Shown here in pieces: positions 1-64,000 of a stretch of DNA of 64,000 nt (position 1 is its first letter; every line of letters begins with the position of its first letter). The position numbers and the translations under genes are program-made. The notes below the pieces were generated by a model that was given only the letters and a program-made list of their open reading frames with translations, had not been told where the DNA came from and ran no database searches. Location of the stretch: positions 188,594 to 252,593 of the forward strand of contig SCUL01000002.1 in assembly GCA_004297205.1 (NCBI GenBank). Reading direction: 5' to 3'. Source of the stretch: Patescibacteria group bacterium (GTDB taxonomy: Bacteria > Patescibacteriota > Patescibacteriia > 2-12-FULL-57-11).

Positions 1-115
1 AACGCACGCCCATACGCAGAGTCATCCCAATGGAGAGATGCCTGAGACTCCATAGGCGGACACGCAGGGCGAACAGCGGATTCATCTCGTAAGGACGGGG
101 TACGCTACTCCGGGC

Positions 116-1330
116 CTACTCGTACCGCAAGGCATCGATCGGATTGAGGCGGGAGGCGCGCCGCGCCGGAGAAATGCCGAAGACGAGGCCGGTACCCGCA
201 GCCACCACGAACGAGATGACCACGGCTTCCGGAGAGATCGCGAACTCCCAGCCGTCCTGGAACTGCGCGATCGCGACCGATGCCAGGAACGCGGCGCCGA
301 TGCCCAGCCCGATGCCGAGCAATCCGCCGACGCCGGTCAGGACCACCGCTTCGGACAGAAACTGCCGCTGGATGTCACGCCGCGTCGCACCCACGGCCAT
401 GCGCAAACCGATCTCGCGCGTCCGCTCGGTGACGGAGACCAGCATGATGTTCATGATCCCGATGCCGCCGACGACGAGCGAAATGCCGGCCACCGCCGTC
501 AGGAACAGGGTCAGCGCCAACGTCACGGACGAGACGATGGCCGCGGCCTCCTGCGCCGTGGTGATGTGGAAGTCGTCGTCGGCAGGATCCTCGATGCGGT
601 GGCGTTCCCGGATCTTGGCGGTGACGGCCTCCTTGAGCTGGTCCGCGGTGACGCCCGGCGCCGGCGTCAGCATCACGTACGTCAGGTAATCGACGCCGAA
701 CAACTTGTCGGCCGCGGTCTGCAGGAGCACGTAGACGTAGGTGTCGAGGTCCAGGAAGAACTGCGAACCGCGCGGCTCGGCCACGCCGACGACGCGGAAG
801 GCGCGGCGCCCGAGCCGGATTTCCTGGCCGAGCGCGTCGGCCGGAGCACCGAACAGTTCACCGGCGATCTTGCTGCCGAGCACGACCACCGAGGCGCCGG
901 CGTCTTCCGGCGCCAGGAAGACACCGGCTTGCATCTCGAAACTTTCTATCTCGCGCAGGGCGGGCGTGGTGCCGAAGACGGTGGCGTTGACCTGCTCGCC
1001 GCCGGCGTTGGCGACTTCCTCGATGAACAAGACCGGCGCCAGGGCTCCCGTTTCCGGCAACGCGGTCAGCGTCGCCGCGTCCGATTGCTTGAGCGCGGTG
1101 AATGACGCGAGCTGCGAGACACCTTCCGTTCCTCCCGGTTCCAAAAACAACGTATCCGGCCCGAAACTTTCCAGCTCGGAAAGGATGACGCTCTCCGCGC
1201 CCTTGCCGAGGGACAGCATGACGATGACCGCGGCCACGCCGATGATGATGCCGAGCGTGGTCAGCAGGGAGCGGCCCGGTTTCTGCCGCAGGCCGCGCAG
1301 CGCGTCGAGAAAGGCGTCGGTGGTGCGCAT
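116..1330 (-). CDS. ABC transporter permease, FtsX/MacB family
   Basis: ORF 116..1432; start trimmed to the ATG at 1330 (MRTTDAFLDAL...). N-terminal TM (LLTTLGIIIGVAAVIVMLSLG), a large extracytoplasmic domain and C-terminal FtsX-type TM bundle typical of MacB-like permeases. Confidence 0.8.
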   Translation of the reverse strand: MRTTDAFLDALRGLRQKPGRSLLTTLGIIIGVAAVIVMLSLGKGAESVILSELESFGPDTLFLEPGGTEGVSQLASFTALKQSDAATLTALPETGALAPVLFIEEVANAGGEQVNATVFGTTPALREIESFEMQAGVFLAPEDAGASVVVLGSKIAGELFGAPADALGQEIRLGRRAFRVVGVAEPRGSQFFLDLDTYVYVLLQTAADKLFGVDYLTYVMLTPAPGVTADQLKEAVTAKIRERHRIEDPADDDFHITTAQEAAAIVSSVTLALTLFLTAVAGISLVVGGIGIMNIMLVSVTERTREIGLRMAVGATRRDIQRQFLSEAVVLTGVGGLLGIGLGIGAAFLASVAIAQFQDGWEFAISPEAVVISFVVAAGTGLVFGISPARRASRLNPIDALRYE

Positions 1331-1331
1331 A

Positions 1332-2561
1332 TTATTCGAAGCGCAAGGCGACGATCGGATCGAGACGCGAGGCGCGCAACGCCGGATAGAAGCCAAAGGC
1401 CAGGCCCGCCGCCGCGGCCGTCCCGACGGCAAGCAGCACCGCGTCGAGCGGCACCGCGAACAACCAGCCGCTCTGGAAACGCTCGATGATCAACCCGGCC
1501 AGGAACGAGAAGAGCGCGCCGCCGGCCACCCCGATGATGCCCCCGCCGACGGTCAGCAATACGGCCTCGGCCAGAAATTGTCCGAGCACGTCGCGCCGTG
1601 CCGCGCCCACCGCCATGCGCAAACCGATCTCGCGCGTCCGCTCGGTGACGGAGACCAGCATGATGTTCATGATGCCGATACCGCCGACCAGGAGCGACAC
1701 GGATGCGATGGCCGTCAGGAACAAGGTCAGCACCGTGGCGATGCTGCCGAAGACGGCCGCCGCTTCCACCGAGCTGCCAACGCGGAAATCGTCCTTGGCG
1801 GTGTCGCCGGTGGGATTGGCGATGCCGTGCAGGTCGCGCATTTCGAGCCGCAGCTCCTCCTGCGCGGCAGGCACGGGAATGGCGGCCACGCCGGCGATGA
1901 AGTTCACGTAATCCGGCGCGGACAGCTCCTTGCGCATGGCCGTGATCGGAATGTAGATGCGCTCGTCGAGATTCTGGAAAAACTGGGTGCCCTGCGGCGC
2001 GACCACCCCGACCACCGTGAAACTCTTGCGGTTGAGGCGGATGCGCTCGCCGAGAGGATCGCGGTCGCCGAACAGGTCCGTGGCGATCTGCGTGCCGATC
2101 ACCGCGACGCTGCGCGCGGCGTCCAGGTCGTCGTCCGTGAAGAAGCCGCCTTCCGCCATGCGCAGGTTGTTGACGGCCGCGATGTCCGACGTGGTGCCGT
2201 TCAGGCTGACGGTCTTTTTTTCGCTGCCGAAGGTGGCGCTGACCTCGAGCAGCGACACCGGCGCGATCGCGGACAGCACGTCGGTGCGCCGGCGGATGGC
2301 CTGCCAGTCGCGGTACTTGATGGTGGTGAGCGCGCCGGGACGCGGCGGACCGGATTCGCCGCCGCCGGGCTGGATGAAAATGGTATTCGGACCGAAGCTC
2401 GACACCTGTCCCAGGATGAGACCTTCGGCGCCCTTGCCGAGGGACAGCATGACGATCACCGAACCGATGCCGATGACGATGCCGAGCGCGGCCAGCAGCG
2501 AGCGGAAGAGGTTCTGCCGCAACCCGACCGCCGCGGTGCGGACCACGTCGGTGAATCGCAT
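1332..2561 (-). CDS. ABC transporter permease, FtsX/MacB family (second paralogue)
   Basis: ORF 1332..2687; start trimmed to the ATG at 2561 (MRFTDVVRTAAVGLRQNLFRSLLAALGIVIG...). Paralogous to the upstream permease (shared ...GIMNIMLVSVTERTREIGLRMAVGA... block). Confidence 0.8.
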   Translation of the reverse strand: MRFTDVVRTAAVGLRQNLFRSLLAALGIVIGIGSVIVMLSLGKGAEGLILGQVSSFGPNTIFIQPGGGESGPPRPGALTTIKYRDWQAIRRRTDVLSAIAPVSLLEVSATFGSEKKTVSLNGTTSDIAAVNNLRMAEGGFFTDDDLDAARSVAVIGTQIATDLFGDRDPLGERIRLNRKSFTVVGVVAPQGTQFFQNLDERIYIPITAMRKELSAPDYVNFIAGVAAIPVPAAQEELRLEMRDLHGIANPTGDTAKDDFRVGSSVEAAAVFGSIATVLTLFLTAIASVSLLVGGIGIMNIMLVSVTERTREIGLRMAVGAARRDVLGQFLAEAVLLTVGGGIIGVAGGALFSFLAGLIIERFQSGWLFAVPLDAVLLAVGTAAAAGLAFGFYPALRASRLDPIVALRFE

Positions 2562-2562
2562 A

Positions 2563-3288
2563 TCATTTGCCGAGCTCGCCGTTGTCGTCGGCGGCCCGGC
2601 GGCGGTTCGTGACCTTCTCGTCGGACAAAATCTGGCCGTCGCGGATGCGGATGATGCGTTCGGCGTGTTCGGCCGTGGCCGTCTCATGCGTCACGACGAT
2701 GATGGTGCGCCCGGCGCGGTGCAGCTCGTCCAAGAGCGCCATCACTTGCGCGCCGGATTTGGAGTCGAGGTTGCCGGTCGGCTCGTCCGCGAAAAGCACC
2801 TGGGGGTCGGCGACGAACGCGCGGGCGATGGCCACGCGCTGCTTCTCGCCGCCGGACAGCTTCACCGCCGGATAATCGCGCCGGTGCGACAGGCCGACGG
2901 CCTCGACCGCGGCGACGGCCTTGGTGTGCCGTTCGGTCGCGGACAGGCTGTCGTAGCCGAGCGGCAACATGACGTTCTCGAGCACCGTCATCTTCGGCAG
3001 CAGGAAGAACGCCTGGAAGACGAAGCCGACCTGGGTGCGGCGCATGTGCGCCAGCTCCGCGTCGGACAAGCGGCTGACGTCGATGCCGTTGAAGTGGTAG
3101 GAACCGTCGGTCAGCGTGTCCAGGAAGCCCAGGATGTGCATGAGCGTCGACTTCCCGGAGCCGGACGGACCCATGATGGCCACGAACTCCCCTTTCTCGA
3201 TGACCAGATCGACGCCCTTCAAGACCGGCGTCAGCTGGTCGCCGGACACGTAGTCTTTCCGCAGGTCGTGGATGTCGATGAGACTCAT
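2563..3288 (-). CDS. ABC transporter ATP-binding protein (MacB/LolD-like)
   Basis: Walker A GPSGSGKST, ABC signature LSGGEKQRVAIARA, Walker B VLFADEPTGNLD, H-loop VTHE. 4-bp overlap with the HlyD-family gene upstream. Confidence 0.9.
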   Translation of the reverse strand: MSLIDIHDLRKDYVSGDQLTPVLKGVDLVIEKGEFVAIMGPSGSGKSTLMHILGFLDTLTDGSYHFNGIDVSRLSDAELAHMRRTQVGFVFQAFFLLPKMTVLENVMLPLGYDSLSATERHTKAVAAVEAVGLSHRRDYPAVKLSGGEKQRVAIARAFVADPQVLFADEPTGNLDSKSGAQVMALLDELHRAGRTIIVVTHETATAEHAERIIRIRDGQILSDEKVTNRRRAADDNGELGK

Positions 3289-5300
3289 GTCGCGGGCCGG
3301 ATGCTGACGACGATCGTTTCGCCTTCCAGCAGCCCGGCCACGATTTCGACCGTGCCCTGGTCGCCGCGCTCGCCGAGGGTGACGGCGCGCTCTTCGATCG
3401 TGTTGTCCGCCTTGAGCACGCGGACCACGCGCGCGCCCGCGACTTCGCGCACGGCGCGGAACGGGACGATCAGCGCGTTCTCACGGCGCGTGCCGGAGAG
3501 CACCACCGTCGCGGTCATGCCCGGCTTCACGTCCGGCGAACTCTCGGACAAGGCGATGCGCACTTTGTAATAGACGACGTCCTGGATGACCGTCTCGGCC
3601 GGATTCACGGAGATCACGTTTCCCGTGAACGGGCGGTCCGGCCCCAGCGCGTCAAACGTCGCGACCAGCTCCTGGCCGACACGGACGTGGATGATGTCGT
3701 TCTCGGAAATGTCGGCTTCGATTTCGGCGTTGATGCCGAGCATGGTCACGGCCGACGTGGACTGCACGGAGCCGGAGGCGGAAATGCGCGGCACGGCGTC
3801 CTCGCCGGTCGAAACGGCCACGTCGGTGACGATGCCGTCGGCCGGCGCGATGATGCGGGCCTTGCGCAAGCCTTCTTCGGCGATGGCCAGCGAGGCGCGC
3901 GCTTCTTCCACGGACGCCTCGAGCGGGGCGCGGTCCACGGCGCGCAGGCCGGCCTTCTTCAGGTCGAGCGCGGCCACGGCGCCGTCGCGCGCGGCCGACA
4001 TCACGGCCACGGCGGCGCGCTGGGACAGCACCTGCGTCTCGGCGTCGAGCTTGGCGGTTTCCAAGTCGAACTTGGCCTGGGTCAAGTCGATCTCGGCGTC
4101 CTCCACGGCCGCCGCGTCGGTGTTCACGGCGTTGGCGTTCTCGATCTTGGTCGAAGCGATGGTGCTGCGGTCGGCCAAGACCGTGCCGTAGTCGGTGGCC
4201 ACGGTGGTGCGGTCCGTCGTCAGGGTCGTCTTCTTGGTGTTGAGCTCGGACAGCGTGAGCTGGGACGACGGCGCGGTGGCGTCGAGCACGGCGCGGGTCT
4301 TGGACAGCGCGTCGAAGACCGCTTCGCTGGCCGCGAGCACCGGTGCAAAGGCCGCATCGATGACCGGCTGTCCGGCCGAGCCGAACCCCTGCACGGCGCG
4401 TTCGGCCGCCGCCTGTTTTTCCTTGGCGGTGCGGTAGGCGCCCTTGGCCGTCTCGATGCTGGCCGGGTTCTGCGACCCCAGGATGGATTCAAAGGCGTCA
4501 TTGGCGGACGTGCTGTCGATGCCGAGCAGGAGGTCCATGTCGTTCATGGACGTGGAGAAGCTGACCACCGCCTTGAGGAGGTCGGCGCGCGCCGTGTCGT
4601 AGCGTTTGGCAAGCGTCTCCGCGGCCAGCCGGGCGTGGTCGTCGCGCTCGCGCTTGGCCTGGACGAGCGCCGTATCCTTGGACCGGACGTCGAGCTCGGC
4701 GTTGTTCACGTCGAGCGCGGAAGTGCGTTCCGTATTGGCGAGCGTGGTGCGCGCTTCGGACAGATTGGCGTCGGCTTTGGCGACTTCGGCTTCGCTGACG
4801 CGGATCGCTTCGGGCGACTCCCCGGCCGCCTTCTGGTTGAGGGTGGCGACGGCCACGGCCAGCTGGGCGCGGGCGCGGCGCACTTCGATGTCGATGTCGG
4901 TGACGTCGAGCTCGGCCAGAACCTGTCCGGTCGTCACGGCGTCCCCGACTTTGACGAAGACGTCTTTGACGCGGCCGGAGGTGTCGAAGTCGAGCGAAAA
5001 CTCGGACGCGGCTTTGACCGCGCCGGTGGCTTCCACGGTGCGCTCCAGCGTGCCGCGGCGGACCACGGCGGTTTCGTAGGTGTCCTTCGCGGCCGGACGA
5101 CGGCTCCAGGCGAAGGCGCCGGCGGCGGCGAGCGCAATCGCGCCGACGACAACCGCCGCCGTGATCAGCTGGCGTTTCGTGAAACGGCGCTTGGATTTGC
5201 GGGGAACGACGTGGGTGTGCCCGGCGGGTGCGTGGGGATCCATAGGAGCGCCCATCGTAGGCCGCTTGTGCCCCGGGGTCAATCCATTATTGCCGTTCAT
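3285..5300 (-). CDS. HlyD/MacA-family periplasmic adaptor (membrane fusion protein) with extended coiled-coil
   Basis: N-terminal TM (LITAAVVVGAIALAAAGAFAW), a very long Ala/Glu-rich coiled-coil region, and a C-terminal beta-barrel/lipoyl-like region (IIAPADGIVTDV ... PGMTATVVL). The start is ambiguous (ATGs at 5300, 5255 and 5243; none has a clear SD). Confidence 0.7.
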   Translation of the reverse strand: MNGNNGLTPGHKRPTMGAPMDPHAPAGHTHVVPRKSKRRFTKRQLITAAVVVGAIALAAAGAFAWSRRPAAKDTYETAVVRRGTLERTVEATGAVKAASEFSLDFDTSGRVKDVFVKVGDAVTTGQVLAELDVTDIDIEVRRARAQLAVAVATLNQKAAGESPEAIRVSEAEVAKADANLSEARTTLANTERTSALDVNNAELDVRSKDTALVQAKRERDDHARLAAETLAKRYDTARADLLKAVVSFSTSMNDMDLLLGIDSTSANDAFESILGSQNPASIETAKGAYRTAKEKQAAAERAVQGFGSAGQPVIDAAFAPVLAASEAVFDALSKTRAVLDATAPSSQLTLSELNTKKTTLTTDRTTVATDYGTVLADRSTIASTKIENANAVNTDAAAVEDAEIDLTQAKFDLETAKLDAETQVLSQRAAVAVMSAARDGAVAALDLKKAGLRAVDRAPLEASVEEARASLAIAEEGLRKARIIAPADGIVTDVAVSTGEDAVPRISASGSVQSTSAVTMLGINAEIEADISENDIIHVRVGQELVATFDALGPDRPFTGNVISVNPAETVIQDVVYYKVRIALSESSPDVKPGMTATVVLSGTRRENALIVPFRAVREVAGARVVRVLKADNTIEERAVTLGERGDQGTVEIVAGLLEGETIVVSIRPAT

Positions 5301-5826
5301 AGACGTAGACGTGGTCGCGCACCGCGAGCGGTTTCCACGTCGGCAGCGGGAAGGCGTTGACGACGACCCGGCCGCCCGGTTTGAGTTCGCGCTCCAGTTT
5401 TTTCTCCACCTTGGCCATCAGCGACGGCAGGAGATAGCAAAAAATCACGTCGTAGTCGCCGAGCGCGGCGCGCTGGAACGGCCGGGTGCGGAAACCGACG
5501 CGCCGGCCGAGGCCCGCCTTCCACGCCATGACCCGGGCGCGCAACGTCAAAAACGGATTCACTTCGTAGCCCACGGCGTCAGCACCGAGCGCGGCGGCGG
5601 AGATGACCAGCCGTCCGTCGCCGGAGCCGAGGTCGGCCACTTTCTCTCCCGGCTGGATGCGGGACATGCGCAGCATCATGCGGACGCGTTCGTCCGTCGA
5701 CGGCACGTACGGCGCGCCCGCGACAATCGACACCAGGTGGGTTCCCAGGTGCCAGGTGGCGATAAGCAGCAGCGCCGCCAGAAGCAGCTCGGCGATCACG
5801 AGCATAACCGTCCGCAAGTGTACCAC
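5287..5826 (-). CDS. class I SAM-dependent methyltransferase, membrane-anchored
   Basis: N-terminal TM helix followed by the SAM motif I VADLGSGDGRLV, an acidic motif II and VVVNAF. Confidence 0.7.
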   Translation of the reverse strand: MVHLRTVMLVIAELLLAALLLIATWHLGTHLVSIVAGAPYVPSTDERVRMMLRMSRIQPGEKVADLGSGDGRLVISAAALGADAVGYEVNPFLTLRARVMAWKAGLGRRVGFRTRPFQRAALGDYDVIFCYLLPSLMAKVEKKLERELKPGGRVVVNAFPLPTWKPLAVRDHVYVYERQ

Positions 5827-5886
5827 GCGCCGCTCCCCCCGCGAACGTCAGCCAAAAGAAAAAGCGGCAGCCGACGGACGGTGCCG

Positions 5887-6942
5887 CTACGCGAAGAGGT
5901 CGCGCTCCCCCGGTTCGATGCCGACGACCGAGGGGTGGATGCCGAGCTTGTCGATCTCCTTGAAGAACGTCGCGGGCGGGACCTTCCCGGTCCGGTATCG
6001 CTCCGCATGATACAGCGCATGCAGGCGCGGCCATTGGCTGAGCAGCTCACGGAGTTCGTCTTCCGTACTGCCGACGTCCTGGGGACGGAAGCCGCTCTTC
6101 CGCAATTCCGCGATGATGTCACGCGGGGGCGAGTGCTGAGCTTCCCCCTTCCGCAGACTGAGGATGAAGTCGGTGAAATACTGCGGCGACGGCCGCCAAT
6201 GCCGGGAGGCCTCGCCCTTCCGTTCGACCTCCTCGAGCTCTCCGGGCTCGAGCCCGAGATCCGCGTCGCTCAGGCCGAACCGCTGCTTGCATCCCAGGTA
6301 GTACCGCGTGCCGAAACTCAGGGAATCCCCCCGCTTCGCGTCTGCGATCTCCTGCCGCAGATACGGCAACGCCGTCTCCCGCAGGAACGATCGGTAGTCC
6401 TGTTCCGTCCCAAAGCCGAAGTCCTGCACCGACTGGCCTGATCTCTGCATGAAACCATCGAGTTCATACAGGACCACGAATTGCCTGCCGTTGATGCCGC
6501 CGCGCGCGACCGCGGCACGGACCGTGGCGATGGTCTTACGGGCACGCGCCGCGCACCCCTGACGCTGCAACGCCTCCAGCTCCTGGAGCGTGGTGCCAAT
6601 CAGGTGCGGCGGGATGCCGTATCTGCGCATGGCCGCACGCAGCGGCCTGATGGTCCCGGTCACATCCCCGCGTTGGGCCGCGGTACGCACCCGGATGACC
6701 TGCCTGCGCAGCGGGCGAAGGAACGCCTGCATGGCGATGGCATGGAGATCGATGTCATCCCTCAGCGTCAGGACTCCCACCGCGGCCAACCGCCAGATGA
6801 TCCCGGTCATCTCGTGGATCGTCTGCAGCGTGAACTTCGGCACCACGCGTCCGTTCGGTTCGAGGAGGTGCTGGAAGGCGCCCTCCACCTCGTGATCCGA
6901 GAGCGCTTGCCGCGCCTGCTCCGTATGTGTTTTCTTCGCCAT
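5887..6942 (-). CDS. hypothetical protein (351 aa)
   Basis: ORF 5887..7209 trimmed to the ATG at 6942 (MAKKTHTEQ...), which is preceded by a strong SD (GGAGGTGATC-ATG). The longer ORF would run through the tRNA-Glu. No recognisable domain. Confidence 0.6.
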   Translation of the reverse strand: MAKKTHTEQARQALSDHEVEGAFQHLLEPNGRVVPKFTLQTIHEMTGIIWRLAAVGVLTLRDDIDLHAIAMQAFLRPLRRQVIRVRTAAQRGDVTGTIRPLRAAMRRYGIPPHLIGTTLQELEALQRQGCAARARKTIATVRAAVARGGINGRQFVVLYELDGFMQRSGQSVQDFGFGTEQDYRSFLRETALPYLRQEIADAKRGDSLSFGTRYYLGCKQRFGLSDADLGLEPGELEEVERKGEASRHWRPSPQYFTDFILSLRKGEAQHSPPRDIIAELRKSGFRPQDVGSTEDELRELLSQWPRLHALYHAERYRTGKVPPATFFKEIDKLGIHPSVVGIEPGERDLFA

Positions 6943-7028
6943 GATCACCTCCTTTTTGGGACATGGCGATGCAGCTCTACCACTTTTTCGGCTTTTCGTC
7001 AACCTCATGCCCGTTCGATTCCCCAACG

Positions 7029-7070
7029 CCAATACGAAAGACGCCGCCACCACAATGGTGACGGCGTCTT
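7029..7070 (-). terminator. hairpin terminator downstream of tRNA-Glu
   Basis: 9-bp stem AAGACGCCG/CGGCGTCTT with an inner CACCA/TGGTG stem, followed on the minus strand by a U-rich tract (CUUUCGUAUU). Confidence 0.4.
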
Positions 7071-7145
7071 TGGTAGCCCCAAGGGGAATCGAACCCCTCT
7101 TTCTTGGATGAGAACCAAGTGTCCTAGCCGATAGACGATGGGGCC
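7071..7145 (-). tRNA. tRNA-Glu (anticodon CUC)
   Basis: The reverse complement reads GGCCCCATCGTCTATCGGCTAGGACACTTGGTTCTCATCCAAGAAAGAGGGGTTCGATTCCCCTTGGGGCTACCA. It folds as a cloverleaf: acceptor GGCCCCA/TGGGGCT, anticodon loop TTCTCAT, T-loop TTCGATT, and an encoded CCA. Its architecture resembles typical bacterial tRNA-Glu. A -35/-10-like TTGTCA-17-TATCTT sits upstream. Confidence 0.75.
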
Positions 7146-7241
7146 GCGGAATGCGCGGGAAAGATAGCAACAGAGGCCGCTCTTGACAAGGACCGAGGAC
7201 GCTTCCCAAGGCGTGTTCCTTCCGGAAATAACCCTGACGTT

Positions 7242-7880
7242 CTATTCAATCACTCGATCGGTGAACACCACCAACCGCTTGGCATATTGTTTGGCACGTT
7301 TATCCCAGGCCCCGATGCAAGTAATCAGGTTGAGGTGCGCTTTTTTGTCATCTGACGTGAAGACCTCGGTCGCGTCCGCCGCAGCGTCGAGAATGCGGAG
7401 TTCACGAACCACGAAGGAAATGACCGCTCCTGTATCATCCTGGACGGTGACGGTATCGCCCGGCATGAGTTTGTGCAGGTTGGCAAACGCCCCGGTCTCG
7501 CCGCCCCACCAGTTGACGTGTCCTGCGATGGCCGCGCTCCCCCTTTCGCCTGGATGAGGGCCCAACTCATACCAGGCGGTGTTGAGAGGATCCTTGGGCA
7601 CATCCATTGATCCATCCGCCGCCACAGCGACCTTCTCGACCGCCGCGTCGACGGCAATGCTGGGAATCATGATGCGCTCGGGCAGACCGATGTTTTCCAC
7701 GGCAGCCGCAGCAATGATCGGGACAGGTTCAACGGCGGCGGGAGCGGCGGTGCTTTGGACGGGCGATGCATCAAACCCGAGGACGTACCAGCTTGGAACG
7801 CCGAATACCGCGATTGCGGCGACGGATATCCCAAGCGTCTTGATGTGCCGTCGATGGGCTGCTTTTTTCTTCTTGCGCAT
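7242..7880 (-). CDS. sortase family transpeptidase
   Basis: ORF 7242..8024 trimmed to the ATG at 7880 (MRKKKKAAHRR...). It has a signal anchor, the catalytic His (AIAGHVNWW), the TLITC active-site Cys motif (NLITCIGAW) and a conserved Arg (RLVVFTD). Confidence 0.8.
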   Translation of the reverse strand: MRKKKKAAHRRHIKTLGISVAAIAVFGVPSWYVLGFDASPVQSTAAPAAVEPVPIIAAAAVENIGLPERIMIPSIAVDAAVEKVAVAADGSMDVPKDPLNTAWYELGPHPGERGSAAIAGHVNWWGGETGAFANLHKLMPGDTVTVQDDTGAVISFVVRELRILDAAADATEVFTSDDKKAHLNLITCIGAWDKRAKQYAKRLVVFTDRVIE

Positions 7881-7948
7881 ACACCCCGTAACAGAAGAGC
7901 CGGACGACAGGCGTGCGGCTCTTCGTTGCGAATGCTTCTGAGGATCAA

Positions 7949-9727
7949 CTACTCGGTCTGCTTCTTCCGCAGTCCGTAGAGGATGAGCGAAGCGCCGCAG
8001 ATGCCGAGCGCGGCGGCCAGCCACACGAGGGCGCTGCCTGCCGGAGCGGCGCCCGTGACGGGCAAGGCCGGAACGGCCGCGGCCACGACGACGGTGGCCA
8101 GCGCGAAGTCTCTGGCGATCATGCCATTGGCATCACCGGCCGCGGTGGCGGTGTTGATCGTTGTACTCGTCAGGTTCGTCCGGCAGGTGTAGATCCAGGA
8201 CTCCGAAGGATCCAGCAGCGAATTGCCGTTGGTGTCGCCGGAAGTGAAGGACACCGGGCCGCACTTATCATCCGCGACGCGGACGTTTCGAAGCGGCACC
8301 GTTCCCGGATTCGTGACGGTTTTGGTATAGGTCACCATGCCCCCGGCTGCATTCAGCGTCAGCGGACTCGGCACTTTCGTGATGTGGATGAGTGGCGGCA
8401 CGAGCGGCGCGCCGACTACGACCGTGGCGCTGGCAATGTCGGTGGCGCTGACGCCGTTGGCCCAGCCGGTGGCCACGACGGTGTTGGTGTGCGTTGCCGT
8501 GAGGTTCGTGGTGCAGGTGTGCACCCATACCTCGTCTGTCTCCAGAACGGCGTTGCCGTTGGTGTCGCCGGATTGCAGGACGATCGGACTGCAGGTATCG
8601 CCGACCAAGGTGACGTTGGTCATCGGCACCACGCCGATGTTGCGGACCGTGTAGGTGTACGTCACGGGTCCGGGTCCGGCCGGCAGAGCCAAGGGACTGG
8701 GGACTTTGATCACGTCGATGATCGGCGGGATGACCGGCACTGCGGCCGCGCCGATGTCGTTATTGGTGATGATGCAGAACTTATGGTCACCCGGAAGGAG
8801 GAAAGCGTTGCCGTTGACGTCGCAATCGCCGGAGAAGGTGCGGGTGTAGTTGGGATTGGAAGTTTCCGTCACCACGTAGGGCATGCCCGTCAGCGGAAAC
8901 GTGTAGGTCACGCCGGAGTCGACCGGCGTTCCGTTCACGAACAACGGGAAGTCGGCGACGATGTTGGTACGACCATTGTCGTTGATGACCGTTTTGACGA
9001 CGTTGAGCGTTGCTCCCTCGGTTGTCCCTGAGGGGGCAGCAGGAGGAGCCGCCGCCGCGCACACCGGTTCAGTTATTTGGTTGGCGATCAACGTCACTTG
9101 CGTTTTAGCCAGGGCCCGACCTTTCAAGCTTGCACCTGATCCGAGCGAGATAAGCCCTGTCTGCGTAATGATCGTTCCTTCAATCACCGAACCGGCACCA
9201 ATCGTCATGGAGGTCGGGATCTGCCAAAAAACGTTGCACGCAGTGGCTCCATTGATCAAATTCACCACTGCCGCGCCAGAGGTTGAGATGCTCGACGAGC
9301 TTCGGAAGATATAGACACCAGCTCCATCGAGCGTGAGGGTGCCGTTCAGCGCCGTGGCTCCCACGGTATACACGCCTGGCGTGACATTGCCGCCCCCGTC
9401 CAGGTCAAGGGCTCCGGTAGCCCCCTGAGCCGCTAATGCGTCGTACGCCGCGGAGGCGGCAGCGGCAACTCCGGCTCCGACATCTATCACTCCATCCACC
9501 TGCGTCGCATCATCAAGGTTCGTGGCGCCCAAGCCATTGTGACCGACGTTTCCCCAGACGTGAGTCGTCGCGGAAAGATCGTTCGTCACCCCCGCGTCAC
9601 CATACACCGAATAGGTGGCAGCTGCTCCAAGATCTGGCGCCGTTGCCGCGGACACGCTGATCGGCCCAGCCAGACCAAGCACCAAGGAAAGCGCCGCCAC
9701 GCTCCCCGCAATCCGTTTCAATCTCCT
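7949..9727 (-). CDS. LPXTG-anchored surface protein with ice-binding-like (DUF3494-type) domain, prealbumin-like domain and two DUF11-type repeats
   Basis: ORF 7949..10069 trimmed to the ATG at about 9727 (MRRLKRIAGSVAALSLVLGLAGPISVSA, a signal peptide). The N-terminal domain is rich in TxT/Gly beta-solenoid motifs (ATYSVYGDAG..LNGTLTLDGAGVYIF..). There are two tandem repeats VTYTxTVxNxG..P..NV...D..C.PV...SGDTNGN..L...E.W.YTC. The C-terminus is LPVTG plus a hydrophobic stretch plus RKKQTE, a sortase sorting signal. Confidence 0.8.
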   Translation of the reverse strand, partial: RRLKRIAGSVAALSLVLGLAGPISVSAATAPDLGAAATYSVYGDAGVTNDLSATTHVWGNVGHNGLGATNLDDATQVDGVIDVGAGVAAAASAAYDALAAQGATGALDLDGGGNVTPGVYTVGATALNGTLTLDGAGVYIFRSSSSISTSGAAVVNLINGATACNVFWQIPTSMTIGAGSVIEGTIITQTGLISLGSGASLKGRALAKTQVTLIANQITEPVCAAAAPPAAPSGTTEGATLNVVKTVINDNGRTNIVADFPLFVNGTPVDSGVTYTFPLTGMPYVVTETSNPNYTRTFSGDCDVNGNAFLLPGDHKFCIITNNDIGAAAVPVIPPIIDVIKVPSPLALPAGPGPVTYTYTVRNIGVVPMTNVTLVGDTCSPIVLQSGDTNGNAVLETDEVWVHTCTTNLTATHTNTVVATGWANGVSATDIASATVVVGAPLVPPLIHITKVPSPLTLNAAGGMVTYTKTVTNPGTVPLRNVRVADDKCGPVSFTSGDTNGNSLLDPSESWIYTCRTNLTSTTINTATAAGDANGMIARDFALATVVVAAAVPALPVTGAAPAGSALVWLAAALGICGASLILYGLRKKQTE

Positions 9728-9751
9728 CATATTTTTTTGTAAAATGTGCGT

Positions 9752-9773
9752 TTTTTCTGAACATGCGTGTTCA
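9752..9773. promoter_or_regulatory. 22-bp perfect palindrome (TTCTGAACA-TGCG-TGTTCAGAA) in the 5' region of the LPXTG-protein gene; putative operator
   Basis: A 9-bp inverted repeat with a 4-bp spacer, about 25-45 bp upstream of the start codon, in an AT-rich intergenic region. There is no U-tract, so it is not a terminator. Confidence 0.35.
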
Positions 9774-9868
9774 GAAGTAAAAACAGCACTTATATTCCGG
9801 ATCATAATATCACACTCCCATTGAGGCTTGTCGTTATGCAAAGTCGTGCTGTGTATAACTGACCTGCA

Positions 9869-9906
9869 GAAAAAAAGAGGAGCCGAGCTCCCTACGGAGT
9901 CGGCTC
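9869..9906 (-). terminator. intrinsic terminator of the kinase-1 gene
   Basis: GAGCCGA...TCGGCTC hairpin overlapping the kinase stop codon, followed on the minus strand by CUCUUUUUUUCUG. Confidence 0.5.
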
Positions 9907-11679
9907 GCCGGCTTCCTCGTCCTCGACGTCTTCCTCGTCGTCGTCTTCGATCCCGCCGTGGCGGGACCGCGGACGCGGGGCCGTGCGGCGGAGCATGGTC
10001 TCGATGAGGTCGCAGTCGACCGCCCGCACGCCCGTCGCCGGACAGCGCGCTGCCGCGTAGGCGCGGCAACGGTCCCGCCAGCCGGCGGGCCGCGGGCGGC
10101 TGCCGAGCGCAGCCATGCAGGCCGCGCCGTGGGCGTTCACCTCCGCCACCCGCGGGTCGGGCGGCGGAAGCGGGACGGGACGCACGACCGGAGGTGCGAC
10201 GGCGCGACGGGTGGACGCGTCCGGATGGACGATGCCCGCGTCACGCGGCGCGGCGACGGCCACGACCGTGACAGTGCCGGCGTCAGGCCGACGGGCCACG
10301 GCAGCACCGCTGAGCGGAGCGGCTGCATCCGCTGCAGCGCGGACGCTCCGCGGATGTTCCGCGCCGGCCGCCGCCGCGTTCGACGCGACTCTGGCGTCGA
10401 TCGCCGCGGCGACGATCGCCACGGCAGCACCGATGCCCGACAAGAGGATCAGCAGCCAGGCCCAGACGGGCAGGCGGCGCATCGGCAGGGACGGCGGATC
10501 GGTGGAGATCAGCCGCTGGTCCACCGCGCCCGACCGCTTGCGCTCGGTCTTCTTGGCCGTATCGAGGGGATCCTCGGCGGTCTTGCGCGACAGGAGCGGC
10601 AGGGGCGCGGACCCCGTGACCGAGCCGAACGGCGCAGTCACGGCCCGCGGCGGCACCACGTCGAGCGGCACGCGCGGCGGCGTCAGGTCGACGCGCGACA
10701 GCGGGGTCAACTCCTGCGCATCCACCGACGGACGGACCGACGCGTTGAGGCGCGCCCCGGTGGCATGGGCCAGCCCGTCGCGGAACTGGCGGACGGTCGG
10801 CCGGTCGGCCGGATCCTTAGCCAGGCAGCCCATGACGAGCTCGTTGAGCAGGTCGGTGATGCCCGGCATGCGGTGCTTGAGCGGCACCGGCTGCTCGATG
10901 ATGACGCGCACCAGGTAGCTGTGCGCGGTGTCGAGCTCCTGCTCCTCGATCGGCATGCGGCCGCTGAGGAGCTCGTAGGCCATCACGCCCAGGGCGTAGA
11001 CGTCGACCTTGACGGTCAGCGCCCGTTCGCCCGCAGCTTGCTCCGGCGCCATGTACGGCGGCGTTCCCATGACCTCGTCGCGGTCCGCGAGCGTGACCTT
11101 GGCGACGTGCTGGTCCTGGAAGCAGCCGATGCCCCAGTCCGTGATCAGCACCTGGGTCACGCCCGGGTGCGTCTCGACGAACACGTTCGACGGCTTGATG
11201 TCGCGGTGGATGATGCCCTTCTCGTGGGCGTCGATCAGCCCGGCGCAGACCTGGCTGATGTAGATGATGGCCTGCTCGAACGGGATGCGTCCGTTGCTCC
11301 CCGCGTCGCGCAGCTCGTCCATCATCTCCTCGAGCGTCTTGCCCCGCACCAGCTTCATCACGACGAACGGTATCCCGTTGAAGGGCGGCAGCTTGGCCAC
11401 CCCGGACTCGAACACCTGCACGATGTTGGGGTGCTCGAGCTTCATCATGATGTCGGCTTCGCGCTGGAAGCGCGCCACCGCCTCGGCCACCTGGCCGAGA
11501 TCGGTGTTCAGCAGCTTCACGGCCCGCACGGGATGACCCGGCGTCGGCACGGTGGCATAGACGCGACTCATGCCACCGGTTCCGAGAAGCCGCCCCAAGG
11601 TGATGTGATCGTTGATCACGGCACCCAGATACGGATCTTTGTCCGGCGTCAGCGGCGCCGGCGGCATGCTTTTGCTCAT
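9892..11679 (-). CDS. Hanks-type serine/threonine protein kinase with single TM and extracytoplasmic Pro/Ala-rich tail ending in a 4-Cys module
   Basis: ORF trimmed to the ATG at 11679 (MSKSMPPAPL), preceded by the SD GGGAGGTGGAGG. Kinase motifs: GTGGMSRVY, VAVK-like Lys (AVKLL), HRDIKPSNVFV, DWGIG, GTPPYMAPE. The TM is LPVWAWLLILLSGIGAAVAIVAA. The C-terminus is ..ACMAAL..C..Y..A.C......CDLIE..L followed by an acidic tail. Confidence 0.85.
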   Translation of the reverse strand: MSKSMPPAPLTPDKDPYLGAVINDHITLGRLLGTGGMSRVYATVPTPGHPVRAVKLLNTDLGQVAEAVARFQREADIMMKLEHPNIVQVFESGVAKLPPFNGIPFVVMKLVRGKTLEEMMDELRDAGSNGRIPFEQAIIYISQVCAGLIDAHEKGIIHRDIKPSNVFVETHPGVTQVLITDWGIGCFQDQHVAKVTLADRDEVMGTPPYMAPEQAAGERALTVKVDVYALGVMAYELLSGRMPIEEQELDTAHSYLVRVIIEQPVPLKHRMPGITDLLNELVMGCLAKDPADRPTVRQFRDGLAHATGARLNASVRPSVDAQELTPLSRVDLTPPRVPLDVVPPRAVTAPFGSVTGSAPLPLLSRKTAEDPLDTAKKTERKRSGAVDQRLISTDPPSLPMRRLPVWAWLLILLSGIGAAVAIVAAAIDARVASNAAAAGAEHPRSVRAAADAAAPLSGAAVARRPDAGTVTVVAVAAPRDAGIVHPDASTRRAVAPPVVRPVPLPPPDPRVAEVNAHGAACMAALGSRPRPAGWRDRCRAYAAARCPATGVRAVDCDLIETMLRRTAPRPRSRHGGIEDDDEEDVEDEEAGEPTP

Positions 11680-11827
11680 TGTCAGAGACCTCCACCTCCC
11701 GTCAGACAAAGGGACGGGCGGGTTGCCCGCACACTTGCATGGAAAATCGGGGTCGTCAACCCCGTTCTGGAATAAAAAATGGGGACGATCCGGGAGCCCA
11801 TGAAGGCTCTCCCGAATCGTCCCGCAC

Positions 11828-13425
<1,598 letters not shown>

Positions 13426-13584
13426 TCCTGGAGACACGATGCCGGCGATTGCCGCCGGTACCGCCCCAGGAACCGCGCAACATACGCGGTTTCTGCCGCT
13501 TTGTCAAGCCGGCACAGGCACCGGCCTGAACAAAACGACCAGCGGAGTACCGCCGGTCTTTTCTACGAATTCCTTGGGATTTTG

Positions 13585-14877
13585 TTACGTCCAAGGCGGA
13601 TCCTGGCGTACCAGGACCTGTGGTGCGCGGAGCGGGTCGGCCATCAGCTCCTTTACGACTTTTTCCATGCGCGCGCCCTGGGAGCCCTTCACCAGGAGGA
13701 CGTCGCCGATTTTGATCTGGCCCTGGAGCCACTTTCCAGCCTCCTCCGGCGTGGCGAATTGTTGAACCGCCTCCGCAGCCATGCCGGCATCCCGCGCGCC
13801 GCGGGCGATGTCGCGCGCGCGCTCCCCGGCCGTGACCAGCAGATCAACGCCGCGGTCGTGCGTCTCCGCGCCGAGGTCTTTGTGAAGCTGCTCGCTGGTC
13901 GGCCCCAGTTCCAACATGTCGCCGAGCACGGCGATGCGCCGATCGTCCTCGTCCAGCTCGATCGCGGCGAGCGTGCGCAGCGCTTCGCTGGCCGCAAGCG
14001 GCGAAGAATTGTACGTGTCGTCGATGAGCGTGGTGTATTTGATGCCGGGAATGACGCGCATCCGTCCGGGCGGCGGCACGTAGGTGTCGAGTCCTTCCAC
14101 GCAATCGAGCACGTTCATGCCGAGCCGCATGCCGACGGCCACCGCGGCGAGCGCGGACCCCGCGGCCGGCGCGCTGATGGCTTCGCGCAAAAAGACCGGG
14201 ACGATCTGCCCCTGCCATGAAATCTTGAAGGTCATGCCGGTGACGGCGATGCCGTCGGAGCCGCGCGGCCGGTCGAGCTTGGGTTCGAGCGCCACGGCCC
14301 GCAGATCGGCCTCCGGTGCCAGCCCGTAGGTCACCGCAGGACACGCCGCTTTGGCGCGGGCGGCCGCGGCGCGGGGCACGTCGGCGTTGATGACGGCCAA
14401 GCCGTCGGCCGGAAGTGCCGCGATCATCTGCTCCTTTTCGGCGGCGTACTCGCCGAAAGAGGAAAACTGCGAAAGGTGGGCCGGCGAAATCGCCGTCAGG
14501 ACGCCGATCCTGGGCTGGACCACGGCCAGGTGCCGCGCCATGTCGCCCGGCCGGTCGACCCCCAGCTCCAGCACCAGAATTTCCGGGTAGGCGCCGCGGA
14601 ACAGCAGGACGCCGAACCCGCGCAGCACGACGCCGATCCAGCCGAGCGGATTCCGCCCGGGCGAATCCACGCCGATGATCGTGAGCGGCAGGCCGAACTC
14701 CGTGTTGTAGTTCTTGCGGCTGCGGCGCACCCGGAACCGGTGGCTCAACACGGCAAAGACGGCGTCTTTGGTGGACGTTTTGCCGACGGAACCGGTGATA
14801 CCGACCACTGCGGGCTGGTATTTGGCGACGATCCGCGCGGCAAGCCAGGTCAGGAGCGAGACAAGAAGCGACTTCAT
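13585..14877 (-). CDS. murF: UDP-N-acetylmuramoyl-tripeptide--D-alanyl-D-alanine ligase
   Basis: N-terminus VVGITGSVGKTSTKD (Mur ligase P-loop), NYNTEFGLPLTI, and Mur ligase middle and C-terminal domains. Confidence 0.85.
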   Translation of the reverse strand: MKSLLVSLLTWLAARIVAKYQPAVVGITGSVGKTSTKDAVFAVLSHRFRVRRSRKNYNTEFGLPLTIIGVDSPGRNPLGWIGVVLRGFGVLLFRGAYPEILVLELGVDRPGDMARHLAVVQPRIGVLTAISPAHLSQFSSFGEYAAEKEQMIAALPADGLAVINADVPRAAAARAKAACPAVTYGLAPEADLRAVALEPKLDRPRGSDGIAVTGMTFKISWQGQIVPVFLREAISAPAAGSALAAVAVGMRLGMNVLDCVEGLDTYVPPPGRMRVIPGIKYTTLIDDTYNSSPLAASEALRTLAAIELDEDDRRIAVLGDMLELGPTSEQLHKDLGAETHDRGVDLLVTAGERARDIARGARDAGMAAEAVQQFATPEEAGKWLQGQIKIGDVLLVKGSQGARMEKVVKELMADPLRAPQVLVRQDPPWT

Positions 14878-14886
14878 GCAGCCATT

Positions 14887-16647
14887 CTACCTTCTTCCGG
14901 GAGGGACGCCAAAGTATTGGAGGAGGAATGCCGCCATCTCGCCGAAGACCGGGGCGGCCGTGGCTTCGGCGAAGGCGGTCGTTTGGGGGCGGTCGACGCG
15001 CACCAACATCACGAATTTGGGGTCGTCAACCGGGGCGTAGCCGACGAACGAGCCGATCGTGGCCTGGGCTTCGTAGCCCGGCCCGTCGGCGCGGGCGATC
15101 TGGGCAGTGCCGGTTTTGCCGGCCACGCGGTATCCCTCCACGCCCGCTTTTTTGCCGTGGCCGTTCTCGACCACGGACACGAGCATGCCGCCCATGAGGG
15201 TCGCCGTGCGCTCGCTCACCACCTGCCGGACCGGCGTCGGCGCCACCGAACGGCTGGCGCCGTCCGGGGAGCGCACTTCGGACACGACGTGCGGTTGCAT
15301 CATCAATCCGCCGTTGGCCAGCGCACCGTACGCCTGGAGCATCTGGATCGGCGTCACCGTGACGCCCTGCCCGTAGGAGGCGGTGGCGGCGTAAATCTCG
15401 CCGCGCTTGTCGAGCGAGGACAAATCCCAGCCGCGCTCGCCGGAAATTTCGATGCCGGTGGGATCGTCAAAGCCGAAATTCTTCAGGTAGTCCCGGAAGC
15501 GGTCCAACCCGATGCGCTCCTGCGCGAAAATTGCGCCGGTGTTCAGCGACTCCTCCAGCACCGTGGTCATGTCGACAACGCCGTGGGCCTTGCCGTCGCT
15601 GTTCTTGACCGTGAAGGGTCCGTACTTCACCGAACCTTCGTCCGTGTACGTCGTCCGCGGCCCGATCTTGCCCTCGTTCATCGACGCGGCCAGGGTGACC
15701 GGCTTCATGATCGAGCCGGGCTCCCAGGCGCCGGAAACGGCGGGGTTGGAGAAGACGTTGATGTCACGCACTTCGTTGTAGGTGTTGGGGTCGTAATCCG
15801 GTTCCGAACACATGGCGAGGATGGCGCCGGTCTTCGGATCCATGATCAGCACCTGGCCGCTGGCGGCGCCGTTGCGGCGCACGGCTTCCTTGATCTTCTG
15901 GCAGGCGAAGTACTGGATGGTGCGGTCGATGGTCAGAACGACCGTATCCCCGTCTTTTGCCGGCACGAACTCGCGGTCGGTGACGGTGATCCAGCGGCCG
16001 CCGGAGTCCTTTTCCGCGCGCAGCACGCCGGGCGAACCGGCCAGCTCCGCGTCCCACTTCCCTTCCAAGCCGTAGCGGCCTTTGCGCGCGCCGGTGTCAT
16101 CCCAGCCCAGGAAACCGAGCAGGTGCCCGCCGATGCCCGCTTCCGGATAGACGCGCGCCTTCTCCGGCGCAAAGGCGATGCCCGGCAGCTTCAGGGCGCG
16201 CACCTGGTCGGCCACGGCGTCGGAGGCGTAGTGCAGCAGCGGTTCGTAGGGATCGTCCTTCTTGGAGAGGATGGGCAACAGTTCTTCCGGCGGGCGGTTG
16301 ATGAGCGGCGAGAGCGCCGCCGCCGTCTTGGAGGGATCGTCGATGGTGCGCGTGTCGGCGTAAATCAAGGTGAGCTGCTGATTGGTCGCCGCCGGATAGT
16401 ATTTGTCCTCGAAACGGTCCTTGAGCAGGATGTCGCCGCGTTCCGGAAAGAGCTGCGTGAACAGGTCGTGCTGGCCGCTGGCGAGCGCCTCGTAAAAACC
16501 GTGCTCGACGATCTGCAAAACGAGGAGTCGGAGCACGAGGAACGCCGCGGCCGCCGCCAGGGCGTAACGGAAGATCATGAAGCGCGTCAGCGGACCGCGC
16601 CGCTGGGCGCTGCGCTCGCGGTGGGTGGTGCGGGCGATGCGGATCAT
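14887..16647 (-). CDS. ftsI: class B penicillin-binding protein (peptidoglycan D,D-transpeptidase, FtsI/PBP2-like)
   Basis: N-terminal TM and dimerisation domain; transpeptidase motifs SxxK (GSIMKP), SxN and KTG (AGKTGTAQ). It sits immediately upstream of murF, as in dcw clusters. Confidence 0.8.
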   Translation of the reverse strand: MIRIARTTHRERSAQRRGPLTRFMIFRYALAAAAAFLVLRLLVLQIVEHGFYEALASGQHDLFTQLFPERGDILLKDRFEDKYYPAATNQQLTLIYADTRTIDDPSKTAAALSPLINRPPEELLPILSKKDDPYEPLLHYASDAVADQVRALKLPGIAFAPEKARVYPEAGIGGHLLGFLGWDDTGARKGRYGLEGKWDAELAGSPGVLRAEKDSGGRWITVTDREFVPAKDGDTVVLTIDRTIQYFACQKIKEAVRRNGAASGQVLIMDPKTGAILAMCSEPDYDPNTYNEVRDINVFSNPAVSGAWEPGSIMKPVTLAASMNEGKIGPRTTYTDEGSVKYGPFTVKNSDGKAHGVVDMTTVLEESLNTGAIFAQERIGLDRFRDYLKNFGFDDPTGIEISGERGWDLSSLDKRGEIYAATASYGQGVTVTPIQMLQAYGALANGGLMMQPHVVSEVRSPDGASRSVAPTPVRQVVSERTATLMGGMLVSVVENGHGKKAGVEGYRVAGKTGTAQIARADGPGYEAQATIGSFVGYAPVDDPKFVMLVRVDRPQTTAFAEATAAPVFGEMAAFLLQYFGVPPGRR

Positions 16648-17723
16648 GAGGCGCGGAAATCGTAGAGCAGGCCGGGGCCGAGCGGATCACGACCGGCGTC
16701 GACTTCGGCGCCGTCCATGACGCCGTCGCCGTCGGTGTCCGGGTTGCGTGGGTCGCTGCCGTAGAAACCTTCAAGAACATCCGGCAGGCCGTCGTTGTCC
16801 TGGTCGGTGTCGTCGCCTTGAGGCGTCGAGGTCGCGGAACCGCCGGCGAGCGTCAAGCCCGAGACGGTGGAGCTGGATGCTGTGATCCGGCCGCCTGTCG
16901 CCGCCGACGAGGGCCGCAGCCGCTCGTTCGAAAGAAAGACGCCAGGCGGCACCACTTGGTCGACACGGGCCGAAAACGTCATTTGAATCCGCGCGCCCTC
17001 ATGTGGTTCCACGGGACCAAAAACGAGATGGTCGATCCGGAAGCTAAAGGGGTTGACGTATGCACTTCCTTCAAACATGTTCGGCGACGCCGGAGGGAGC
17101 TCTTCACTGAAGCCAACGACGCCGAGGAACGAGCGCAGCGCTGCCTGGTCGATGCGGACGGGAATCCGCCATTCATCGTCGCCGTAATAGAAGGTCCGCT
17201 TGGGTATGCCCGTGGTACGAATGATGCGTGACTTCACGAAAAGATCGACGAGCTCGTCGCGGGCGGCGGCGTTGCGGATGAGCGAGGCCCAGGCCACCGG
17301 TCCGGTCGAGGAAGGCGTAACCTGGGAAGCCTGCCACGGACCCCGTCCGCACCGCGCATACGCGTTGTCGCCGATCACGACGAATGTCGAACTCGCGATC
17401 GACCGGCCATTCAATAAGGAAATCGTTCCTTCGGTGGCCGGGCCACCCGTGCGGCCGACGGCGGTCGTCACGGGCACATACACACGACAGGAAGGATACC
17501 CGCCGCAGTAGTCGTTGGGCAGACGGCACGCGCTCACGGCCCATGACGGAAAACTATCGAGGTATTGGGAAAAGATGACGCCGACCGGATCTTCCATGGC
17601 CGTCTTCCGCATCGATTCCTCGAGCGAAGGAAAACGGAAAAAGGACATCGCGGCCCACACGAGCATGGCTGCCGCCGCGACGATGAAGGCGAGCGCGGAA
17701 ATGATGATGATCAGCTTTTTCAT
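16644..17723 (-). CDS. hypothetical membrane-anchored protein with C-terminal Asp-rich calcium-binding (thrombospondin type-3-like) repeats
   Basis: N-terminal signal anchor [25 protein letters not shown]. The C-terminus reads DTDQDNDGLPD...DPRNPDTDGDGVMDGAEVDAGRDP. There are 4-bp overlaps with rarA (upstream) and the PBP gene (downstream). Confidence 0.55.
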   Translation of the reverse strand: MKKLIIIISALAFIVAAAAMLVWAAMSFFRFPSLEESMRKTAMEDPVGVIFSQYLDSFPSWAVSACRLPNDYCGGYPSCRVYVPVTTAVGRTGGPATEGTISLLNGRSIASSTFVVIGDNAYARCGRGPWQASQVTPSSTGPVAWASLIRNAAARDELVDLFVKSRIIRTTGIPKRTFYYGDDEWRIPVRIDQAALRSFLGVVGFSEELPPASPNMFEGSAYVNPFSFRIDHLVFGPVEPHEGARIQMTFSARVDQVVPPGVFLSNERLRPSSAATGGRITASSSTVSGLTLAGGSATSTPQGDDTDQDNDGLPDVLEGFYGSDPRNPDTDGDGVMDGAEVDAGRDPLGPGLLYDFRAS

Positions 17724-18937
17724 GACAGGTACTTCTTCCCGCTGAGACGTTCAGGCAGATTCGAGGGCTTCTTCTGCTCGCCCTGCTTCCCGAGCGGCTG
17801 GACGTTGCGCAGATGCAGCGGCACCGGGTCGTTCTGTTGTTCGGCGATATCGCGCTTCACGGCGGCATAGGCGCTGTCGATGGCCCGCGACTTCGGCGCC
17901 CGGGCCAAGTATGCCACGCACTGCGCCAGATTGACGTTGCACTCCGGCATGCCGATCTTGTGCGCCGCTTCATACGCCGCAATCGCTTGCACCAGCGCCT
18001 GCGGATCGGCCAGGCCGATATCCTCCGATGCGAAACGGATCAGCCGTCGCGCCACGTAGAGTGGATCCTCCCCCGCCTCGAGCATCCGGCCGAGCCAGTA
18101 GATCGCGGCATCGGGATCCGAGGCGCGCATCGTCTTGTGGAGCGCGCTGATGATGTTGAAATGCTCCTCTCCGGTTTTGTCGTAGAGGAGGTGCGTCTTT
18201 TGAACGGCGGCCGATACCTCGGCCAATCCCAATTCTACCACACCGGCATCCTTCTTTTTGGCCGACGTCACGGCGATTTCCAGCATGGAGAGCGCCGTGC
18301 GGGCGTCGCCGTTGGCGATATGCGCCAGGTAGTCGAGCGCCTCGTCCGTGAGCCGCACGTCGAAGCCTGCAAGCCCGCGGTCCTTGTCGGCCAGGGCGCG
18401 CTCCAGGAGTGCCCGCAGGTCTTCTGTTGCCAGCATCTCCAAAAGGAACACCCGGCAGCGCGAGAGCAAGGCGGCGTTCACGGAGAAACTCGGATTTTCC
18501 GTGGTCGCGCCGATCAACGTCACCGTCCCGTCCTCGACGTAGGGCAACAGCGCGTCTTGCTGCGCTTTGTTCCAGCGGTGGATTTCGTCCACGAACAAAA
18601 TCGTTCGCAGGCTGAACAGCTTGCGGCGCTCCGTGGCTTCCGCCACGACTTTTTTGAGGTCGGCGATGCCGGAGGCCACGGCCGAGAGCGGCACGAAGGT
18701 CGACTTGGTGAGCTTGGCGATGATGCGGGCCAGCGTGGTCTTGCCGGAGCCGGGCGGACCCCACAAAAGCATCGACGGCGTCTGGTCGGCTTCGATCAAG
18801 ACACGGATGGGCGCCCCCGGGCCGACGAGTTGGCGCTGGCCCACAAGCTCGTCCAAGGTCCGCGGCCGCATGCGGTCGGCCAAAGGCGCGGTTCTTGCCG
18901 TGTCCTTTTGCAATTTGTGATCAAACAAGTCGGCCAT
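17720..18937 (-). CDS. rarA: replication-associated recombination protein A (AAA+ ATPase RarA/MgsA)
   Basis: Walker [19 protein letters not shown], Walker [10 protein letters not shown], and the MgsA C-terminal helical and tetramerisation region. Confidence 0.9.
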
Positions 18938-18985
18938 AGCTTCCTGAGAGTACGCCGCCTCTAGAAAAGAAAAAAGCCGGCGGGA

Positions 18986-19471
18986 TCAGCGCAGGCGCTC
19001 GAGCATCGGCCAGTGGACGCGTTGGCAGTTCTGCTCCGTGAGGTCCTGCCGCGACAGCCAACCGATACGCACGATCTCTCCGACCGCTGCAGCCGGGACC
19101 GGGTCGTGGTCGCGACGAGGTCCGAGGAGGCTGCCGGCGTGCACGCGAATGCGGGCGTGGCAGTACCGTCGCTCCCCGCCGTCGATGTCGTAGAAGCGCA
19201 CGAAGGCTTCGTAGATCGGCCGCTCAGACAAGACGGCGCGGTAGCCCGTTTCTTCCATGAGCTCGCGATGAATGCCGGCCAGCATGTCCTCACCCTGCTC
19301 AATGCCGCCGCCGGGCAACTCCCAGATCGGGCGCCACGCCGGCTGCACCATCAGGATCAGGCCGTCGTGTTCGCGGATGAACGCATACCCCGACGGGCGT
19401 TCGTGTATGGCCACATCCGGCGGCTTCTGATGCTTCTCGCCATGTCGGTCTATGAAAATGTTCTCCGACAA
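18986..19471 (-). CDS. NUDIX hydrolase
   Basis: Nudix box GGGIEQGEDMLAGIHRELMEETG. Confidence 0.8.
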   Translation of the reverse strand: MSENIFIDRHGEKHQKPPDVAIHERPSGYAFIREHDGLILMVQPAWRPIWELPGGGIEQGEDMLAGIHRELMEETGYRAVLSERPIYEAFVRFYDIDGGERRYCHARIRVHAGSLLGPRRDHDPVPAAAVGEIVRIGWLSRQDLTEQNCQRVHWPMLERLR

Positions 19472-19525
19472 AGTTTCCTCCTGGCCGGAATGTGCACGAC
19501 GAAGCGGTTCCTGTCAATCCGTCCG

Positions 19526-19921
19526 CTATTTGTTGGCTTCGCCGAACGCTTCGTCCTCCGCATCCGCGTCCGCATCGGCTTTCGTGACATGGACGCGACC
19601 GTCGATGTGGTTCGGCGGCACGTAGACGGTGTACAGCTTGAGCGGTTCGCTGCCGGTGTTCCGGAAGTTATGCCGGACGCCCGGCGTCACCACGACGACG
19701 TCGCCGGCCGAAAGCGGCCGCGTCTCGCCGTTCAAAACGGCTTCGCCCTTTCCGGAGACGAAGAACAGCGTCTGTTCGACGTGGGCATGCGTCTCTTCTC
19801 CGATCTCGCCGCCGGCCGGAATGTTCATGAGCACGAGCTGGCTCTTGGGGCCCGTGAACAGCACCGTCCGGAAATTCGAATTCGACATCGTTTGATCGAG
19901 CAGGTGTGTGAAGTAGGACAT
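19526..19921 (-). CDS. cupin domain protein
   Basis: Cupin motifs G(X)5HxH(X)3,4E(X)6G-like (EETHAHVEQTLFFVSG) and GDVVVVTPGVRHNFRN. Confidence 0.7.
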   Translation of the reverse strand: MSYFTHLLDQTMSNSNFRTVLFTGPKSQLVLMNIPAGGEIGEETHAHVEQTLFFVSGKGEAVLNGETRPLSAGDVVVVTPGVRHNFRNTGSEPLKLYTVYVPPNHIDGRVHVTKADADADAEDEAFGEANK

Positions 19922-19937
19922 ACCTGGAAAGTATATC

Positions 19938-20630
19938 CTACTTCCCGAATTTCCGGGTGCGGTTGGCGTACTCCGCGAGCGCCGCGTCCAAATCCTGTTC
20001 GGAGAAATCCGGCCAGAGCGTCGGGGTGAAGTAAAACTCGCTGTAGGCCGCGCCCCACAACAGGAAGCCGGACAGGCGCTTCTGGTCCGCCGTGCGGATA
20101 ATCATGTCCGGGTCCGGCGTCTCCGGCTCGTACAAGAAGTTTCGGAAAGACTCCTCGGTCAGCGACTCCGGCGCGGCGCCTGCGGCAATCGCCTTCTTGG
20201 CTGCGTCAACAATCTCGGCCCGGCCGCCGTAGTTCATGGCGAGCCGCAGCGTGATCTTGTCGTTCTTGGCAGTGCGCGCTTCGGCGGCGTCGATGGCTCG
20301 CACGATGGACGGCGCCAGCCGTTCGCGTCGGCCGATGATCTTGAGCCGGATGCCGCGCTTGTCGAACTCCCCCACCTCGCGGGTCAAGGCGCCTTCGAGC
20401 AGGTCCATCAGATAGGCGACCTCTTCGGGTGGCCGGTCCCAGTTCTCCGTGGAAAAAACGAAGGCCGTGATGACCGGTATGCGGCGGGCGATGCACCAGT
20501 CGCCGAACTCCTTGAGCCGGTCGTAGCCGCGGCGGTGACCTTCCAAGGTCGGCAGCCCCCGGGCGCGGGCCCAGGTGCGGTTGCCGTCCAGAATGATGCC
20601 GAGGTGGGTAAGCGGTGCGGGGCTTGGCAT
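19938..20630 (-). CDS. uppS: isoprenyl transferase (undecaprenyl diphosphate synthase)
   Basis: HLGIILDGNRTWA, FSTENWDRP and RTADQKRLSGFLLWGAAYSEFYF are canonical cis-prenyltransferase motifs. Confidence 0.9.
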   Translation of the reverse strand: MPSPAPLTHLGIILDGNRTWARARGLPTLEGHRRGYDRLKEFGDWCIARRIPVITAFVFSTENWDRPPEEVAYLMDLLEGALTREVGEFDKRGIRLKIIGRRERLAPSIVRAIDAAEARTAKNDKITLRLAMNYGGRAEIVDAAKKAIAAGAAPESLTEESFRNFLYEPETPDPDMIIRTADQKRLSGFLLWGAAYSEFYFTPTLWPDFSEQDLDAALAEYANRTRKFGK

Positions 20631-20673
20631 AGGCGGAAAGGCATATTATACTCACCCCGATCAGAAATCGAGT

Positions 20674-20746
<73 letters not shown>

Positions 20747-20765
20747 CTCGGCAGCTGATCAGCAA

Positions 20766-20792
20766 AACCCGCCATCTGGCGGGTTTTTGTTA
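20766..20792 (+). terminator. intrinsic terminator downstream of tRNA-Pro
   Basis: CCCGCC-ATCT-GGCGGG hairpin followed by TTTTTGTT. Confidence 0.6.
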
Positions 20793-20799
20793 TCATAAG
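20766..20799. repeat. direct repeat, left copy (tRNA-Pro terminator region), bounding low-GC islet 1
   Basis: AACCCGCCATCTGGCGGGTTTTTGTTATCATAAG matches AACCCGCCGTACGGCGGGCTTTGTGTTATGATCG at about 22671..22704 at roughly 80% identity. Confidence 0.5.
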
Positions 20800-22670
20800 G
20801 GCGTATGCCCAAGACAATAAGCGGCGATGCGTGAGAGCTCCCTCAAAAGCCGGCCGTTCTGCTGGCGCTGATCGTTGCCGTCCGGCGGCCGGACATCTCA
20901 ATGATACATGATCTAAACGTGCTGTAAGCTCGTCATATACAGACGCTTTACATACTCTGAGAACATGTACGTGATGCCTTCCGGTTTCCTACGTTCTCCA
21001 ATATTCGTGATTGGTGGATAACCGCTATGCGCATAGACCGCCAGCCGCGGAGCAACAGATTCCGGCACAACGCGCCGGAATTCAGCGTAGACGCGAGACG
21101 CATGTGCCGAGTTAGCAGTGACAAGAACGTTCAGCGATCTCCCTTTTATTTTTGCCAGCGCTTCGAGACGTCTTGCGACGAAACGAGCATTCCCTTCCGT
21201 GTCTACGGATTGCTCGTCGGGAATTAAAATATCGAACGGAACAACCGGAGGGAAATCTCCCAACGGCTTAAGCCCGGGCATTCCTTTGAATTTTTGATCG
21301 TATGTGTCAACCAACAGAGCAGCGATGGTTTCATCCGCCTCGCTAAACTGTGCCCGAGCCCCGCCATCCTCTTTGACGTCATGGGGTTGCTGCTTCCCCG
21401 CCGGAATTGCAAAGGCTTCAGGAAACGCATTCAGTGGTTCGCGAGCAAAATAGCCCTGGAGTCCGCCCTCATAGGACGCAAGAACGACGACAGCATCGAC
21501 GCTCCCCCACTTCTCTTTGATGTCTTCAAGTGAGTTCGCCTTCCCGGGGTGATTCTCGGGAAGCGATAAGTTTTCCATTGAACGTTCAAGAAGATCGCTC
21601 AGTTTTATATTTTCTTTCTCTGACGGATGAGCACCGTAGAGTTCGTCGAGTTCTTTGTACATCGCAACCCGTTCTTTGTTGTGAACAGCGTTATCAAGAA
21701 TCTTTGCAGAAAGTTCTCGGGCTCGATCCTGGTCGGCCGGAGAAAGCGATGCATTGAGTTTCTCAATGACAAAGGCAGCAAAAATATCCGACACGGAAAG
21801 TCGGCTCGGCCGCTCCGGATATGCCAAACTGTTTTTCGGATGATGAAATTTTTCTTCTTTCAGCAACAGACCGAGGTCTCTTGCCTCCGGAAAGAGTGAT
21901 TCGTAATCAATAGGAGCACCGCCATTCAAAGCATTGAAAATCGCACCGAAATCCGGATCTCTTATAGAGAGGCTGTAATCGGCCCAATCTCTTTTGTTTT
22001 TGACGACGCCGGCTTGATCGAGCGCCGGCCCCACCCTTTGCCAAAAACCGCTCTCCCGTAAGAGATCTGAAAATGTTTCAAACCGAAAACCGTATTTTTC
22101 AATATATGCATCGCGCTGATCGGCCGGATTGACGTGATCAATGTATGTGAGTTTGCAGATCGGCCTCTGATGAGGCACATCGACCACTGTGTCAAAACGA
22201 TCGTCAATAACCTTGCGACACCACTCCTGTTTTTCCTCACGAGCATCGGGGCCGAACTTTTTTAAAATACTTTCCGCTTCACGATTTGCCACTTCATCTT
22301 CCTGATCCCTTTCAAGACGCTCGATGAGGGGCTTGATCGTTCCAAGAAGCGAATCAAGAGATTCAAGTTGTAATGCAAGGGTCGCTTCGTCGGAAGTCTC
22401 GTCAAAAAAAATTTCCGCCCGGACTGAAGCGTTTTCCACTATCTTTTGAAGTTCTTGAGACGGGCGCTCTCTCATGGCTTTCCCGCCAATTGCTGCTTCC
22501 GCGCCAGAAGCTGCTCGCGACGAAGAAGAACGTACTCCTGCAATTTTTTTATTTTTTTGAGTGTATCTTTTTTCTGTGGTTTCGCCATAATGCCGTATAC
22601 GAGATAGCGCTTTCAACAAAAAACATCTTACATTGAGAGTGCTTCGCGTTCAAGACAGAGAAATCACCCG
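20800..22670. mobile_element. putative integrated single-gene islet (low-GC, no integrase) next to tRNA-Pro
   Basis: GC drops to about 45-50% across the cargo ORF versus about 65-70% in the flanks. It abuts a tRNA and is bounded by the imperfect direct repeats described above. Confidence 0.4.
20913..22619 (-). CDS. hypothetical protein (568 aa) with C-terminal DUF218/YdcF(ElyC/SanA)-like domain; cargo of low-GC islet 1
   Basis: A long ORF in an AT-richer segment. The C-terminal region ..DAVVVLASYEGG....LNVLVTANSAHASRVYAEF.. resembles the DUF218 'LVTSxxHMxRA' core. The N-terminal ~380 aa are unrecognised. Confidence 0.55.
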   Translation of the reverse strand: MLKALSRIRHYGETTEKRYTQKNKKIAGVRSSSSRAASGAEAAIGGKAMRERPSQELQKIVENASVRAEIFFDETSDEATLALQLESLDSLLGTIKPLIERLERDQEDEVANREAESILKKFGPDAREEKQEWCRKVIDDRFDTVVDVPHQRPICKLTYIDHVNPADQRDAYIEKYGFRFETFSDLLRESGFWQRVGPALDQAGVVKNKRDWADYSLSIRDPDFGAIFNALNGGAPIDYESLFPEARDLGLLLKEEKFHHPKNSLAYPERPSRLSVSDIFAAFVIEKLNASLSPADQDRARELSAKILDNAVHNKERVAMYKELDELYGAHPSEKENIKLSDLLERSMENLSLPENHPGKANSLEDIKEKWGSVDAVVVLASYEGGLQGYFAREPLNAFPEAFAIPAGKQQPHDVKEDGGARAQFSEADETIAALLVDTYDQKFKGMPGLKPLGDFPPVVPFDILIPDEQSVDTEGNARFVARRLEALAKIKGRSLNVLVTANSAHASRVYAEFRRVVPESVAPRLAVYAHSGYPPITNIGERRKPEGITYMFSEYVKRLYMTSLQHV

Positions 22671-22704
22671 AACCCGCCGTACGGCGGGCTTTGTGTTATG
22701 ATCG
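22671..22704. repeat. direct repeat, right copy bounding islet 1
   Basis: See the left copy. It includes a hairpin CCCGCCG-TA-CGGCGGG that looks like a degenerate copy of the tRNA-Pro terminator. Confidence 0.5.
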
Positions 22705-22806
22705 CGAGGTTCGACCCCAAGCTCCTGGTCTGCGCCTGCCGAGCATTGACGATTGCAAAAACCCTTACTACAGCGTATAGTACCGACGTCATTTTTCTTC
22801 ACCCGC

Positions 22807-23184
22807 ATGAAATTCCCCGTTCTCATCGCCCTGCTCGTGGTCCTCGCCGCCGGCGGTATCGGTGGCGGCATCTGGTACACCAACACCCAGCCCGGCGCGC
22901 TGGACGGTTTTGCGTCCTGCTTGGGCGAGAAGGGCGCCAAGTTTTACGGCGCCTTCTGGTGCCCGCATTGCGCCAACCAGAAGAAGCTGTTCGGCAAATC
23001 CGCCAAAAAGCTCCCTTACATCGAGTGCGGCGTCGCCGGCAACACCAGCGCCCAGACGCAGGTCTGCACCGATGCCGAGGTCAAAGGCTACCCGACCTGG
23101 GTCTTCGCCGACGCTTCCCGGCTGAGCGGGGAAATTCCCCTCCAGACGCTCGCCGAAAAGACGGGCTGCGCGCTCCCTTCCTGA
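22807..23184 (+). CDS. thioredoxin-fold thiol-disulfide oxidoreductase (CPHC active site), membrane-anchored
   Basis: ORF 22753..23184, with the start taken at the ATG at 22807 (MKFPVLIALLVVLAAG...). Active site FWCPHCANQK. Typical partner of bacterial VKOR. Confidence 0.7.
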   Translation: MKFPVLIALLVVLAAGGIGGGIWYTNTQPGALDGFASCLGEKGAKFYGAFWCPHCANQKKLFGKSAKKLPYIECGVAGNTSAQTQVCTDAEVKGYPTWVFADASRLSGEIPLQTLAEKTGCALPS

Positions 23185-23185
23185 C

Positions 23186-23626
23186 ATGAAAAAGATCGCC
23201 GCCGCAAATACCGCCATCACCGGCATCGGCACCGCCAACGCCGGCTACGCCCTCTGGCAGCACTACGCGCCGGCGGGTTCGGCGTTCTGCAACCTCTCCG
23301 CCACGTTTTCCTGCGACATTGTCAATAAAAGCCCGTTTTCTGAATTCATGGGCGTTCCAGTGGCCCTCATCGGCATCGTTGGCAACATCGCTTTGCTGGC
23401 AGCGGGCTTGTGGCTGTTGCGCCATCCGCGCAACGCCGCCGTGCTCTACCTGGCGCTGGCGCTCGGCGCGCTGGGATTCTCGCTGTACCTCACGGGCATC
23501 GAATTCTTCCTGCTCGGGGCCTTCTGCATCGTCTGCCTGTTCTCCCAGGGCATGACGCTCACCATCGCCGCGCTGGCCGTCCTTGCCTGGCGCAAGAGCC
23601 GCACGCCTGCTCCCGTCGCCGCCTGA
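23186..23626 (+). CDS. vitamin K epoxide reductase (VKOR) family protein
   Basis: Four or five TM helices; a loop Cys pair (FCNLSATFSCD) and a TM CxxC (FCIVCLF), characteristic of VKOR/DsbB-like quinone-linked oxidases. It starts 1 nt after the Trx-like gene's stop. Confidence 0.75.
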   Translation: MKKIAAANTAITGIGTANAGYALWQHYAPAGSAFCNLSATFSCDIVNKSPFSEFMGVPVALIGIVGNIALLAAGLWLLRHPRNAAVLYLALALGALGFSLYLTGIEFFLLGAFCIVCLFSQGMTLTIAALAVLAWRKSRTPAPVAA

Positions 23627-23627
23627 C

Positions 23628-24029
23628 ATGGAACACGGTCCCATCCCCGCCGCGCGCATCGCGGAAACAGCCGCCGTGCTGACGGAACCCGGCAAGCACG
23701 TGAAGCTTCTGGCAGGTGATTTTTCCGAACGCTACGCCGTGGCCGTGATCGTCTTGAACGACGTGATGCCCGAAGCAGAAATCCATGAAGCCGCGGCGGA
23801 CGTCTTCACGGTCGTCGAGGGCGGCGTCACCTTCACCCTCGGCGGCGCCCCGATCAACGACCGCATCGCCAAGCCGGGTGAACACAAGGCCGAACGGATC
23901 GAGGGCGGCAAAACGATCCGCGCCAATGTCGGCGACACCGTTTCCATCCCCCGCGGCGTCCCCCACCAGATGGACGCCCGCGGCGGCCGCGTCGTCATGC
24001 TGATCACCAAAGTGAACGACCTTTCCTGA
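23628..24029 (+). CDS. cupin domain protein
   Basis: ORF 23583..24029, with the start taken at the ATG at 23628, overlapping the VKOR stop (TGACATGG). Cupin-like motifs (VFTVVEGGVTFTLGG ... GDTVSIPRGVPHQ). Confidence 0.55.
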   Translation: MEHGPIPAARIAETAAVLTEPGKHVKLLAGDFSERYAVAVIVLNDVMPEAEIHEAAADVFTVVEGGVTFTLGGAPINDRIAKPGEHKAERIEGGKTIRANVGDTVSIPRGVPHQMDARGGRVVMLITKVNDLS

Positions 24030-24049
24030 ATCCGGGCGGTCCGCTATAC

Positions 24050-24245
24050 TGTCCGCAGCTCTCTCGACAACCGAATCCATCCAGAGCGACTGGGATCCGC
24101 AAGGAACGGGAACCGACCCGTCAGACCAGTCCGGCAACCTGTTTCGACAAGGTGCTCCGTTCGGCCTCGTTCCGAGGAAAGATGGGATATCGGCGCTCCG
24201 CCCATCCTTTCCGGATGGGCGTTTGCGTTCACATCAGGAGGAAAG
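24050..24245 (+). promoter_or_regulatory. structured 5' leader of metF: putative riboswitch (S-box/SAM-I-like elements) with terminator/antiterminator
   Basis: -10-like TATACT at about 24053. The ~180-nt leader contains CCGGCAACC and AAGGUGCU, which resemble conserved SAM-I core elements. Mutually exclusive pairings GGAAAGATGGG/CCCATCCTTTCC (antiterminator) and CCCATCC-tttccg-GATGGG+CGTTTGCGTT (terminator) lie just upstream of a strong SD (AGGAGGAAAG-ATG). Confidence 0.4.
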
Positions 24246-25124
24246 ATGTTCGCAACTCGCTTGTGGTCCTCGGCGGACGCGCCGCCGACGTTCTCCATGG
24301 AGGTCTTCCCGCCGCGGCCGGAACACGCCGCCGCGTTCCGCCAGACCATCACGGCGCTCGCCTCCTGCCGACCGGCGTTCTTCTCGCTCACCTGCGGGAA
24401 CGAAGCCGACCGGCGGCCCGCGACGCTGGATTGGGCGGCGCGCATCCAGAGGGAGACCGACACGCCGGTCATCGCGCACCTGACCTGCCTCGGGCAGTCC
24501 CGGGACGCGCTTCGGCGCGAAGTCGAGACATTGCTGGACGCCGGCGTCGCCAATATCCTGGCGCTGCGCGGCGACATGCCCCGCACGGGCGCGCCGAGCG
24601 TCGGCTTCCGGCACGCCGCCGAGCTCATCGCGGAGCTGCGCACGCTGCGCCTGCCGTTGTGCATCGGCGCGGCCTGCCACCCGCAGGGCCATCCCGAGGC
24701 GGCAAATGCGGATGCCGATCTGCGGCACCTGCGCGAGAAGGTCGATGCCGGCGCGGACTTCCTGGTGACGCAGGCCATCTTCGACGTCGCGACCTTCACG
24801 GCATTCCTGCGGCGGGCGCGGACGGCCGGTGTCGGCGTCCCCGTCCTACCCGGCATCCTCGTCCCGGCAGGCGCGGCCCAGATCCAGCGTTTCGCGCAGC
24901 GCTGCGGCGTCCGTCTGCCGCGGGGGCTGCCGAGCTGGTTCCGGATTGAAGAAGCGCAAGGAGGTGAGCTGGCGGGGCTCACGCACGCCGCGGAACTCGC
25001 CGTCGCGCTGCCGCGGTGCGGCGCACCGGGGGTCCACCTGTTCACCATGAACCGGGAGGAACCGGCGCAGCGGCTCCACGCCCGCCTCCGCCGCATGACG
25101 GCAGGAACGCGAACGCCCTCCTAG
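24246..25124 (+). CDS. metF: 5,10-methylenetetrahydrofolate reductase
   Basis: MEVFPPR, FFSLTCGN, VIAHLTC and NILALRGD are MTHFR-family hallmarks. Confidence 0.85.
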   Translation: MFATRLWSSADAPPTFSMEVFPPRPEHAAAFRQTITALASCRPAFFSLTCGNEADRRPATLDWAARIQRETDTPVIAHLTCLGQSRDALRREVETLLDAGVANILALRGDMPRTGAPSVGFRHAAELIAELRTLRLPLCIGAACHPQGHPEAANADADLRHLREKVDAGADFLVTQAIFDVATFTAFLRRARTAGVGVPVLPGILVPAGAAQIQRFAQRCGVRLPRGLPSWFRIEEAQGGELAGLTHAAELAVALPRCGAPGVHLFTMNREEPAQRLHARLRRMTAGTRTPS

Positions 25125-25156
25125 GCAGGAGGGCGTCTTTTTTTGGATTCCCGCGA

Positions 25157-25717
25157 TTAAGCGTCGTCGTGGCGCACCAAGACGCGGCGATCGAGCAACC
25201 CTTCACGATGCTGCACGGCCCAGGAGGCCGCCGCGTAGCAACCAAAGAACACGCCGGTGAACAGCAGGTCGCCCAGGAGCGTATTGCGGAAAAACGGAAT
25301 GGCCATGGCGTAGGACTCGGCCAGCCCGGCCCAGGTCGGGGCGTACAACGGCGACCACATCCAGACCGCCCAGTTGGTGACCAGGTAGAACAGGACCGAA
25401 CCGGCCAGCGCGATGACGCCGTTGCGACGAGCCAAGGAGCCCAGAGAGCGTCCCTCGAACCGTGCCAGGAGCGCGCCTGCGCCCCACACTGCGGCGTAGA
25501 CCAGCGCGATGCTCGTCGTCATTTGCCACCGGTCGAAGCCGATCACCGCGTCGGCGGCAAAGGAACCGGCCAAGGGCGCGATCCAGCCCCAGCGGCGCGG
25601 CAAGACGGCACCCGCGAACAACATGGCCGCGGCGGTCGGCGCGACGTTCCAGGGGTGGTCGGCGACACGCAGGATGTAGGTGGCGAGCGCCAGGATGACG
25701 GCGACGAGGATGTTCAT
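25157..25717 (-). CDS. integral membrane protein (~6 TM), possibly an ECF-type substrate-capture (S-component-like) protein for a corrinoid
   Basis: ORF trimmed to the ATG at 25717 (MNILVAVILALATYIL...). About 187 aa and hydrophobic throughout. It is last in the nrdJ-cobA-DUF4430 operon. The functional guess comes from context only. Confidence 0.45.
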   Translation of the reverse strand: MNILVAVILALATYILRVADHPWNVAPTAAAMLFAGAVLPRRWGWIAPLAGSFAADAVIGFDRWQMTTSIALVYAAVWGAGALLARFEGRSLGSLARRNGVIALAGSVLFYLVTNWAVWMWSPLYAPTWAGLAESYAMAIPFFRNTLLGDLLFTGVFFGCYAAASWAVQHREGLLDRRVLVRHDDA

Positions 25718-25722
25718 GGCGA

Positions 25723-26166
25723 TCACATCTTCAGGTTGATGAACTTCCACTCGATGACGTCCCCATTTTGAAGCTTGTAGGCGTCCGAGGCGACCTGGCC
25801 CATGCGGTTGTTCTCGTACCACAGCCAGTATTTGCCGTCGGTGCCGCCGGCCATGGAGCCGATCTGGTCGATCAGAATGCCGTACGGGCCGGGCGGCTGG
25901 AATTTGAACGTCAGCCCATCTCCTTCGATGGCCGTCTTGGTGGCGTCAAACAGGGTTTGCCCCTCGGTAAAAGCAACGTTCTCGTACGTTTTGACCGTCC
26001 CATCGCCGTAATCGAACATCAGGGAGACGGACTGCGCAGCCGTCTCGGATGCCGGGGCATTCACAACGGGCCCTTCGACGCGGCTCAGGGCAGGCCCAAA
26101 GCTCCAGCCGAGCAGGAACGACGCGGCGGCAACGACGATGAAGGCGGCGGCAAGTTTGGCTTTCAT
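25723..26166 (-). CDS. DUF4430 domain protein (transcobalamin-like corrinoid-binding fold)
   Basis: ORF trimmed to the ATG at 26166 (MKAKLAAAFIVV..), directly after the cobA stop. Signal anchor; motifs ..LFDATKTA..DQIGSMAGG..GKYWLWYENN..GDVIEWKF are typical of DUF4430. Confidence 0.6.
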   Translation of the reverse strand: MKAKLAAAFIVVAAASFLLGWSFGPALSRVEGPVVNAPASETAAQSVSLMFDYGDGTVKTYENVAFTEGQTLFDATKTAIEGDGLTFKFQPPGPYGILIDQIGSMAGGTDGKYWLWYENNRMGQVASDAYKLQNGDVIEWKFINLKM

Positions 26167-26167
26167 A

Positions 26168-26746
26168 TCAATAATCCAGTCCTTCACGGGCCGAGGCGCC
26201 CTTGTAGAAATAGTGCTTGACGAGCCTCATCTCGGTCACCAGGTCAGCGCGCTCGCGCAGCGCTTCCGAGGCGTCGCGGCCGGTGCAGATTATCTCCACG
26301 TTTGCAGGCCGCGCGTCAAGGGCCGCTAGCACGGGCGCCTCAGGCAGCATGCCCAGCGCCATGGTGCAGTTGATCTCGTCCAAAACGATCAGATCATGCT
26401 CCCCGCTCCGGATGAAGCGCTCCGCTTCGGCCCAGCCGCGGGCCGCTTCGGCCTTGTCCTCGTCGGTCACGCCGAACCGGAAACGACCGGTCACCGGATC
26501 GATCCGGTCGAGCCCGCAGGCCACCAAGGTCAGCGCGCCGTGCATGGGCGTTTGCTGTTCGGCCAACCAGCGCAACAGCGTCCGCTCGCTGTAGTGGGTG
26601 CCGCCCTTGTCGAACCAGACGATGGCCACGCGTTTACCGACGGCGAAGGCGCGGAGTGCCGTGCCCAGCGCAGCCGTGGTCTTGCCTTTGCCGTTGCCGG
26701 TAAAGACCTGAAGTCTCCCCCACTCCTCGGGGGCGCGATTGTTCAT
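26168..26746 (-). CDS. cobA: cob(I)yrinic acid a,c-diamide / cob(I)alamin adenosyltransferase (CobA/BtuR/CobO family)
   Basis: ORF trimmed to the ATG at 26746. P-loop-like VFTGNGKGKTTAALG and the CobA/BtuR family signature (WFDKGG...LVVLDEI). Confidence 0.85.
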   Translation of the reverse strand: MNNRAPEEWGRLQVFTGNGKGKTTAALGTALRAFAVGKRVAIVWFDKGGTHYSERTLLRWLAEQQTPMHGALTLVACGLDRIDPVTGRFRFGVTDEDKAEAARGWAEAERFIRSGEHDLIVLDEINCTMALGMLPEAPVLAALDARPANVEIICTGRDASEALRERADLVTEMRLVKHYFYKGASAREGLDY

Positions 26747-26779
26747 ATTGCTTGTCTGGGCGGACACATTGGTCCGCCC

Positions 26780-27040
26780 CTACACCTGGGTTTCCTCGTC
26801 GCTCACGGCGTGACCGATCAAATCAGGCGCGCCCTCGAAGATGTCCTCTTCCTTCTCTCCCACCGCTTCCTCGCGGTAGTTGCGGATGAGCGTGCGCAAC
26901 GACTCGCGGTCGGCGACGACCGCGGCCAGGGTGTCGAGTTCCTCGTCCGGCGTCTCCGCCAGGATTTCTCCGGCCAGTTCTTCGTCTGCCTTGCCCAAAT
27001 CCAGTTTCTGGATCTGGGCGCGGAGGGTGTCGCGCGTCAT
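26780..27040 (-). CDS. small acidic hypothetical protein (~86 aa)
   Basis: ORF 26780..27064, with the start taken at the ATG at 27040 to avoid overlap with nrdJ. Highly D/E-rich with no recognised domain. It lies between nrdJ and cobA in the same orientation. Confidence 0.4.
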   Translation of the reverse strand: MTRDTLRAQIQKLDLGKADEELAGEILAETPDEELDTLAAVVADRESLRTLIRNYREEAVGEKEEDIFEGAPDLIGHAVSDEETQV

Positions 27041-27041
27041 A

Positions 27042-30215
<3,174 letters not shown>

Positions 30216-30280
30216 ACCCCCCTGCTTGAAGATGGATAAAGCGTAACGCCCTGACTATAACACACTCTGGCTCCTCCGTA

Positions 30281-30329
30281 ACACAAGATATTGTGTGTGG
30301 ATAACCACGTGGACCACAATATGTTGTGT
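30281..30329. promoter_or_regulatory. tandem NrdR boxes upstream of nrdJ
   Basis: ACACAAGATATTGTGT (about 30281-30296) and CCACAATATGTTGTGT (about 30314-30329) match the NrdR palindrome consensus acaCwAtATaTwGtgt. Their centres are about 32 bp apart, as is typical for NrdR operators. Confidence 0.6.
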
Positions 30330-30358
30330 TGTACGACCCTTCCCGCGCGAAAATCCCC

Positions 30359-30934
30359 CTAAAACGGCATGGTCAGGTTCACGGGCGGGCGGCTTTGGGG
30401 AATCTCGATCGTGACCGGCACCACGACCTCCGTCCCCTGCCGGTCCTTGTACTTGAGATGCCGGTACTCCCGCGCGTAGTCGAACAGGTCCTTGGTCACC
30501 TTCACGTCCTGCAGGCAGTACTCGCGCAGCTTGTCGATCTCGCCCTTCTTCCAGTACTCCACGGCCATGAGTCCGGTGCCGCTCTTGCCGATGCCGAGCG
30601 TCCCCTGAGCCACGTCGTCGAGCTTCAGCCGGAAACCGATCTGCTTCTCCAGGATGTACATCAGGTCGATCGCCGGCAGCTTGGTGAGGTCGCCGGGGTA
30701 GTAGCCGTTCAAGACCGGCAGGTCGAAGCCGACGATGTTGTAGCCGATGACGACGCTGGCCTGTTCCATCTTCTTCCAGAGAGCCGGCAAGTCGGCCTCC
30801 AGATACGTCGTATACTGCCCGTCGGCGTAATCGTACGCCCCGACCAGGGATACCTTGAGCAATGACGGGTCGTATTTGCCGACCTCCTGGAAGGTGTTCT
30901 GGGTTTCGATGTCGAAGACGAGCGGGAAGCTCAT
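30359..30934 (-). CDS. DEDDh-type 3'-5' exonuclease domain protein
   Basis: ORF trimmed to the ATG at 30934 (MSFPLVFDIETQN..). Exo I motif FDIET, Exo II YNIVGFDLPVL, Exo III with His (EYCLQDVKVTKDL). Confidence 0.7.
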   Translation of the reverse strand: MSFPLVFDIETQNTFQEVGKYDPSLLKVSLVGAYDYADGQYTTYLEADLPALWKKMEQASVVIGYNIVGFDLPVLNGYYPGDLTKLPAIDLMYILEKQIGFRLKLDDVAQGTLGIGKSGTGLMAVEYWKKGEIDKLREYCLQDVKVTKDLFDYAREYRHLKYKDRQGTEVVVPVTIEIPQSRPPVNLTMPF

Positions 30935-31030
30935 GGGAGTCGGGAAAACCACGGCTATGATACGGCCGACCGCGCGGTCGGGCAACGCTCCATGCTATAC
31001 TTGGAAACGTTCGCTTTTTCACCATTCCCT

Positions 31031-31426
31031 ATGCGCCGTCTCGCCGTTATCCCCACGTTCGCCGCCTTGCTCCTGCTCGGTGCCGGCTGCGCCGCCGCGC
31101 CGTCAAGTGCGCCGGAGTCCGCACCGGCCGCCGTGACGCCGTCGTCCAACCAAGGCATCGTCATCATGGTCGACGAAAACGGCTTTTCCCCGGCGACCAT
31201 CACCGTCCCGGCAGGAACGGAAGTCACCTTCAACAACACCGGGAGCAGTCCGCACCAGCCCGCCTCGGCCGTCCACCCCACGCACCAGCAGCTTCCGGGA
31301 TTCGATGCCCTGCGCGGCCTGCGGCCGGGCGAAAGCTACTCCTACACCTTCACGAAGGTCGGCACCTGGAAATACCACGACCACCTGAACCCGTCGCGGA
31401 CCGGCTCGATCACGGTCACGGAATAA
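31031..31426 (+). CDS. cupredoxin-like (plastocyanin/azurin-type) lipoprotein
   Basis: ORF 30992..31426, with the start taken at the ATG at 31031 (MRRLAVIPTFAALLLLGAGC, a lipobox). C-terminal motifs HQPASAVH...YHDHLNPSRTGSITV resemble type-1 copper ligand spacing (His...Cys/His...His...Met-like). Confidence 0.55.
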   Translation: MRRLAVIPTFAALLLLGAGCAAAPSSAPESAPAAVTPSSNQGIVIMVDENGFSPATITVPAGTEVTFNNTGSSPHQPASAVHPTHQQLPGFDALRGLRPGESYSYTFTKVGTWKYHDHLNPSRTGSITVTE

Positions 31427-31430
31427 CAAC

Positions 31431-31461
31431 AAAAAACCGGCCTGCGAAGGCCGGTTTTCTT
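31431..31461. terminator. bidirectional intrinsic terminator between the cupredoxin gene (+) and murA (-)
   Basis: AAAAAA-CCGGCC-TGCGAA-GGCCGG-TTTTCTT. It has A-tracts on one side and T-tracts on the other. Confidence 0.6.
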
Positions 31462-32716
31462 ATGCCACGCGCGTGATGTCGGCGCCCAGCGCCCGGAGGC
31501 GCTCCTCAATGGCTTCGTAGCCGCGGTCGATTTGGTAGATGTTCTCGATTTTGCTCGTCCCAGTGGCGGCCAAAGCGGCCACGACGAGAGCGAGCCCCGC
31601 CCGGATGTCGGGCGATTCGAGCGTCGTCCCGCGCAGCGGCGTCGGTCCCTGAACGAGGGCCCGGTGCGGATCGCAGAGAATGATCTCGGCGCCCATCTTG
31701 TTGAGTTTCTCCGTGAAGTACAGGCGACCCTCGAAAATCGTCTCGTGGACCATGGAGCTGCCGGTGGCCTGGGTCAGCAGGACCGTGAACGGCGGCTGGA
31801 TGTCCGTCGGGAAACCCGGATACTCGTGGGTCATGAGCGGCTGCGCCTGGAGCTTCTGCCAGGGTTTGACCGCGATGTCGCCGCCGTTGACCGTAAATGG
31901 CACGCCGAGCCGCTGCAAATACTCGAGGGGCACGGAAAGGTGCTCCGGTTTGGTTCCGGTAATCGTCATCTGGCTCTTGGTGGCCGCGGCCAGCGCCAGG
32001 AAACTTCCGGCTTCGATGCGGTCCGGCATGATCTCGGCCGAGCCGCCGGACAGGCGCTCCACGCCCCGGATGCGGATGGTCGGCGTGCCGGCGCCGGAAA
32101 TCTTGGCGCCGCAGGAGTTCAGGAAATCGGCCAGAGCCACCACCTCCGGCTCCATGGCACAGTTTTCCAGGACCGTTTCGCCCGGCACGCGGCTGCCCAA
32201 AATCACCAGCGCTTCAGTCACGGTGTGGCTGACGAAGGGAAAGACGAAGTGGATCGGCGTCAATTTCTTGGAGGAAAAACGAATTTCCTTCTCCCCCTCC
32301 TCGACCGCAGCGCCAAACGCCTTGTAGCCGGCCAAAAACAGGTCGATCGGCCGACGGCCGATGGCGCAGCCGCCCGGGAACGGCAGCGTGGCGGCGCCGC
32401 GGGTCACGAGCAAAGAGGCCACGAGCAGCGTGGAAACCCGGATTTTGGGGGCCAGCACCTCGTCGAGCACGTCAGTCGAGACGGAGCGCGGGTCAATGAT
32501 ATACTGGTGCGGATCCGGTTCCGTGACCGTGGCACCCAACCCCTTGAGGATTTCCACCATGCGCCGGACATCCTCGATCCGGGGCACGTTGGTCAGCGTC
32601 ACCGGCCCGTCCATCAGCAAGGACGCCGCCAGAAATTTGAGGGCGGCGTTCTTGGCTCCGGAAACGGCGATCGTGCCCGACAGCGGACGGCCGCCGGTGA
32701 TCTCGAAATGCGCCAT
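31460..32716 (-). CDS. murA: UDP-N-acetylglucosamine 1-carboxyvinyltransferase
   Basis: ORF trimmed to the ATG at 32716 (MAHFEITGGRPLSGTIAVSGAKNAALKF...). EPSP-synthase-fold MurA signatures throughout; active-site Cys region (PGGCAIG). Confidence 0.9.
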   Translation of the reverse strand: MAHFEITGGRPLSGTIAVSGAKNAALKFLAASLLMDGPVTLTNVPRIEDVRRMVEILKGLGATVTEPDPHQYIIDPRSVSTDVLDEVLAPKIRVSTLLVASLLVTRGAATLPFPGGCAIGRRPIDLFLAGYKAFGAAVEEGEKEIRFSSKKLTPIHFVFPFVSHTVTEALVILGSRVPGETVLENCAMEPEVVALADFLNSCGAKISGAGTPTIRIRGVERLSGGSAEIMPDRIEAGSFLALAAATKSQMTITGTKPEHLSVPLEYLQRLGVPFTVNGGDIAVKPWQKLQAQPLMTHEYPGFPTDIQPPFTVLLTQATGSSMVHETIFEGRLYFTEKLNKMGAEIILCDPHRALVQGPTPLRGTTLESPDIRAGLALVVAALAATGTSKIENIYQIDRGYEAIEERLRALGADITRVA

Positions 32717-32760
32717 AATGGACGGGAATATAGCAGATTCGGACGAGGATTTCAAGTCCC

Positions 32761-34080
32761 ATGAAAAACCGCACCCAAACCCTGATTACCGTGATCCTGA
32801 TGCTGCTCTTCCTGACCAGCGTTCCTTTGGTGCTCCTGAACACCGCCGGCTACCGCATCAATATCCGGACTCGGCAGTTGGAACGCACTGGCATCCTAAT
32901 CCTCCGTTCAGCGCCTCCGGACGCCCATATCCTGCTGGACGGCGTGCTTCAGGACGAGCGGACGCCGGCCCGCCTCTCCCAGCTCCTGCCCCGCGAATAC
33001 CGCGTCACCGCGGAACGCGAGGGCTACCGCCCCTGGAGCAAGCTGCTGACCGTGGAAAGCCAGCGCTCGACCTTTGCCGAAGACATCATCCTGTTCCCGG
33101 ACCAGCTGCCGGTGCGCGTCGCGGACGCCGCGGCGCGCAGCCTGGCCGTGGCCGTTGACGGCACCCTGGTCTACGACGATACGACGGGATCAACCACGGA
33201 AATCCACTTCCTCCGGCCGAACGGCGAGGAAACCACGGTCACGCGCGTCAGCCACCGCAGCGGCGGCGATCAATGGTTGCGACTGCGATGGAGCCCGGAC
33301 GGACGAACGGTACTTGCGTTCGGCGACATCGCGCCGACCCTGGTCAGTCTCGACGGCGCGCAGCGCGTCCTGACAGTGCCCGGACCGCTCTCCGAGGCCG
33401 TCTGGAGCGGCCAGGACCTCTATCTGCTGGCCGACGGGCGGGCGCTCGTCCAATCCGAAGACGGCGCCACCCGGCCTGTCACCACGTCAACGGCCGCCCT
33501 GTTGTGGCGTCAGGAAGGGCTGACGTACGTCGGCCGCGCCGCCACCGGCACAATCAGCGTGGACGTGCTCGCGGCCAACGGCAGCATCCTGCGCTCCGCG
33601 CTGCTGCGGCTGCCGGGAAACGTCGGGTGGTACCGCTTCCTCCCCTCCCCGAACGGCCTGCTCACGCTGCTAGGTGACGGGCGGGTGCGGGTCTTTGACG
33701 CAGAAAGCGGTGCGACGCGCATCGACCGGCCGGCCTACGACGCCGTGTGGCGCCTGGACGGCACGCCGGAACTGCTGCTGTCGACCAATTTCGAAATCTG
33801 GACGGTCAACCCGGATGACCAGGCGCAGCTGCTGACCCGGCTCGGCGCGCCGATCCGGGGTGCCGCCTGGTATCCCGGCGGCACCCACGTCCTGTACGCC
33901 TCCGGAGACGCGGTCGCGGCCATTGAGCGCGACGACCGCGGCGGCCGCATCATCACTCCGCTCTTCACGCTGCCCGATCTGGGCGCCTTCATCGTGGACG
34001 AAAAAGGAGCCGCGGTCTTTGCGGCCGCCGCTCCTGCCGGCAAACCGGGCATCTTCCGCTATCCGATTGTGATCCCTTAA
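32761..34080 (+). CDS. PEGA domain protein with C-terminal beta-propeller (TolB-like) repeats
   Basis: N-terminal TM; PEGA-like segment (SAPPDAHILLDGV..YRVTAEREGYRPW); repeated WD/TolB-like blades (DG..L.Y...DG..). Confidence 0.6.
   Translation: MKNRTQTLITVILMLLFLTSVPLVLLNTAGYRINIRTRQLERTGILILRSAPPDAHILLDGVLQDERTPARLSQLLPREYRVTAEREGYRPWSKLLTVESQRSTFAEDIILFPDQLPVRVADAAARSLAVAVDGTLVYDDTTGSTTEIHFLRPNGEETTVTRVSHRSGGDQWLRLRWSPDGRTVLAFGDIAPTLVSLDGAQRVLTVPGPLSEAVWSGQDLYLLADGRALVQSEDGATRPVTTSTAALLWRQEGLTYVGRAATGTISVDVLAANGSILRSALLRLPGNVGWYRFLPSPNGLLTLLGDGRVRVFDAESGATRIDRPAYDAVWRLDGTPELLLSTNFEIWTVNPDDQAQLLTRLGAPIRGAAWYPGGTHVLYASGDAVAAIERDDRGGRIITPLFTLPDLGAFIVDEKGAAVFAAAAPAGKPGIFRYPIVIP
34028..34080. 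repeat. direct repeat, left copy (the 3' end of the PEGA/propeller gene), bounding low-GC islet 2
   Basis: The 53 bp CCGCTCCTGCCGGCAAACCGGGCATCTTCCGCTATCCGATTGTGATCCCTTAA matches 35327..35379 at about 80% identity. It encodes ..APAGKPGIFRYPIVIP*. Confidence 0.6.
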
Positions 34081-34081
34081 T

Positions 34082-35296
34082 TTAATTCGTGATAAATTTT
34101 TGAAAACGGTCGGTACTTGAGTCGTATTCTACGGTTATCTCCGTATCTTCGTATTGTCCACTCGATGTGCTGTACCGCAGAAGAGCTATATTCACGATAC
34201 GCCCATCAAAAGCCCGTACCTCTGAAGAGTACTCGGGGTACTGCTCAGGAGACTTCAAGAAATCGGAAAAAATAGATTCCTGGGCGATATCTCGCCGCAC
34301 TTCGTGAATTCCTGCCCGGTCTTCTCGAATCAATCTGTTAGGATATTCGATGCGGTACGCAATCCTTGGGACAAATGATGCATGCCCATTTTGCGCAATT
34401 GCGGCATCGTACCCCGGCAGACGGAAGGTAATCCTGCTTCCGTCGAAGGACGTCTCCGGGAATGGGAAAAGGTCCAAACCACCTCCGTACACGGGCACAC
34501 ACTCCACACCTATCGCCGTTGGCAGCGAATACGTCTGCCCGTTAATCAAGATTGCCGAAACAGTGGAAGTCGCCTTAGAAGAATCGGTCACCTCATCGCG
34601 AACCTGTTGACAATTTGATTCTTGAACGATCTGGGCCTGCATCGCGACCGTCCCAATTCGCGCGTCCAAAGAGGTCCCAGAGCGGTTGAAATCTCCGACC
34701 TCGGTCTCGGCGAGAATCGCACCGCTGGCGTCGAAAAAATAGCTATGGATAGTACGGACTGCTTCACACGGACTCGTTAGTAAATGAGCAGCGACACCAT
34801 CGCTCCACTCGTCTAGAGAGAGATACACACACTGGTTGCTTGCCGCTACGTCAAGCACCCTGCGCAAGCTTCGCCCATTCAAATCAGCCAGCCATACAGT
34901 TGTAAAATCTTCCGGTTTTGACCTGACCAGGAGCACGACCGAATCAAGTGTCAACTGCTTCGCATCCTGGTACTGATCTTGTGAGAACGGGGCAAAAGCA
35001 ATCAGATCCTCGCGTGTTGAGGTCGCCAGCCCGACCAGGGCCGTCGAAGTCCGTTCAGATTCTTCCAATATAGTTCCCTTCTTGGGTTCGATGTTTGGAG
35101 AGGGTGATTGGGCACTCTGCAATGCACGAAGGTCCTGTTCTTTCTTTTGAATGATGCTCCTCAACATCGAAAGATCCGACGATGATTGAACAGACATCCC
35201 GGACAGAGTGACGGTCGCTGATGCAAGAACGAAAAAAACTAAAACAAGGAAAGCTTTTGCATTTCTTCCAAATGTATTCATGCAAAAAATCGTCAC
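34082..35296 (-). CDS. hypothetical secreted protein (404 aa), cargo of low-GC islet 2
   Basis: Signal peptide (AFLVLVFFVLASATVTLSG). GC is about 45-50% versus about 68% in the flanks. No recognised domain. Confidence 0.6.
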   Translation of the reverse strand: MTIFCMNTFGRNAKAFLVLVFFVLASATVTLSGMSVQSSSDLSMLRSIIQKKEQDLRALQSAQSPSPNIEPKKGTILEESERTSTALVGLATSTREDLIAFAPFSQDQYQDAKQLTLDSVVLLVRSKPEDFTTVWLADLNGRSLRRVLDVAASNQCVYLSLDEWSDGVAAHLLTSPCEAVRTIHSYFFDASGAILAETEVGDFNRSGTSLDARIGTVAMQAQIVQESNCQQVRDEVTDSSKATSTVSAILINGQTYSLPTAIGVECVPVYGGGLDLFPFPETSFDGSRITFRLPGYDAAIAQNGHASFVPRIAYRIEYPNRLIREDRAGIHEVRRDIAQESIFSDFLKSPEQYPEYSSEVRAFDGRIVNIALLRYSTSSGQYEDTEITVEYDSSTDRFQKFITN

Positions 35297-35326
35297 CCGA
35301 ATCTGGAATCCATTCTACCACGAACC

Positions 35327-35379
35327 CCGCTCCCGCCGGAAAAACCGGCATTTTCCGGTATCCGATTATTGTCCCGTAA
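35327..35379. repeat. direct repeat, right copy: a displaced, still in-frame copy of the PEGA/propeller gene's 3' end
   Basis: CCGCTCCCGCCGGAAAAACCGGCATTTTCCGGTATCCGATTATTGTCCCGTAA translates in one frame to PAPAGKTGIFRYPIIVP*. This shares 15 of 17 residues, plus the stop codon, with the C-terminus of the intact gene. Confidence 0.6.
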
Positions 35380-35384
35380 TAGAC

Positions 35385-35535
35385 TTCCCCATCGCCTTCT
35401 TCGCAAGAAGGGGCAGCTCTTGGTCATTGCGAGCGGGAGCGAAGCAATCTCGTGTAGGAGATTGCTTCGTCGCTCACTGCCGTTCGCTCCTCGCAATGAC
35501 CAGGTACACTCCCTCTTGCGAAGAGGGAGACGGAG
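35385..35535. repeat. ~150-bp composite palindromic (MITE-like/REP-like) element
   Basis: The left arm ..CCTTCTTCGCAAGAAGG..GGTCATTGCGAG..AGCGAA..GCAATCTC and the right arm GAGATTGC..TTCGCT..CTCGCAATGACC..CTCCCTCTTGCGAAGAGGGAG are reverse complements around the centre GTGTAG. Each end carries a small CTTCGCAAG/CTTGCGAAG hairpin. It lies between the islet-2 right repeat and the 3' end of rmlA. Confidence 0.45.
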
Positions 35536-35544
35536 GGAGTCTTC

Positions 35545-36621
35545 CTAGATTTCGACGCGCGCGTTATCGCCAATGATGAACTTGTAGCCGTGCGGGTGGG
35601 TGCTTTGCTTTGAGGTGACGCAGGCGTCCTTGCCGATCAGCGAATCCACGATGCGGGCGTGGCAGTCGACGGTGACGTTGTCGAAGATGATGCAATGCTC
35701 GAGTTCCGTGTTGCGGATGACCGAGCCGTTGCCGATGGCCGTGTACGGCCCGATGTAGCTGGCTTCCACCGTCACGTTCTCGCCGATCGAGACCGGCCCG
35801 CGGACGAGCACCCCCGGACCGATCTTCGAACCTTTCCCGATGTGCACCTTGCCCTGGAGTATTGCCGTGGGGTCGATCTGACCCTCGCGCGTGGCCTCGC
35901 CCGGGGTCATCTCGTCCAGAATCAGCTGGTTGCCCTCGAGCAAATCTTCTGGCTTGCCGGTGTCCTTCCACCAGCCGGTGATCTCGGTATGACCGACATT
36001 CTTGGCATTGCGCAGATACCAGTTGTAAATCTCGGAGATTTCATATTCGCCGCGCGCCGACGGCGTGATCGTGTCGTAGGCCTTGAAAAACTCGTTGTTG
36101 AACAGGTACAGACCGGTCACGGCGTAGTCTGATTTGGGCACGGCCGGTTTTTCTTCGTACCGGACGATCTTGCCGTCGACGAATTCCGGCACGCCGAAGC
36201 GCCGCGGGTCCGGGACTTTCGCGATCGTCATGAGCGCATCATGGCCGCCGTTTTTGAACTGTTCCACCAGATTGCGGATGTTACCGAGGACGACGTTGTC
36301 GGACAGGTAGAACAGGAAGGGGCTGTCGCCGATCCAGGCCTGGGCCTGTTTGGGCACGTTGGCGATCCCGAGCGGCCCGCCCTGCTGCTCAAAAAAGTGG
36401 ATCTTGGCGCCCCAGCGGCTGCCGTCGCCGATCACCTTCTGGAGTTCGGTCTCGCCCGGGTTGGTGTTGATGGCGATGTCCGTGATCCCCGCATCCACCA
36501 CCTTTTCGATGGCATGGAAAATCATCGGCTTGTTGGCAAGCGGGATGAGGTGCTTGTTCCAGGTGTGGGTGATGGGGCGCAGGCGCGTGGCGCGCCCGCC
36601 GCCCGTCAACACGGCTTTCAT
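35545..36621 (-). CDS. rmlA: glucose-1-phosphate thymidylyltransferase (long form with C-terminal left-handed beta-helix)
   Basis: N-terminus LTGGGRATRLRPITHTWNKHLIPLA (sugar nucleotidyltransferase motif G-x-G-T-R-L); C-terminal hexapeptide repeats. Confidence 0.8.
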   Translation of the reverse strand: MKAVLTGGGRATRLRPITHTWNKHLIPLANKPMIFHAIEKVVDAGITDIAINTNPGETELQKVIGDGSRWGAKIHFFEQQGGPLGIANVPKQAQAWIGDSPFLFYLSDNVVLGNIRNLVEQFKNGGHDALMTIAKVPDPRRFGVPEFVDGKIVRYEEKPAVPKSDYAVTGLYLFNNEFFKAYDTITPSARGEYEISEIYNWYLRNAKNVGHTEITGWWKDTGKPEDLLEGNQLILDEMTPGEATREGQIDPTAILQGKVHIGKGSKIGPGVLVRGPVSIGENVTVEASYIGPYTAIGNGSVIRNTELEHCIIFDNVTVDCHARIVDSLIGKDACVTSKQSTHPHGYKFIIGDNARVEI

Positions 36622-36630
36622 GGGCGTTTT

Positions 36631-37473
36631 TTACCGCTTCCCCAGGTATTCAGCAAGCGCCTCTTCCCACGAACGCATCGGGGGCAGTTTGGTGTTTCGG
36701 AGCATCGAAAAGGCGGGGCGCTTGGCCGGACGCGGGAAGGTGCTGGCCGGCACCGGAGTGACCGGCACGTTGCCGAATCCCGCCAGCTCCAGCGCCTTCA
36801 TGCCGAACTGATACCAGGTGCAGGCACCGCTGTTGGTGACGTGGTAGATGCCGAACGGTTTGCGCGCCACCAACATTTCACGGGTGCGCTTCGCCAAATC
36901 CACCACGTACGTCGGCGAACTGATTTCCTCGTCCACCAGCTGGAGCGGTCCGCCTTCCTTGGCCTTGGCAATGATCTTGTCGACGAAACTGGCTTTCGTC
37001 CCCTCCCCGGCTCCCTGGTTGCCGAACAGCCGCGACGTGCGGATCAGATAATACTCGCTCGCCGCCTGCTTCAACAGGCGCTCGCCGAGGAGTTTCGATT
37101 CGCCGTATTTGGAAATCGGCTCGGGTTTGTCGCCCTCGGCGTAGCCGGCTTGCCGCGTGCCGTCGAACACGTAGTCGGTCGAGTAGTGCACCATGAAGAT
37201 GCCGAGGATCGAGCACATGTCGGCGATCGAGCCCACGGCGCTGCCGTTGACGAGCTTGGCCATGGCGTCGTCCTTCTCGATGCCGTCCACGTCGTTCATG
37301 GCCGCGGCGTTGATGATGAGGTCCGGGCCGACTTCGGTGATCTTGAGCCCGTACTCTTCGGGCTTGGTGATGTCGACCTCCTCGCGGTCCCAGAGGGTCA
37401 GCTGCTGGTCGGCAAAGACCTTGGCCAATTCCTGGCCGAGCATCCCTTTGGAGCCAATAATCAGAATCTTCAT
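36631..37473 (-). CDS. rmlD: dTDP-4-dehydrorhamnose reductase
   Basis: MKILIIGSKGMLGQEL (Rossmann GxxGxxG), YSTDYVFDG and a YxxxK catalytic region. RmlD-family length (280 aa). Confidence 0.85.
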   Translation of the reverse strand: MKILIIGSKGMLGQELAKVFADQQLTLWDREEVDITKPEEYGLKITEVGPDLIINAAAMNDVDGIEKDDAMAKLVNGSAVGSIADMCSILGIFMVHYSTDYVFDGTRQAGYAEGDKPEPISKYGESKLLGERLLKQAASEYYLIRTSRLFGNQGAGEGTKASFVDKIIAKAKEGGPLQLVDEEISSPTYVVDLAKRTREMLVARKPFGIYHVTNSGACTWYQFGMKALELAGFGNVPVTPVPASTFPRPAKRPAFSMLRNTKLPPMRSWEEALAEYLGKR

Positions 37474-37560
37474 AGGTCGCAGCCACTCTAGCAGCGACGG
37501 CGGAATAAAAAAAGGAGGGTACCCCGTGGTACCCTCGCGCCGCGGTTGCGGCGTCGGCTG

Positions 37561-38112
37561 CTAGAGCAACCCGGCCTTGGCGAGCGCGGCCAGCGAGCGG
37601 CCGTCGCGCGAGACGCGGCAGAACGCCTGCGGCGTCATCCAGCCGTCACCCTCCTTCTGGGCGACGCGGACCACGTGCACGCCGATGTGCCCGTCGATCC
37701 GCTTGAGGTTGGCGCTGTAGTGCAGCGCCCCTTCCTGCGGGAGGACCTCGCCCTTGGAGAGCGACGAGGGCAGCAGCTCGACGTCCGGCTGCCCGTCCAC
37801 GCCCTTCGTGGGGCGCGTGCGGACCATGCCGTCCGACGCGAGCTCGATGATCACCTGCCCGACCTCGCGCAGCTCCCCGGGCGCAGCGGTCTTGCCCGGT
37901 TCCTCGACGACGACGGGCGCGAGGTAGCCGCCCACGTCGCGCATGACGACGGCGTAGTACTTGCCGTCCTGCCGCCGGATGCTGCCGGTGGCCGGGTCGA
38001 ACACCCAGGCCTGCTTCTCCTCGAGAGCGACGAGGACGGGCCCGCCGAAGTGCTGCGCAAGCGCGGCCTCGGCCTCGGCAAGCGTGACGACCTTCTTCTC
38101 ATCCTGACTCAT
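37561..38112 (-). CDS. hypothetical protein (184 aa)
   Basis: ORF 37561..38241 trimmed to the ATG at 38112 (MSQDEKKVV..). No recognised domain. High GC like its neighbours. Confidence 0.5.
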   Translation of the reverse strand: MSQDEKKVVTLAEAEAALAQHFGGPVLVALEEKQAWVFDPATGSIRRQDGKYYAVVMRDVGGYLAPVVVEEPGKTAAPGELREVGQVIIELASDGMVRTRPTKGVDGQPDVELLPSSLSKGEVLPQEGALHYSANLKRIDGHIGVHVVRVAQKEGDGWMTPQAFCRVSRDGRSLAALAKAGLL

Positions 38113-38268
38113 GACGGACCCCTGAGCGCCATGCGGCGCTTCGGGGCACCCTTCGGCTCCGGCCAAACGGATGCCTGGTATCTTGCTCGGGCGCCGGCCC
38201 GACCAGCCCCGCAGGGCGAACCAGTTCGCAGACGCTAACAAAAAATCGGGAAAAAAGAAAGGGCCGTA

Positions 38269-39063
38269 TCACGCGCGGATACGACCCAGGTGCTCGTAGA
38301 GATGCAGCAGCGCCGTGGCGGTGTGCTGGTCGCTCAAACCGAGCTCCTTGCGGCGACGGATCACTTCCTCCAGAGGGTACGTCCGGATCCCCATGGCCTT
38401 CGTCCCATGGAGCTTCTCGAGCGTCGCGCCCTCGGCAAGCCGAAAGCACAGCAGCCAAAAATCGACGATGACCGTGCTCATGCCGGTGTCCTCGGGCGCC
38501 GAGCCGAGCGGCAGGACGCATTCCGAGCGGACCAGTCCGCTCGTGAGGAGCGGCACCAGCTCGCGGCCGAGCAATCCGAGCGGGATGGCGTGATCGGAAC
38601 TGCCCGACACGCCCTTCAGCAGCCGGTCGACGATGGTTTCCTTCGAATTCACGGAGGACCACTCGCGCGGCAGCTCCGTCGACCAGGCGCTCTCCTCGCG
38701 CACCAGCAGCGTTGGCCGATGTTGGCGGACGAAGACGAGTTGGTCCTCGACCATCACGATGATCGCGCAGCCGCGGCGCTCGGCGCCGCTCACCGCGAAC
38801 TTCATGAAGAACGAACCGTGCTGACCGTCCGGACGGATGACCCAGAACTGGACGATCGCGTACCACGGGTTGATGGAAACGCTGATCAGGTCCAGGATCT
38901 CGAACTCGCCGCGCTGCCAGGTGCCGAGCTGCACCAGCGGTGTCAGTTTGTATGTCGTCAGGATGGCGTTGATCTGCTTGAGCCGCCGCTCCTGTGATGC
39001 TTCCCTGCTTCCTGCCGCTTCCTCGTCCGGAAGCGGCTGTACCGCTTCCTTCCGAGCACTCAT
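38269..39063 (-). CDS. hypothetical protein (265 aa)
   Basis: ORF trimmed to the ATG at 39063, preceded by the SD GGAGG. No confident domain; a central segment is vaguely Nudix-fold-like (not called). Confidence 0.5.
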   Translation of the reverse strand: MSARKEAVQPLPDEEAAGSREASQERRLKQINAILTTYKLTPLVQLGTWQRGEFEILDLISVSINPWYAIVQFWVIRPDGQHGSFFMKFAVSGAERRGCAIIVMVEDQLVFVRQHRPTLLVREESAWSTELPREWSSVNSKETIVDRLLKGVSGSSDHAIPLGLLGRELVPLLTSGLVRSECVLPLGSAPEDTGMSTVIVDFWLLCFRLAEGATLEKLHGTKAMGIRTYPLEEVIRRRKELGLSDQHTATALLHLYEHLGRIRA

Positions 39064-39145
39064 AGGGGAACCTCCTCTGGGAATACACAACCAAATTTTT
39101 CCCTCCGCGTCAAGCCTCCCGGGATAAAAAAGAGGCGCCGCCCGC

Positions 39146-39562
39146 TCAGCGGGAGACGCGAACGATGTCGTTGTAGCTGCGCGTGCGGTCCGTGCCGCCC
39201 TGCGGCTCGACCCGCTCGCCGAAAACCATGTGGTCGTCGTCGAAGGACAACACGCTGTCCTCGGACACCCGCTGCAGGCAGACGACGCCGTCGGCGCACC
39301 AGACGAGGATCTCGGCGCCCGGCTCCGCGGACGATGACAGCCCCTGGAGCATCCGCGGGCCGCGACGGCTCACGGTCCACTCGCCGGAGACCACGATCCG
39401 CGCGATGACGTCCGCGAAGATCACCCAGACCTTCTTGCCGTCCTTGAGCTCCTGCTCGGTGCCGAGCGCTTTCCAGAACGGGATGCGCGTCCGCTTCTCT
39501 TTCGGCGGCATCCACATTTCGGCCGTGTCCGCATCCTCCGGAAACTTCTTCGGTTCTCCCAT
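39146..39562 (-). CDS. hypothetical protein (138 aa)
   Basis: A co-directional ORF that fills the gap in the operon. No recognised domain. Confidence 0.4.
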   Translation of the reverse strand: MGEPKKFPEDADTAEMWMPPKEKRTRIPFWKALGTEQELKDGKKVWVIFADVIARIVVSGEWTVSRRGPRMLQGLSSSAEPGAEILVWCADGVVCLQRVSEDSVLSFDDDHMVFGERVEPQGGTDRTRSYNDIVRVSR

Positions 39563-39649
39563 TGAACTTCTCTGCTCCTTCCGTGGAACGAGTCAATCAA
39601 GAAAGAGGTGGCTCGTCAACCCGCCCAGCATAAAAAAGGAGGCCTCCCC

Positions 39650-40354
39650 TCAGGGAAGCCAGGCGTCCGGAACGCCGCAGGCCAGCAGGTCGGCCTTGAG
39701 CTGCAGCACGTTGGCCTCCGTCACCTCGGAGAACCAGACCGTCCGCATCCCCCGCCCCTTGGCGGTGACGACGTGTTCCACCAGGTCGTCGATGAAGACG
39801 CAGTCCCGTGGCGCGACCGGCGGGTCGCTCTTCAGCTGCGCATTCACGTAGGCGAGCAGCGTCTCGAAGTAGTCCGGATCGCGCTTGCGACGGCCGATGA
39901 GATGCGAGTCGCTGTGGACCCGCAGCATGGCCCGCGCCCGGGGCAGCCGGTCGTAGACGCAGTACGACCGCTCGTCGACGTTCGAGGCCGAGACGACCGG
40001 CACATGCCGGGCCAGCGCCTCGAGGATCTCGATCACCGGAAGGATCGGCTCCGTCAGCGCCTCGACCCAGATGCGGGCGAAGCACTCACGGCTCCATTCC
40101 ACGGGCGGACGTTGGCCGCGGCAGAGCGTCAGCTCCACGTAGTCGGCGAACGCCTCCCAGGTGACCGTCCCGCGCTCCAGCGCCTGGAACGGCTCGCTTT
40201 GGTGCAGCACCGGATGGATCTCGTGCGCGGGGCGGCCGAAGATCCTGCCGACCTCCCGCGCGCGGTAGCTGTCGTTGTAGACGATGCGGACGTTGCCGGC
40301 ATCGGCGAGAATCAGCCGCGGTGGGCCCGCGGGATGCTTCTGGGGAAAGGACAC
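39650..40354 (-). CDS. HAD-like hydrolase (putative)
   Basis: HAD-like motifs: N-terminal LILADAGNV (a variant motif I), VVSASN (motif II-like) and FIDDLVEHV (motif IV, DD). Competing shadow ORFs exist on both strands; this frame was chosen because of the motifs. Confidence 0.45.
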   Translation of the reverse strand: MSFPQKHPAGPPRLILADAGNVRIVYNDSYRAREVGRIFGRPAHEIHPVLHQSEPFQALERGTVTWEAFADYVELTLCRGQRPPVEWSRECFARIWVEALTEPILPVIEILEALARHVPVVSASNVDERSYCVYDRLPRARAMLRVHSDSHLIGRRKRDPDYFETLLAYVNAQLKSDPPVAPRDCVFIDDLVEHVVTAKGRGMRTVWFSEVTEANVLQLKADLLACGVPDAWLP

Positions 40355-40377
40355 GATTCCTCCTCGGGAGGAATCTA

Positions 40378-40932
40378 TCAGGGCTGCTTTGCAACGTCCA
40401 TCCCGTACTGCGCCAGGATGTCCAAAAAGCCGGGAACGGTCTTGATGGTGCGGCGGTCGTAGTCGGCGTCGTTGTGCGGCTCGGAGGCCACGGCGACGGT
40501 CACCACTTTTTCTTCGGTCAGCGGCCAGTAGGCGTGGTAGACGCCGGCCGGCACGATGATGCGGGCCATCTGCTTCTGGTCGAGCGTGTAGACCGGATGA
40601 TGCACCGGCATGGTCGGCGCGTCGAAACCGAGCACGAGCCCGGCGTTCTGTCCGAAGGTCGGCGACCCCTCGCGGAAGTCGTGGAAGAGCCAGAGCGCCG
40701 TGCCGGTCAGCGTGAAAAAAATCTCGTGATTCTTGAAATGGAAGTGCGCGGCGCGGGCGATGTGCGTGCCGGTGGCGATGGAACTATAGATGTTGCCGAT
40801 GCCATGCTCCTGGACGACGGGGTTGCCCGTGCCGCCCTGGACCATCTCGGCCAGCATGCCGCGCGGATCGCCGAAGACTTTCTGGAGGTGGACTTCGAGT
40901 CCCTGGATGGATGTCGTGACGGGGTCGGCCAT
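40378..40932 (-). CDS. rmlC: dTDP-4-dehydrorhamnose 3,5-epimerase-like cupin (RmlC family)
   Basis: Cupin fold with FGDPRG, His-containing strands (HFHFKNHEIFF) and YHAYW. It sits in the rml context next to rmlB. Confidence 0.6.
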   Translation of the reverse strand: MADPVTTSIQGLEVHLQKVFGDPRGMLAEMVQGGTGNPVVQEHGIGNIYSSIATGTHIARAAHFHFKNHEIFFTLTGTALWLFHDFREGSPTFGQNAGLVLGFDAPTMPVHHPVYTLDQKQMARIIVPAGVYHAYWPLTEEKVVTVAVASEPHNDADYDRRTIKTVPGFLDILAQYGMDVAKQP

Positions 40933-40933
40933 A

Positions 40934-41947
40934 TTATTTGATATGCGCGTTCACTTCGGCCTGGCGGGCGCGCAGTTTCTCCACCCAGGCCGTGTTCTCC
41001 CGGTACCAACGGATCGTCTCGCGCAGCCCGTCGGCGAACCTCTCTTTGGTATAGACGGGCTCCCAGCCGAGCTCGCGGCGGATCTTCGTCGCGTCGATCG
41101 CGTACCGCCGGTCGTGGCCCGGCCGGTCTTCGACGCGGACCGTCATATCCTCCGGTTTGCCGAGCTCGCGCAGGATGGTCTTCACGACGTCGATGTTGTG
41201 CCGCTCGTTGTCCACGCCGATGTTATAGACTTCGCCGGGCACGCCCTTCTCGAGCATCAGCTGGATGGCCCGGGCATGGTCGGCCACGTGAATCCAGTCG
41301 CGCACGTACAGGCCGTCGCCGTAGATCGGCACCGGCTCCCCGGCCATGGCTTTGAAGATGGCGTACGGGATGAGCTTCTCGGGAAACTGGAACGGCCCGT
41401 AGTTGTTGGAGCAGTGCGAGACGACGACCGGCACGCCGAACGTCCTGAAGGAAGCGCGGCACATCAGGTCGCCGCCGGCCTTGGCCGCGGCGTAGGGCAC
41501 GTTCGGCTCGAACGGCGTCGTCTCAAGGAAGAGGCGCGGCTCGTCGAGCTGCAGCGTGCCGTAGACCTCGTCCGTGGAGACGTTCACGAACTTGCCCGTC
41601 TTGTGGCGGCGCACGGCGTCGAGGATGGTCTGCACGCCGACGACGTTGGTCATCACGAATTCGCGCGAGCCGATATGGATGGAGCGGTCGACGTGCGTCT
41701 CGGCCGCGAAGTTCACGACCGCGTCGGGCGCGTGCTCGGCAAACACGCCGTCGAGCACCTCGGCATCGCAAATGTCGCCTTGGATGAAGAAGTACCGGTC
41801 GGACGGAAGCTCCGCCAGGTTGTCCAAGTTGCCGGCGTAGGTCAGCTTGTCGTAATTCACGACCGTGACGTCCGGCCGGGCGGCCAGGATGTGGCGGATG
41901 AAGTTGGAGCCGATGAATCCGGCGCCGCCGCAAACGAGCAGTTTCAT
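40934..41947 (-). CDS. rmlB: dTDP-glucose 4,6-dehydratase
   Basis: ORF trimmed to the ATG at 41947 (MKLLVCGGAGFIGSNF...). NYDKLTYAGN, STDEVYG and a YxxxK motif. 4-bp overlap with the upstream NUDIX gene. Confidence 0.9.
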   Translation of the reverse strand: MKLLVCGGAGFIGSNFIRHILAARPDVTVVNYDKLTYAGNLDNLAELPSDRYFFIQGDICDAEVLDGVFAEHAPDAVVNFAAETHVDRSIHIGSREFVMTNVVGVQTILDAVRRHKTGKFVNVSTDEVYGTLQLDEPRLFLETTPFEPNVPYAAAKAGGDLMCRASFRTFGVPVVVSHCSNNYGPFQFPEKLIPYAIFKAMAGEPVPIYGDGLYVRDWIHVADHARAIQLMLEKGVPGEVYNIGVDNERHNIDVVKTILRELGKPEDMTVRVEDRPGHDRRYAIDATKIRRELGWEPVYTKERFADGLRETIRWYRENTAWVEKLRARQAEVNAHIK

Positions 41948-42510
41948 AGGATATCGGTGAGGTGAGGCTTGGCAAGCGCCCAGGCAACGATGGTCATGCC
42001 ATCCCAAATCTCGCCAGAAGCGATTTTCTCCTCCAGCGCGGCTGGCGTCAATGCGACGACCTCGAACTCTTCTTCCGGATCAGGCGTCGCAGATTCCTGA
42101 GTGGGTCGCCGCGCCAGAAAGACGTGGGCGTTCTCGTTCACAAACCCGTTGCAGGGATGATAGACACCGATGGGTGTCAGTTCGCCAGTCACTCCACATT
42201 CCTCGGCAAGCTCGCGGCCTGCGGCGACAACCGGATCATCAATGGTCACACGACCGTCCGGATGGCGATGGCGCACGTTCCCGCACGGGAATTCCAAACT
42301 TTCCCGGTTGCCGAGATAGCGATATTGGTTCACCAGAAGCAGCTTCCCGTCGTCGGTGACCGGAACGATCATCGACGAACCCGGAGAATCCAGATAGTAA
42401 TAATCTCCCTCGCGACCGTCGCCGAAGTCGAAACGATCGTGCTTGTACTCAATCCAGGGGCTTTCATGGATCGTCTCCTCGGAAATTTTCTTCCAGTGCC
42501 TCAAGGCCAT
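41944..42510 (-). CDS. NUDIX hydrolase (ADP-ribose/nucleotide-sugar pyrophosphatase-like)
   Basis: ORF trimmed to the ATG at 42510. Nudix box GNRESLEFPCGNV...AAGRELAEECGVTG. Confidence 0.75.
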   Translation of the reverse strand: MALRHWKKISEETIHESPWIEYKHDRFDFGDGREGDYYYLDSPGSSMIVPVTDDGKLLLVNQYRYLGNRESLEFPCGNVRHRHPDGRVTIDDPVVAAGRELAEECGVTGELTPIGVYHPCNGFVNENAHVFLARRPTQESATPDPEEEFEVVALTPAALEEKIASGEIWDGMTIVAWALAKPHLTDIL

Positions 42511-42514
42511 GCGT

Positions 42515-42844
42515 TTATTCCTCGACGGACTCCAAATAGACGCGTCCGTCGAAGCCGCCGCGGTCGGCAAATTTCTTAGCGCGAACCGCCTCCAGGTTTT
42601 CGTCGCTGATGCCGTTCACTTTTTGCAGGGCGCGGACGACCTCCAAGACGTCGGCGAGTTCACCGACCAGCGCGTCATAGGTCTGTGCGCCGACGGTTTC
42701 GTCGGCTTCCTCGCGCAGCTTGTCGCGCAAAACGCGCGCGTACTCGTCCGGCGGCAGGATGCGCGTCACCGGGCGGCCGCCCTTGGCGGCGATCACTTCC
42801 GGAATCTTATCGCGGACCAGTTTTTTGTAGTGGGTCGTCGGCAT
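42515..42844 (-). CDS. MazG-like/HisE-like nucleotide pyrophosphohydrolase (all-alpha NTP-PPase)
   Basis: ORF trimmed to the ATG at 42844 (MPTTHYKKLVRDKIPEVI...EEADE...LVGELADVLEV). This matches the EExxE/ D-x-x-D metal-binding helices of MazG-type NTP pyrophosphatases. Confidence 0.55.
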   Translation of the reverse strand: MPTTHYKKLVRDKIPEVIAAKGGRPVTRILPPDEYARVLRDKLREEADETVGAQTYDALVGELADVLEVVRALQKVNGISDENLEAVRAKKFADRGGFDGRVYLESVEE

Positions 42845-43163
42845 AACGAGGATCGGTGAGGGCCCAAACCGCCGCGGCAACGGCCAGCGCGGCGAGCGGC
42901 GCAAGGGCCGCTCCCGTCCGCGTCGGGACGGTGAAGACCACGAGCGGCATGGTAGAGAGCGCGACGACCACGGTCAAGGCGATACGCGCCGGCGTAGGGG
43001 CGGGTTTCCCCCGCCCCGCGTGCCGTCCGTAGATCGCCCACGACGCCAGCAGTGCCGCCCAAGCCACGGGCAAAGGCAACGCCGTCGAGAAGATGCCCGG
43101 ATCGGCCAACTCGAGCGCGGTGACGAGGGCGACCGTGGCGGTGGCGATGCTGAGAAAAATCAT
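42807..43163 (-). CDS. small hydrophobic membrane protein (hypothetical)
   Basis: About four predicted TM helices. It overlaps the MazG-like start by about 38 bp, so the call is uncertain. Confidence 0.3.
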   Translation of the reverse strand: MIFLSIATATVALVTALELADPGIFSTALPLPVAWAALLASWAIYGRHAGRGKPAPTPARIALTVVVALSTMPLVVFTVPTRTGAALAPLAALAVAAAVWALTDPRYADDPLQKTGPR

Positions 43164-43750
43164 AGGTGGAGGCGATTGCGGACAGCATCGATCAACGAAC
43201 CGCGCCGAGCCGTAACGTCAAAGCGACGAATCCGCAGTGCATCGGCGAACTCCAGGCCGGGGACGGACAGCACGAGCCGGAGACGATTAGCGGGCATGGG
43301 CACTTCCGAAAGCGGGATCACGCTCGTTACTTCGTACAAGTAAAATTGATCTTCCACGGAATCCAGACCCATGACCGGTTTGCGAACCACCTGCGTATCG
43401 AAAAAACGGATCTGACCGCTGCCTTCGATGAACTCCACGCCGATCCGGGTATTCTTCCCGACATCGGTGTCGAATGCGTCCAAGTTGACGCGCACCTCGG
43501 CTTCGTCGAAGAACGTCGGAATCCGGACATCAACGTACAACGGTTCCGCGACGATGGGACGTCCCTCCTTGGCGTCTCCCGGGAGGGTTCTCGTGGGCGG
43601 CCCGAAGTCGGACATCTGCCTGGAGGCGCCTGCGATGCGATGATGCAGCGTCCGCGTCGCGGAAAAAAAACCGTCCGCGGCCAGCAAACCGCCGATGATG
43701 ATGGCGGCGAAAGCGATGCCGACTGCGTATTGGGCGCGTTGCGAGATCAT
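43160..43750 (-). CDS. hypothetical membrane-anchored protein (196 aa)
   Basis: N-terminal TM (AVGIAFAAIIIGGLLAA). 4-bp overlaps with both neighbours. Confidence 0.5.
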   Translation of the reverse strand: MISQRAQYAVGIAFAAIIIGGLLAADGFFSATRTLHHRIAGASRQMSDFGPPTRTLPGDAKEGRPIVAEPLYVDVRIPTFFDEAEVRVNLDAFDTDVGKNTRIGVEFIEGSGQIRFFDTQVVRKPVMGLDSVEDQFYLYEVTSVIPLSEVPMPANRLRLVLSVPGLEFADALRIRRFDVTARRGSLIDAVRNRLHL

Positions 43751-45345
43751 TTGCTGATGGTCAGTTCGTAGAGCGGGTACATTTCGCCGATCAGGAAGGT
43801 GGCGGCCGTCACCTCGATCCCCTGCTTCTGCAACGCGGCACGCGCAGCGCTGCGCTGCGCATCGTCAAGGTCGTCGGCGTAATAGAAACGATACGCGCTC
43901 CCCTGTGCGGCGACCAGCTCCAGCGCCTGGCGGTCTTCCCACAGCGGCCCCTCCAGGGCGATGACGCGCCGCTCCGGAAAGAACACCTTGTCGAGCCGCT
44001 GCGTCAGAATGATGCCGTCTTCCGGCACGAAGGCCTGGGCCTTCTCGGCCATGGTCCGATACATCATCAACCGGTAGGCCGTCGGCAGAAGCGACTCGTT
44101 GGCCGTAAAAAACACCAAAGAGAACGACGCCGCCGCCATCCCGGCAAGCAGCACGCGCCCGACGACGCGCACGCGCAGTTCCGGGAATCCCTCGAGCCGC
44201 GCCAGTGCCCCGGCGGCGGCGATGCTCATGGCCAGCGCGATCGGCAACCAATACCGGACGTACGAACGGCCGACCGTGTTGACCGCGAGCATCAAGGGAT
44301 CGGCGAACTGCCAGGAGCCGTAGAGCAGCACCAGGTAGCCGCAGACGAGGCCGGAGACGACGAGCGCACCGCGTGCGAACAGCCGACGTTTGCGGGAGGG
44401 ATCGCCCCACGCCGCGGAGAGCGCCAGCACGGCGCCGACGACGGCCGGAACCGCGTACCACCAGAACGGTGCCAGGAAGCTGTCCCAGAGCCGGGCTGCC
44501 GCGCGCAGCGGATGAAAGCCGAACGGGAAGACATACGCCGGCAGACCGCCGACGGATTCGCTCGGCAAGGCCGCGCCCGCTTCGCTGAAACGCGCGTAGC
44601 CCGCGAGCAGCGAGCCGAACAGCGCCTGCTGCAGCAACAGCGTCGGCAAAAATGCCAGGATCGCGCCGAGCAACCAGGCCGGGAGGGCGGAGAAACGACG
44701 GTTGTTCGCCCACAGCAGCACCGCAAACAGCGGCACGGCCCAGAGCGCTTCGGACAGCCGGATGCCGAAGGCCAACCCGGCCGCGGCGCCGGACAACGCC
44801 AACAGCGGCAGCGCGTGTTTCTTTTTGCTGCGCGCCAGCGCCATGCCCGCAGCGGAGATGATCAGCAGCGAGACGAATGACACGTTCGGCAGGTGCGTGA
44901 AAGCCACGAAATACCACGTCGCCGGATGAAAGAGGAAGAGCACCGCGGAGAGCGCGGCGTGCCGCTGGCTCAGGATCGGACGCAGGGCGACGTACAGGGC
45001 GAAGCCGGCCGCGGCCGCGAGCAACGGCACCACGAAGAGCGTTGCCGTGTTGCCAAGAACCCGGCCGACCGTGCCGAGCAGCACCGGCAGACCGACGAAC
45101 CCGGCGGGAACGAGGGCGCCGTCGCGCACGTTGACGCTGCGCGGATGCAACCGGCGTTCGAGGACGTTGATGTCGGGATCCTCGGCGGCGGCAGGTTCGC
45201 CCGCGGCGATGCGTCGCGCGAAGAACGCGGTGCTTGTTTCATCCGGCCAGTCGAACCGCCAGGCCGCGTCACGCGCGTTGGTGAACGCCAAGAGGGGCGC
45301 GGTCAGCGCGAACACGGCGACCGCCGCCGCGAGCAGCCGCTTCAT
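43747..45345 (-). CDS. GT-C fold glycosyltransferase, family 39/ArnT/PMT-like (dolichyl/polyprenyl-phosphate-sugar-dependent)
   Basis: 532 aa with about 11-12 TM helices. An N-terminal loop with acidic residues (DE..) is followed by the polytopic core typical of PMT_2/ArnT-like proteins. Confidence 0.65.
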   Translation of the reverse strand: MKRLLAAAVAVFALTAPLLAFTNARDAAWRFDWPDETSTAFFARRIAAGEPAAAEDPDINVLERRLHPRSVNVRDGALVPAGFVGLPVLLGTVGRVLGNTATLFVVPLLAAAAGFALYVALRPILSQRHAALSAVLFLFHPATWYFVAFTHLPNVSFVSLLIISAAGMALARSKKKHALPLLALSGAAAGLAFGIRLSEALWAVPLFAVLLWANNRRFSALPAWLLGAILAFLPTLLLQQALFGSLLAGYARFSEAGAALPSESVGGLPAYVFPFGFHPLRAAARLWDSFLAPFWWYAVPAVVGAVLALSAAWGDPSRKRRLFARGALVVSGLVCGYLVLLYGSWQFADPLMLAVNTVGRSYVRYWLPIALAMSIAAAGALARLEGFPELRVRVVGRVLLAGMAAASFSLVFFTANESLLPTAYRLMMYRTMAEKAQAFVPEDGIILTQRLDKVFFPERRVIALEGPLWEDRQALELVAAQGSAYRFYYADDLDDAQRSAARAALQKQGIEVTAATFLIGEMYPLYELTISK

Positions 45346-45941
45346 ATCCCGTGGGTCAGGAGCGAAACGAGCGCGAAGATGAGGGCCAGCGCGAACACGC
45401 CGAAGGAGACGGGAATGAACAGGTCATACCCCGTGGCGATGGCGATGAGCAGAAGAAGAACGCCGGCACACTGCAGGATCATCTTGATCTTGCCCCAGGT
45501 GTTGGCAGGTTTGACAATGCCGCGGCGCAGGCGGATGTAGCCGCCGACGAGCATCAGGGCTTCGAGCACGATGATGGTGATGCCCAAGAGCGGATTGACG
45601 TGCTCGAAGACGATGACCACGACCATGGCGCCGATCAGAAGCTTGTCGGCGAGCGGATCGAAGAGCGTCCCCCACTCGGTGATCTGTTTGCGGGTGCGGG
45701 CCATGGCCCCGTCGACCATGTCGGTCGAGGCGACGATGAGGAAGGCCGCGATCCCGACGGTGTAGTGTTCGGCGGCCACAAGCCAGACCACGAACGGCGT
45801 GGCCAGCAAACGAAGCATGGTGATGTGGTTGGGCTGGACCCACCGCGGAATCAGCCGCAAGAGTGTCATCTCGAGCAGCCGGTCGTGCGGGTACGGAATC
45901 GACGGATCACGCATAGGCGACGCGCATCTGATAAGATGCAC
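45342..45941 (-). CDS. CDP-alcohol phosphatidyltransferase family protein
   Basis: Motif D(x)2DG(x)2AR(x)7-8G(x)3D(x)3D: DMVDGAMARTRKQITEWGTLFDPLADK. The ORF starts with GTG at 45941; an in-frame ATG at 45914 is an alternative. Confidence 0.75.
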   Translation of the reverse strand: MHLIRCASPMRDPSIPYPHDRLLEMTLLRLIPRWVQPNHITMLRLLATPFVVWLVAAEHYTVGIAAFLIVASTDMVDGAMARTRKQITEWGTLFDPLADKLLIGAMVVVIVFEHVNPLLGITIIVLEALMLVGGYIRLRRGIVKPANTWGKIKMILQCAGVLLLLIAIATGYDLFIPVSFGVFALALIFALVSLLTHGI

Positions 45942-45943
45942 GC

Positions 45944-48007
45944 ATGTCGCTGAGTTTCACGAACTATACCACGGCCATCCTGGCCCTTCTAGCGCTCAAC
46001 CTGGCGGGGATCGGGCTGGGCATTCCCCTGCTGGCCGCGCCCGCCGCCGCGCTCCTCGTCCTGCTCCAGGCGCTGGCCGTGGGTGCGGCCGCGTTTCCCA
46101 AACAAGAACCGGTGCAGCGCGGGGCCTACGGGCTCGCCGTGCTCGTCTGCTGGTACGCCACGGCGGGCGCGATCGTCTACGCGCTGGGCGACCTTTCGGC
46201 CTCCGCGGTCTTCACGCTCTGGCTGGCGACGAACGCGGGCGCAGCGGCGCTGGCGTTGCGCGCGAAGAAGCTGGTGGGGATAGGCAAGGGGGGAATGCTG
46301 CCCAGGACGCCGCTCATCGACGTCGTGTTGACCGCCATCGTCGCGCTGTCGGCCTTCGCCGCGGCGGTCATGCTGGCCATGGGCCGCACCCAGGACGCCA
46401 TCCAGTCGCCTTGGCAGGCGGTGTCCCCCGCCTTCTTCGTCGCGCTGTTCGCCGCCGCCGTCGCGCTCGTGGCGTTGCTGGCCCGCGGCCGGACGCGCGC
46501 CGGGCTGCCCGCCGCCGTGCTTGTCGCCGCGCTCGCCCTCTCGGCAGCGGTCGCGGTCTACGGCATCGGCTACGGCTATGATCCGTTCATCCATCAGAAA
46601 GCCGAGGAGACGATTCTCTCGCAGGGCGTCATCCATCCCAAGACGCCGTACTACCTTGGCCAGTACGCGCTGGTAACGATCGCCGCGCGCGTCTCGTTGC
46701 TGCCGTACCTCGCCCTCGACCGCGCGCTCGTGCCGTTCGGCTTTGCATTGCTTCTCCCGCTCTTGGCCGCCGCCTTCGCCCGGACGCTGCTGCCGCGCGC
46801 GCCGTGGCGCATCGCCGTGCTGGCGCCGCTGCTCGTCCCCTTCGGCGCCTACATTTCAACCACGCCGACCGGACTCGCCTATCTCTTTGCCGCTCTGGGC
46901 GCCTTCGGCGTTGCCGCCTGGCGCGCCGGGGCGCTGCCGCCGCATCTGATGCTGGCCGGAACGTTGGCCGCGCTCGCCACCCACCCGCTCGTCGGTATTC
47001 CCACGGCCGGCCTCGCCCTGATCGCCGCTGCGGACGCCGCCCGAAAGGAACACGCCTTCACGGTGCGCGCCATCGGCGAGGTGCTCATCATCTTCGGCGT
47101 GCCCGTCGCGTTCCTGCTGAACGCCCTGCGCGGCGGTACGGTCCCGGTGTGGACGGACGCCCCGCTGGCCGTGGTACGCGGACTCGCTGATGCCTGGCCG
47201 CGTTTTGCGCCGACCGGCGAACTCCCGCTCGACCTGCCGTACCTGTGGCGTGCCGTGGTTCCGGCGCTGCTCGTTGCCGCGGCATTGATCGCCTGGCGAA
47301 TCAACGACGGGAAACGCCGCCGCACGTTCACGCCGATCGTGACCGCCGCCCTCCTGCTTCTCCCCGCCTACGCCGGACTTGGTCTGCTGCGCTTCCCGGA
47401 AGCGGGCGACGTCGGCGCCGCCGCCTTCCCGTTCCGGGCGCGGCTGCTGGAGTTGGCCGCGGTGTTCCTGCTGCCCGCTGTCAGTGTCGGTCTCGTCGCG
47501 GCCTACGAAAAACTCGCACGCGCGCCGCTCGCCCGGCTGACCGCATCCGGCGTCCTCGCGGCCGCGCTCGTTGCTTCCGTGTACGTCTCCTATCCGCGTC
47601 TCGACCGCATCGAACCGTCCAAAGGCTACGCCGTTTCGGCGTCGACCGTCGCCGCCGTGCACTGGATCGCCCGCGCCTGCCACGGACCGTACGTCGTGCT
47701 CGGCAACCAGACCGTGGCCGCGGCCGCCATCCGCGAACTCGGCTTCGTTTCCTTCCCCGGCATCCCCTTTGCCTACGCCAACGAATCCGGCGCGCCCGAG
47801 CTGAACGACTTCTTCCTCAAAATGAACAACACGCCGACGCGGACCACGGCGCTCGAGGCGATGGACGCCAACGGCGTCGACGAGTTGTTCTTCGTGGTCA
47901 ACGACTTCTGGAAAAACAGCGCCCGCATCGCGGAGACCGCGGCGCAAGAGGCGGATGACGTGATCGACGTCGACGGAAAAGTGACGGTCTTCGTCTACCG
48001 CAGATAA
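45944..48007 (+). CDS. large polytopic integral membrane protein (687 aa), putative GT-C-like glycosyl/arabinosyl-transferase or glycan polymerase
   Basis: About 14 or more TM helices over the first ~520 aa, then a ~150-aa soluble C-terminal domain. No specific motif is recognised. It is divergent from the CDP-alcohol phosphatidyltransferase gene, leaving almost no intergenic space. Confidence 0.5.
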   Translation: MSLSFTNYTTAILALLALNLAGIGLGIPLLAAPAAALLVLLQALAVGAAAFPKQEPVQRGAYGLAVLVCWYATAGAIVYALGDLSASAVFTLWLATNAGAAALALRAKKLVGIGKGGMLPRTPLIDVVLTAIVALSAFAAAVMLAMGRTQDAIQSPWQAVSPAFFVALFAAAVALVALLARGRTRAGLPAAVLVAALALSAAVAVYGIGYGYDPFIHQKAEETILSQGVIHPKTPYYLGQYALVTIAARVSLLPYLALDRALVPFGFALLLPLLAAAFARTLLPRAPWRIAVLAPLLVPFGAYISTTPTGLAYLFAALGAFGVAAWRAGALPPHLMLAGTLAALATHPLVGIPTAGLALIAAADAARKEHAFTVRAIGEVLIIFGVPVAFLLNALRGGTVPVWTDAPLAVVRGLADAWPRFAPTGELPLDLPYLWRAVVPALLVAAALIAWRINDGKRRRTFTPIVTAALLLLPAYAGLGLLRFPEAGDVGAAAFPFRARLLELAAVFLLPAVSVGLVAAYEKLARAPLARLTASGVLAAALVASVYVSYPRLDRIEPSKGYAVSASTVAAVHWIARACHGPYVVLGNQTVAAAAIRELGFVSFPGIPFAYANESGAPELNDFFLKMNNTPTRTTALEAMDANGVDELFFVVNDFWKNSARIAETAAQEADDVIDVDGKVTVFVYRR

Positions 48008-48046
48008 AAAAGAAGCGCCGCTGGTGGCGCTGACCGAAAACGGTCG

Positions 48047-48787
48047 CTACTCGGCTGCGTCCGGATCCGGTTCGATGCTTCGAATCGTTCCAGAAAGTCG
48101 TGATTCGCCGTCGGATCCATCGAAGCGCATTTCTCCGCCAACGCGACCAAGCCAGACAAGCCGGCCTTCCGTGACTTCATCCCGTTCCGGGCAACGCATC
48201 GTGCGCTTGCCTTGCGCGTCTGCTGCCGTCAGCTCGAATGTCCAGTAAGAGGTCTTGACGGTGAACGGCTGGGCGAGGCGGGCTTCTCGCCGCGCTGCAG
48301 CTTCGCGGCGCTCTTCCTCGACACGACGTATCTGGTCGAGGAAGTCGGACACTTCACTCTTCGGCCACTTCCATCCTCGCGGAGCCGCCCGACGGGTGAA
48401 GGCGGAGATGTGATGCACGTAGACGGTCGCATCCATCCCTCCGACGTATCGGAGCGAGTAATCGCGACCGGAGGTCTCGACACCCAGGAAGAATGGTTCG
48501 CTTCGCTCGTAGTACGGGATGTATCTCGCGGAACAGCCACCGAGCATCAGGACGCCTCTCGGGACCCGGACGAGCGAGGAACGGTCGTCGCCGAAGAGCG
48601 TAGTGAGGTGCCGGCCGGTCATCCGAAAAATCGGTACCGGACCACTCTCCTCGTTCCGCCATCCGAGAACCTGAATCTCGACCGCAGCGGGTCGACGCGT
48701 ACGCGCATTAACACAGTGCAGCGTGAGGCGCTCCCCGAGCAGAAGCATGTGGTGCATCAACTGAGGAGAAACCTGCCTTTCGACCAT
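48047..48787 (-). CDS. hypothetical protein
   Basis: ORF 48047..48823, with the start taken at the ATG at 48787. No recognised domain. Confidence 0.4.
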   Translation of the reverse strand: MVERQVSPQLMHHMLLLGERLTLHCVNARTRRPAAVEIQVLGWRNEESGPVPIFRMTGRHLTTLFGDDRSSLVRVPRGVLMLGGCSARYIPYYERSEPFFLGVETSGRDYSLRYVGGMDATVYVHHISAFTRRAAPRGWKWPKSEVSDFLDQIRRVEEERREAAARREARLAQPFTVKTSYWTFELTAADAQGKRTMRCPERDEVTEGRLVWLGRVGGEMRFDGSDGESRLSGTIRSIEPDPDAAE

Positions 48788-48838
48788 GAATACCTCCTGC
48801 CACAGGCGGCCGGACCTTTTCACATTCTCAATGAAATG

Positions 48839-50917
48839 TCAACGGTCAGTGTTGGGTTTCTGTCCTGAAGCGACCCAGTGCCAGGCCAGATACCGCCCGC
48901 CTGGCAGACGGAAGACGAATTCATCAAAATACGCGCACGCCTTCTCAAGCCACAGCGGCGCGGCAAGGCGCTTTTTCTTTTTGAGCAGTCGCGTCAAAAA
49001 TTCGAGTGTGTAATGCAGGAAGCCGGCGGTGAACCACATCGGCTCAACGCGCACGTCCGTGAAATCCGACTTGATGAACAACGCGCGCAATTCGCCATGC
49101 CAGAAGCCGCTGTGTTCTTCGTCGGCCACGGACATGTCGGTGCGCTTGCCGAGCACGAGCTCGAACAGCGGCTTCAACATATTGATGGCGCCGAAGTACA
49201 GCCGGTGCGGCTCGACGGCCGCAACGAAACGCGCGCCCGGCGCAAGAGAGCGGCGCACTTCGCGCAGCACGACCCGCGGATCTTCGGCGTGATGCAGCGA
49301 GGCGGTCATCCAAGCGCCGGCGAAGGCGCCGTCGGCGACCGGAATGCGCTCGGCATCCATGGTCGCGGTGACGAAGCGGCCGGCGCTCTCCGGGACCGCG
49401 GACAAAAGCCGCGCCGCGTCTTCCACCGCGCCCTTGGAAATGTCGGTCTCAACCACGCGCAGGCCGAGCGCGAGCGCTTCCGCGGCGTCTTCGCCGCTGC
49501 CGCCGGCCAGCTCCAAGAGCCAGCCGCCCGGCGCGACCGGTCGCAGATGGCGGAAGATGCGCTGATGATAGAAACGGTTGCGGAGGGCGTTCAACTGATG
49601 CACGTCGGCGGCGTCGTGCGTGGCGTGGTCGTGGTAATGCGCCTCTTCCTGCTTGAAGGCCGAGAGGTTTTTGGGGAGCAGATCGAGGACCCCACCGTTT
49701 CCCCCTCTTGCCAAGGGGGGACCAAGGGTAGTCGACCCCACGAGCGCGAGCACCTGGCGCGCGTACTCGGCCGGCGCGAGCAACGGCGGCAGCTTCTGCC
49801 AGCGCAGCGCGCTACGGCGCGCCGGGTCGGCGGCGGTCTGCGCCGCGAACAGGAAGGCCGTAACGTCGCCGGAAGCGAAGCGCCAGCCGGTCTCGCCGGA
49901 GATAACGTACTCGGGAACACCGCCGACGTCCGCAGCCACGACCGGCACGCGACGCGCGGCCGCCTCGAACACCACGAGCGGCGCGTTCTCCAGGCAGCGC
50001 GATGGCACAAGCAAGGCATCGGCATGCTGCCAACGTTCCTCTTTTGCGGCACCGTCCAGCGGACCGTGGACGCGGATGCGGGTATCGCGCGCCGCCAGCG
50101 TATCGAGCGCGCCGCGGTCGGCGCCGTCGCCGACGATATCCAGTGTCCATTCCGTTGGTAGGGGCGTATCGCAATACGCCCCTACCAGGGTTTCCGCCGC
50201 CCAGCGCGCGCCTTTGTGCGGTTCCAATTGGCCGATGAATAACATGCGGAACGGTCCACCATGTAGGGGCGGGTATTCCCCGCCCGGGCGCGGGATACGC
50301 GCCCCTACCGCGGCAACGTCCACCGGATTCGGGATCACCGCCTGGCGGCTGCCGGAAAAAACGTGCTGCGCGCCGATCAGTTTCTGCAGCCATGCGCTCG
50401 GGAAGACCACCGCCTCAGGATTCCCCCAGCGCAGACGCGACACGAGAGCCCACACGCGGTTCCCCAGCCGGTCGGCACGCTGGCCCGGCCGCAGCAAACG
50501 CGGCTCGACCGGTTCGAAGTCATGCGCGACGTGCAGATGCGGTTGCGGCAGGCGGCGGAGCGCGCGCGGCAGCAGTCCGCCAAGTCCTTTGATGTTGGCG
50601 GTGATGATCAGTTCGGGACGCAGCGCGCGGACGCGGTCGATCACCGCCGCGGTCTGGCGACGATCCGCGAGCTCAGCCAGGTTCCAACGGACGCGCGCCG
50701 CCGATGATTGCGCGAGGACGTCGCCGATCCAAGCGCGCCGCGCGGCGATGCGATGGACGGAAACGCCTTCGACCGTGTCGTCGCCCGCGGTCCGCGCCGT
50801 GGTCACGACGTGGGGCTCATGGCCGAGCGCGCGCAGCCCCTGCGCCAAAAGAGCGGTGGCGCGTTCGGCGCCGCCGCCCGCAGGCGGATACATGCCGGTC
50901 AAGAGGACGATCTTCAT
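48839..50917 (-). CDS. bifunctional glycosyltransferase family 4 (GT-B) / class I SAM-dependent methyltransferase fusion protein
   Basis: N-terminal GT4 (MKIVLLTGMYPP.GGAERA ... RMLFIGQLEPHKGARW ... EGFGLV-like region). The C-terminal ~250 aa carry MTase motif I LELAGGSGEDA and a post-I acidic residue. Confidence 0.75.
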   Translation of the reverse strand: MKIVLLTGMYPPAGGGAERATALLAQGLRALGHEPHVVTTARTAGDDTVEGVSVHRIAARRAWIGDVLAQSSAARVRWNLAELADRRQTAAVIDRVRALRPELIITANIKGLGGLLPRALRRLPQPHLHVAHDFEPVEPRLLRPGQRADRLGNRVWALVSRLRWGNPEAVVFPSAWLQKLIGAQHVFSGSRQAVIPNPVDVAAVGARIPRPGGEYPPLHGGPFRMLFIGQLEPHKGARWAAETLVGAYCDTPLPTEWTLDIVGDGADRGALDTLAARDTRIRVHGPLDGAAKEERWQHADALLVPSRCLENAPLVVFEAAARRVPVVAADVGGVPEYVISGETGWRFASGDVTAFLFAAQTAADPARRSALRWQKLPPLLAPAEYARQVLALVGSTTLGPPLARGGNGGVLDLLPKNLSAFKQEEAHYHDHATHDAADVHQLNALRNRFYHQRIFRHLRPVAPGGWLLELAGGSGEDAAEALALGLRVVETDISKGAVEDAARLLSAVPESAGRFVTATMDAERIPVADGAFAGAWMTASLHHAEDPRVVLREVRRSLAPGARFVAAVEPHRLYFGAINMLKPLFELVLGKRTDMSVADEEHSGFWHGELRALFIKSDFTDVRVEPMWFTAGFLHYTLEFLTRLLKKKKRLAAPLWLEKACAYFDEFVFRLPGGRYLAWHWVASGQKPNTDR
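50157..50308. repeat. two related palindromes sharing a GTAGGGGCG...CGCCCCTAC core, inside the GT4-MTase coding sequence
   Basis: A 30-bp perfect palindrome GGTAGGGGCGTAT-CGCA-ATACGCCCCTACC at about 50157..50186, and a 46-bp near-palindrome GTAGGGGCGGGTATTCCCCGCCCGGGCGCGGGATACGCGCCCCTAC at about 50263..50308. Confidence 0.5.
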
Positions 50918-52077
50918 GGGGCGTACATGATGCCGCGCACCACGGCGTCGAGACGCGCCGGCAGACCGGAGACGGCGTACTGCGCAAGCGCGATGTCACG
51001 CGCCGTCGCGCCCATGCGGGCGCGTTCCGCCGGATCCCCCGCCAGGCGCGCCAAGGCCGAGGCCAGCTCCTGGACGTTGGCCGGTTCAACGAGGAGTCCG
51101 GTGCGCCCCTCTTCGACGACGGTGCGGACCCCCGGCAGACGCGAGGCGACCATGGCTTTGCCCGAGGCCATGGCTTCGAGCACCACCAGTCCGAAGGCTT
51201 CGGAGCGGTCGATCGACGGCAGTACCGTGAAATCGGCCAGACGGTAAAAATCCGGCAGTTCGTCGGACAGCGCGTTGCCGACGAAGCGGACCTGTTCGAC
51301 CACGCCGAGCGTGTGGGCCATGGCTTCGTAGCGCGGGCGCAGGTCCCCTTCCCCGACGACGACGAGGCCGAGCGGCGCGGCCGTGCGGTTGACGTGGGCC
51401 ACGGCGCGCAGCAGCACTTCGAGTCCTTTGAAGTAATGCGCGGTATCGAGGCCGCCGACGAACAGCGCCAGCGGCAAATGCGGATCCAGCTTCAACCTTT
51501 CGCGCAACGCGGCGGAGGCGGGACCGGGCACGAAGCGGTCGGTGTCGACGGCCGGCGCCAGTTCCACCAGCCGGTCGGCCGGCATGCGGCCCCAGATGCC
51601 GGCCAGCGCGCCGGTCATGGCGTAGTCGAAGGTCGAGACGACCAACCGGTCGGCGCTCTTCACGATCCACGGCAGGAACAGTCGCGAGTACAACGCGAAC
51701 AGTGAGTCGCGCGGCGGCTGGCCGATCAAGTCCATGTGATAATAGACGGCGAGCCGGCCGCCGGTGGTGCGCACGCGCCGCGCCAGCGCCACCGCTTCGG
51801 CTCCGCCCAAAAACGGATAGTGCAGGAGCACGAGGTCCGCGCTCCCGACGGCCGTGTAGAGTTGCGGCACGAAGGCGGCGTTGCCGATGGAAATCGGCGC
51901 GCGCAAAAAACGGACCGCGTAGCCGTCGCGCTGCTCGACGCGCGGGGCGCCCTCGATCGGCGTCAGCACTTCGACTTGATGGCCCAGACGCGCCAAGGCG
52001 TCCGCCTGTTGAGCAGCCAGATTCCCCATCCCGCCGCGGTACGGCGGAAAGGTTGAGACGACAATGGCGATCTTCAT
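50914..52077 (-). CDS. glycosyltransferase family 4
   Basis: MKIAIVVSTFPPYRGGMGNLA at the N-terminus and a C-terminal E-x7-E-like GT4 region (FGLVVLEAMASGKAMVAS). Confidence 0.85.
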   Translation of the reverse strand: MKIAIVVSTFPPYRGGMGNLAAQQADALARLGHQVEVLTPIEGAPRVEQRDGYAVRFLRAPISIGNAAFVPQLYTAVGSADLVLLHYPFLGGAEAVALARRVRTTGGRLAVYYHMDLIGQPPRDSLFALYSRLFLPWIVKSADRLVVSTFDYAMTGALAGIWGRMPADRLVELAPAVDTDRFVPGPASAALRERLKLDPHLPLALFVGGLDTAHYFKGLEVLLRAVAHVNRTAAPLGLVVVGEGDLRPRYEAMAHTLGVVEQVRFVGNALSDELPDFYRLADFTVLPSIDRSEAFGLVVLEAMASGKAMVASRLPGVRTVVEEGRTGLLVEPANVQELASALARLAGDPAERARMGATARDIALAQYAVSGLPARLDAVVRGIMYAP

Positions 52078-52078
52078 A

Positions 52079-53002
52079 TCAGCGCAATATTGCCACGGCG
52101 ATCACGCCGCCGGCAATCAACGCGGCCGCCACCAGCCGGTGCAGGAAGTCACGTCGTTCCTTGAGGAAAAGATACGCAAACAACATGCTGAGCAACACGC
52201 CCGCCGTTTTAAGCGCACTGTTATAAACCGTCAAATCCGCGCGCAGTGCCGTGTTCAAAAAAAGCACGGCGGCGGTATACCACAAACCAGAAAAAACCAG
52301 CGGGCCCAATGTTCTGACAGTAAAACGACGCGTTTTGAGATAAACAATAACCAGTGTGACGATGCCGGTGAGGAAAACTGACAGGAATGTAAAAAACAAA
52401 ATGTCCGAATGCACGATGCCTTGTCGGACCAACGTGATGTTAAAAGACGACGCCAAAATAGCCAGCAGCATCCAACGGTTCTCGGGTCGTTCAACTAGCG
52501 CCCGGATCGGAGTGAAAATATTTTTCGTGCTGTCGCCAGGAACGTTGATCAAATAGGTCCCAAAGACAATCGCGACCACACCGCCCAGCGCCCCCGCCGT
52601 CGCTTGTTCGCCGGTGAACAGCCACGACACAACCGCCACCAAGGCGGGCGTCAGGGCGAACAACGGTCGCACGCGGGTCATATCGCCGACGGCGTGGCCG
52701 CGCGCGCGGGCGACCTGCATAGTGGTGTGCGCGATCACAGCGGCCGCCGTAATCAGCCAGAAGCTGGTCGCTGTAATCTGTGAGAGGTTGGTGACTGAAC
52801 CGAGACCCTGGACCGCACCAGACTGACGAATGAACCACACCAAGCCCAAGAGCAATCCGGACACCGTCATGGTGAAGGCAATGCACCAGGCAGCAGCCGC
52901 GCCGTGATCGCGCAGCGGACCGCGCAACAGCCGCGCGGTATAAACCTGCCACCCCTCAAAGATAACTGTCCCAATGGCGATGTCCAGCAGGAACGAATTC
53001 AT
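52079..53002 (-). CDS. polytopic membrane protein (10 TM; EamA/DMT-like or O-antigen-related)
   Basis: 307 aa, hydrophobic throughout. GC is somewhat lower than in the surrounding genes. Confidence 0.45.
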   Translation of the reverse strand: MNSFLLDIAIGTVIFEGWQVYTARLLRGPLRDHGAAAAWCIAFTMTVSGLLLGLVWFIRQSGAVQGLGSVTNLSQITATSFWLITAAAVIAHTTMQVARARGHAVGDMTRVRPLFALTPALVAVVSWLFTGEQATAGALGGVVAIVFGTYLINVPGDSTKNIFTPIRALVERPENRWMLLAILASSFNITLVRQGIVHSDILFFTFLSVFLTGIVTLVIVYLKTRRFTVRTLGPLVFSGLWYTAAVLFLNTALRADLTVYNSALKTAGVLLSMLFAYLFLKERRDFLHRLVAAALIAGGVIAVAILR

Positions 53003-53003
53003 A

Positions 53004-54095
53004 TCACCACCACAACAACAGCCTGCAGATCCTCCAATACAGCGTCATGAGCGGATTGCCGATCCAGGTGAGGATCGGATTGGAAATTTCCTGGTAATCG
53101 ACGATCGTTGCGAAGCCGGCGGTGACCGCGCGGTCCGACGTCTTCCGCAGTTTCTGATTCCGACCTCGCGCGACGAACAACTCCCGCCAATGTTTCGCAT
53201 GAAGGAAGTAGCCGTAGACGCGAAACTTTTCCCTCCCCCATCCGCGCATGATGCCGAACGGCAGCATGCCGAGCTCGAGCGCGAGGAGCATGGGTGCGAT
53301 GAGCACGAGCGTTGCAGCGCGGTAGCACATCAGCATCACCAGGAAACGGTTGCGCTCCATCCAGTAGTATTTGCTGATGCTCCGCGAAAATTCGTACTTG
53401 TGCCAAATCACGGCGTCCGGAACGAAGCGGAGCTTCCAGCCGGCCAGCCGCAGCCGCCAGGAGAGTTCGACGTCCTCGTGGTAGGCAAACAGCGCTTCGT
53501 CGAGCATGCCGACCTCGCGCACCGCGGGCGCGGAGAGCACCATGGCCGCGCCGGAGACGGACACCAGGTCGCGCGGCTTCAGGAACGGCGCGAGGCGCGG
53601 ATCGTCGCGTTTCAGACGATAGCCGTCGCAGTAGCTCATGCCCAGGTAGTGGATGGCGTTGCCCACCGAGTTCACGCGGTCGGTGTCCGGATGAAGAATC
53701 ATCAGCGGCTGCAGGCAACCCACCGTTGCGTCCCCTGCCGCGGCGGCAAGCTTCGTCAGCGTGTCCGGCGCGATCTCGGTGTCCGGGTTGAGCAGGAACA
53801 GCCAGTCGTACCCCTCGGCCAACGCCTGCGCCATGCAGTCGTTGTTGCCGCCGGCAAAACCGCGGTTGGTCGGGCTCTTGATGAGCGCGCATGGGAATCC
53901 GCCCTTGGTCTTTGTGCCGCTCTCATCGAGCATGCCCCGCACGACCGCGAACGTGTCGTCAGGCGACTGGTTGTCGAGCAACCAAATCTTCACCTGGTCC
54001 TTCGGATAGGTCATCCGGTCGAGCGACGCGAACAACGCCGGCATGAAGCGGGCGTGGCCCCAGGAAACGGTGATGATGGAGAACTTTGGGATCAT
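53004..54095 (-). CDS. glycosyltransferase family 2
   Basis: FSIITVSWGHARFMPALFASL, a DxD-like motif (LLDNQSPDDT) and a C-terminal membrane-associated region. Confidence 0.85.
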   Translation of the reverse strand: MIPKFSIITVSWGHARFMPALFASLDRMTYPKDQVKIWLLDNQSPDDTFAVVRGMLDESGTKTKGGFPCALIKSPTNRGFAGGNNDCMAQALAEGYDWLFLLNPDTEIAPDTLTKLAAAAGDATVGCLQPLMILHPDTDRVNSVGNAIHYLGMSYCDGYRLKRDDPRLAPFLKPRDLVSVSGAAMVLSAPAVREVGMLDEALFAYHEDVELSWRLRLAGWKLRFVPDAVIWHKYEFSRSISKYYWMERNRFLVMLMCYRAATLVLIAPMLLALELGMLPFGIMRGWGREKFRVYGYFLHAKHWRELFVARGRNQKLRKTSDRAVTAGFATIVDYQEISNPILTWIGNPLMTLYWRICRLLLWW

Positions 54096-54199
54096 GTCGA
54101 AAGTATTGTCATTCTGAGCGGAGCGAAGAATCTCTCCAGGTCCTGTCAGGGCCCTTGCATGAACTGGCAGGATCCTTCACTACCGTTCAGGATGACAGA

Positions 54200-54541
54200 C
54201 TATTGTTTCTTCTCGGAACGCAGCAGGGCGATCTCGCGGACCAGCGCGGTGATCTCGCGTTCCTGGCGTTCCAGGCGCAAGTAAATTCGGAAGACGAGAA
54301 GGACCAATGCGAGCACGGCCAGGAACATCAGCGCGTCCACGCCGCGACCGATGCCAAGCAGCCGGGCAAAGACGTCCGTCTGCTGGGGCAGTTGCACGAC
54401 GACCGCGATTGCCAGCCACAGAAGCGTCCATCCGGCGAAGAGGCCGGTCGGCAATTCCCGACGGCGCCAACGCAGGAAGGCGCCAGCAACAGCCAGCAAC
54501 CCGATAATCGGAATTGAGATTTTGACGAGGAGGAGGTTCAT
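54200..54541 (-). CDS. small membrane protein, DUF2304-like
   Basis: 113 aa with three TM helices and a C-terminal coiled tail. It is adjacent to GT2 genes, as is typical for DUF2304. Confidence 0.45.
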   Translation of the reverse strand: MNLLLVKISIPIIGLLAVAGAFLRWRRRELPTGLFAGWTLLWLAIAVVVQLPQQTDVFARLLGIGRGVDALMFLAVLALVLLVFRIYLRLERQEREITALVREIALLRSEKKQ

Positions 54542-55206
54542 CGCAGTGCGCGGCGAAGAATGAGGCGGCCCAAGGTCTTCAATCCCATCATGAAACTCTG
54601 CCCCTTGGAAAGCGAGTAGGCGGTGTAGACGCTCTTGATCGGCACTTCCACGAGCCGCAGCTTGTGGCGGAAGATTTCGGCCACGATCTCGGACGAGACT
54701 TCCATGCGGTCGGTGCGGATCTGGATCTGCTCGGCAGCGGCGCGGGAAAAGGCGCGCAGACCGGACTGCGAATCGGAGACGTGTGCGCCGAAGAGCACGG
54801 CAGTCACGGCGTTGCCGATACGGTTGGCCACGCGCCGGACGAAGGGCATCCCCTCTTTCGTGAGCATTCGGCTGCCGATCACCACGTCGGCCTTCCCTTC
54901 TTTGATGGGTGCCAACACCGCGGGTACGTCGTCCGGCCGGTGCTGCCCGTCGGCGTCGAAGGTCAGGATGATGTCGGCGCCCTCCGCGAGCGCGGCGCGG
55001 ATCCCCGTGGCGATCGATGCACCCAACCCGCGGTTCAGAACGTGACGGACGACGCGCGCCCCACGCGCTGCGGCGATCTCCCCCGTGGCGTCGGTCGAAC
55101 CGTCGTCCACGACAATGACCGCGTCGACGCGCGGCAAAAGGCCACCGAGGACCTCCCCGATGGCCTGCGCTTCATTCCATGCTGGAACGACGACAACGAT
55201 CTTCAT
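54538..55206 (-). CDS. glycosyltransferase family 2 (polyprenyl-phosphate sugar synthase, DPM1-like)
   Basis: ORF trimmed to the ATG at 55206 (MKIVVVVPAWNEAQAIG...VVDDGSTDAT..FDADGQH..). Canonical GT2 DxD and Q/RxxRW-type features. Confidence 0.8.
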   Translation of the reverse strand: MKIVVVVPAWNEAQAIGEVLGGLLPRVDAVIVVDDGSTDATGEIAAARGARVVRHVLNRGLGASIATGIRAALAEGADIILTFDADGQHRPDDVPAVLAPIKEGKADVVIGSRMLTKEGMPFVRRVANRIGNAVTAVLFGAHVSDSQSGLRAFSRAAAEQIQIRTDRMEVSSEIVAEIFRHKLRLVEVPIKSVYTAYSLSKGQSFMMGLKTLGRLILRRALR

Positions 55207-55228
55207 AATCGAATACACGTGCCTGGTG

Positions 55229-55603
55229 CTAAGATCCGGAGCGCGCGTCAAGATTCCCTCGCGAGGTCCGATACTTGTTCCAGAGATCCATGAAGATATC
55301 CTTTCGTACTCTTCCGAGTTTTTTCGCCCATGCATGGATGTCCTCTGACGACACATCGACGACATGAGCCACTTGATCGGCCGTTTCGGGAGATTGTTCT
55401 AAAAAATACCGCTGGAGTACATCGCACAGGCACGTCGTCTCTTCGTCGAAATGTTTCAACGTCATGTCCGACTTCGCTTCCCAAAGCTGGTCAATCACGT
55501 CATCGACACGCCGACTGGTCTCCTCCAACTTCATGATCACCCATTGCTTCCGTTCATAGAAGTCGGGTGACGGCTGTCGATATGGCCCTTCTCCGGTTTT
55601 CAT
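55229..55603 (-). CDS. hypothetical protein (small, lower GC)
   Basis: ORF with no recognised domain; an internal ATG at 55534 is a possible alternative start. Confidence 0.35.
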   Translation of the reverse strand: MKTGEGPYRQPSPDFYERKQWVIMKLEETSRRVDDVIDQLWEAKSDMTLKHFDEETTCLCDVLQRYFLEQSPETADQVAHVVDVSSEDIHAWAKKLGRVRKDIFMDLWNKYRTSRGNLDARSGS

Positions 55604-56619
55604 GTGCCGAAAGAAATCAGGGAGCGATGCGCCTGCGTGTAGTCGATGGCCTGCTTCAAGCCGTCCTCGAGGCGTACGAGCGGCAGCCAGCCCAGGCGCT
55701 CCTTGGCCTTGGTGACGTCCGGCAGCCCGAGCGGGGTCAGGAACATCAGCGCCGGCTCGAAGACGATCTTGGACTGCGAGTTGGTCAGCTTCAGGATGAG
55801 GTTGGCGACGTCGAAAATCTTGACGTCATGGTCGGTGCCGAGGTTGACCGGACCGATGTTGGCCGGCGCCTTCATGAGCTTCATCAAACCGTCGACGATG
55901 TCGCCGACGTAGGTCAGCGAGGTGGTGAAGTTCTCGTCGCCGTAGATGGTGAGCTTCTCGCCGTCGATGGCGTTGATGATGAAATCGGAGAACAGCTCGC
56001 CGTCGAACAGGCGCTGCCGCGGGCCGTAGGTGCGGAAGATGCGGGCGTTCTTGGCGTCCAGGCCGTAGACGTCGGCATAGGTCTGGACCATCGTCTCGCC
56101 GAAGCGCTTGCCTTCGTCGTAGCAGCCGCGCGGCGTGAGGTGGCTGACCGCGCCGATGTCGTCCTCGCGGAAGGGCAGGCCGTCCGGACGGCGCGGACCG
56201 TAGACCACGGAGCTCGAGGCGTAGACGACCTTGGCCTTGTGCTTCACGGCCATGTCGAGCACGTGGCGCGTGCCGATGCAGTTCGTGAGCAAGGTGTCCA
56301 TCCGGAACTGGTCGAAATTCTTGATGCTGGTGGGGCAGGCCAGGTGGTAGATCTCCTGCACGCCCTGGAACTTCACCTTGAACTTCTCCAGCTCCGAAAA
56401 CTGTTCCAGCTCGAACGGCTCGTTGATGTTCCAGCGGATGAACTCGAAGTTCGGATTCTGGAGGAGATGGTCGATGTTGTTCTCCGAGGAGTTGATGAAG
56501 CTGTCCAGGCAGATGACCTTGGAGTCCTTCAACAGCTTTTCGCAGAGGTGCGACCCGATGAATCCGGCCCCGCCGGTCACGAGCACGTTCTTCTTTTCAA
56601 AAATGGGAGTGACGGGCAT
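55600..56619 (-). CDS. NAD-dependent sugar-nucleotide decarboxylase/epimerase (UDP-glucuronate decarboxylase-like SDR)
   Basis: VLVTGGAGFIGSHL, YASSSVVYG and YDEGKR (YxxxK) match the extended-SDR UXS/ArnA family. Confidence 0.8.
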   Translation of the reverse strand: MPVTPIFEKKNVLVTGGAGFIGSHLCEKLLKDSKVICLDSFINSSENNIDHLLQNPNFEFIRWNINEPFELEQFSELEKFKVKFQGVQEIYHLACPTSIKNFDQFRMDTLLTNCIGTRHVLDMAVKHKAKVVYASSSVVYGPRRPDGLPFREDDIGAVSHLTPRGCYDEGKRFGETMVQTYADVYGLDAKNARIFRTYGPRQRLFDGELFSDFIINAIDGEKLTIYGDENFTTSLTYVGDIVDGLMKLMKAPANIGPVNLGTDHDVKIFDVANLILKLTNSQSKIVFEPALMFLTPLGLPDVTKAKERLGWLPLVRLEDGLKQAIDYTQAHRSLISFGT

Positions 56620-56623
56620 AGGT

Positions 56624-57064
56624 TCACGGTACGTCTACCGGCCCAGTATACGGGCCGCCGGGCGCCGCGGACAAGCCGCGGAACGTCCAAAGCTTCTGGC
56701 CGGCAAAGTTCCAAACCGCGGTCACGGCGAGGGCGCCGACTTTCGCGGTCAGATCGTACAGCCCCAGCACCGAGATGCCGAGGTGCAGGACGAGCGAGTT
56801 GAGGCCCAGGCCGACCAGCGTCACCGCCAGGAACCGCGGGAATTGGGCGCGGTGAGAGCCGTGGTTGGCGCGGAAGGTGACGCGCCGGTGCATGACGTAG
56901 GCCCAGGCCACCGCCACGGCGAACGAGCAGGCGTTGGCAACCAGATATTGCTCGCGGAAGAACGGCAGGCCGCGGGTCAGCGCGTAATAGCCGAACCAAT
57001 CGACCGCCGTGGCAGACAGGCCCACCAGCCCGTAGCGCACGGCCTGCCAGAACAGGGCCCGCAT
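56624..57064 (-). CDS. GtrA family membrane protein
   Basis: 146 aa with four TM helices; RYGLVGLSATAVDWFGYY and NFAGQKLWTFR are typical of GtrA. Confidence 0.8.
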   Translation of the reverse strand: MRALFWQAVRYGLVGLSATAVDWFGYYALTRGLPFFREQYLVANACSFAVAVAWAYVMHRRVTFRANHGSHRAQFPRFLAVTLVGLGLNSLVLHLGISVLGLYDLTAKVGALAVTAVWNFAGQKLWTFRGLSAAPGGPYTGPVDVP

Positions 57065-57067
57065 ATG

Positions 57068-59347
57068 TTAGAGCCCAAGCCCGGTGGCCGGCGCCACGCC
57101 GATCGGCCCCGCGGCCGTGCCGGCGCCCAACAGCGTTTCCTTGAGCAGCTTGCCGATCACGTCATAGCTGCGGATGACGAGGCGCGAGGTGGGCTGGATG
57201 CCCAGCAGCAGGTCGTCGCGGCCGTCGCCGTTGACCTCCCCGAGCGCGAACTGGAAGCCTTTGCCGAAGCCTTCGATTTCGATCTCCCCGACGCCGATGC
57301 CGAAGGCCGTCACGAAACGGATGCGGCTGCCGTTGGTGACGTCGAGCAGACCGATATCGTCGCGTCCGTCGCCGTTGACGTCGCCGACGGCAACCAGATA
57401 GCCGGTACGCAGGTCGGTGCGGTCGGCGAAGAAGCTGGCGAGCGCCTGGCCGTCGCCCGCAAAGACGCGGATGTGCGGCCCGCCGCCGGAGGCCGGCGCG
57501 GTCACGATGTCGGCGTCCCCGTCGCCATCGACGTCCCCCGCCGCGATGCGCACGCCGCCGCGGAAGCCGGACGCGTACGCCAGGAAATTCGCTTTGCGCA
57601 CGCCCGTCGCGGAAAAGACGCGGACTTCCGGCGCGCGGTACCCCGTCGGCGACGTGATGATGTCCGCGATGCCGTCGCCGTCCATGTCGGCCAAGGCCAG
57701 CGCCACGCCGCCGCGGTAAGCCGTCTCGTAGGCGAAGAACTCGGATTTCAACTTGCCGCCCAATGACCAGACGCGCACGTGGGGTCCGCCGGTGGTTCCC
57801 GGCACGGTCACGATTTCGAAATTGCCGTCGCCGTCCACGTCCGCCATCTGCGCGGTGACGCCGCCGCGGAAGGTCGCCCCGTAGGCCAGAAATGACGACA
57901 GATTGCCGCCGTCGATGCGCCAGAGTGCGACTTCGGGCGCGAGTCCTGCACCGTTGGCGGTCACGATGGCCTGAAGAGCGGTCGTGGGGACGGGAATAGG
58001 TTCCGGTGGCACGCCCGGAGCGGGTGTCGGCGCCGGTGCGGGTGCCGACGGCTGGGACGTCAGCATGGTCATGGCCCGCGCCACGTTGAGGCGTCCTCGA
58101 CCGAGTTTTCCCGCGTATGTCGGGTTGGCCGGGTCGATGCCGTCGGCGCTGTTCAAGAGCGCGTCGCGCAGCTGCGGCAGGGTCAGACCCGGACTGGCCG
58201 ACTTGAGGAGCGCGGCCGCCCCCGCCACGAGCGGCGCCGCGAGCGACGTCCCCCGGTAAAAGCCGCCGTACGACGCGTCGAAGCCGGGCTGGGCGTCGTT
58301 CTTCACCAGCGTGCTGAAGATGCGGATGCCGGGCGCGGAAATGTCCACGCAACGGCGTCCGAAGTCGGAAAATGTCGCTTTCTTGTCCGCTTCGTCCGTT
58401 GCGGCCACGCCAAGCACCCAGTTCTCCCCGTTCGGCCCGTCGGAACAGGCCGGGTAGAGCGGCGTGACATCCAGGTCATTGCCGCCGTTCTGCGTCAGAT
58501 CGTTGCCGGCCGCGGCCACGACGAGGATGCCGGCCTCGGCGGCGCGGCGGATGGCATCGTCCAAAATGGAGCTGCGGTTCGAGCCGGAGAAGCTGAGCGA
58601 GATGACATTGGCGCCGTTCTTGATGGCGTAATTGATGCCGTCGACCACGTGGACCACGTCGCCGACGCCGGAGCTGGAGAGGACGCGCAGCGGCATGATC
58701 GAGACGCGCCAGTTCACTCCCGCGATGCCGGCGCCGTTGCCGCCGACCGCACCGATCTCCCCGGCGATGAGCGTGCCGTGGTGGATGCCGCCGTCCGTGA
58801 AGGACTCAAAGGCCGGCGAGACGGTATTGTTGCCATCGTAAAAATTCCAGCCGTTGATGTCGTCGACCAGCCCGTTACCGTCGTTGTCGCGGCCGTCAAG
58901 CAGCTCGCGCGGATTCCTCCAGATGTTTTCCCGCAAGTCCGGATGCGTGATGTCGACGCCCGTGTCGAGAATGGCCACGGTCACGGAGGTGTTGCCCACC
59001 GAACGCTCCCAGGCGGTCGGCGCGCTGATTTTCTGCAGATACCACTGTTCGTTGAAAAACGTGTCGTTGGCGGCGAGCGCGCTGACCTTGTAGGTGGCCA
59101 GACGCTCGGCGTGGGCGACCTCCGACATGGCTGCGAGCGACGCGAGCGTCGCGTCCGCATCCGCCGCCGGCACGGTCAGACGCGCCGGGGCGTCGGCGCC
59201 GCGGAACTGGACGGCCAGGGTCACCGGCCGTTCCGTCGCCGCGGTGGCCGGAAGAAAACGGAACACCGTCACCACGGCGAGCGCGGCGACGGCGAGACGA
59301 TGGCGGGTACGGACCTCCTGCATGATGGGCTCAGGGTTGCGCTTCAA
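57068..59347 (-). CDS. S8 family (subtilisin-like) serine peptidase with C-terminal FG-GAP/VCBS-type repeats
   Basis: Catalytic triad motifs DTGVD, HGTLIAG and GTSLAAPLVAG. The C-terminal half has at least six repeats of the D.DGDG..D form (FG-GAP). Confidence 0.85.
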   Translation of the reverse strand: MKRNPEPIMQEVRTRHRLAVAALAVVTVFRFLPATAATERPVTLAVQFRGADAPARLTVPAADADATLASLAAMSEVAHAERLATYKVSALAANDTFFNEQWYLQKISAPTAWERSVGNTSVTVAILDTGVDITHPDLRENIWRNPRELLDGRDNDGNGLVDDINGWNFYDGNNTVSPAFESFTDGGIHHGTLIAGEIGAVGGNGAGIAGVNWRVSIMPLRVLSSSGVGDVVHVVDGINYAIKNGANVISLSFSGSNRSSILDDAIRRAAEAGILVVAAAGNDLTQNGGNDLDVTPLYPACSDGPNGENWVLGVAATDEADKKATFSDFGRRCVDISAPGIRIFSTLVKNDAQPGFDASYGGFYRGTSLAAPLVAGAAALLKSASPGLTLPQLRDALLNSADGIDPANPTYAGKLGRGRLNVARAMTMLTSQPSAPAPAPTPAPGVPPEPIPVPTTALQAIVTANGAGLAPEVALWRIDGGNLSSFLAYGATFRGGVTAQMADVDGDGNFEIVTVPGTTGGPHVRVWSLGGKLKSEFFAYETAYRGGVALALADMDGDGIADIITSPTGYRAPEVRVFSATGVRKANFLAYASGFRGGVRIAAGDVDGDGDADIVTAPASGGGPHIRVFAGDGQALASFFADRTDLRTGYLVAVGDVNGDGRDDIGLLDVTNGSRIRFVTAFGIGVGEIEIEGFGKGFQFALGEVNGDGRDDLLLGIQPTSRLVIRSYDVIGKLLKETLLGAGTAAGPIGVAPATGLGL

Positions 59348-60023
59348 TCTGACGCTTCAGGGACGCGATTTTTTCTTCAAAGCCCGGGTGCTTCGTGGCA
59401 AGAAGCTGATAATAGACGAGCGCTTCTTTCAGACGCCCCAGCGATTCAAGATACATGGCCAACGACTGGACGAGCGGCGCGTTGTCGACAAGCCGGTCGA
59501 GACCGAGCCGGTAGACGTCGATGATGTCCTTGCTTTCCCGCTGCAGGTCCGTGTGCAGCACCTCCACGAGGAGGATGTACAGCTGTGGATCGCCGGGGTT
59601 CACCTCGATGGCCTGCCGGAGGACCCGCTCCGCATCCTCCGGACGTTTTGCCAAGCGCAGCGCGGTCGCCAGGTTTTGGAGCAGGAGGCTGTTCTTTCCG
59701 TCCGAGGCGGCCACGCCGCGCTCATACGCTTCAATCGCCCGGTTGTAATGGCGCACGTCCGCCGTCACGTCCCCGACCGCCTTCCACAAGTTTCCGAGGC
59801 TCAACAGGAGTTCCACGTCTTCGCCGCGCTCCGCAATCTGCGTGTTCCGTTCCCTGATGGCCGCGTACGTTTCCGCGACGCGGGCATCATTGCGCAGCGC
59901 CTCGTCAAGACGCGCCTCTTGGCGCGCCTGCATCCAGTCACGCCCCAAGAAAAGCCAGCCGGCGGTACCGGCGACGGCGATGCCAAGGACGACGAGAACG
60001 GCGACGAGGATCCGTGTGCGCAT
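59331..60023 (-). CDS. tetratricopeptide repeat protein, membrane-anchored
   Basis: ORF 59331..60044, with the start taken at the ATG at 60023 (MRTRILVAVLVVLGIAVAG...). TPR-like helical repeats (YNRAIEAYERGV.., LQNLATALRLAKRPEDA..). Confidence 0.55.
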   Translation of the reverse strand: MRTRILVAVLVVLGIAVAGTAGWLFLGRDWMQARQEARLDEALRNDARVAETYAAIRERNTQIAERGEDVELLLSLGNLWKAVGDVTADVRHYNRAIEAYERGVAASDGKNSLLLQNLATALRLAKRPEDAERVLRQAIEVNPGDPQLYILLVEVLHTDLQRESKDIIDVYRLGLDRLVDNAPLVQSLAMYLESLGRLKEALVYYQLLATKHPGFEEKIASLKRQIEAQP

Positions 60024-60082
60024 ACTTGATACGAAGGCATTCATGTGGTACGTTCCGCACGATTTCCTCCCTAGAAAACCAC

Positions 60083-61462
60083 ATGGAACAGCGCATTGTC
60101 AAACTGAAACGGTCGTTACTCGTGTGCGGCGACGTGGTCGTGCTCTACACGTCGCTCTGGTTGGCCGTCTGGCTGCGCGGCGCAATCGACGGCGGCGCGC
60201 GCTTCACGTTCTCCGACCACGTGCTCCCCTATTCCTTCGTGTTCGCCCTGTGGCTTGCCGCCTTCTCCGCGAACGGCCTGTACGACCTTTCTCTGGCGCG
60301 GAACAACCTGCGCTTCGTCCGCGTCTTCACCACCGCGCTCGGCGTGGGGGCCCTCCTCGCCATCGGCTTCTTCTACCTGACGCCGGTCGTGGCCATCGCG
60401 CCGAAGACCACGCTCCTGCTCCACCTGGCGGTGTTCGCCGCGCTGTTCGTGCTCTGGCGCATCGCGGCCAACGCCTTCTTCTCCGGCGCGCTGCTGCGGA
60501 TCCGCGTGCTGTTCGTCGGCGAGAACGAAGAAATCCGCGAACTCGTCGCCGCATTCCGGGAGAATCCGGCGCTCGGCTACGACGTGGCCGGCGTCATCCT
60601 TGATGCCGCCTCGACGTGGCAGCCGGACGGCATCCCCGTGCTCGGGCGCGGCTTTGCGGAACTTCCCGCGCACATCCGGAACGCCCGCGCCGACTTGGTG
60701 GTCCTGGGCGTTTCGCCGCGGTCGTCCCCGGACCTGGCCCGCCACCTCTACGAAAGCATCTTCCTGAAAACACGTTTCGTCGACAGCATTCCGTTCGCCG
60801 AAACGATCACCCGCCGCGTGCCGGTGGCCTCCATCACGCACGTCTGGTTTTTAGAGAACCTGCGCGAGGCGGAAAAACGCGCCACGGACGCCATGAAGAG
60901 GTGCGCCGACATCCTGCTCGCCGCGTTGGGCGGACTCGCCTGTCTCGCCATCCTGCCGCCGGTCCTGCTGGCCATGCTTGCGCTGCAGGGACGTCCGCTG
61001 CTCTTCACGCAGTTGCGCGTCGGCCGCGGCGGCAAGCCGTTCAAGATGGTCAAGCTGCGTTCCATGGTCCGTGACGCCGAGAAAGACGGCGCCCAGTTCG
61101 CCGAGGCCGGCGACAAGCGCGTCACGCCGGTCGGCCGGTTCCTGCGCGCCACGCGCATCGACGAGATGCCGCAGCTCTGGAACGTCCTCGTCGGCGAGAT
61201 GAGCATGATCGGCCCGCGGCCGGAGCGGCCGGAGTTCGTGGCCGAGCTCGAGCGCGCCATGCCGTTCTACGCCATGCGCCATCTCATCCGCCCGGGGCTG
61301 ACCGGCTGGGCGCAGATCGAATTCCCGTACGCCAGCACCATCGAGCAGAACCTCAAAAAACTCCAATACGACCTCTACTACATCAAGCACCGCAGCATGA
61401 TCCTCGACGCCTTCATCCTGCTGCGGACGGTGCGCATCATCCTCGGCGCGCGCGGCCAGTAA
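60083..61462 (+). CDS. polyprenyl-phosphate hexose-1-phosphate transferase (bacterial sugar transferase, WbaP/CpsE family)
   Basis: ORF 60014..61462, with the start taken at the ATG at 60083 (MEQRIVKLKR...). N-terminal TM segments. The C-terminal catalytic domain reads KRCADILLAALG...GRPLLFTQLRVGRGGKPFKMVKLRSM...DEMPQLWNVLVGEMSMIGPRP. Confidence 0.85.
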   Translation: MEQRIVKLKRSLLVCGDVVVLYTSLWLAVWLRGAIDGGARFTFSDHVLPYSFVFALWLAAFSANGLYDLSLARNNLRFVRVFTTALGVGALLAIGFFYLTPVVAIAPKTTLLLHLAVFAALFVLWRIAANAFFSGALLRIRVLFVGENEEIRELVAAFRENPALGYDVAGVILDAASTWQPDGIPVLGRGFAELPAHIRNARADLVVLGVSPRSSPDLARHLYESIFLKTRFVDSIPFAETITRRVPVASITHVWFLENLREAEKRATDAMKRCADILLAALGGLACLAILPPVLLAMLALQGRPLLFTQLRVGRGGKPFKMVKLRSMVRDAEKDGAQFAEAGDKRVTPVGRFLRATRIDEMPQLWNVLVGEMSMIGPRPERPEFVAELERAMPFYAMRHLIRPGLTGWAQIEFPYASTIEQNLKKLQYDLYYIKHRSMILDAFILLRTVRIILGARGQ

Positions 61463-61466
61463 CAGC

Positions 61467-61499
61467 AAAACGTCCCGCCACGGCGGGACGTTTTGTTTT
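61467..61499. terminator. bidirectional intrinsic terminator
   Basis: AAAACGTCCCGCC-AC-GGCGGGACGTTTTGTTTT: a 10-bp GC stem flanked by A and T tracts. It serves the converging sugar transferase (+) and epimerase (-) genes. Confidence 0.6.
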
Positions 61500-62452
61500 C
61501 AGGATTGTCCGCGGTACCAGCGCACGAATTCCCCGAGCCCGCGCTCCAGAGAAAACCGGGGATCGTAGCCGAGCTCGGTCTTGGCGCGGGTGATGTCGGC
61601 ATAGGTGGCGGGCATGTCTTCCGGCCGCATCGGTTCCCAGACCACGGAGGCGCGCTTGCCCGTGGCCGTTTCGATGGCCTGGAGCAGGTCGCGCAGCGAG
61701 ACGGTCCGGAACTCGCCGAGATTGTAGACGCGGTAGCCATGCGGACGGTCGAGCGCGGCGAGCACGCCCTGCACGATGTCGGCGATGTAGGTGTGGTCGC
61801 GCGTGGACGAGCCGTCGCCGAAAGCTGTAATGGTCTCCCCCGCCTCGATGCGGCGCACGAACTGGTGGATGGCCATGTCGGGACGCTGTCCCGGGCCGTA
61901 GACGGAAAAGAAACGCAGCGCCGTCACCGGAATGCCGGTGATGCCCTGGAAAGACTCGGCGTAGCGCTCCATGGCCTGCTTGGAGGCGCCATACGGCGAC
62001 AGTGCCGCCTCGAGCGGCTCGTCTTCGCGGAACGGCTTGCCGTCCGTGCGTGTGCCATAGACGGACGAACTCGAGGCGACGACGGCATGCGCGCACCCCG
62101 CGGCGCGCGAAACCTCGAGCACCTGGACGGTGCCGAGCAGATTGAGATCGAAATAGAGGTACGGCAGCGCGAGAGAGGGTCGCACGCCGCCGCGGCCGGC
62201 GAGGTGCACGAGCCGGTGCGGGCCGATGCCGGCAAAGGCCGCGGACATGGCGGCCGCGTCGCGGATATCGGCCTCGATCAATCGGGCATTCGGGTGACCG
62301 AGGAACGGGGCGACGTTCCGGCGTTTGATGGCCGGATCGTAGTAGTCGTCGAAATTGTCAATGACGACGACGCGCTCTCCCCGGTCGAGGAGGGCGCGTA
62401 CGACGTGGCTGCCGATGAAGCCGGCGCCACCGGTGACGACGGTCTGAGCCAT
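61499..62452 (-). CDS. NAD-dependent epimerase/dehydratase (UDP-sugar 4-epimerase-like extended SDR)
   Basis: VVTGGAGFIGSHV, ASSSSVYG and YGASKQAME (YxxxK). Confidence 0.85.
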   Translation of the reverse strand: MAQTVVTGGAGFIGSHVVRALLDRGERVVVIDNFDDYYDPAIKRRNVAPFLGHPNARLIEADIRDAAAMSAAFAGIGPHRLVHLAGRGGVRPSLALPYLYFDLNLLGTVQVLEVSRAAGCAHAVVASSSSVYGTRTDGKPFREDEPLEAALSPYGASKQAMERYAESFQGITGIPVTALRFFSVYGPGQRPDMAIHQFVRRIEAGETITAFGDGSSTRDHTYIADIVQGVLAALDRPHGYRVYNLGEFRTVSLRDLLQAIETATGKRASVVWEPMRPEDMPATYADITRAKTELGYDPRFSLERGLGEFVRWYRGQS

Positions 62453-62456
62453 AGAA

Positions 62457-63260
62457 TCAGGCGGGAGGCTGGAGGCCCTGCATCCGGTGCAGCTCGTTAT
62501 TGAGTTCCTCCACCAGTTTCAGTATGCGCATCGGCGCACCGACCTTGTCGCCGAGCTGGATCAGCGCGCGGGTATCCTTGGGCAGGCACTTGCCGCCGTA
62601 GCCGCGGTAGCCTTTATGGAAGACGTCGAGGTGCGTGCGGCCGATGCGTTTATCCGCGGCCACGCTCTCCTTGACCACCTCGTAGTCGACGCCGAGCTTT
62701 TGGCACAGGTCGTACATCTGGTTGGCGAAGACCACCTTGGCGGAAAACCAGGTGTTGCCGAAATACTTGATCATCTCCGCGCCGGTGGCCGGCACGATCC
62801 GTTCGTACGGTGCGAGCGGCAACATCGCCATGACGTCGGCCGCGACGGTGAAACTTTTGTCGGTCGCACCGAGAATCTGGCGGTCCGGGAACGCCATGTC
62901 CTGGTCGGCGGTCATCTCCGTGAGGAACTCCGGATTGTACAGGATCTTGTGCTGCGGGAACTCCTCCTGGATCTTTACGGTCGAGCCCGGCATGACCGTG
63001 GACTTGATGACGACGATCTTCCCGGCGGCCAGATTTCCGATCGCCTCGCGCACCATGGAGAGGTCGAAGCCGCCCTTCGCCTCGTCATACGGCGTTGGCA
63101 CGCAAATGAAGACGATGTCGGCGCGGTTGACGTCGGCGACGGACCCCTCGTTCTTGCCGGAATCGTACACAAAAGGAACGTTGCCGATCTTTTCAAAATA
63201 GCGGCGGACGGCACCACCAACCATTCCGGTCCCCACGATGCCGATGGAAAACTTGGACAT
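62457..63260 (-). CDS. UDP-glucose/GDP-mannose dehydrogenase family protein (short form)
   Basis: N-terminal Rossmann IGIVGTGMVGGA; central domain ..PEFLTE.. and a catalytic Cys region (GYGGKCLPKD). Confidence 0.75.
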   Translation of the reverse strand: MSKFSIGIVGTGMVGGAVRRYFEKIGNVPFVYDSGKNEGSVADVNRADIVFICVPTPYDEAKGGFDLSMVREAIGNLAAGKIVVIKSTVMPGSTVKIQEEFPQHKILYNPEFLTEMTADQDMAFPDRQILGATDKSFTVAADVMAMLPLAPYERIVPATGAEMIKYFGNTWFSAKVVFANQMYDLCQKLGVDYEVVKESVAADKRIGRTHLDVFHKGYRGYGGKCLPKDTRALIQLGDKVGAPMRILKLVEELNNELHRMQGLQPPA

Positions 63261-63380
63261 GCGCCCGTCTCACTGAAGAATAGAGGTTTATGGTGCCCGT
63301 GTGCGGCCGAATCGTCAAGCAGGTGCAGGTCTCCTGCCCGCTCCGCCGGGCGACCCCCTCCGCCGACGAGGAAAGCCGGG

Positions 63381-64000
63381 TTACGGACTCGACAGGGTCA
63401 GGGTTGCAAGAAGGGGCAGGTGGTCGGAGACGTCGTCCTGCAGGCACGCATGGTCGACGACCTGGACCCCGGGACCCACGAACACCATGTCCACCACCGC
63501 CGTGGCGAAAACGGGATCCGTTTTGCGTTTCATGTTGAACGTGCTCCGGAGTTCTCCGGCGAAGATGTGTCTGAGGTGCCGTTCGATCTGCCGGACCGTT
63601 TCCGTGTCCGGATTCACGTTGAAATCTCCCGCGAGAATGACGTTCCTTTCCCCGCGGACGCGCTCCGCGAGCGTCCGGCCCATGGCAATCCGCCGCTCGT
63701 TGTCACGGCCGTCTTCTCCCCAAATCCCCTGAGTGTTGAAAACGTTCGCCTCGACGCCGCCGGCATCCAATCGCACGTGCTGCACGTTGCGGGGCGTGAC
63801 CGGAAAGTTCTCCCGCACCCGGACACGGTCACCGAACGGAACGTCAAAAAAAATGACGTCGCTTTTCACGATCGGAAACCGCGACAGGACGGCGTTGCCC
63901 TGCGGAACCTTTCCCACGTCCGCGACCTCGAGAAAGGCCGGCGCGAAATGATCGTACGGGTACCGCAGTTCGTTCCGGAGGACGTCCATGCAGCGATAGT
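63381..64000 (-). CDS. endonuclease/exonuclease/phosphatase (EEP) family protein, truncated by the window edge (N-terminus lies beyond 64000)
   Basis: C-terminal EEP motifs NVILAGDFN and SDHLPL. The ORF is open at the window end. Confidence 0.7.
   Translation of the reverse strand, partial: YRCMDVLRNELRYPYDHFAPAFLEVADVGKVPQGNAVLSRFPIVKSDVIFFDVPFGDRVRVRENFPVTPRNVQHVRLDAGGVEANVFNTQGIWGEDGRDNERRIAMGRTLAERVRGERNVILAGDFNVNPDTETVRQIERHLRHIFAGELRSTFNMKRKTDPVFATAVVDMVFVGPGVQVVDHACLQDDVSDHLPLLATLTLSSP

Follow-up and report, generated by a model that had tools for sequence, protein, structure and literature searches.

RESULTS

Two compositionally atypical islets

We analysed a 64-kb window, the whole stretch of DNA considered here, from the small genome (~0.86 Mb; 856 kb) of a groundwater Patescibacteria bacterium. 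The only strongly atypical DNA in the window lies in islet 1 (~20.76–22.70 kb) and islet 2 (~34.03–35.38 kb), which are separated by 11 kb of ordinary host DNA. In depth and length, the GC troughs at positions 20698–22896 (GC 0.51) and 33911–35588 (GC 0.52) exceed all others in the window, whose overall GC is 0.64. The cargo genes, cargo 1 and cargo 2, have GC3 values of 0.48 and 0.52, a gap of ~0.35 from the 0.83–0.88 of host genes, and their codon usage correlates with that of the host at only 0.17 and 0.01 (RSCU), compared to 0.85–0.98 for host genes among themselves. By composition, both islets are foreign DNA, and the low GC reported in the preliminary description is upheld.

The islets are 1.9 kb (islet 1) and 1.3 kb (islet 2) in size, carry one or two genes and have the same layout: a plus-strand target and a convergent minus-strand cargo, with the cargo's 3′ end at the left repeat and its 5′ end at the right repeat. 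The minus-strand cargo and the missing recombinase, both described previously, were seen again in each islet. Neither islet contains genes for integration, excision or transfer, according to ORF content and to searches of the cargos against Pfam, PHROGs, PADLOC and NCBIfam, and the last three returned no match for either cargo. The defence or cell-envelope roles suggested for the cargos in the preliminary description gained no support from these searches. No integrase or transposase, and hence no cognate integrase, was detected by Pfam in the ~50 scanned genes of the 64-kb window. Viral contigs scanned for the cargos and the repeat motifs also gave no match.

Islet 1 lies beyond an intact tRNA gene

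Islet 1 is found beside a tRNA-Pro(CGG) gene (20674..20747, plus strand; ARAGORN; Rfam tRNA, 71.8 bits) that is intact, lies outside the islet's repeat and has an identical sequence in a relative, L095. The left repeat, DR1-L (20758..20796, plus strand), identified by local alignment, starts 11 nt downstream of the tRNA, between it and the 3′ end of cargo 1, and comprises a terminator-like hairpin (AACCCGCCATCTGGCGGGTT and a T-run) with its flanks. The right repeat, DR1-R (22663..22702, plus strand), repeats this hairpin, although compensatory changes have turned A-T into G-C in its stem, and is located between two divergent promoters, where no upstream plus-strand gene is present for a terminator to act on. 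The two copies agree at 31 of 40 positions with one gap (78%, local alignment), a score equalled by ~0.1% of random window pairs and therefore of modest significance (~1e-3). The repeat contains a gap and was not detected by an ungapped search. As DNA, DR1-L folds with −11.6 kcal/mol (z = −5.3). Within 64 kb, the only mismatch-free occurrences of the hairpin motif are at the two ends of islet 1, and the similarity runs past the stem in both directions (ATCA... and GTTATSAT).

We found no partial tRNA at the distal end of islet 1 using ARAGORN, Rfam and alignment. The repeat had previously been taken for the 3′ end of the tRNA-Pro gene, and is instead the hairpin that follows it. The broader claim that the direct repeats of both islets derive from adjoining host sequence stands in so far as both do, though as imperfect copies, and falls where it named the tRNA 3′ end.

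Cargo 1 (20913..22475, minus strand) encodes a cytoplasmic-looking protein of 520 aa with a coiled-coil N-terminus and a DUF218-like C-terminal domain that remains below threshold (23.9 bits, compared to the Pfam cut-off of 27.6). The DUF218 likeness, already proposed in the preliminary description, is thus formally sub-threshold, but the same position is matched in a 42%-identical homolog, which was the only homolog among 5.8 billion protein clusters. A basic, coiled-coil 38-codon ORF (22472..22588, minus strand), identified from a gene call in L002 and by translation, overlaps the cargo 1 gene by 4 nt, and a promoter scan placed a promoter-like site just upstream of it (22587–22616, minus strand). 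At the sole homologous locus (L001), a similar 44-aa ORF precedes the cargo 1 homolog, forming the same gene pair. Islet 1 is therefore a two-gene module, and not the single-gene cassette that had been described.

No unoccupied site for islet 1 was found among relatives. In the only informative one, L095, the tRNA-Pro gene is inverted relative to uppS with four native genes in the interval, and in L098 and L103 the tRNA-Pro gene is absent beside uppS.

Islet 2 duplicates the end of a protein-coding gene

The host gene targeted by islet 2 encodes a PEGA-domain membrane protein (32761..34080, plus strand; Pfam PEGA, 29.9 bits) and has orthologs in two relatives (L006 and L007). As stated in the preliminary description, the islet's repeat duplicates the 3′ end of this gene. 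DR2-L (34028..34082, plus strand) holds its functional last 16 codons and stop (translated as APAGKPGIFRYPIVIP, then stop), and DR2-R (35327..35381, plus strand) is a displaced, non-expressed copy that reads, in frame, APAGKTGIFRYPIIVP and then a stop. The repeat itself (34028–34081 and 35327–35380) measures 54 nt, with copies that are 81% identical (self-BLAST E = 3e-7) and spaced 1299 bp apart. In each copy the reading frame and the stop are intact, and the two differ by 6.5 synonymous versus 3.5 non-synonymous changes (p ~0.002 under random mutation); therefore, they resemble two alleles of a real gene end. From this substitution pattern, the alleles look as if they had diverged under coding constraint in separate lineages, as would be expected for an attB and its attP mimic. 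Neither copy folds significantly (z = +0.4 and −1.4). DR2-R begins abruptly and, compared to the copy in a second strain, L003, lacks 1 nt at its left edge.

The product of cargo 2 (34082..35281, minus strand) is a 399-aa protein in which a hydrophobic helix at the N-terminus precedes an all-beta region. The stop codon of cargo 2 starts 2 nt past that of the PEGA gene, and its start lies just 45 nt from DR2-R. Among 1.84 billion proteins, 24 representatives of the cargo 2 family were found, and a dN/dS of 0.27 compared to the 92%-identical L003 copy shows purifying selection. Homologs of the cargos are ordinary genes without flanking repeats, located in contigs of 37% and 48% GC.

Comparison with relatives delimits the insertion. 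The second strain (L003, 92% nucleotide identity) has the same islet 2 with the same boundaries, and its contig ends, read by k = 31 unitig logic, point to an exact 45-nt repeat there. In L006 (MurA 93% identical in amino acids), the PEGA gene is followed by a different, native-GC gene of 346 aa and then by rmlA, with no repeat. In the outgroup L007, the PEGA gene and rmlA are convergent, with 64 bp including a terminator in between. Because L006 has another gene at the site and L007 has none, islet 2 is, by comparison with these relatives, a genuine insertion and demonstrably not ancestral. Both targets are well conserved: the tRNA-Pro gene is 100% identical across genera, and the last 200 nt of the PEGA gene are better conserved than its middle, with the final 120 nt 82% identical to L006, similar to MurA.

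Between DR2-R and the rmlA-like gene lies a nested palindromic (MITE-like) element of ~160 nt (35381..35542, strand unassigned; fold of −51.2 kcal/mol, z = −7.8). It has a single copy in the window, and L006 carries the same element at another position; it probably represents a small element in its own right within the same intergenic hot spot. A related GTCATTCTGAGCGGAGCGAAGAATC element is present at 54107–54197.

The islets have no common sequence

The preliminary description had assigned both islets to one active family of trans-mobilised cassettes. Between the islets, we found no nucleotide or protein similarity, and no core common to DR1 and DR2, whose best alignment scores 16 compared to a random mean of 17.6. 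The codon usage of the two cargos correlates only weakly, at 0.36 (RSCU), and their GC-normalised 4-mer correlation of 0.45 is not above that of cargo versus host. A third repeat-flanked, low-GC segment was not found in the window or in ~100 fetched loci. With no common sequence, repeat core, cargo homology or further instance, the claim of a single family is not supported.

DISCUSSION

Comparison with known systems

One example of a cis-mobilizable element (CIME) is found in Streptococcus thermophilus, at the 3′ end of fda. CIMEs, as defined in PMC5704250, are decay products of ICEs and IMEs that become mobile again when a related element inserts next to them. Islets 1 and 2 are best read as recombinase-less, att-flanked islets of the CIME type, a known kind of integration footprint. 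Like CIMEs, they lack genes of their own for integration, excision or transfer, a protein gene's 3′ end can be the target, and att-like repeats flank them, clearly at islet 2 (54 nt, 81%) and more weakly at islet 1 (40 nt, 78%, with the tRNA outside). Unlike CIMEs, they reside in a Patescibacterium, there is no evident ICE, IME or conjugation system around them, and they are far smaller (1.3 and 1.9 kb; 1–2 genes) and so compact that they do not obviously derive from a large element by decay. Our scans of viral contigs for the cargos and repeat motifs were negative, and no related autonomous element was found.

Tycheposon-shaped islands in Prochlorococcus include degenerate remnants without an intact integrase (bioRxiv 10.1101/2020.12.28.424599). 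The islets resemble these remnants in having a streamlined genome as host, a cargo beside a tRNA gene, and att-type partial repeats that mark former integration. However, tycheposons carry a tyrosine or large serine recombinase, often with replication genes, whereas none was found in the islets or in the Pfam-scanned genes of the window; tycheposon repeats are partial tRNAs, whereas DR1 lies 11 nt past the tRNA and islet 2 adjoins a protein gene. We rejected a tycheposon identity in view of the absent element-encoded recombinase and the lack of flanks made up of a full-length tRNA and a partial tRNA repeat. Integron cassettes are similar as ~1–2 kb units of one or two genes that have a sequence resembling a recombination site and encode no recombinase themselves. 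Such a cassette ends in an attC site, an imperfect palindrome with R″/L″/L′/R′ boxes and a GTTRRRY core, and belongs to an array of promoterless cassettes next to intI, attI and a Pc promoter. Integron cassettes differ in that the islets have no attC-type palindrome with a GTTRRRY core, their flanking repeats copy host sequence, no intI or attI is present in the window, and the islets stand isolated, 11 kb apart, and not in an array, with islet 1 having its own promoter-like site. This candidate was also rejected: there is no attC (neither DR2 copy folds significantly, and no GTTRRRY was seen on reading either repeat) and no integrase was found in the 64 kb. The earlier comparison to integron cassettes and tycheposons consequently fails on the defining features of both.

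IMEX elements and pdif modules exploit the host XerC/D at dif-like sites. They too are integrase-less units with short flanking recombination sites, moved by a housekeeping recombinase encoded elsewhere, but the islets' sites are not at the chromosome dimer-resolution site, and simple inspection of either repeat revealed nothing obvious as a dif-like XerC/XerD half-site pair. Islet 1 also recalls IS200/IS605 elements and their non-autonomous derivatives, PATEs, through its direct-oriented sub-terminal hairpins at both ends and its position beside a hairpin-rich tRNA terminator region. Such elements move by TnpA (HUH Y1), TnpB or both, supplied in cis or in trans. Neither protein was found in islet 1 or elsewhere in the window, cargo 1 shows no relationship to them, and the ends of islet 2 are coding sequence without significant hairpin potential.

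Proposed origin of the islets

The explanation that we prefer, and to which we assign about an even chance, is that of two independent horizontal acquisitions by single-crossover integration, leaving attL/attR-like repeats. It is based on the foreign composition, the repeats, the coding-type divergence of DR2, the absence of islet 2 from relatives and the purifying selection on cargo 2. A small foreign DNA would have entered by single-crossover (Campbell-type) recombination between a host sequence and a look-alike on the incoming DNA. For islet 1, the incoming DNA would have carried the 38-codon ORF and the 520-aa gene, and the host target would have been the terminator hairpin just past tRNA-Pro. 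For islet 2, it would have carried the gene for the 399-aa membrane-anchored, beta-rich protein, and the target would have been the last ~55–60 nt of the PEGA gene. The insert would then end up flanked by two copies of the target that have diverged and correspond to attL and attR; at islet 2, one copy would regenerate the complete PEGA reading frame and the other would be stranded downstream. From the geometry of the repeats, the crossover was most probably site-specific; neither a recombinase, nor a circular junction, nor a read across an empty site was observed. Neither islet encodes a recombinase; therefore, they would be att-flanked, recombinase-less islets that either decayed from larger integrative elements or always relied on a recombinase encoded elsewhere. 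Their extreme compactness, with the PEGA and cargo 2 stops nearly adjoining and the cargo 2 start so close to DR2-R, fits decay of a larger element poorly. Here we infer the recombination mechanism, the identity of any recombinase and all cargo function.

Among the alternatives, integration could have proceeded by homology-facilitated illegitimate recombination, in which linear DNA from a related strain is anchored in the tRNA-Pro gene or the PEGA 3′ region, its other end is joined illegitimately just upstream of the recipient's copy, and the repeat is a by-product that requires no dedicated recombinase. This route accounts for the conserved targets, the missing recombinase, the resemblance of the DR2 copies to donor and recipient alleles, and the abrupt start and 1-nt deletion of DR2-R in the window. 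We nevertheless consider it rather unlikely. It needs a donor with a low-GC cargo already beside the same gene, and therefore merely moves the original insertion back by one step; the same geometry must arise twice; an exact 45-nt repeat in L003 is unexpected without gene conversion; and the PEGA 3′ end contains no unusually divergent donor tract compared to L006. For islet 1 only, the repeat may consist of two similar rho-independent terminators, with a foreign two-gene module placed at a rearrangement breakpoint by tRNA-Pro and no att-type duplication. The short length of DR1, its centring on a GC-stem and T-run, and the rearranged surroundings of tRNA-Pro in L095, L098 and L103 favor such an arrangement, but the restriction of the exact motif to the islet's two ends, the similarity reaching past the stem, the compensatory nature of the stem differences and the lack of a gene for DR1-R to terminate make it unlikely.

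That both islets belong to a single family of minimal one-gene cassettes, active now or until recently, which a recombinase encoded elsewhere in the genome mobilises in trans with gene 3′ ends as attachment sites, draws on their similar layout (plus-strand target, minus-strand cargo, same repeat order), GC3 near 0.5, compactness and missing cis recombinase, together with the contrast between the apparently exact repeat in L003 and the diverged copies in the window, which hints at ongoing recombination. Beyond the sequence and signature comparisons above, which showed only a weak codon resemblance between the islets and no third instance, this reading is countered by the differing repeat types (an intergenic hairpin compared to coding sequence without significant structure), by the lack of a recombinase among the scanned genes of the 64 kb and by the two genes and promoter-like site of islet 1; with n = 2, moreover, the matching orientation has a 50% chance expectation. 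We regard it as decidedly unlikely. Very improbable is a vertical origin, with ancestral cargos of merely odd composition and repeats formed by chance, in spite of the purifying selection on cargo 2 and its presence in two strains. The GC3 gap, the extreme rarity of homologs, and the E-value and coding-type substitutions of DR2 all argue against it. For islet 2, its absence from the conserved site in L006 and L007 largely refutes ancestry, the outcome that the preliminary description had itself set against its claims; for islet 1, no unoccupied site bears on the matter.

Implications for gene gain in Patescibacteria

The two islets represent well-delimited recent gene gains in an ultra-small genome of the Patescibacteria (candidate phyla radiation, CPR), where mechanisms of gene flow are poorly documented. 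At islet 2, the 3′ end of the target gene would have been exchanged for a look-alike that arrived with the cargo. The PEGA/rmlA junction is a hot spot at the edge of a surface-polysaccharide cluster, in three different states in three related genomes. More speculatively, and with a small chance of being correct, Patescibacteria might harbour ultra-minimal (1.3–1.9 kb), integrase-less cassettes whose only mobility determinant is a stretch of 40–60 nt imitating the end of a host gene or a terminator. Their insertion and excision would fall to a recombinase encoded elsewhere on the chromosome, each cassette would bring its target a new stop-proximal end, and the apparently exact 45-nt repeat in L003, compared to the diverged one in the window, would reflect a recent re-integration. 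If a trans-acting recombinase were found, few site-specific cassettes known outside integrons would be as small as the islets. As the evidence stands, they represent an ordinary integration footprint, mainly of use for pangenome and att-site annotation.

Composition and gene setting of the islets

The preliminary description had both islets low in GC and free of recombinase genes, and both observations hold. The islets are the window's longest and deepest GC troughs (20698-22896, GC 0.51, and 33911-35588, GC 0.52), compared to a whole-window GC of 0.64. The GC3 is 0.48 for cargo 1 (520 aa; 20913-22475, minus strand) and 0.52 for cargo 2 (399 aa; 34082-35281, minus strand), compared to 0.83-0.88 for host genes. 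The RSCU correlation with pooled host genes was 0.17 for cargo 1 and 0.01 for cargo 2, while host genes correlated with each other at 0.85-0.98. In a GC3-based gene call, the few other low-GC3 genes were moderately lower (0.64-0.72) and none was comparable to the islets. No match to an integrase, a transposase or any recombinase family was found with Pfam in the islets or in any of the approximately 50 genes of the 64 kb that were scanned.

The window belongs to a Patescibacteria MAG from sample SRR8426588, and its cargo 2 protein is identical to an NCBI protein encoded on an 855,898-bp contig with EPO33_ locus tags. The closest genomes to the window's MAG are Uhrbacteria-like and Magasanikbacteria-like. 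Islet 1 adjoins tRNA-Pro(CGG) (20674-20747, plus strand), which follows uppS (19938-20630, minus strand). Between the islets, Pfam identified thioredoxin-like, VKOR, cupin, MTHFR, cobalamin-related, ribonucleotide reductase (27042-30215, minus strand), RNase H-like exonuclease, cupredoxin and MurA genes. The PEGA-domain protein gene (32761-34080, plus strand) is followed by islet 2, beyond which lie an rmlA-like nucleotidyltransferase gene (35545-36621, minus strand) and then a rhamnose/glycosyltransferase cluster that extends to about 63 kb.

This envelope-glycan cluster of roughly 28 kb (35545-63260) contains rmlA/C/D-like genes, several GT2 and GT4 glycosyltransferases, GtrA, a sugar transferase, UDP-glucose dehydrogenase, a PMT_2-like protein and an S8 subtilase with FG-GAP repeats. 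In several of its genes the GC3 is intermediate, at 0.64-0.72 (41944-42570, 48047-48823 and 52079-53002 among them), and these could be older acquisitions. A local dip in GC upstream of ribonucleotide reductase contains two palindromic boxes (ACACAAGATATTGTGT and CACAATATGTTGTGT; 30255-30345), which we take to be candidate NrdR operator boxes from their resemblance. At the window's start, tandem MacB/FtsX-type permease paralogs (116-1432 and 1335-2585, minus strand; 47% aa identity, 71-81% nt patches) adjoin an ABC ATPase and an HlyD-like gene. The GC3-filtered gene call gave no long ORF spanning the second copy, which may be disrupted.

Islet 2 lies between two diverged copies of a gene end

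Islet 2 is bounded by a 54-nt direct repeat (34028-34081 and 35327-35380), its copies spaced 1299 bp apart and 81% identical (self-BLAST E = 3e-7). This bears out the earlier claim that islet 2 duplicates the 3' terminus of the PEGA gene. The left copy is the functional gene end and reads APAGKPGIFRYPIVIP followed by the stop codon; the right copy, in the same frame and with its stop codon retained, reads APAGKTGIFRYPIIVP. The 10 nucleotide differences between them comprise 6.5 synonymous and 3.5 conservative non-synonymous changes, a pattern matched by only 0.2% of random mutation sets. Judging from this synonymous bias, the two copies behave like alleles of a real gene end, under coding constraint and from different lineages, and a local duplication with later drift is disfavoured as their source.

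The islet is compact: the stop codon of cargo 2 begins 2 nt past that of PEGA, and the start of the cargo gene lies just 45 nt from the right repeat. The longest identical run within the repeat is about 13 nt (the GGCATnTTCCGnTATCCGATT region), and the predicted folding of these coding repeats is not significant. Directly after the right repeat is a nested palindrome of roughly 160 nt (35381-35542; -51 kcal/mol, z = -7.8) that is probably a separate MITE-like element. Palindromic elements on the same motif (GTCATTGCGAGCGGGAGCGAAGCAATC / GTCATTCTGAGCGGAGCGAAGAATC) are found at 54107-54197 and at 2517-2607 of L006, a locus from a close relative. The copy at 54.1 kb is 90% identical to the one in L006, whose differing genomic position suggests that the element may be mobile.

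We compared the PEGA/rmlA junction across relatives. In L006 (Patescibacteria MAG H41-bin083_1; MurA 93% aa identity, flanks 82-87% nt identical to the window), the PEGA and rmlA-like genes are arranged as in the window, with a different, native-GC 346-aa gene between them and no repeat of the PEGA end in the interval. In the identity between the two PEGA genes, no stretch at the 3' end stands out. The 346-aa gene is not a diverged cargo 2 ortholog, as it resembles neither cargo 2 nor any other sequence in the window; this ORFan (L006 7568-8608) had no matches in Pfam, PHROGs, PADLOC or NCBIfam. In the outgroup L007, an Uhrbacteria genome further removed from the window (MurA 63%), PEGA and rmlA are convergent with just 64 bp and a bidirectional terminator between them, and the junction is therefore an empty site. 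With three different contents, namely islet 2 in the window, the ORFan in L006 and nothing in L007, the junction is a three-state hot spot. A metagenome scan with the PEGA protein returned only 24-42% relatives, which are too distant for empty-site analysis.

A strain from another sample, SRR22388055, carries a cargo 2 homolog (92% nt and 89% aa identity) on a 1315-nt Logan contig, L003, that spans from within one islet 2 repeat to within the other and whose ends overlap by 15 nt. We considered whether this contig is an excised circle of about 1300 bp, as its length and end overlap accord with the repeat spacing of 1299; however, its ends are a better fit to the branch points of an exact 45-nt repeat in a k = 31 graph. 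From this graph logic, we infer that L003 probably carries such a repeat, AACCGCCGCTCCCGCCGGCAAACCTGGCATTTTCCGGTATCCGAT. Compared to L003, 1 nt is missing from the left edge of the right repeat in the window, as expected of a non-functional relic. The dN/dS between the two cargo 2 genes is 0.27, a substitution pattern which indicates that the gene is maintained.

Islet 1 carries two genes and a hairpin repeat

For islet 1, an ungapped repeat finder returned no direct repeats, and gapped local alignment identified one (20758-20796 and 22663-22702; 31/40 identical, one gap) whose score is reached by about 0.1% of random window pairs. The repeat had been described as derived from the tRNA target; a direct repeat is indeed present, but it starts 11 nt past the end of tRNA-Pro and does not include the tRNA 3' end. 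Its centre is a terminator-like hairpin, AACCCGCC-NNNN-GGCGGG, with a T-rich tail. The two copies have compensatory A-T to G-C stem changes and common flanks (ATCA... and GTTATSAT), and the motif, at zero mismatches, occurs in the 64 kb only at the two islet ends. The right hairpin has the cargo operon's promoter on one side and the divergent promoter of the thioredoxin-like gene on the other, a position in which a plus-strand terminator has no transcript to end.

Islet 1 is not the single-ORF cassette initially proposed, but is a pair: a 38-codon basic coiled-coil ORF (22472-22588, minus strand) and the 520-aa gene, with a 4-nt overlap. A search of 5.8 billion protein clusters found one homolog of cargo 1 (42% identity), located in a 37%-GC contig with a similar 44-codon ORF before it and a methyltransferase gene after it; the locus is neighbour-like in composition and has no flanking repeats. 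The divergent DUF218-like domain assigned to the C-terminus of this cytoplasmic-looking protein recurs at the same position in the homolog, although the match is sub-threshold in both (E = 4e-5 and 3e-4).

No empty site was found via uppS homologs, and the loci of more distant relatives are rearranged. The Logan and closer-relative contigs at this locus all end inside tRNA-Pro. This tRNA shows 100% identity from genus to genus and so behaves in metagenome graphs as a repeat shared between genomes; the contig breaks likely reflect tRNA identity across co-occurring populations rather than islet variability. In L095, a relative with 77% uppS identity, the tRNA and uppS have the opposite relative orientation, and the interval is filled by four genes of native GC, an arrangement indicating that the tRNA-Pro neighbourhood is a rearrangement hot spot. 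For islet 1, the history is less firmly established than for islet 2.

On either side of the window's tRNA-Pro(CGG) lie the arms of a 22-nt inverted repeat, which lengthens the acceptor stem (GATCAGAAATCGAGTCGGGCTA / TAGCCCGACTCGGCAGCTGATC; 20659-20760). The identical tRNA of L095 is at 9901-9974, in opposite orientation relative to uppS, and two other fetched loci, L098 and L103, have no tRNA-Pro(CGG) beside uppS.

The islets share geometry and not sequence

A single, active family of trans-mobilised cassettes had been proposed to account for both islets, and no test that we ran supports it. Between the islets, nucleotide matches do not exceed 11 nt, and their proteins are not similar. The best alignment between their repeat pairs scored 16, below the random mean of 17.6, and a common repeat core is rejected; the repeats also differ in type, one being a structured intergenic hairpin and the other coding sequence. 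The correlation between the cargos was 0.36 for RSCU and 0.45 for GC-normalised 4-mers, the latter no higher than between cargo and host, and a common donor signature is likewise rejected. When self-BLAST was used to find repeat-flanked, GC-depleted segments across the window and all fetched loci, only islet 2 was returned. The islets are alike in geometry (cargo convergent with the target, recombinase absent, compact) and in a GC3 near 0.5. Support for the insertion reading itself is strong at islet 2 and moderate at islet 1.

Two other units were observed in the fetched loci. In L095, a 54-nt direct repeat (13475-13528 and 14138-14191; 96% identical) of a promoter and ribosome-binding region bounds a single NUDIX gene, placing one gene between duplicated host sequence without a GC anomaly. 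In L103, an Uhrbacteria relative, a NotI-like restriction enzyme and a D12-class methyltransferase (11721-13493) lie between PBP and Mur ligase genes, and no such pair is at the corresponding place in the window.

Cargo 2, a predicted membrane-anchored protein, has a hydrophobic helix at its N-terminus, and its body is beta-rich in the AlphaFold2 model (pLDDT 59). Its family has only 24 representatives among 1.84 billion proteins, and the longer members have no Pfam domains. With a surface-protein gene on one side and a polysaccharide cluster on the other, cargo 2 has a plausible, putative envelope role. Both cargos had no matches in the defence-system and phage-protein libraries (PADLOC, PHROGs) and nothing usable in NCBIfam or PDB sequences, and scans of viral contigs with both proteins and both repeat motifs returned no matches.

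DISCUSSION

In each islet, inserted DNA separates two host-sequence copies that have diverged; at islet 2, the PEGA gene is completed by one of them, leaving the other stranded. This geometry is the product expected of a single, Campbell-type crossover, in which a circular molecule bearing a target look-alike would have integrated into the chromosome. As the identical run of about 13 nt is too short for RecA-type recombination, a site-specific recombinase would most likely have been the agent at islet 2; no candidate is encoded in the islets or the 64-kb window. The empty-site junction of islet 2 would then read PEGA ...TATCCGATT + ATTGTCCCGTAATAGACTTCC, and the excised-circle junction would read ...CCACGAACC-repeat-TTTAATTCGTGATAAA. 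Alternatively, homology-anchored illegitimate recombination from a related donor would require no recombinase and accords with several facts, but it merely pushes back the original insertion and needs the same geometry to arise twice.

As to the origin of the islets, we lean slightly towards elements that were always minimal and trans-dependent, over decay from larger ones, because the islets are compact and L003 appears to carry an exact repeat. The analogy to integron cassettes or tycheposons does not carry over: the islets depart from each of these types, and from MITEs and IS605 elements, in a defining feature. The tRNA-adjacent remnants described for tycheposon-shaped islands (bioRxiv 10.1101/2020.12.28.424599) are nonetheless comparable to the islets. 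A cis-mobilizable element (CIME) has integration and transfer genes lost or absent and attL and attR kept (PMC5704250), and the islets' present state fits this published definition. The islets are a further example of an already known type of footprint, in an under-studied phylum.

Follow-up and report, generated by a model that had tools for sequence, protein, structure and literature searches.

A single-gene cassette at the 3′ end of a PEGA-domain gene in a Patescibacteria genome, probably joined through a mimic of that gene's end

The 3′ end of a PEGA-domain gene in a Patescibacteria group bacterium is occupied by a single-gene insert of foreign composition, bounded by two imperfect copies of the last codons of the host gene. 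The stretch of DNA analysed, here called the window, comprises 64,000 nucleotides of contig SCUL01000002.1 (assembly GCA_004297205.1) and derives from sequencing run SRR8426588. The whole arrangement is probably best read as an acquired cassette that was joined to the chromosome through a mimic of the PEGA end, a reading in which confidence outweighs doubt to a modest degree. According to this proposal, a horizontally acquired 1.3-kb cassette with one gene would bear a mimic of the last ~45–58 nt of the PEGA gene, and would enter the chromosome by reciprocal recombination between this mimic and the real PEGA 3′ end. The PEGA gene would consequently end in codons supplied by the cassette (..VIP-stop), with its original end stranded beyond the cargo, next to rmlA, and decaying. 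A cassette of this kind, carrying no recombinase of its own, would also have arrived at the corresponding site of another, diverged lineage.

The host gene (32761–34080, plus strand) encodes a membrane-anchored PEGA-domain protein of 439 amino acids (Pfam PEGA, 29.9 bits), named by NCBI 'PEGA domain-containing protein [Patescibacteria group bacterium]'. Its last ~17 codons constitute the left, attL-like repeat (34028–34080, plus strand), and the right, attR-like repeat lies at 35327–35379 on the same strand. The two copies are identical at 43 of 53 positions without a gap, are both in frame with their stops aligned, and both close in TAA (left, ..AAPAGKPGIFRYPIVIP-stop; right, ..PAPAGKTGIFRYPIIVP-stop). 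The similarity can be extended to 61 nt at 79% identity, the longest identical run being 9 nt, and no further copy of the motif is present within the 64-kb window. Chance or low complexity is ruled out as the origin of the repeat, as 60 shuffles of positions 33001–36500 gave a best ungapped 53-mer of 33/53 (mean 30.4). A preliminary description of this DNA had claimed two ~80%-identical 53-bp direct repeats, the right one still coding in frame up to a stop, while warning that their similarity might vanish on precise alignment or prove to be low complexity; repeats and reading frame both withstood the alignment. Furthermore, a 6585-nt Logan contig (L012), which is an independent assembly of the source run, is identical to window positions 29397–35981 and spans both repeats, so that the structure is not an artefact of binning or scaffolding. 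This identity, along with the finding of the same junctions in another sample, rules out an assembly artefact.

The insert between the repeats (34081–35326) measures 1246 bp and has a GC content of 49.9%, somewhat above the ~47% initially given, against 63–64% in the 5-kb flanks. It contains a single ORF on the minus strand, the cargo gene (34082–35281), encoding 399 amino acids from the ATG at 35281 or, as first described, 404 amino acids from a GTG at 35296; the database version, 'hypothetical protein EPO33_02435' at NCBI, starts at the ATG. The GC content at third codon positions (GC3) is 0.52 in the cargo and 0.83–0.85 in the PEGA and rmlA genes. The protein begins with a membrane helix, after which comes a beta-rich domain that is apparently extracytoplasmic; the structure model is confident, yet yields no informative fold match. 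Cys224 and Cys261 are invariant, dN/dS is 0.27, and the gene is, as judged by sequence comparison, kept under purifying selection. A distant homologue, 43% identical, lies on a contig of 48% GC. No match to the cargo was obtained in Pfam, PADLOC or PHROG, nor any hit in searches of IMG/VR viral contigs, phages and plasmids, and a defence or phage gene was rejected on these grounds. The cargo has the orientation of the rml operon and sits directly beyond the last gene of that operon, so that it may be transcribed as one more gene at the operon's end. No sigma-70-like promoter was detected in the 45-nt spacer between its start codon and the right repeat (35282–35326, no strand assigned).

The right boundary of the insertion site is formed by that last operon gene, a rmlA-like glucose-1-phosphate thymidylyltransferase so named by NCBI (35545–36621, minus strand; Pfam NTP_transferase, 158.9 bits), which is convergent with the PEGA gene. 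Orthologues of the PEGA protein in syntenic loci share 53–86% identity, and the gene is mosaic between lineages. An unoccupied site, which the preliminary description had suggested seeking in relatives, is known from two lineages: in one (L002) the PEGA and rmlA stops overlap (TTAA), and in the other (L006/L007) they are separated by a 16-nt spacer. Because relatives have such empty sites and the composition of the cargo is foreign, the insertion of foreign DNA into the PEGA 3′ end is supported by these sequence comparisons. Other lineages carry unrelated, often low-GC genes at the PEGA–rmlA junction, and no second repeat accompanies these in L001 or L003/L011, hence a repeat-linked mechanism does not account for every insertion at this junction. 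The search for additional loci was extended in two ways: PEGA alignment against genome contigs returned only two loci, both from lineages already known, and a scan of metagenome DNA with the repeat core returned 17 hits, 16 of them fortuitous and one (L028) from an already known lineage.

A second occurrence of the cassette was found in a different sample (SRR22388055), from which two contigs, L008 and L033, were retrieved. Along its full 1246 nt the L008 cassette is 92.4% identical to that of the window, the left junction and the spacer-to-core junction coincide, and the 45-nt spacer has 4 differences; the cassette-specific junctions can be recognised by the k-mers ATCCCTTAATTTAATTCGTG and CTACCACGAACCGCCGCTCCC. 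L008 and L033 start with the same 30-mer and then part, L008 entering the cassette and L033 continuing into CGTTCTCCCCTAG, which overlaps the rmlA stop. This common 30-mer at the two contig ends implies a perfect repeat core of ~45 nt in the second sample, with the right tail in its native position. Both contigs carry the Pro codon CCT, found in no other copy. The linkage of L008 to L033 follows assembly-graph logic and may be read otherwise, since two co-occurring species would give the same graph, and an empty site together with a free circle is also compatible with it.

The two contigs allow the two ends of the PEGA gene to be told apart. The left repeat consists of a core (34028–34068) and a 12-nt tail, GTGATCCCTTAA, which provides the PEGA gene with its working last three codons and stop. 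This tail and the adjoining TTTAATTCGTG are conserved in L008, where the 15 nt that end at the stop differ at 1 position, and the left-hand sequence ..ATCCCTTAA followed by TTTAATTCG.. goes along with the cassette in both genomes. In addition, the ending '..IP-stop' is limited to cassette-bearing copies, orthologues ending in [VL]P-stop. We infer that the left tail was borne by the cassette. The right copy is best taken as the displaced, non-functional original end, with the new last codons supplied by the cassette, because the right tail in L033 adjoins rmlA as it does in the empty site. In the window the right copy shows signs of what looks like decay, having T at the column of P429, where Pro is invariant in seven aligned orthologues, and lacking 1 nt at its left edge compared with the right copy of L008. 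These observations bear out the earlier view that the left repeat is the actual PEGA 3′ end and that the element furnished a replacement. The alignment to orthologous gene ends that had been proposed for deciding which copy is ancestral does not discriminate by similarity, as both copies are identical to L001 and L002 at 45–47 of 54 positions. Core and tail of the window repeats are not significantly different in divergence (p = 0.09), which is only suggestive of separate origins. A remnant of a tandem PEGA paralogue was ruled out: only the last 53–58 nt are present, they are preceded by the cassette spacer conserved in L008, and the L033 copy sits at the exact native junction.

The age of the cassette relative to its flanks bears on whether it moved at all. 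Between the window and the second sample, whose host genomes are 13–15% diverged, synonymous differences amount to 47/288 in the cargo, 109/247 in rmlA and about 100/197 in rmlD, corresponding to dS values of 0.18, 0.67 and 0.84, respectively (Fisher p about 1e-12 to 1e-15). If L008 and L033 belong to one genome, the much lower cargo value would make the cassette far younger than the host flanks and would indicate transfer between lineages. An alternative is a one-off illegitimate insertion, by homology-facilitated illegitimate recombination or a replication template switch, which duplicated 58 nt by chance and was then inherited vertically as an immobile cassette. The 19% divergence of the window repeats is roughly that expected of an insertion somewhat older than the split between window and L008 with a neutral right copy, about 7 repeat differences being estimated from the cargo dS against 10–11 observed, and the genes without repeats at the same junction indicate that ad hoc insertions do occur there. 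Vertical inheritance is, however, at variance with a synonymous divergence in the cassette about four-fold below that of rmlA and rmlD in the apparent second host, with an apparently perfect 45-nt repeat in the second sample, unexpected after equal elapsed time, and with a left tail that is cassette-linked and unlike native tails. An immobile insertion is accordingly regarded as unlikely.

No recombinase or transposase was detected in the insert, in the 37 ORFs scanned with Pfam within the 64-kb window (the contig is at least 856 kb long), or among the Pfam matches listed for the syntenic loci. The statement that the insert is free of an integrase is confirmed, its one ORF having no Pfam, PADLOC or PHROG match. 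The accompanying statement that integration was site-specific stands in part: the insertion lies at a gene 3′ end, but enzymatic site-specificity does not follow, given that no recombinase was found, that identical runs between the window copies do not exceed 9 nt and that homologous recombination gives the same structure. The favoured route, at not quite an even chance, is host general recombination acting on DNA taken up by the cell, in which the duplicated gene end would serve as a portable homology arm; it is preferred to a recombinase encoded elsewhere. Saccharibacteria take up cassettes by natural transformation and integrate them, through homologous recombination, between two convergent genes, and com genes are conserved throughout the candidate phyla radiation (PMC10633639). 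Together with the mosaic nature of the PEGA gene, these findings make a homologous route plausible. Two considerations weigh against it: exchange over a 45-nt arm between genomes 13–15% diverged is inefficient, and the repeat core has a dyad symmetry typical of tyrosine-recombinase sites, which favours the site-specific rival. A further point against the favoured reading is that identical stretches in the window repeats do not exceed 9 nt, so that the present copies could support neither exchange of RecA type nor a site-specific one, and excision from the window genome is probably no longer possible.

The site-specific rival, a serious contender though the less probable of the two, holds that a recombinase of tyrosine type, possibly Xer-like and encoded elsewhere, joined the cassette, the 45–58-nt PEGA end being a true attachment site and the cassette a parasite mobilised in trans. 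In its favour, the length of the repeat is att-like, the gene end is restored, as it is by integrative elements that target gene 3′ ends, and the cassette appears to have reached the same site in a lineage 13–15% diverged. The right repeat core contains a perfect 8-7-8 dyad, CCGGAAAA-ACCGGCA-TTTTCCGG; in the form CCGGnAAA-N7-TTTTCCGG it is perfect in the window right copy, a level reached by 4 of 2000 shuffles, and matches at 7/8 in L008/L033, L002 and L011. This dyad was, however, found post hoc and is partly dictated by the codons for AGKPGIFR. It is also the feature of the core that bears on a comparison with Xer-dependent integrative elements (IMEX), in which XerC/D act on flanking dif-like sites. 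A precedent exists in integrase-less islands with long imperfect repeats, which excise and integrate without RecA (PMC3191183). The absence of a recombinase from the sequences listed above counts against such a mechanism in the present case, as does the absence, among the retrieved loci, of an autonomous element with the same attachment site and, in the viral, phage and plasmid scans, of the cargo. A further possibility is that the cassette is what remains of a larger integrative element, a prophage or island with an integrase, after an internal deletion that spared one cargo gene. Att-like flanking repeats without an integrase are the expected product of such decay, and the relative L006 has an integration scar at tRNA-Pro, indicating that integrative elements occur in the clade. 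The same minimal 1246-bp content, collinear at 92.4% identity, is nevertheless seen in the second genome or sample, which would require the deletion to be older than the transfer or to have happened identically twice, and no relatives of the cargo came up among the phages, plasmids and viral contigs searched; decay of a larger element is thus considered very unlikely.

Compared with known systems, the cassette appears to be a variant of the integrase-less kind of islet. It shares with integrase-mediated elements of gene 3′ ends the junction direct repeats that include the gene end and the unoccupied site in relatives, but not an element-encoded integrase or recombinase. Integrative islands and prophages of this type, such as the dusA-specific islands, target and restore the ends of protein-coding genes (PMC4482086). 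As in those, the insertion lies within a conserved gene, a surrogate end keeps the target functional and a direct repeat marks both junctions; unlike the cassette, they encode an integrase beside the attachment site and extend over tens of kb. Att-like repeats without internal recombination genes also characterise trans-mobilised islands of the microcin H47/CIME type. CIMEs and other decayed integrative elements have attL/attR-like bounds but no genes for recombination, and a related element is presumed to mobilise them in trans. The cassette resembles them in its bounds and gene content, but no related autonomous element is present in the retrieved loci. The microcin H47 genomic island of E. 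coli relies for its mobility on host-supplied functions, a strategy termed 'parasitic' (PMC3191183; see also PMC5426353). That island is 13 kb long and rich in genes, and experiments have demonstrated that it excises and integrates, whereas the present cassette has 1.3 kb and one gene, its repeat consists of the coding 3′ end of a host gene, and its mobility is deduced from comparative data alone.

Two further classes share the setting or the form of the cassette. Flexible genomic islets border surface-polysaccharide clusters and are swapped by homologous recombination in conserved flanking genes. Like these, the present site ends an rml/glycosyltransferase region and holds different, often low-GC genes across relatives; such islets, however, normally lack a duplicated flank, and here the duplicated end goes only with this cassette. 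Integron gene cassettes are likewise single-ORF units without a recombinase of their own, inserted at a fixed site and oriented in the direction of upstream transcription, but the locus has no intI, attI or attC-type folded site. No integrase was found among the 37 window ORFs, tRNA was the only Rfam family identified in the window, and the recombination sequence is a piece of host coding sequence. Transposons, insertion sequences (IS) and MITEs do not fit either, as no inverted repeat pairs the insert ends, no transposase is present and the duplication spans 53–58 nt.

Patescibacteria have small genomes and conserved DNA-uptake genes. To our knowledge, the mechanics of transfer in this group are poorly described, classical integrases are scarce and few classical mobile elements are present. 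Their genomes have been shaped by horizontal transfer (PMC12455944). At the locus described here, one gene has been appended to the end of a surface-polysaccharide operon with no damage to the neighbouring gene and no recombinase carried, and all states have been sampled: empty sites, an occupied site whose repeats have decayed, and another that is apparently young and has kept a perfect repeat. If spread does depend on the duplicated gene end, this would be a very economical form of gene movement among naturally transformable, streamlined bacteria, and would point to safe insertion sites and engineering designs for them. A broader and rather doubtful extension is that Patescibacteria host a class of minimal 'homology-arm cassettes', each composed of a single foreign gene and a captured host gene end or terminator, which host recombination alone could insert in any related species without breaking the target.

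The second example of that putative class would be islet 1 at tRNA-Pro (20750–22710), in which a terminator-like hairpin, repeated at 77% over 30 nt, lies on either side of one low-GC minus-strand ORF. The preliminary description had seen the cassette as mirroring this islet, and the likeness, a low-GC minus-strand ORF between repeats, is a loose one. The 9-mer TCACCCGAA is common to the right inner ends of both islets; as a link between them it was set aside as too weak. Finally, a long hairpin of 165 nt (35380–35544, no strand assigned) lies between the displaced PEGA end and the rmlA stop, with an RNA minimum free energy of −92.9 kcal/mol (z = −9.5). It occurs once in the window and is missing from the L033 junction and all other loci, and it is probably a separate, later insertion outside the cassette.

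The PEGA-domain gene (plus strand, 32761-34080; 439 aa; Pfam PEGA) ends within the first of two direct repeats, and this left copy (34028-34080) is its genuine end. Aligned without gaps, it is identical to the right copy (35327-35379) at 43 of 53 positions; when the surrounding 3.5 kb was shuffled 60 times, no ungapped 53-mer exceeded 33/53. A repeat search stretches the match to 61 nt at 79%. The right copy reads in frame with its TAA aligned (PAPAGKTGIFRYPIIVP vs AAPAGKPGIFRYPIVIP, each followed by the stop). The preliminary description was therefore correct in reporting two ~80%-identical 53-bp direct repeats, the right one still encoding the end of the PEGA protein with a stop. The 1246-bp insert between them (cassette A, 34081-35326) has a GC content of 49.9%, compared with 63–64% in its flanks, and carries a single ORF of appreciable size, the cargo, on the minus strand at 34082-35296 (404 aa from GTG; the database protein has 399 aa and starts at ATG 35281). 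GC3 is 0.52 in the cargo vs 0.83–0.85 in PEGA and rmlA. The host is a Patescibacteria MAG with this region on an 856-kb contig, and a Logan assembly made from the source run agrees with it at every position over 6585 nt, both repeats included.

The PEGA family is tiny, with 8 clusters among 5.8 billion proteins, and the locus is syntenic in all relatives, running RNR, RNase H-like gene, cupredoxin, murA, PEGA(+), rmlA(-), rmlD(-) and onward. PEGA and rmlA are convergent, and their junction, which closes the rml operon and borders a large surface-polysaccharide region, is found in several states among relatives. Empty sites, to which the preliminary description had looked for confirmation, exist in locus L002, where the PEGA and rmlA stops overlap (CCCTTAAATTTC), and in L006 and L007, with a 16-nt spacer. 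Cassette A is present in the window and in L008, a contig from a different sample. Locus L001 harbors an unrelated low-GC (0.475) cassette B (L001 4724-5872), with a 382-aa nucleotidyltransferase-type ORF (PF10706, 26 bits), exactly between the two stops; the stop of this ORF overlaps the PEGA stop, 15 nt separate its start from the rmlA stop, and neither a second PEGA-end copy nor a flanking repeat was found at this junction. A further 344–346-aa ORF of native composition, gene C, occupies the junction in L003/4/5 and in the Hainich lineage (L011/13/28/34/35), with no repeat at any of these loci. Given these several states, the PEGA-rmlA junction is a recurrent insertion point, and among the insertions there a duplicated gene end accompanies cassette A only. 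L032, with an rmlA that matches the L002 gene at 98.9% identity (dS 0.04), has beside the rmlA stop an unrelated GC-rich stretch (L032 7078-7150) that is not a PEGA end, and the contig stops after 73 nt; this is either a further junction state or a rearrangement. Within the operon, the rmlD-rmlC interval (window 37561-40354) is a second variable spot, its small genes differing in number and size from those of L001, L002, L003 and L006 (four in the window, two to three elsewhere, most without a Pfam match).

The other occurrence of cassette A, on the 1315-nt Logan contig L008 (SRR22388055), shows 92.4% identity to the window over the entire 1246-nt insert. Read in the PEGA direction, L008 starts within the repeat, with CGGCAAACCTGGCATTTTCCGGTATCCGATT then CTGATCCCTTAA then TTTAATTCG.., and also ends within it (..CTACCACGAACCGCCGCTCCCGCCGGCAAACCTGGCAT). 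The rmlA contig of the same sample, L033, was located via the 90% cluster of the window rmlA; it opens with the same 30-mer as L008, then runs on as CGTTCTCCCCTAGATTTCC. Its PEGA end is ..GKPGIFRYPIVLP, with a TAG overlapping the rmlA stop, stop-to-stop as in the empty L002. If Logan contigs are built with k = 31, the ends of L008 and L033 point to a common unitig of ~45 nt (AACCGCC...TATCCGAT) with two entries and two exits. A perfect ~45-nt direct repeat flanking the cassette within one genome would produce such a graph, and an unoccupied site together with a free circular form, or a mixed population, would explain it just as well. L008 and L033 quite probably belong to one genome, since they share the 30-mer and a Pro codon, CCT, that no other copy has.

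Whichever reading of this graph holds, it follows that the repeat's tail adjoining rmlA is the native one, while the tail adjoining the cargo, ..(C/G)TGATCCCTTAA, moves with the cassette. Between the window and the second genome the cargo-side tails differ at 1/15 nt and the right tails at 5/15, a difference not significant alone. The ending ..IP plus stop occurs only in the two cassette-linked copies, every native end being VP or LP plus stop. The window right copy is decaying: at column P429, where the seven aligned orthologues all have Pro, it encodes Thr, and compared with L008 it has lost 1 nt at its left edge. These observations support the proposal that the cassette supplied the replacement end, with the right copy as the displaced original. 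In the remainder of the repeat, the core, L008/L033 is equidistant from the two window copies by manual count, with 4 differences in 42 nt to each. Changes in the left-copy core are all synonymous third positions, whereas those in the right copy include the non-synonymous Pro-to-Thr, a pattern as would be expected if both stem from a once-identical repeat of which one is still under selection.

Synonymous divergence of the cargo between the window and L008 (dS 0.18; 47 differences/288 sites) is far below that between the window and L033 in rmlA (dS 0.67; 109/247) and rmlD (dS 0.84; about 100/197), with Fisher p about 1e-12 to 1e-15. L033 is no nearer to the window than L001 or L002, both without cassette A. 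Provided that L008 and L033 represent one genome, the cassette would have arrived at the same site in two lineages after their split. The cargo dN/dS of 0.27 between the window and L008 indicates a maintained gene.

The structure is what reciprocal exchange between a chromosomal sequence and its copy on an incoming molecule gives. The latter may have been a 1.3-kb circle, integrated via a single crossover, or linear DNA already with both repeats, in which the PEGA body would serve as left arm and the right core as short right arm. As previously described, the insert lacks an integrase; no recombinase or transposase was detected in it or in 37 window ORFs scanned against Pfam, nor among the Pfam matches listed for the syntenic loci. 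Terminal inverted repeats are absent from the insert, and searches of viral contigs, phages and plasmids gave no cargo relatives. One route of joining would be host homologous recombination after DNA uptake: the candidate phyla radiation has conserved com genes, and in Saccharibacteria cassettes enter the chromosome through natural transformation, at a site flanked by convergent genes (PMC10633639). The PEGA gene itself is mosaic, with window-L010 identity rising from 0.65–0.77 to 0.80–0.89 at alignment positions ~360-1080, over much of which identity of the window to L002 and L011 falls (set compared: L001, L002, L010, L011); this suggests that lineages have exchanged parts of the gene by homologous recombination. 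A site-specific recombinase supplied in trans remains an alternative means of joining, with a precedent in the microcin H47 island (PMC3191183) and a candidate site in the core, an 8-7-8 dyad CCGGnAAA-N7-TTTTCCGG (window 34043-34065, 35342-35364). The dyad is perfect in the window right copy, a level matched by 4/2000 shuffles, reaches 7/8 in several native PEGA ends (same region checked in L002, L011, L008/L033) and drops to 5/8 in the window left copy. It was noticed post hoc, is partly set by the codons for AGKPGIFR, and may represent either a recombinase-type site or simply a consequence of these codons. Host homologous recombination after DNA uptake is slightly favoured over the trans-acting recombinase. 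Excision from the window is now probably beyond either enzyme route, because the repeats have diverged too far (longest common identical run 9 nt).

Like gene-end-targeting integrative islands, cassette A targets and restores a gene end, but without an integrase it falls outside that group. Among described systems it comes nearest to integrase-less islands whose repeats are long and imperfect (microcin H47 island, CIMEs) and to the flexible islets that recombination exchanges at polysaccharide loci. Cassette A differs from these in its minimal size of one gene, in having a coding 3' end for its repeat and in its patescibacterial host.

The cargo family is small (20 representatives at E <= 1e-3), some members having a long C-terminal extension, and no significant Pfam domain was found in any of the 20. 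The cargo is most likely a membrane-anchored surface protein. It has the same orientation as the rml operon, and a search for a sigma-70-like promoter gave none; arranged as in L033, it would follow rmlA at a distance of ~100 nt and could be transcribed by read-through. In the window, a near-perfect 165-nt hairpin (35380-35544; RNA MFE -92.9 kcal/mol, z = -9.5) separates the displaced PEGA end from the rmlA stop. This hairpin is present in a single copy in the window, and neither the L033 junction nor any other locus fetched has it; it resembles a small palindromic insertion (MITE/REP-like) or an acquired terminator.

The parallel drawn with islet 1 (20750-22710), downstream of tRNA-Pro(CGG), stands in part. 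This segment also carries a low-GC (0.49) single minus-strand ORF (20913-22619; 568 aa; weak DUF218 match) between flanking repeats, but the likeness is loose, the repeat being a terminator-like hairpin (20758-20787 vs 22663-22692, 77% over 30 nt; about 60 nt at about 70% when aligned). A possible faint copy of the downstream gene's 5' end is also seen there (20854-20882 vs 22817-22845, 72%). The window contains three copies of the 9-mer TCACCCGAA (0.6 expected; 2/100 shuffles reach 3), two of them at the right inner ends of the two islets (22664-22672, 35293-35301). In L006 (589-886), a 109-nt insert lies downstream of tRNA-Pro(CGG) and separates it from a perfect 36-nt duplicate of the tRNA 3' half, with a 14-nt copy of the tRNA 5' end upstream; this arrangement is an integration scar, and integrative events at tRNA-Pro therefore do happen in this clade. 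Elsewhere, two adjoining large Ser/Thr protein kinase genes (605 and 634 aa; window 9892-13732) lie in the GC-richest part of the window (up to 0.745).
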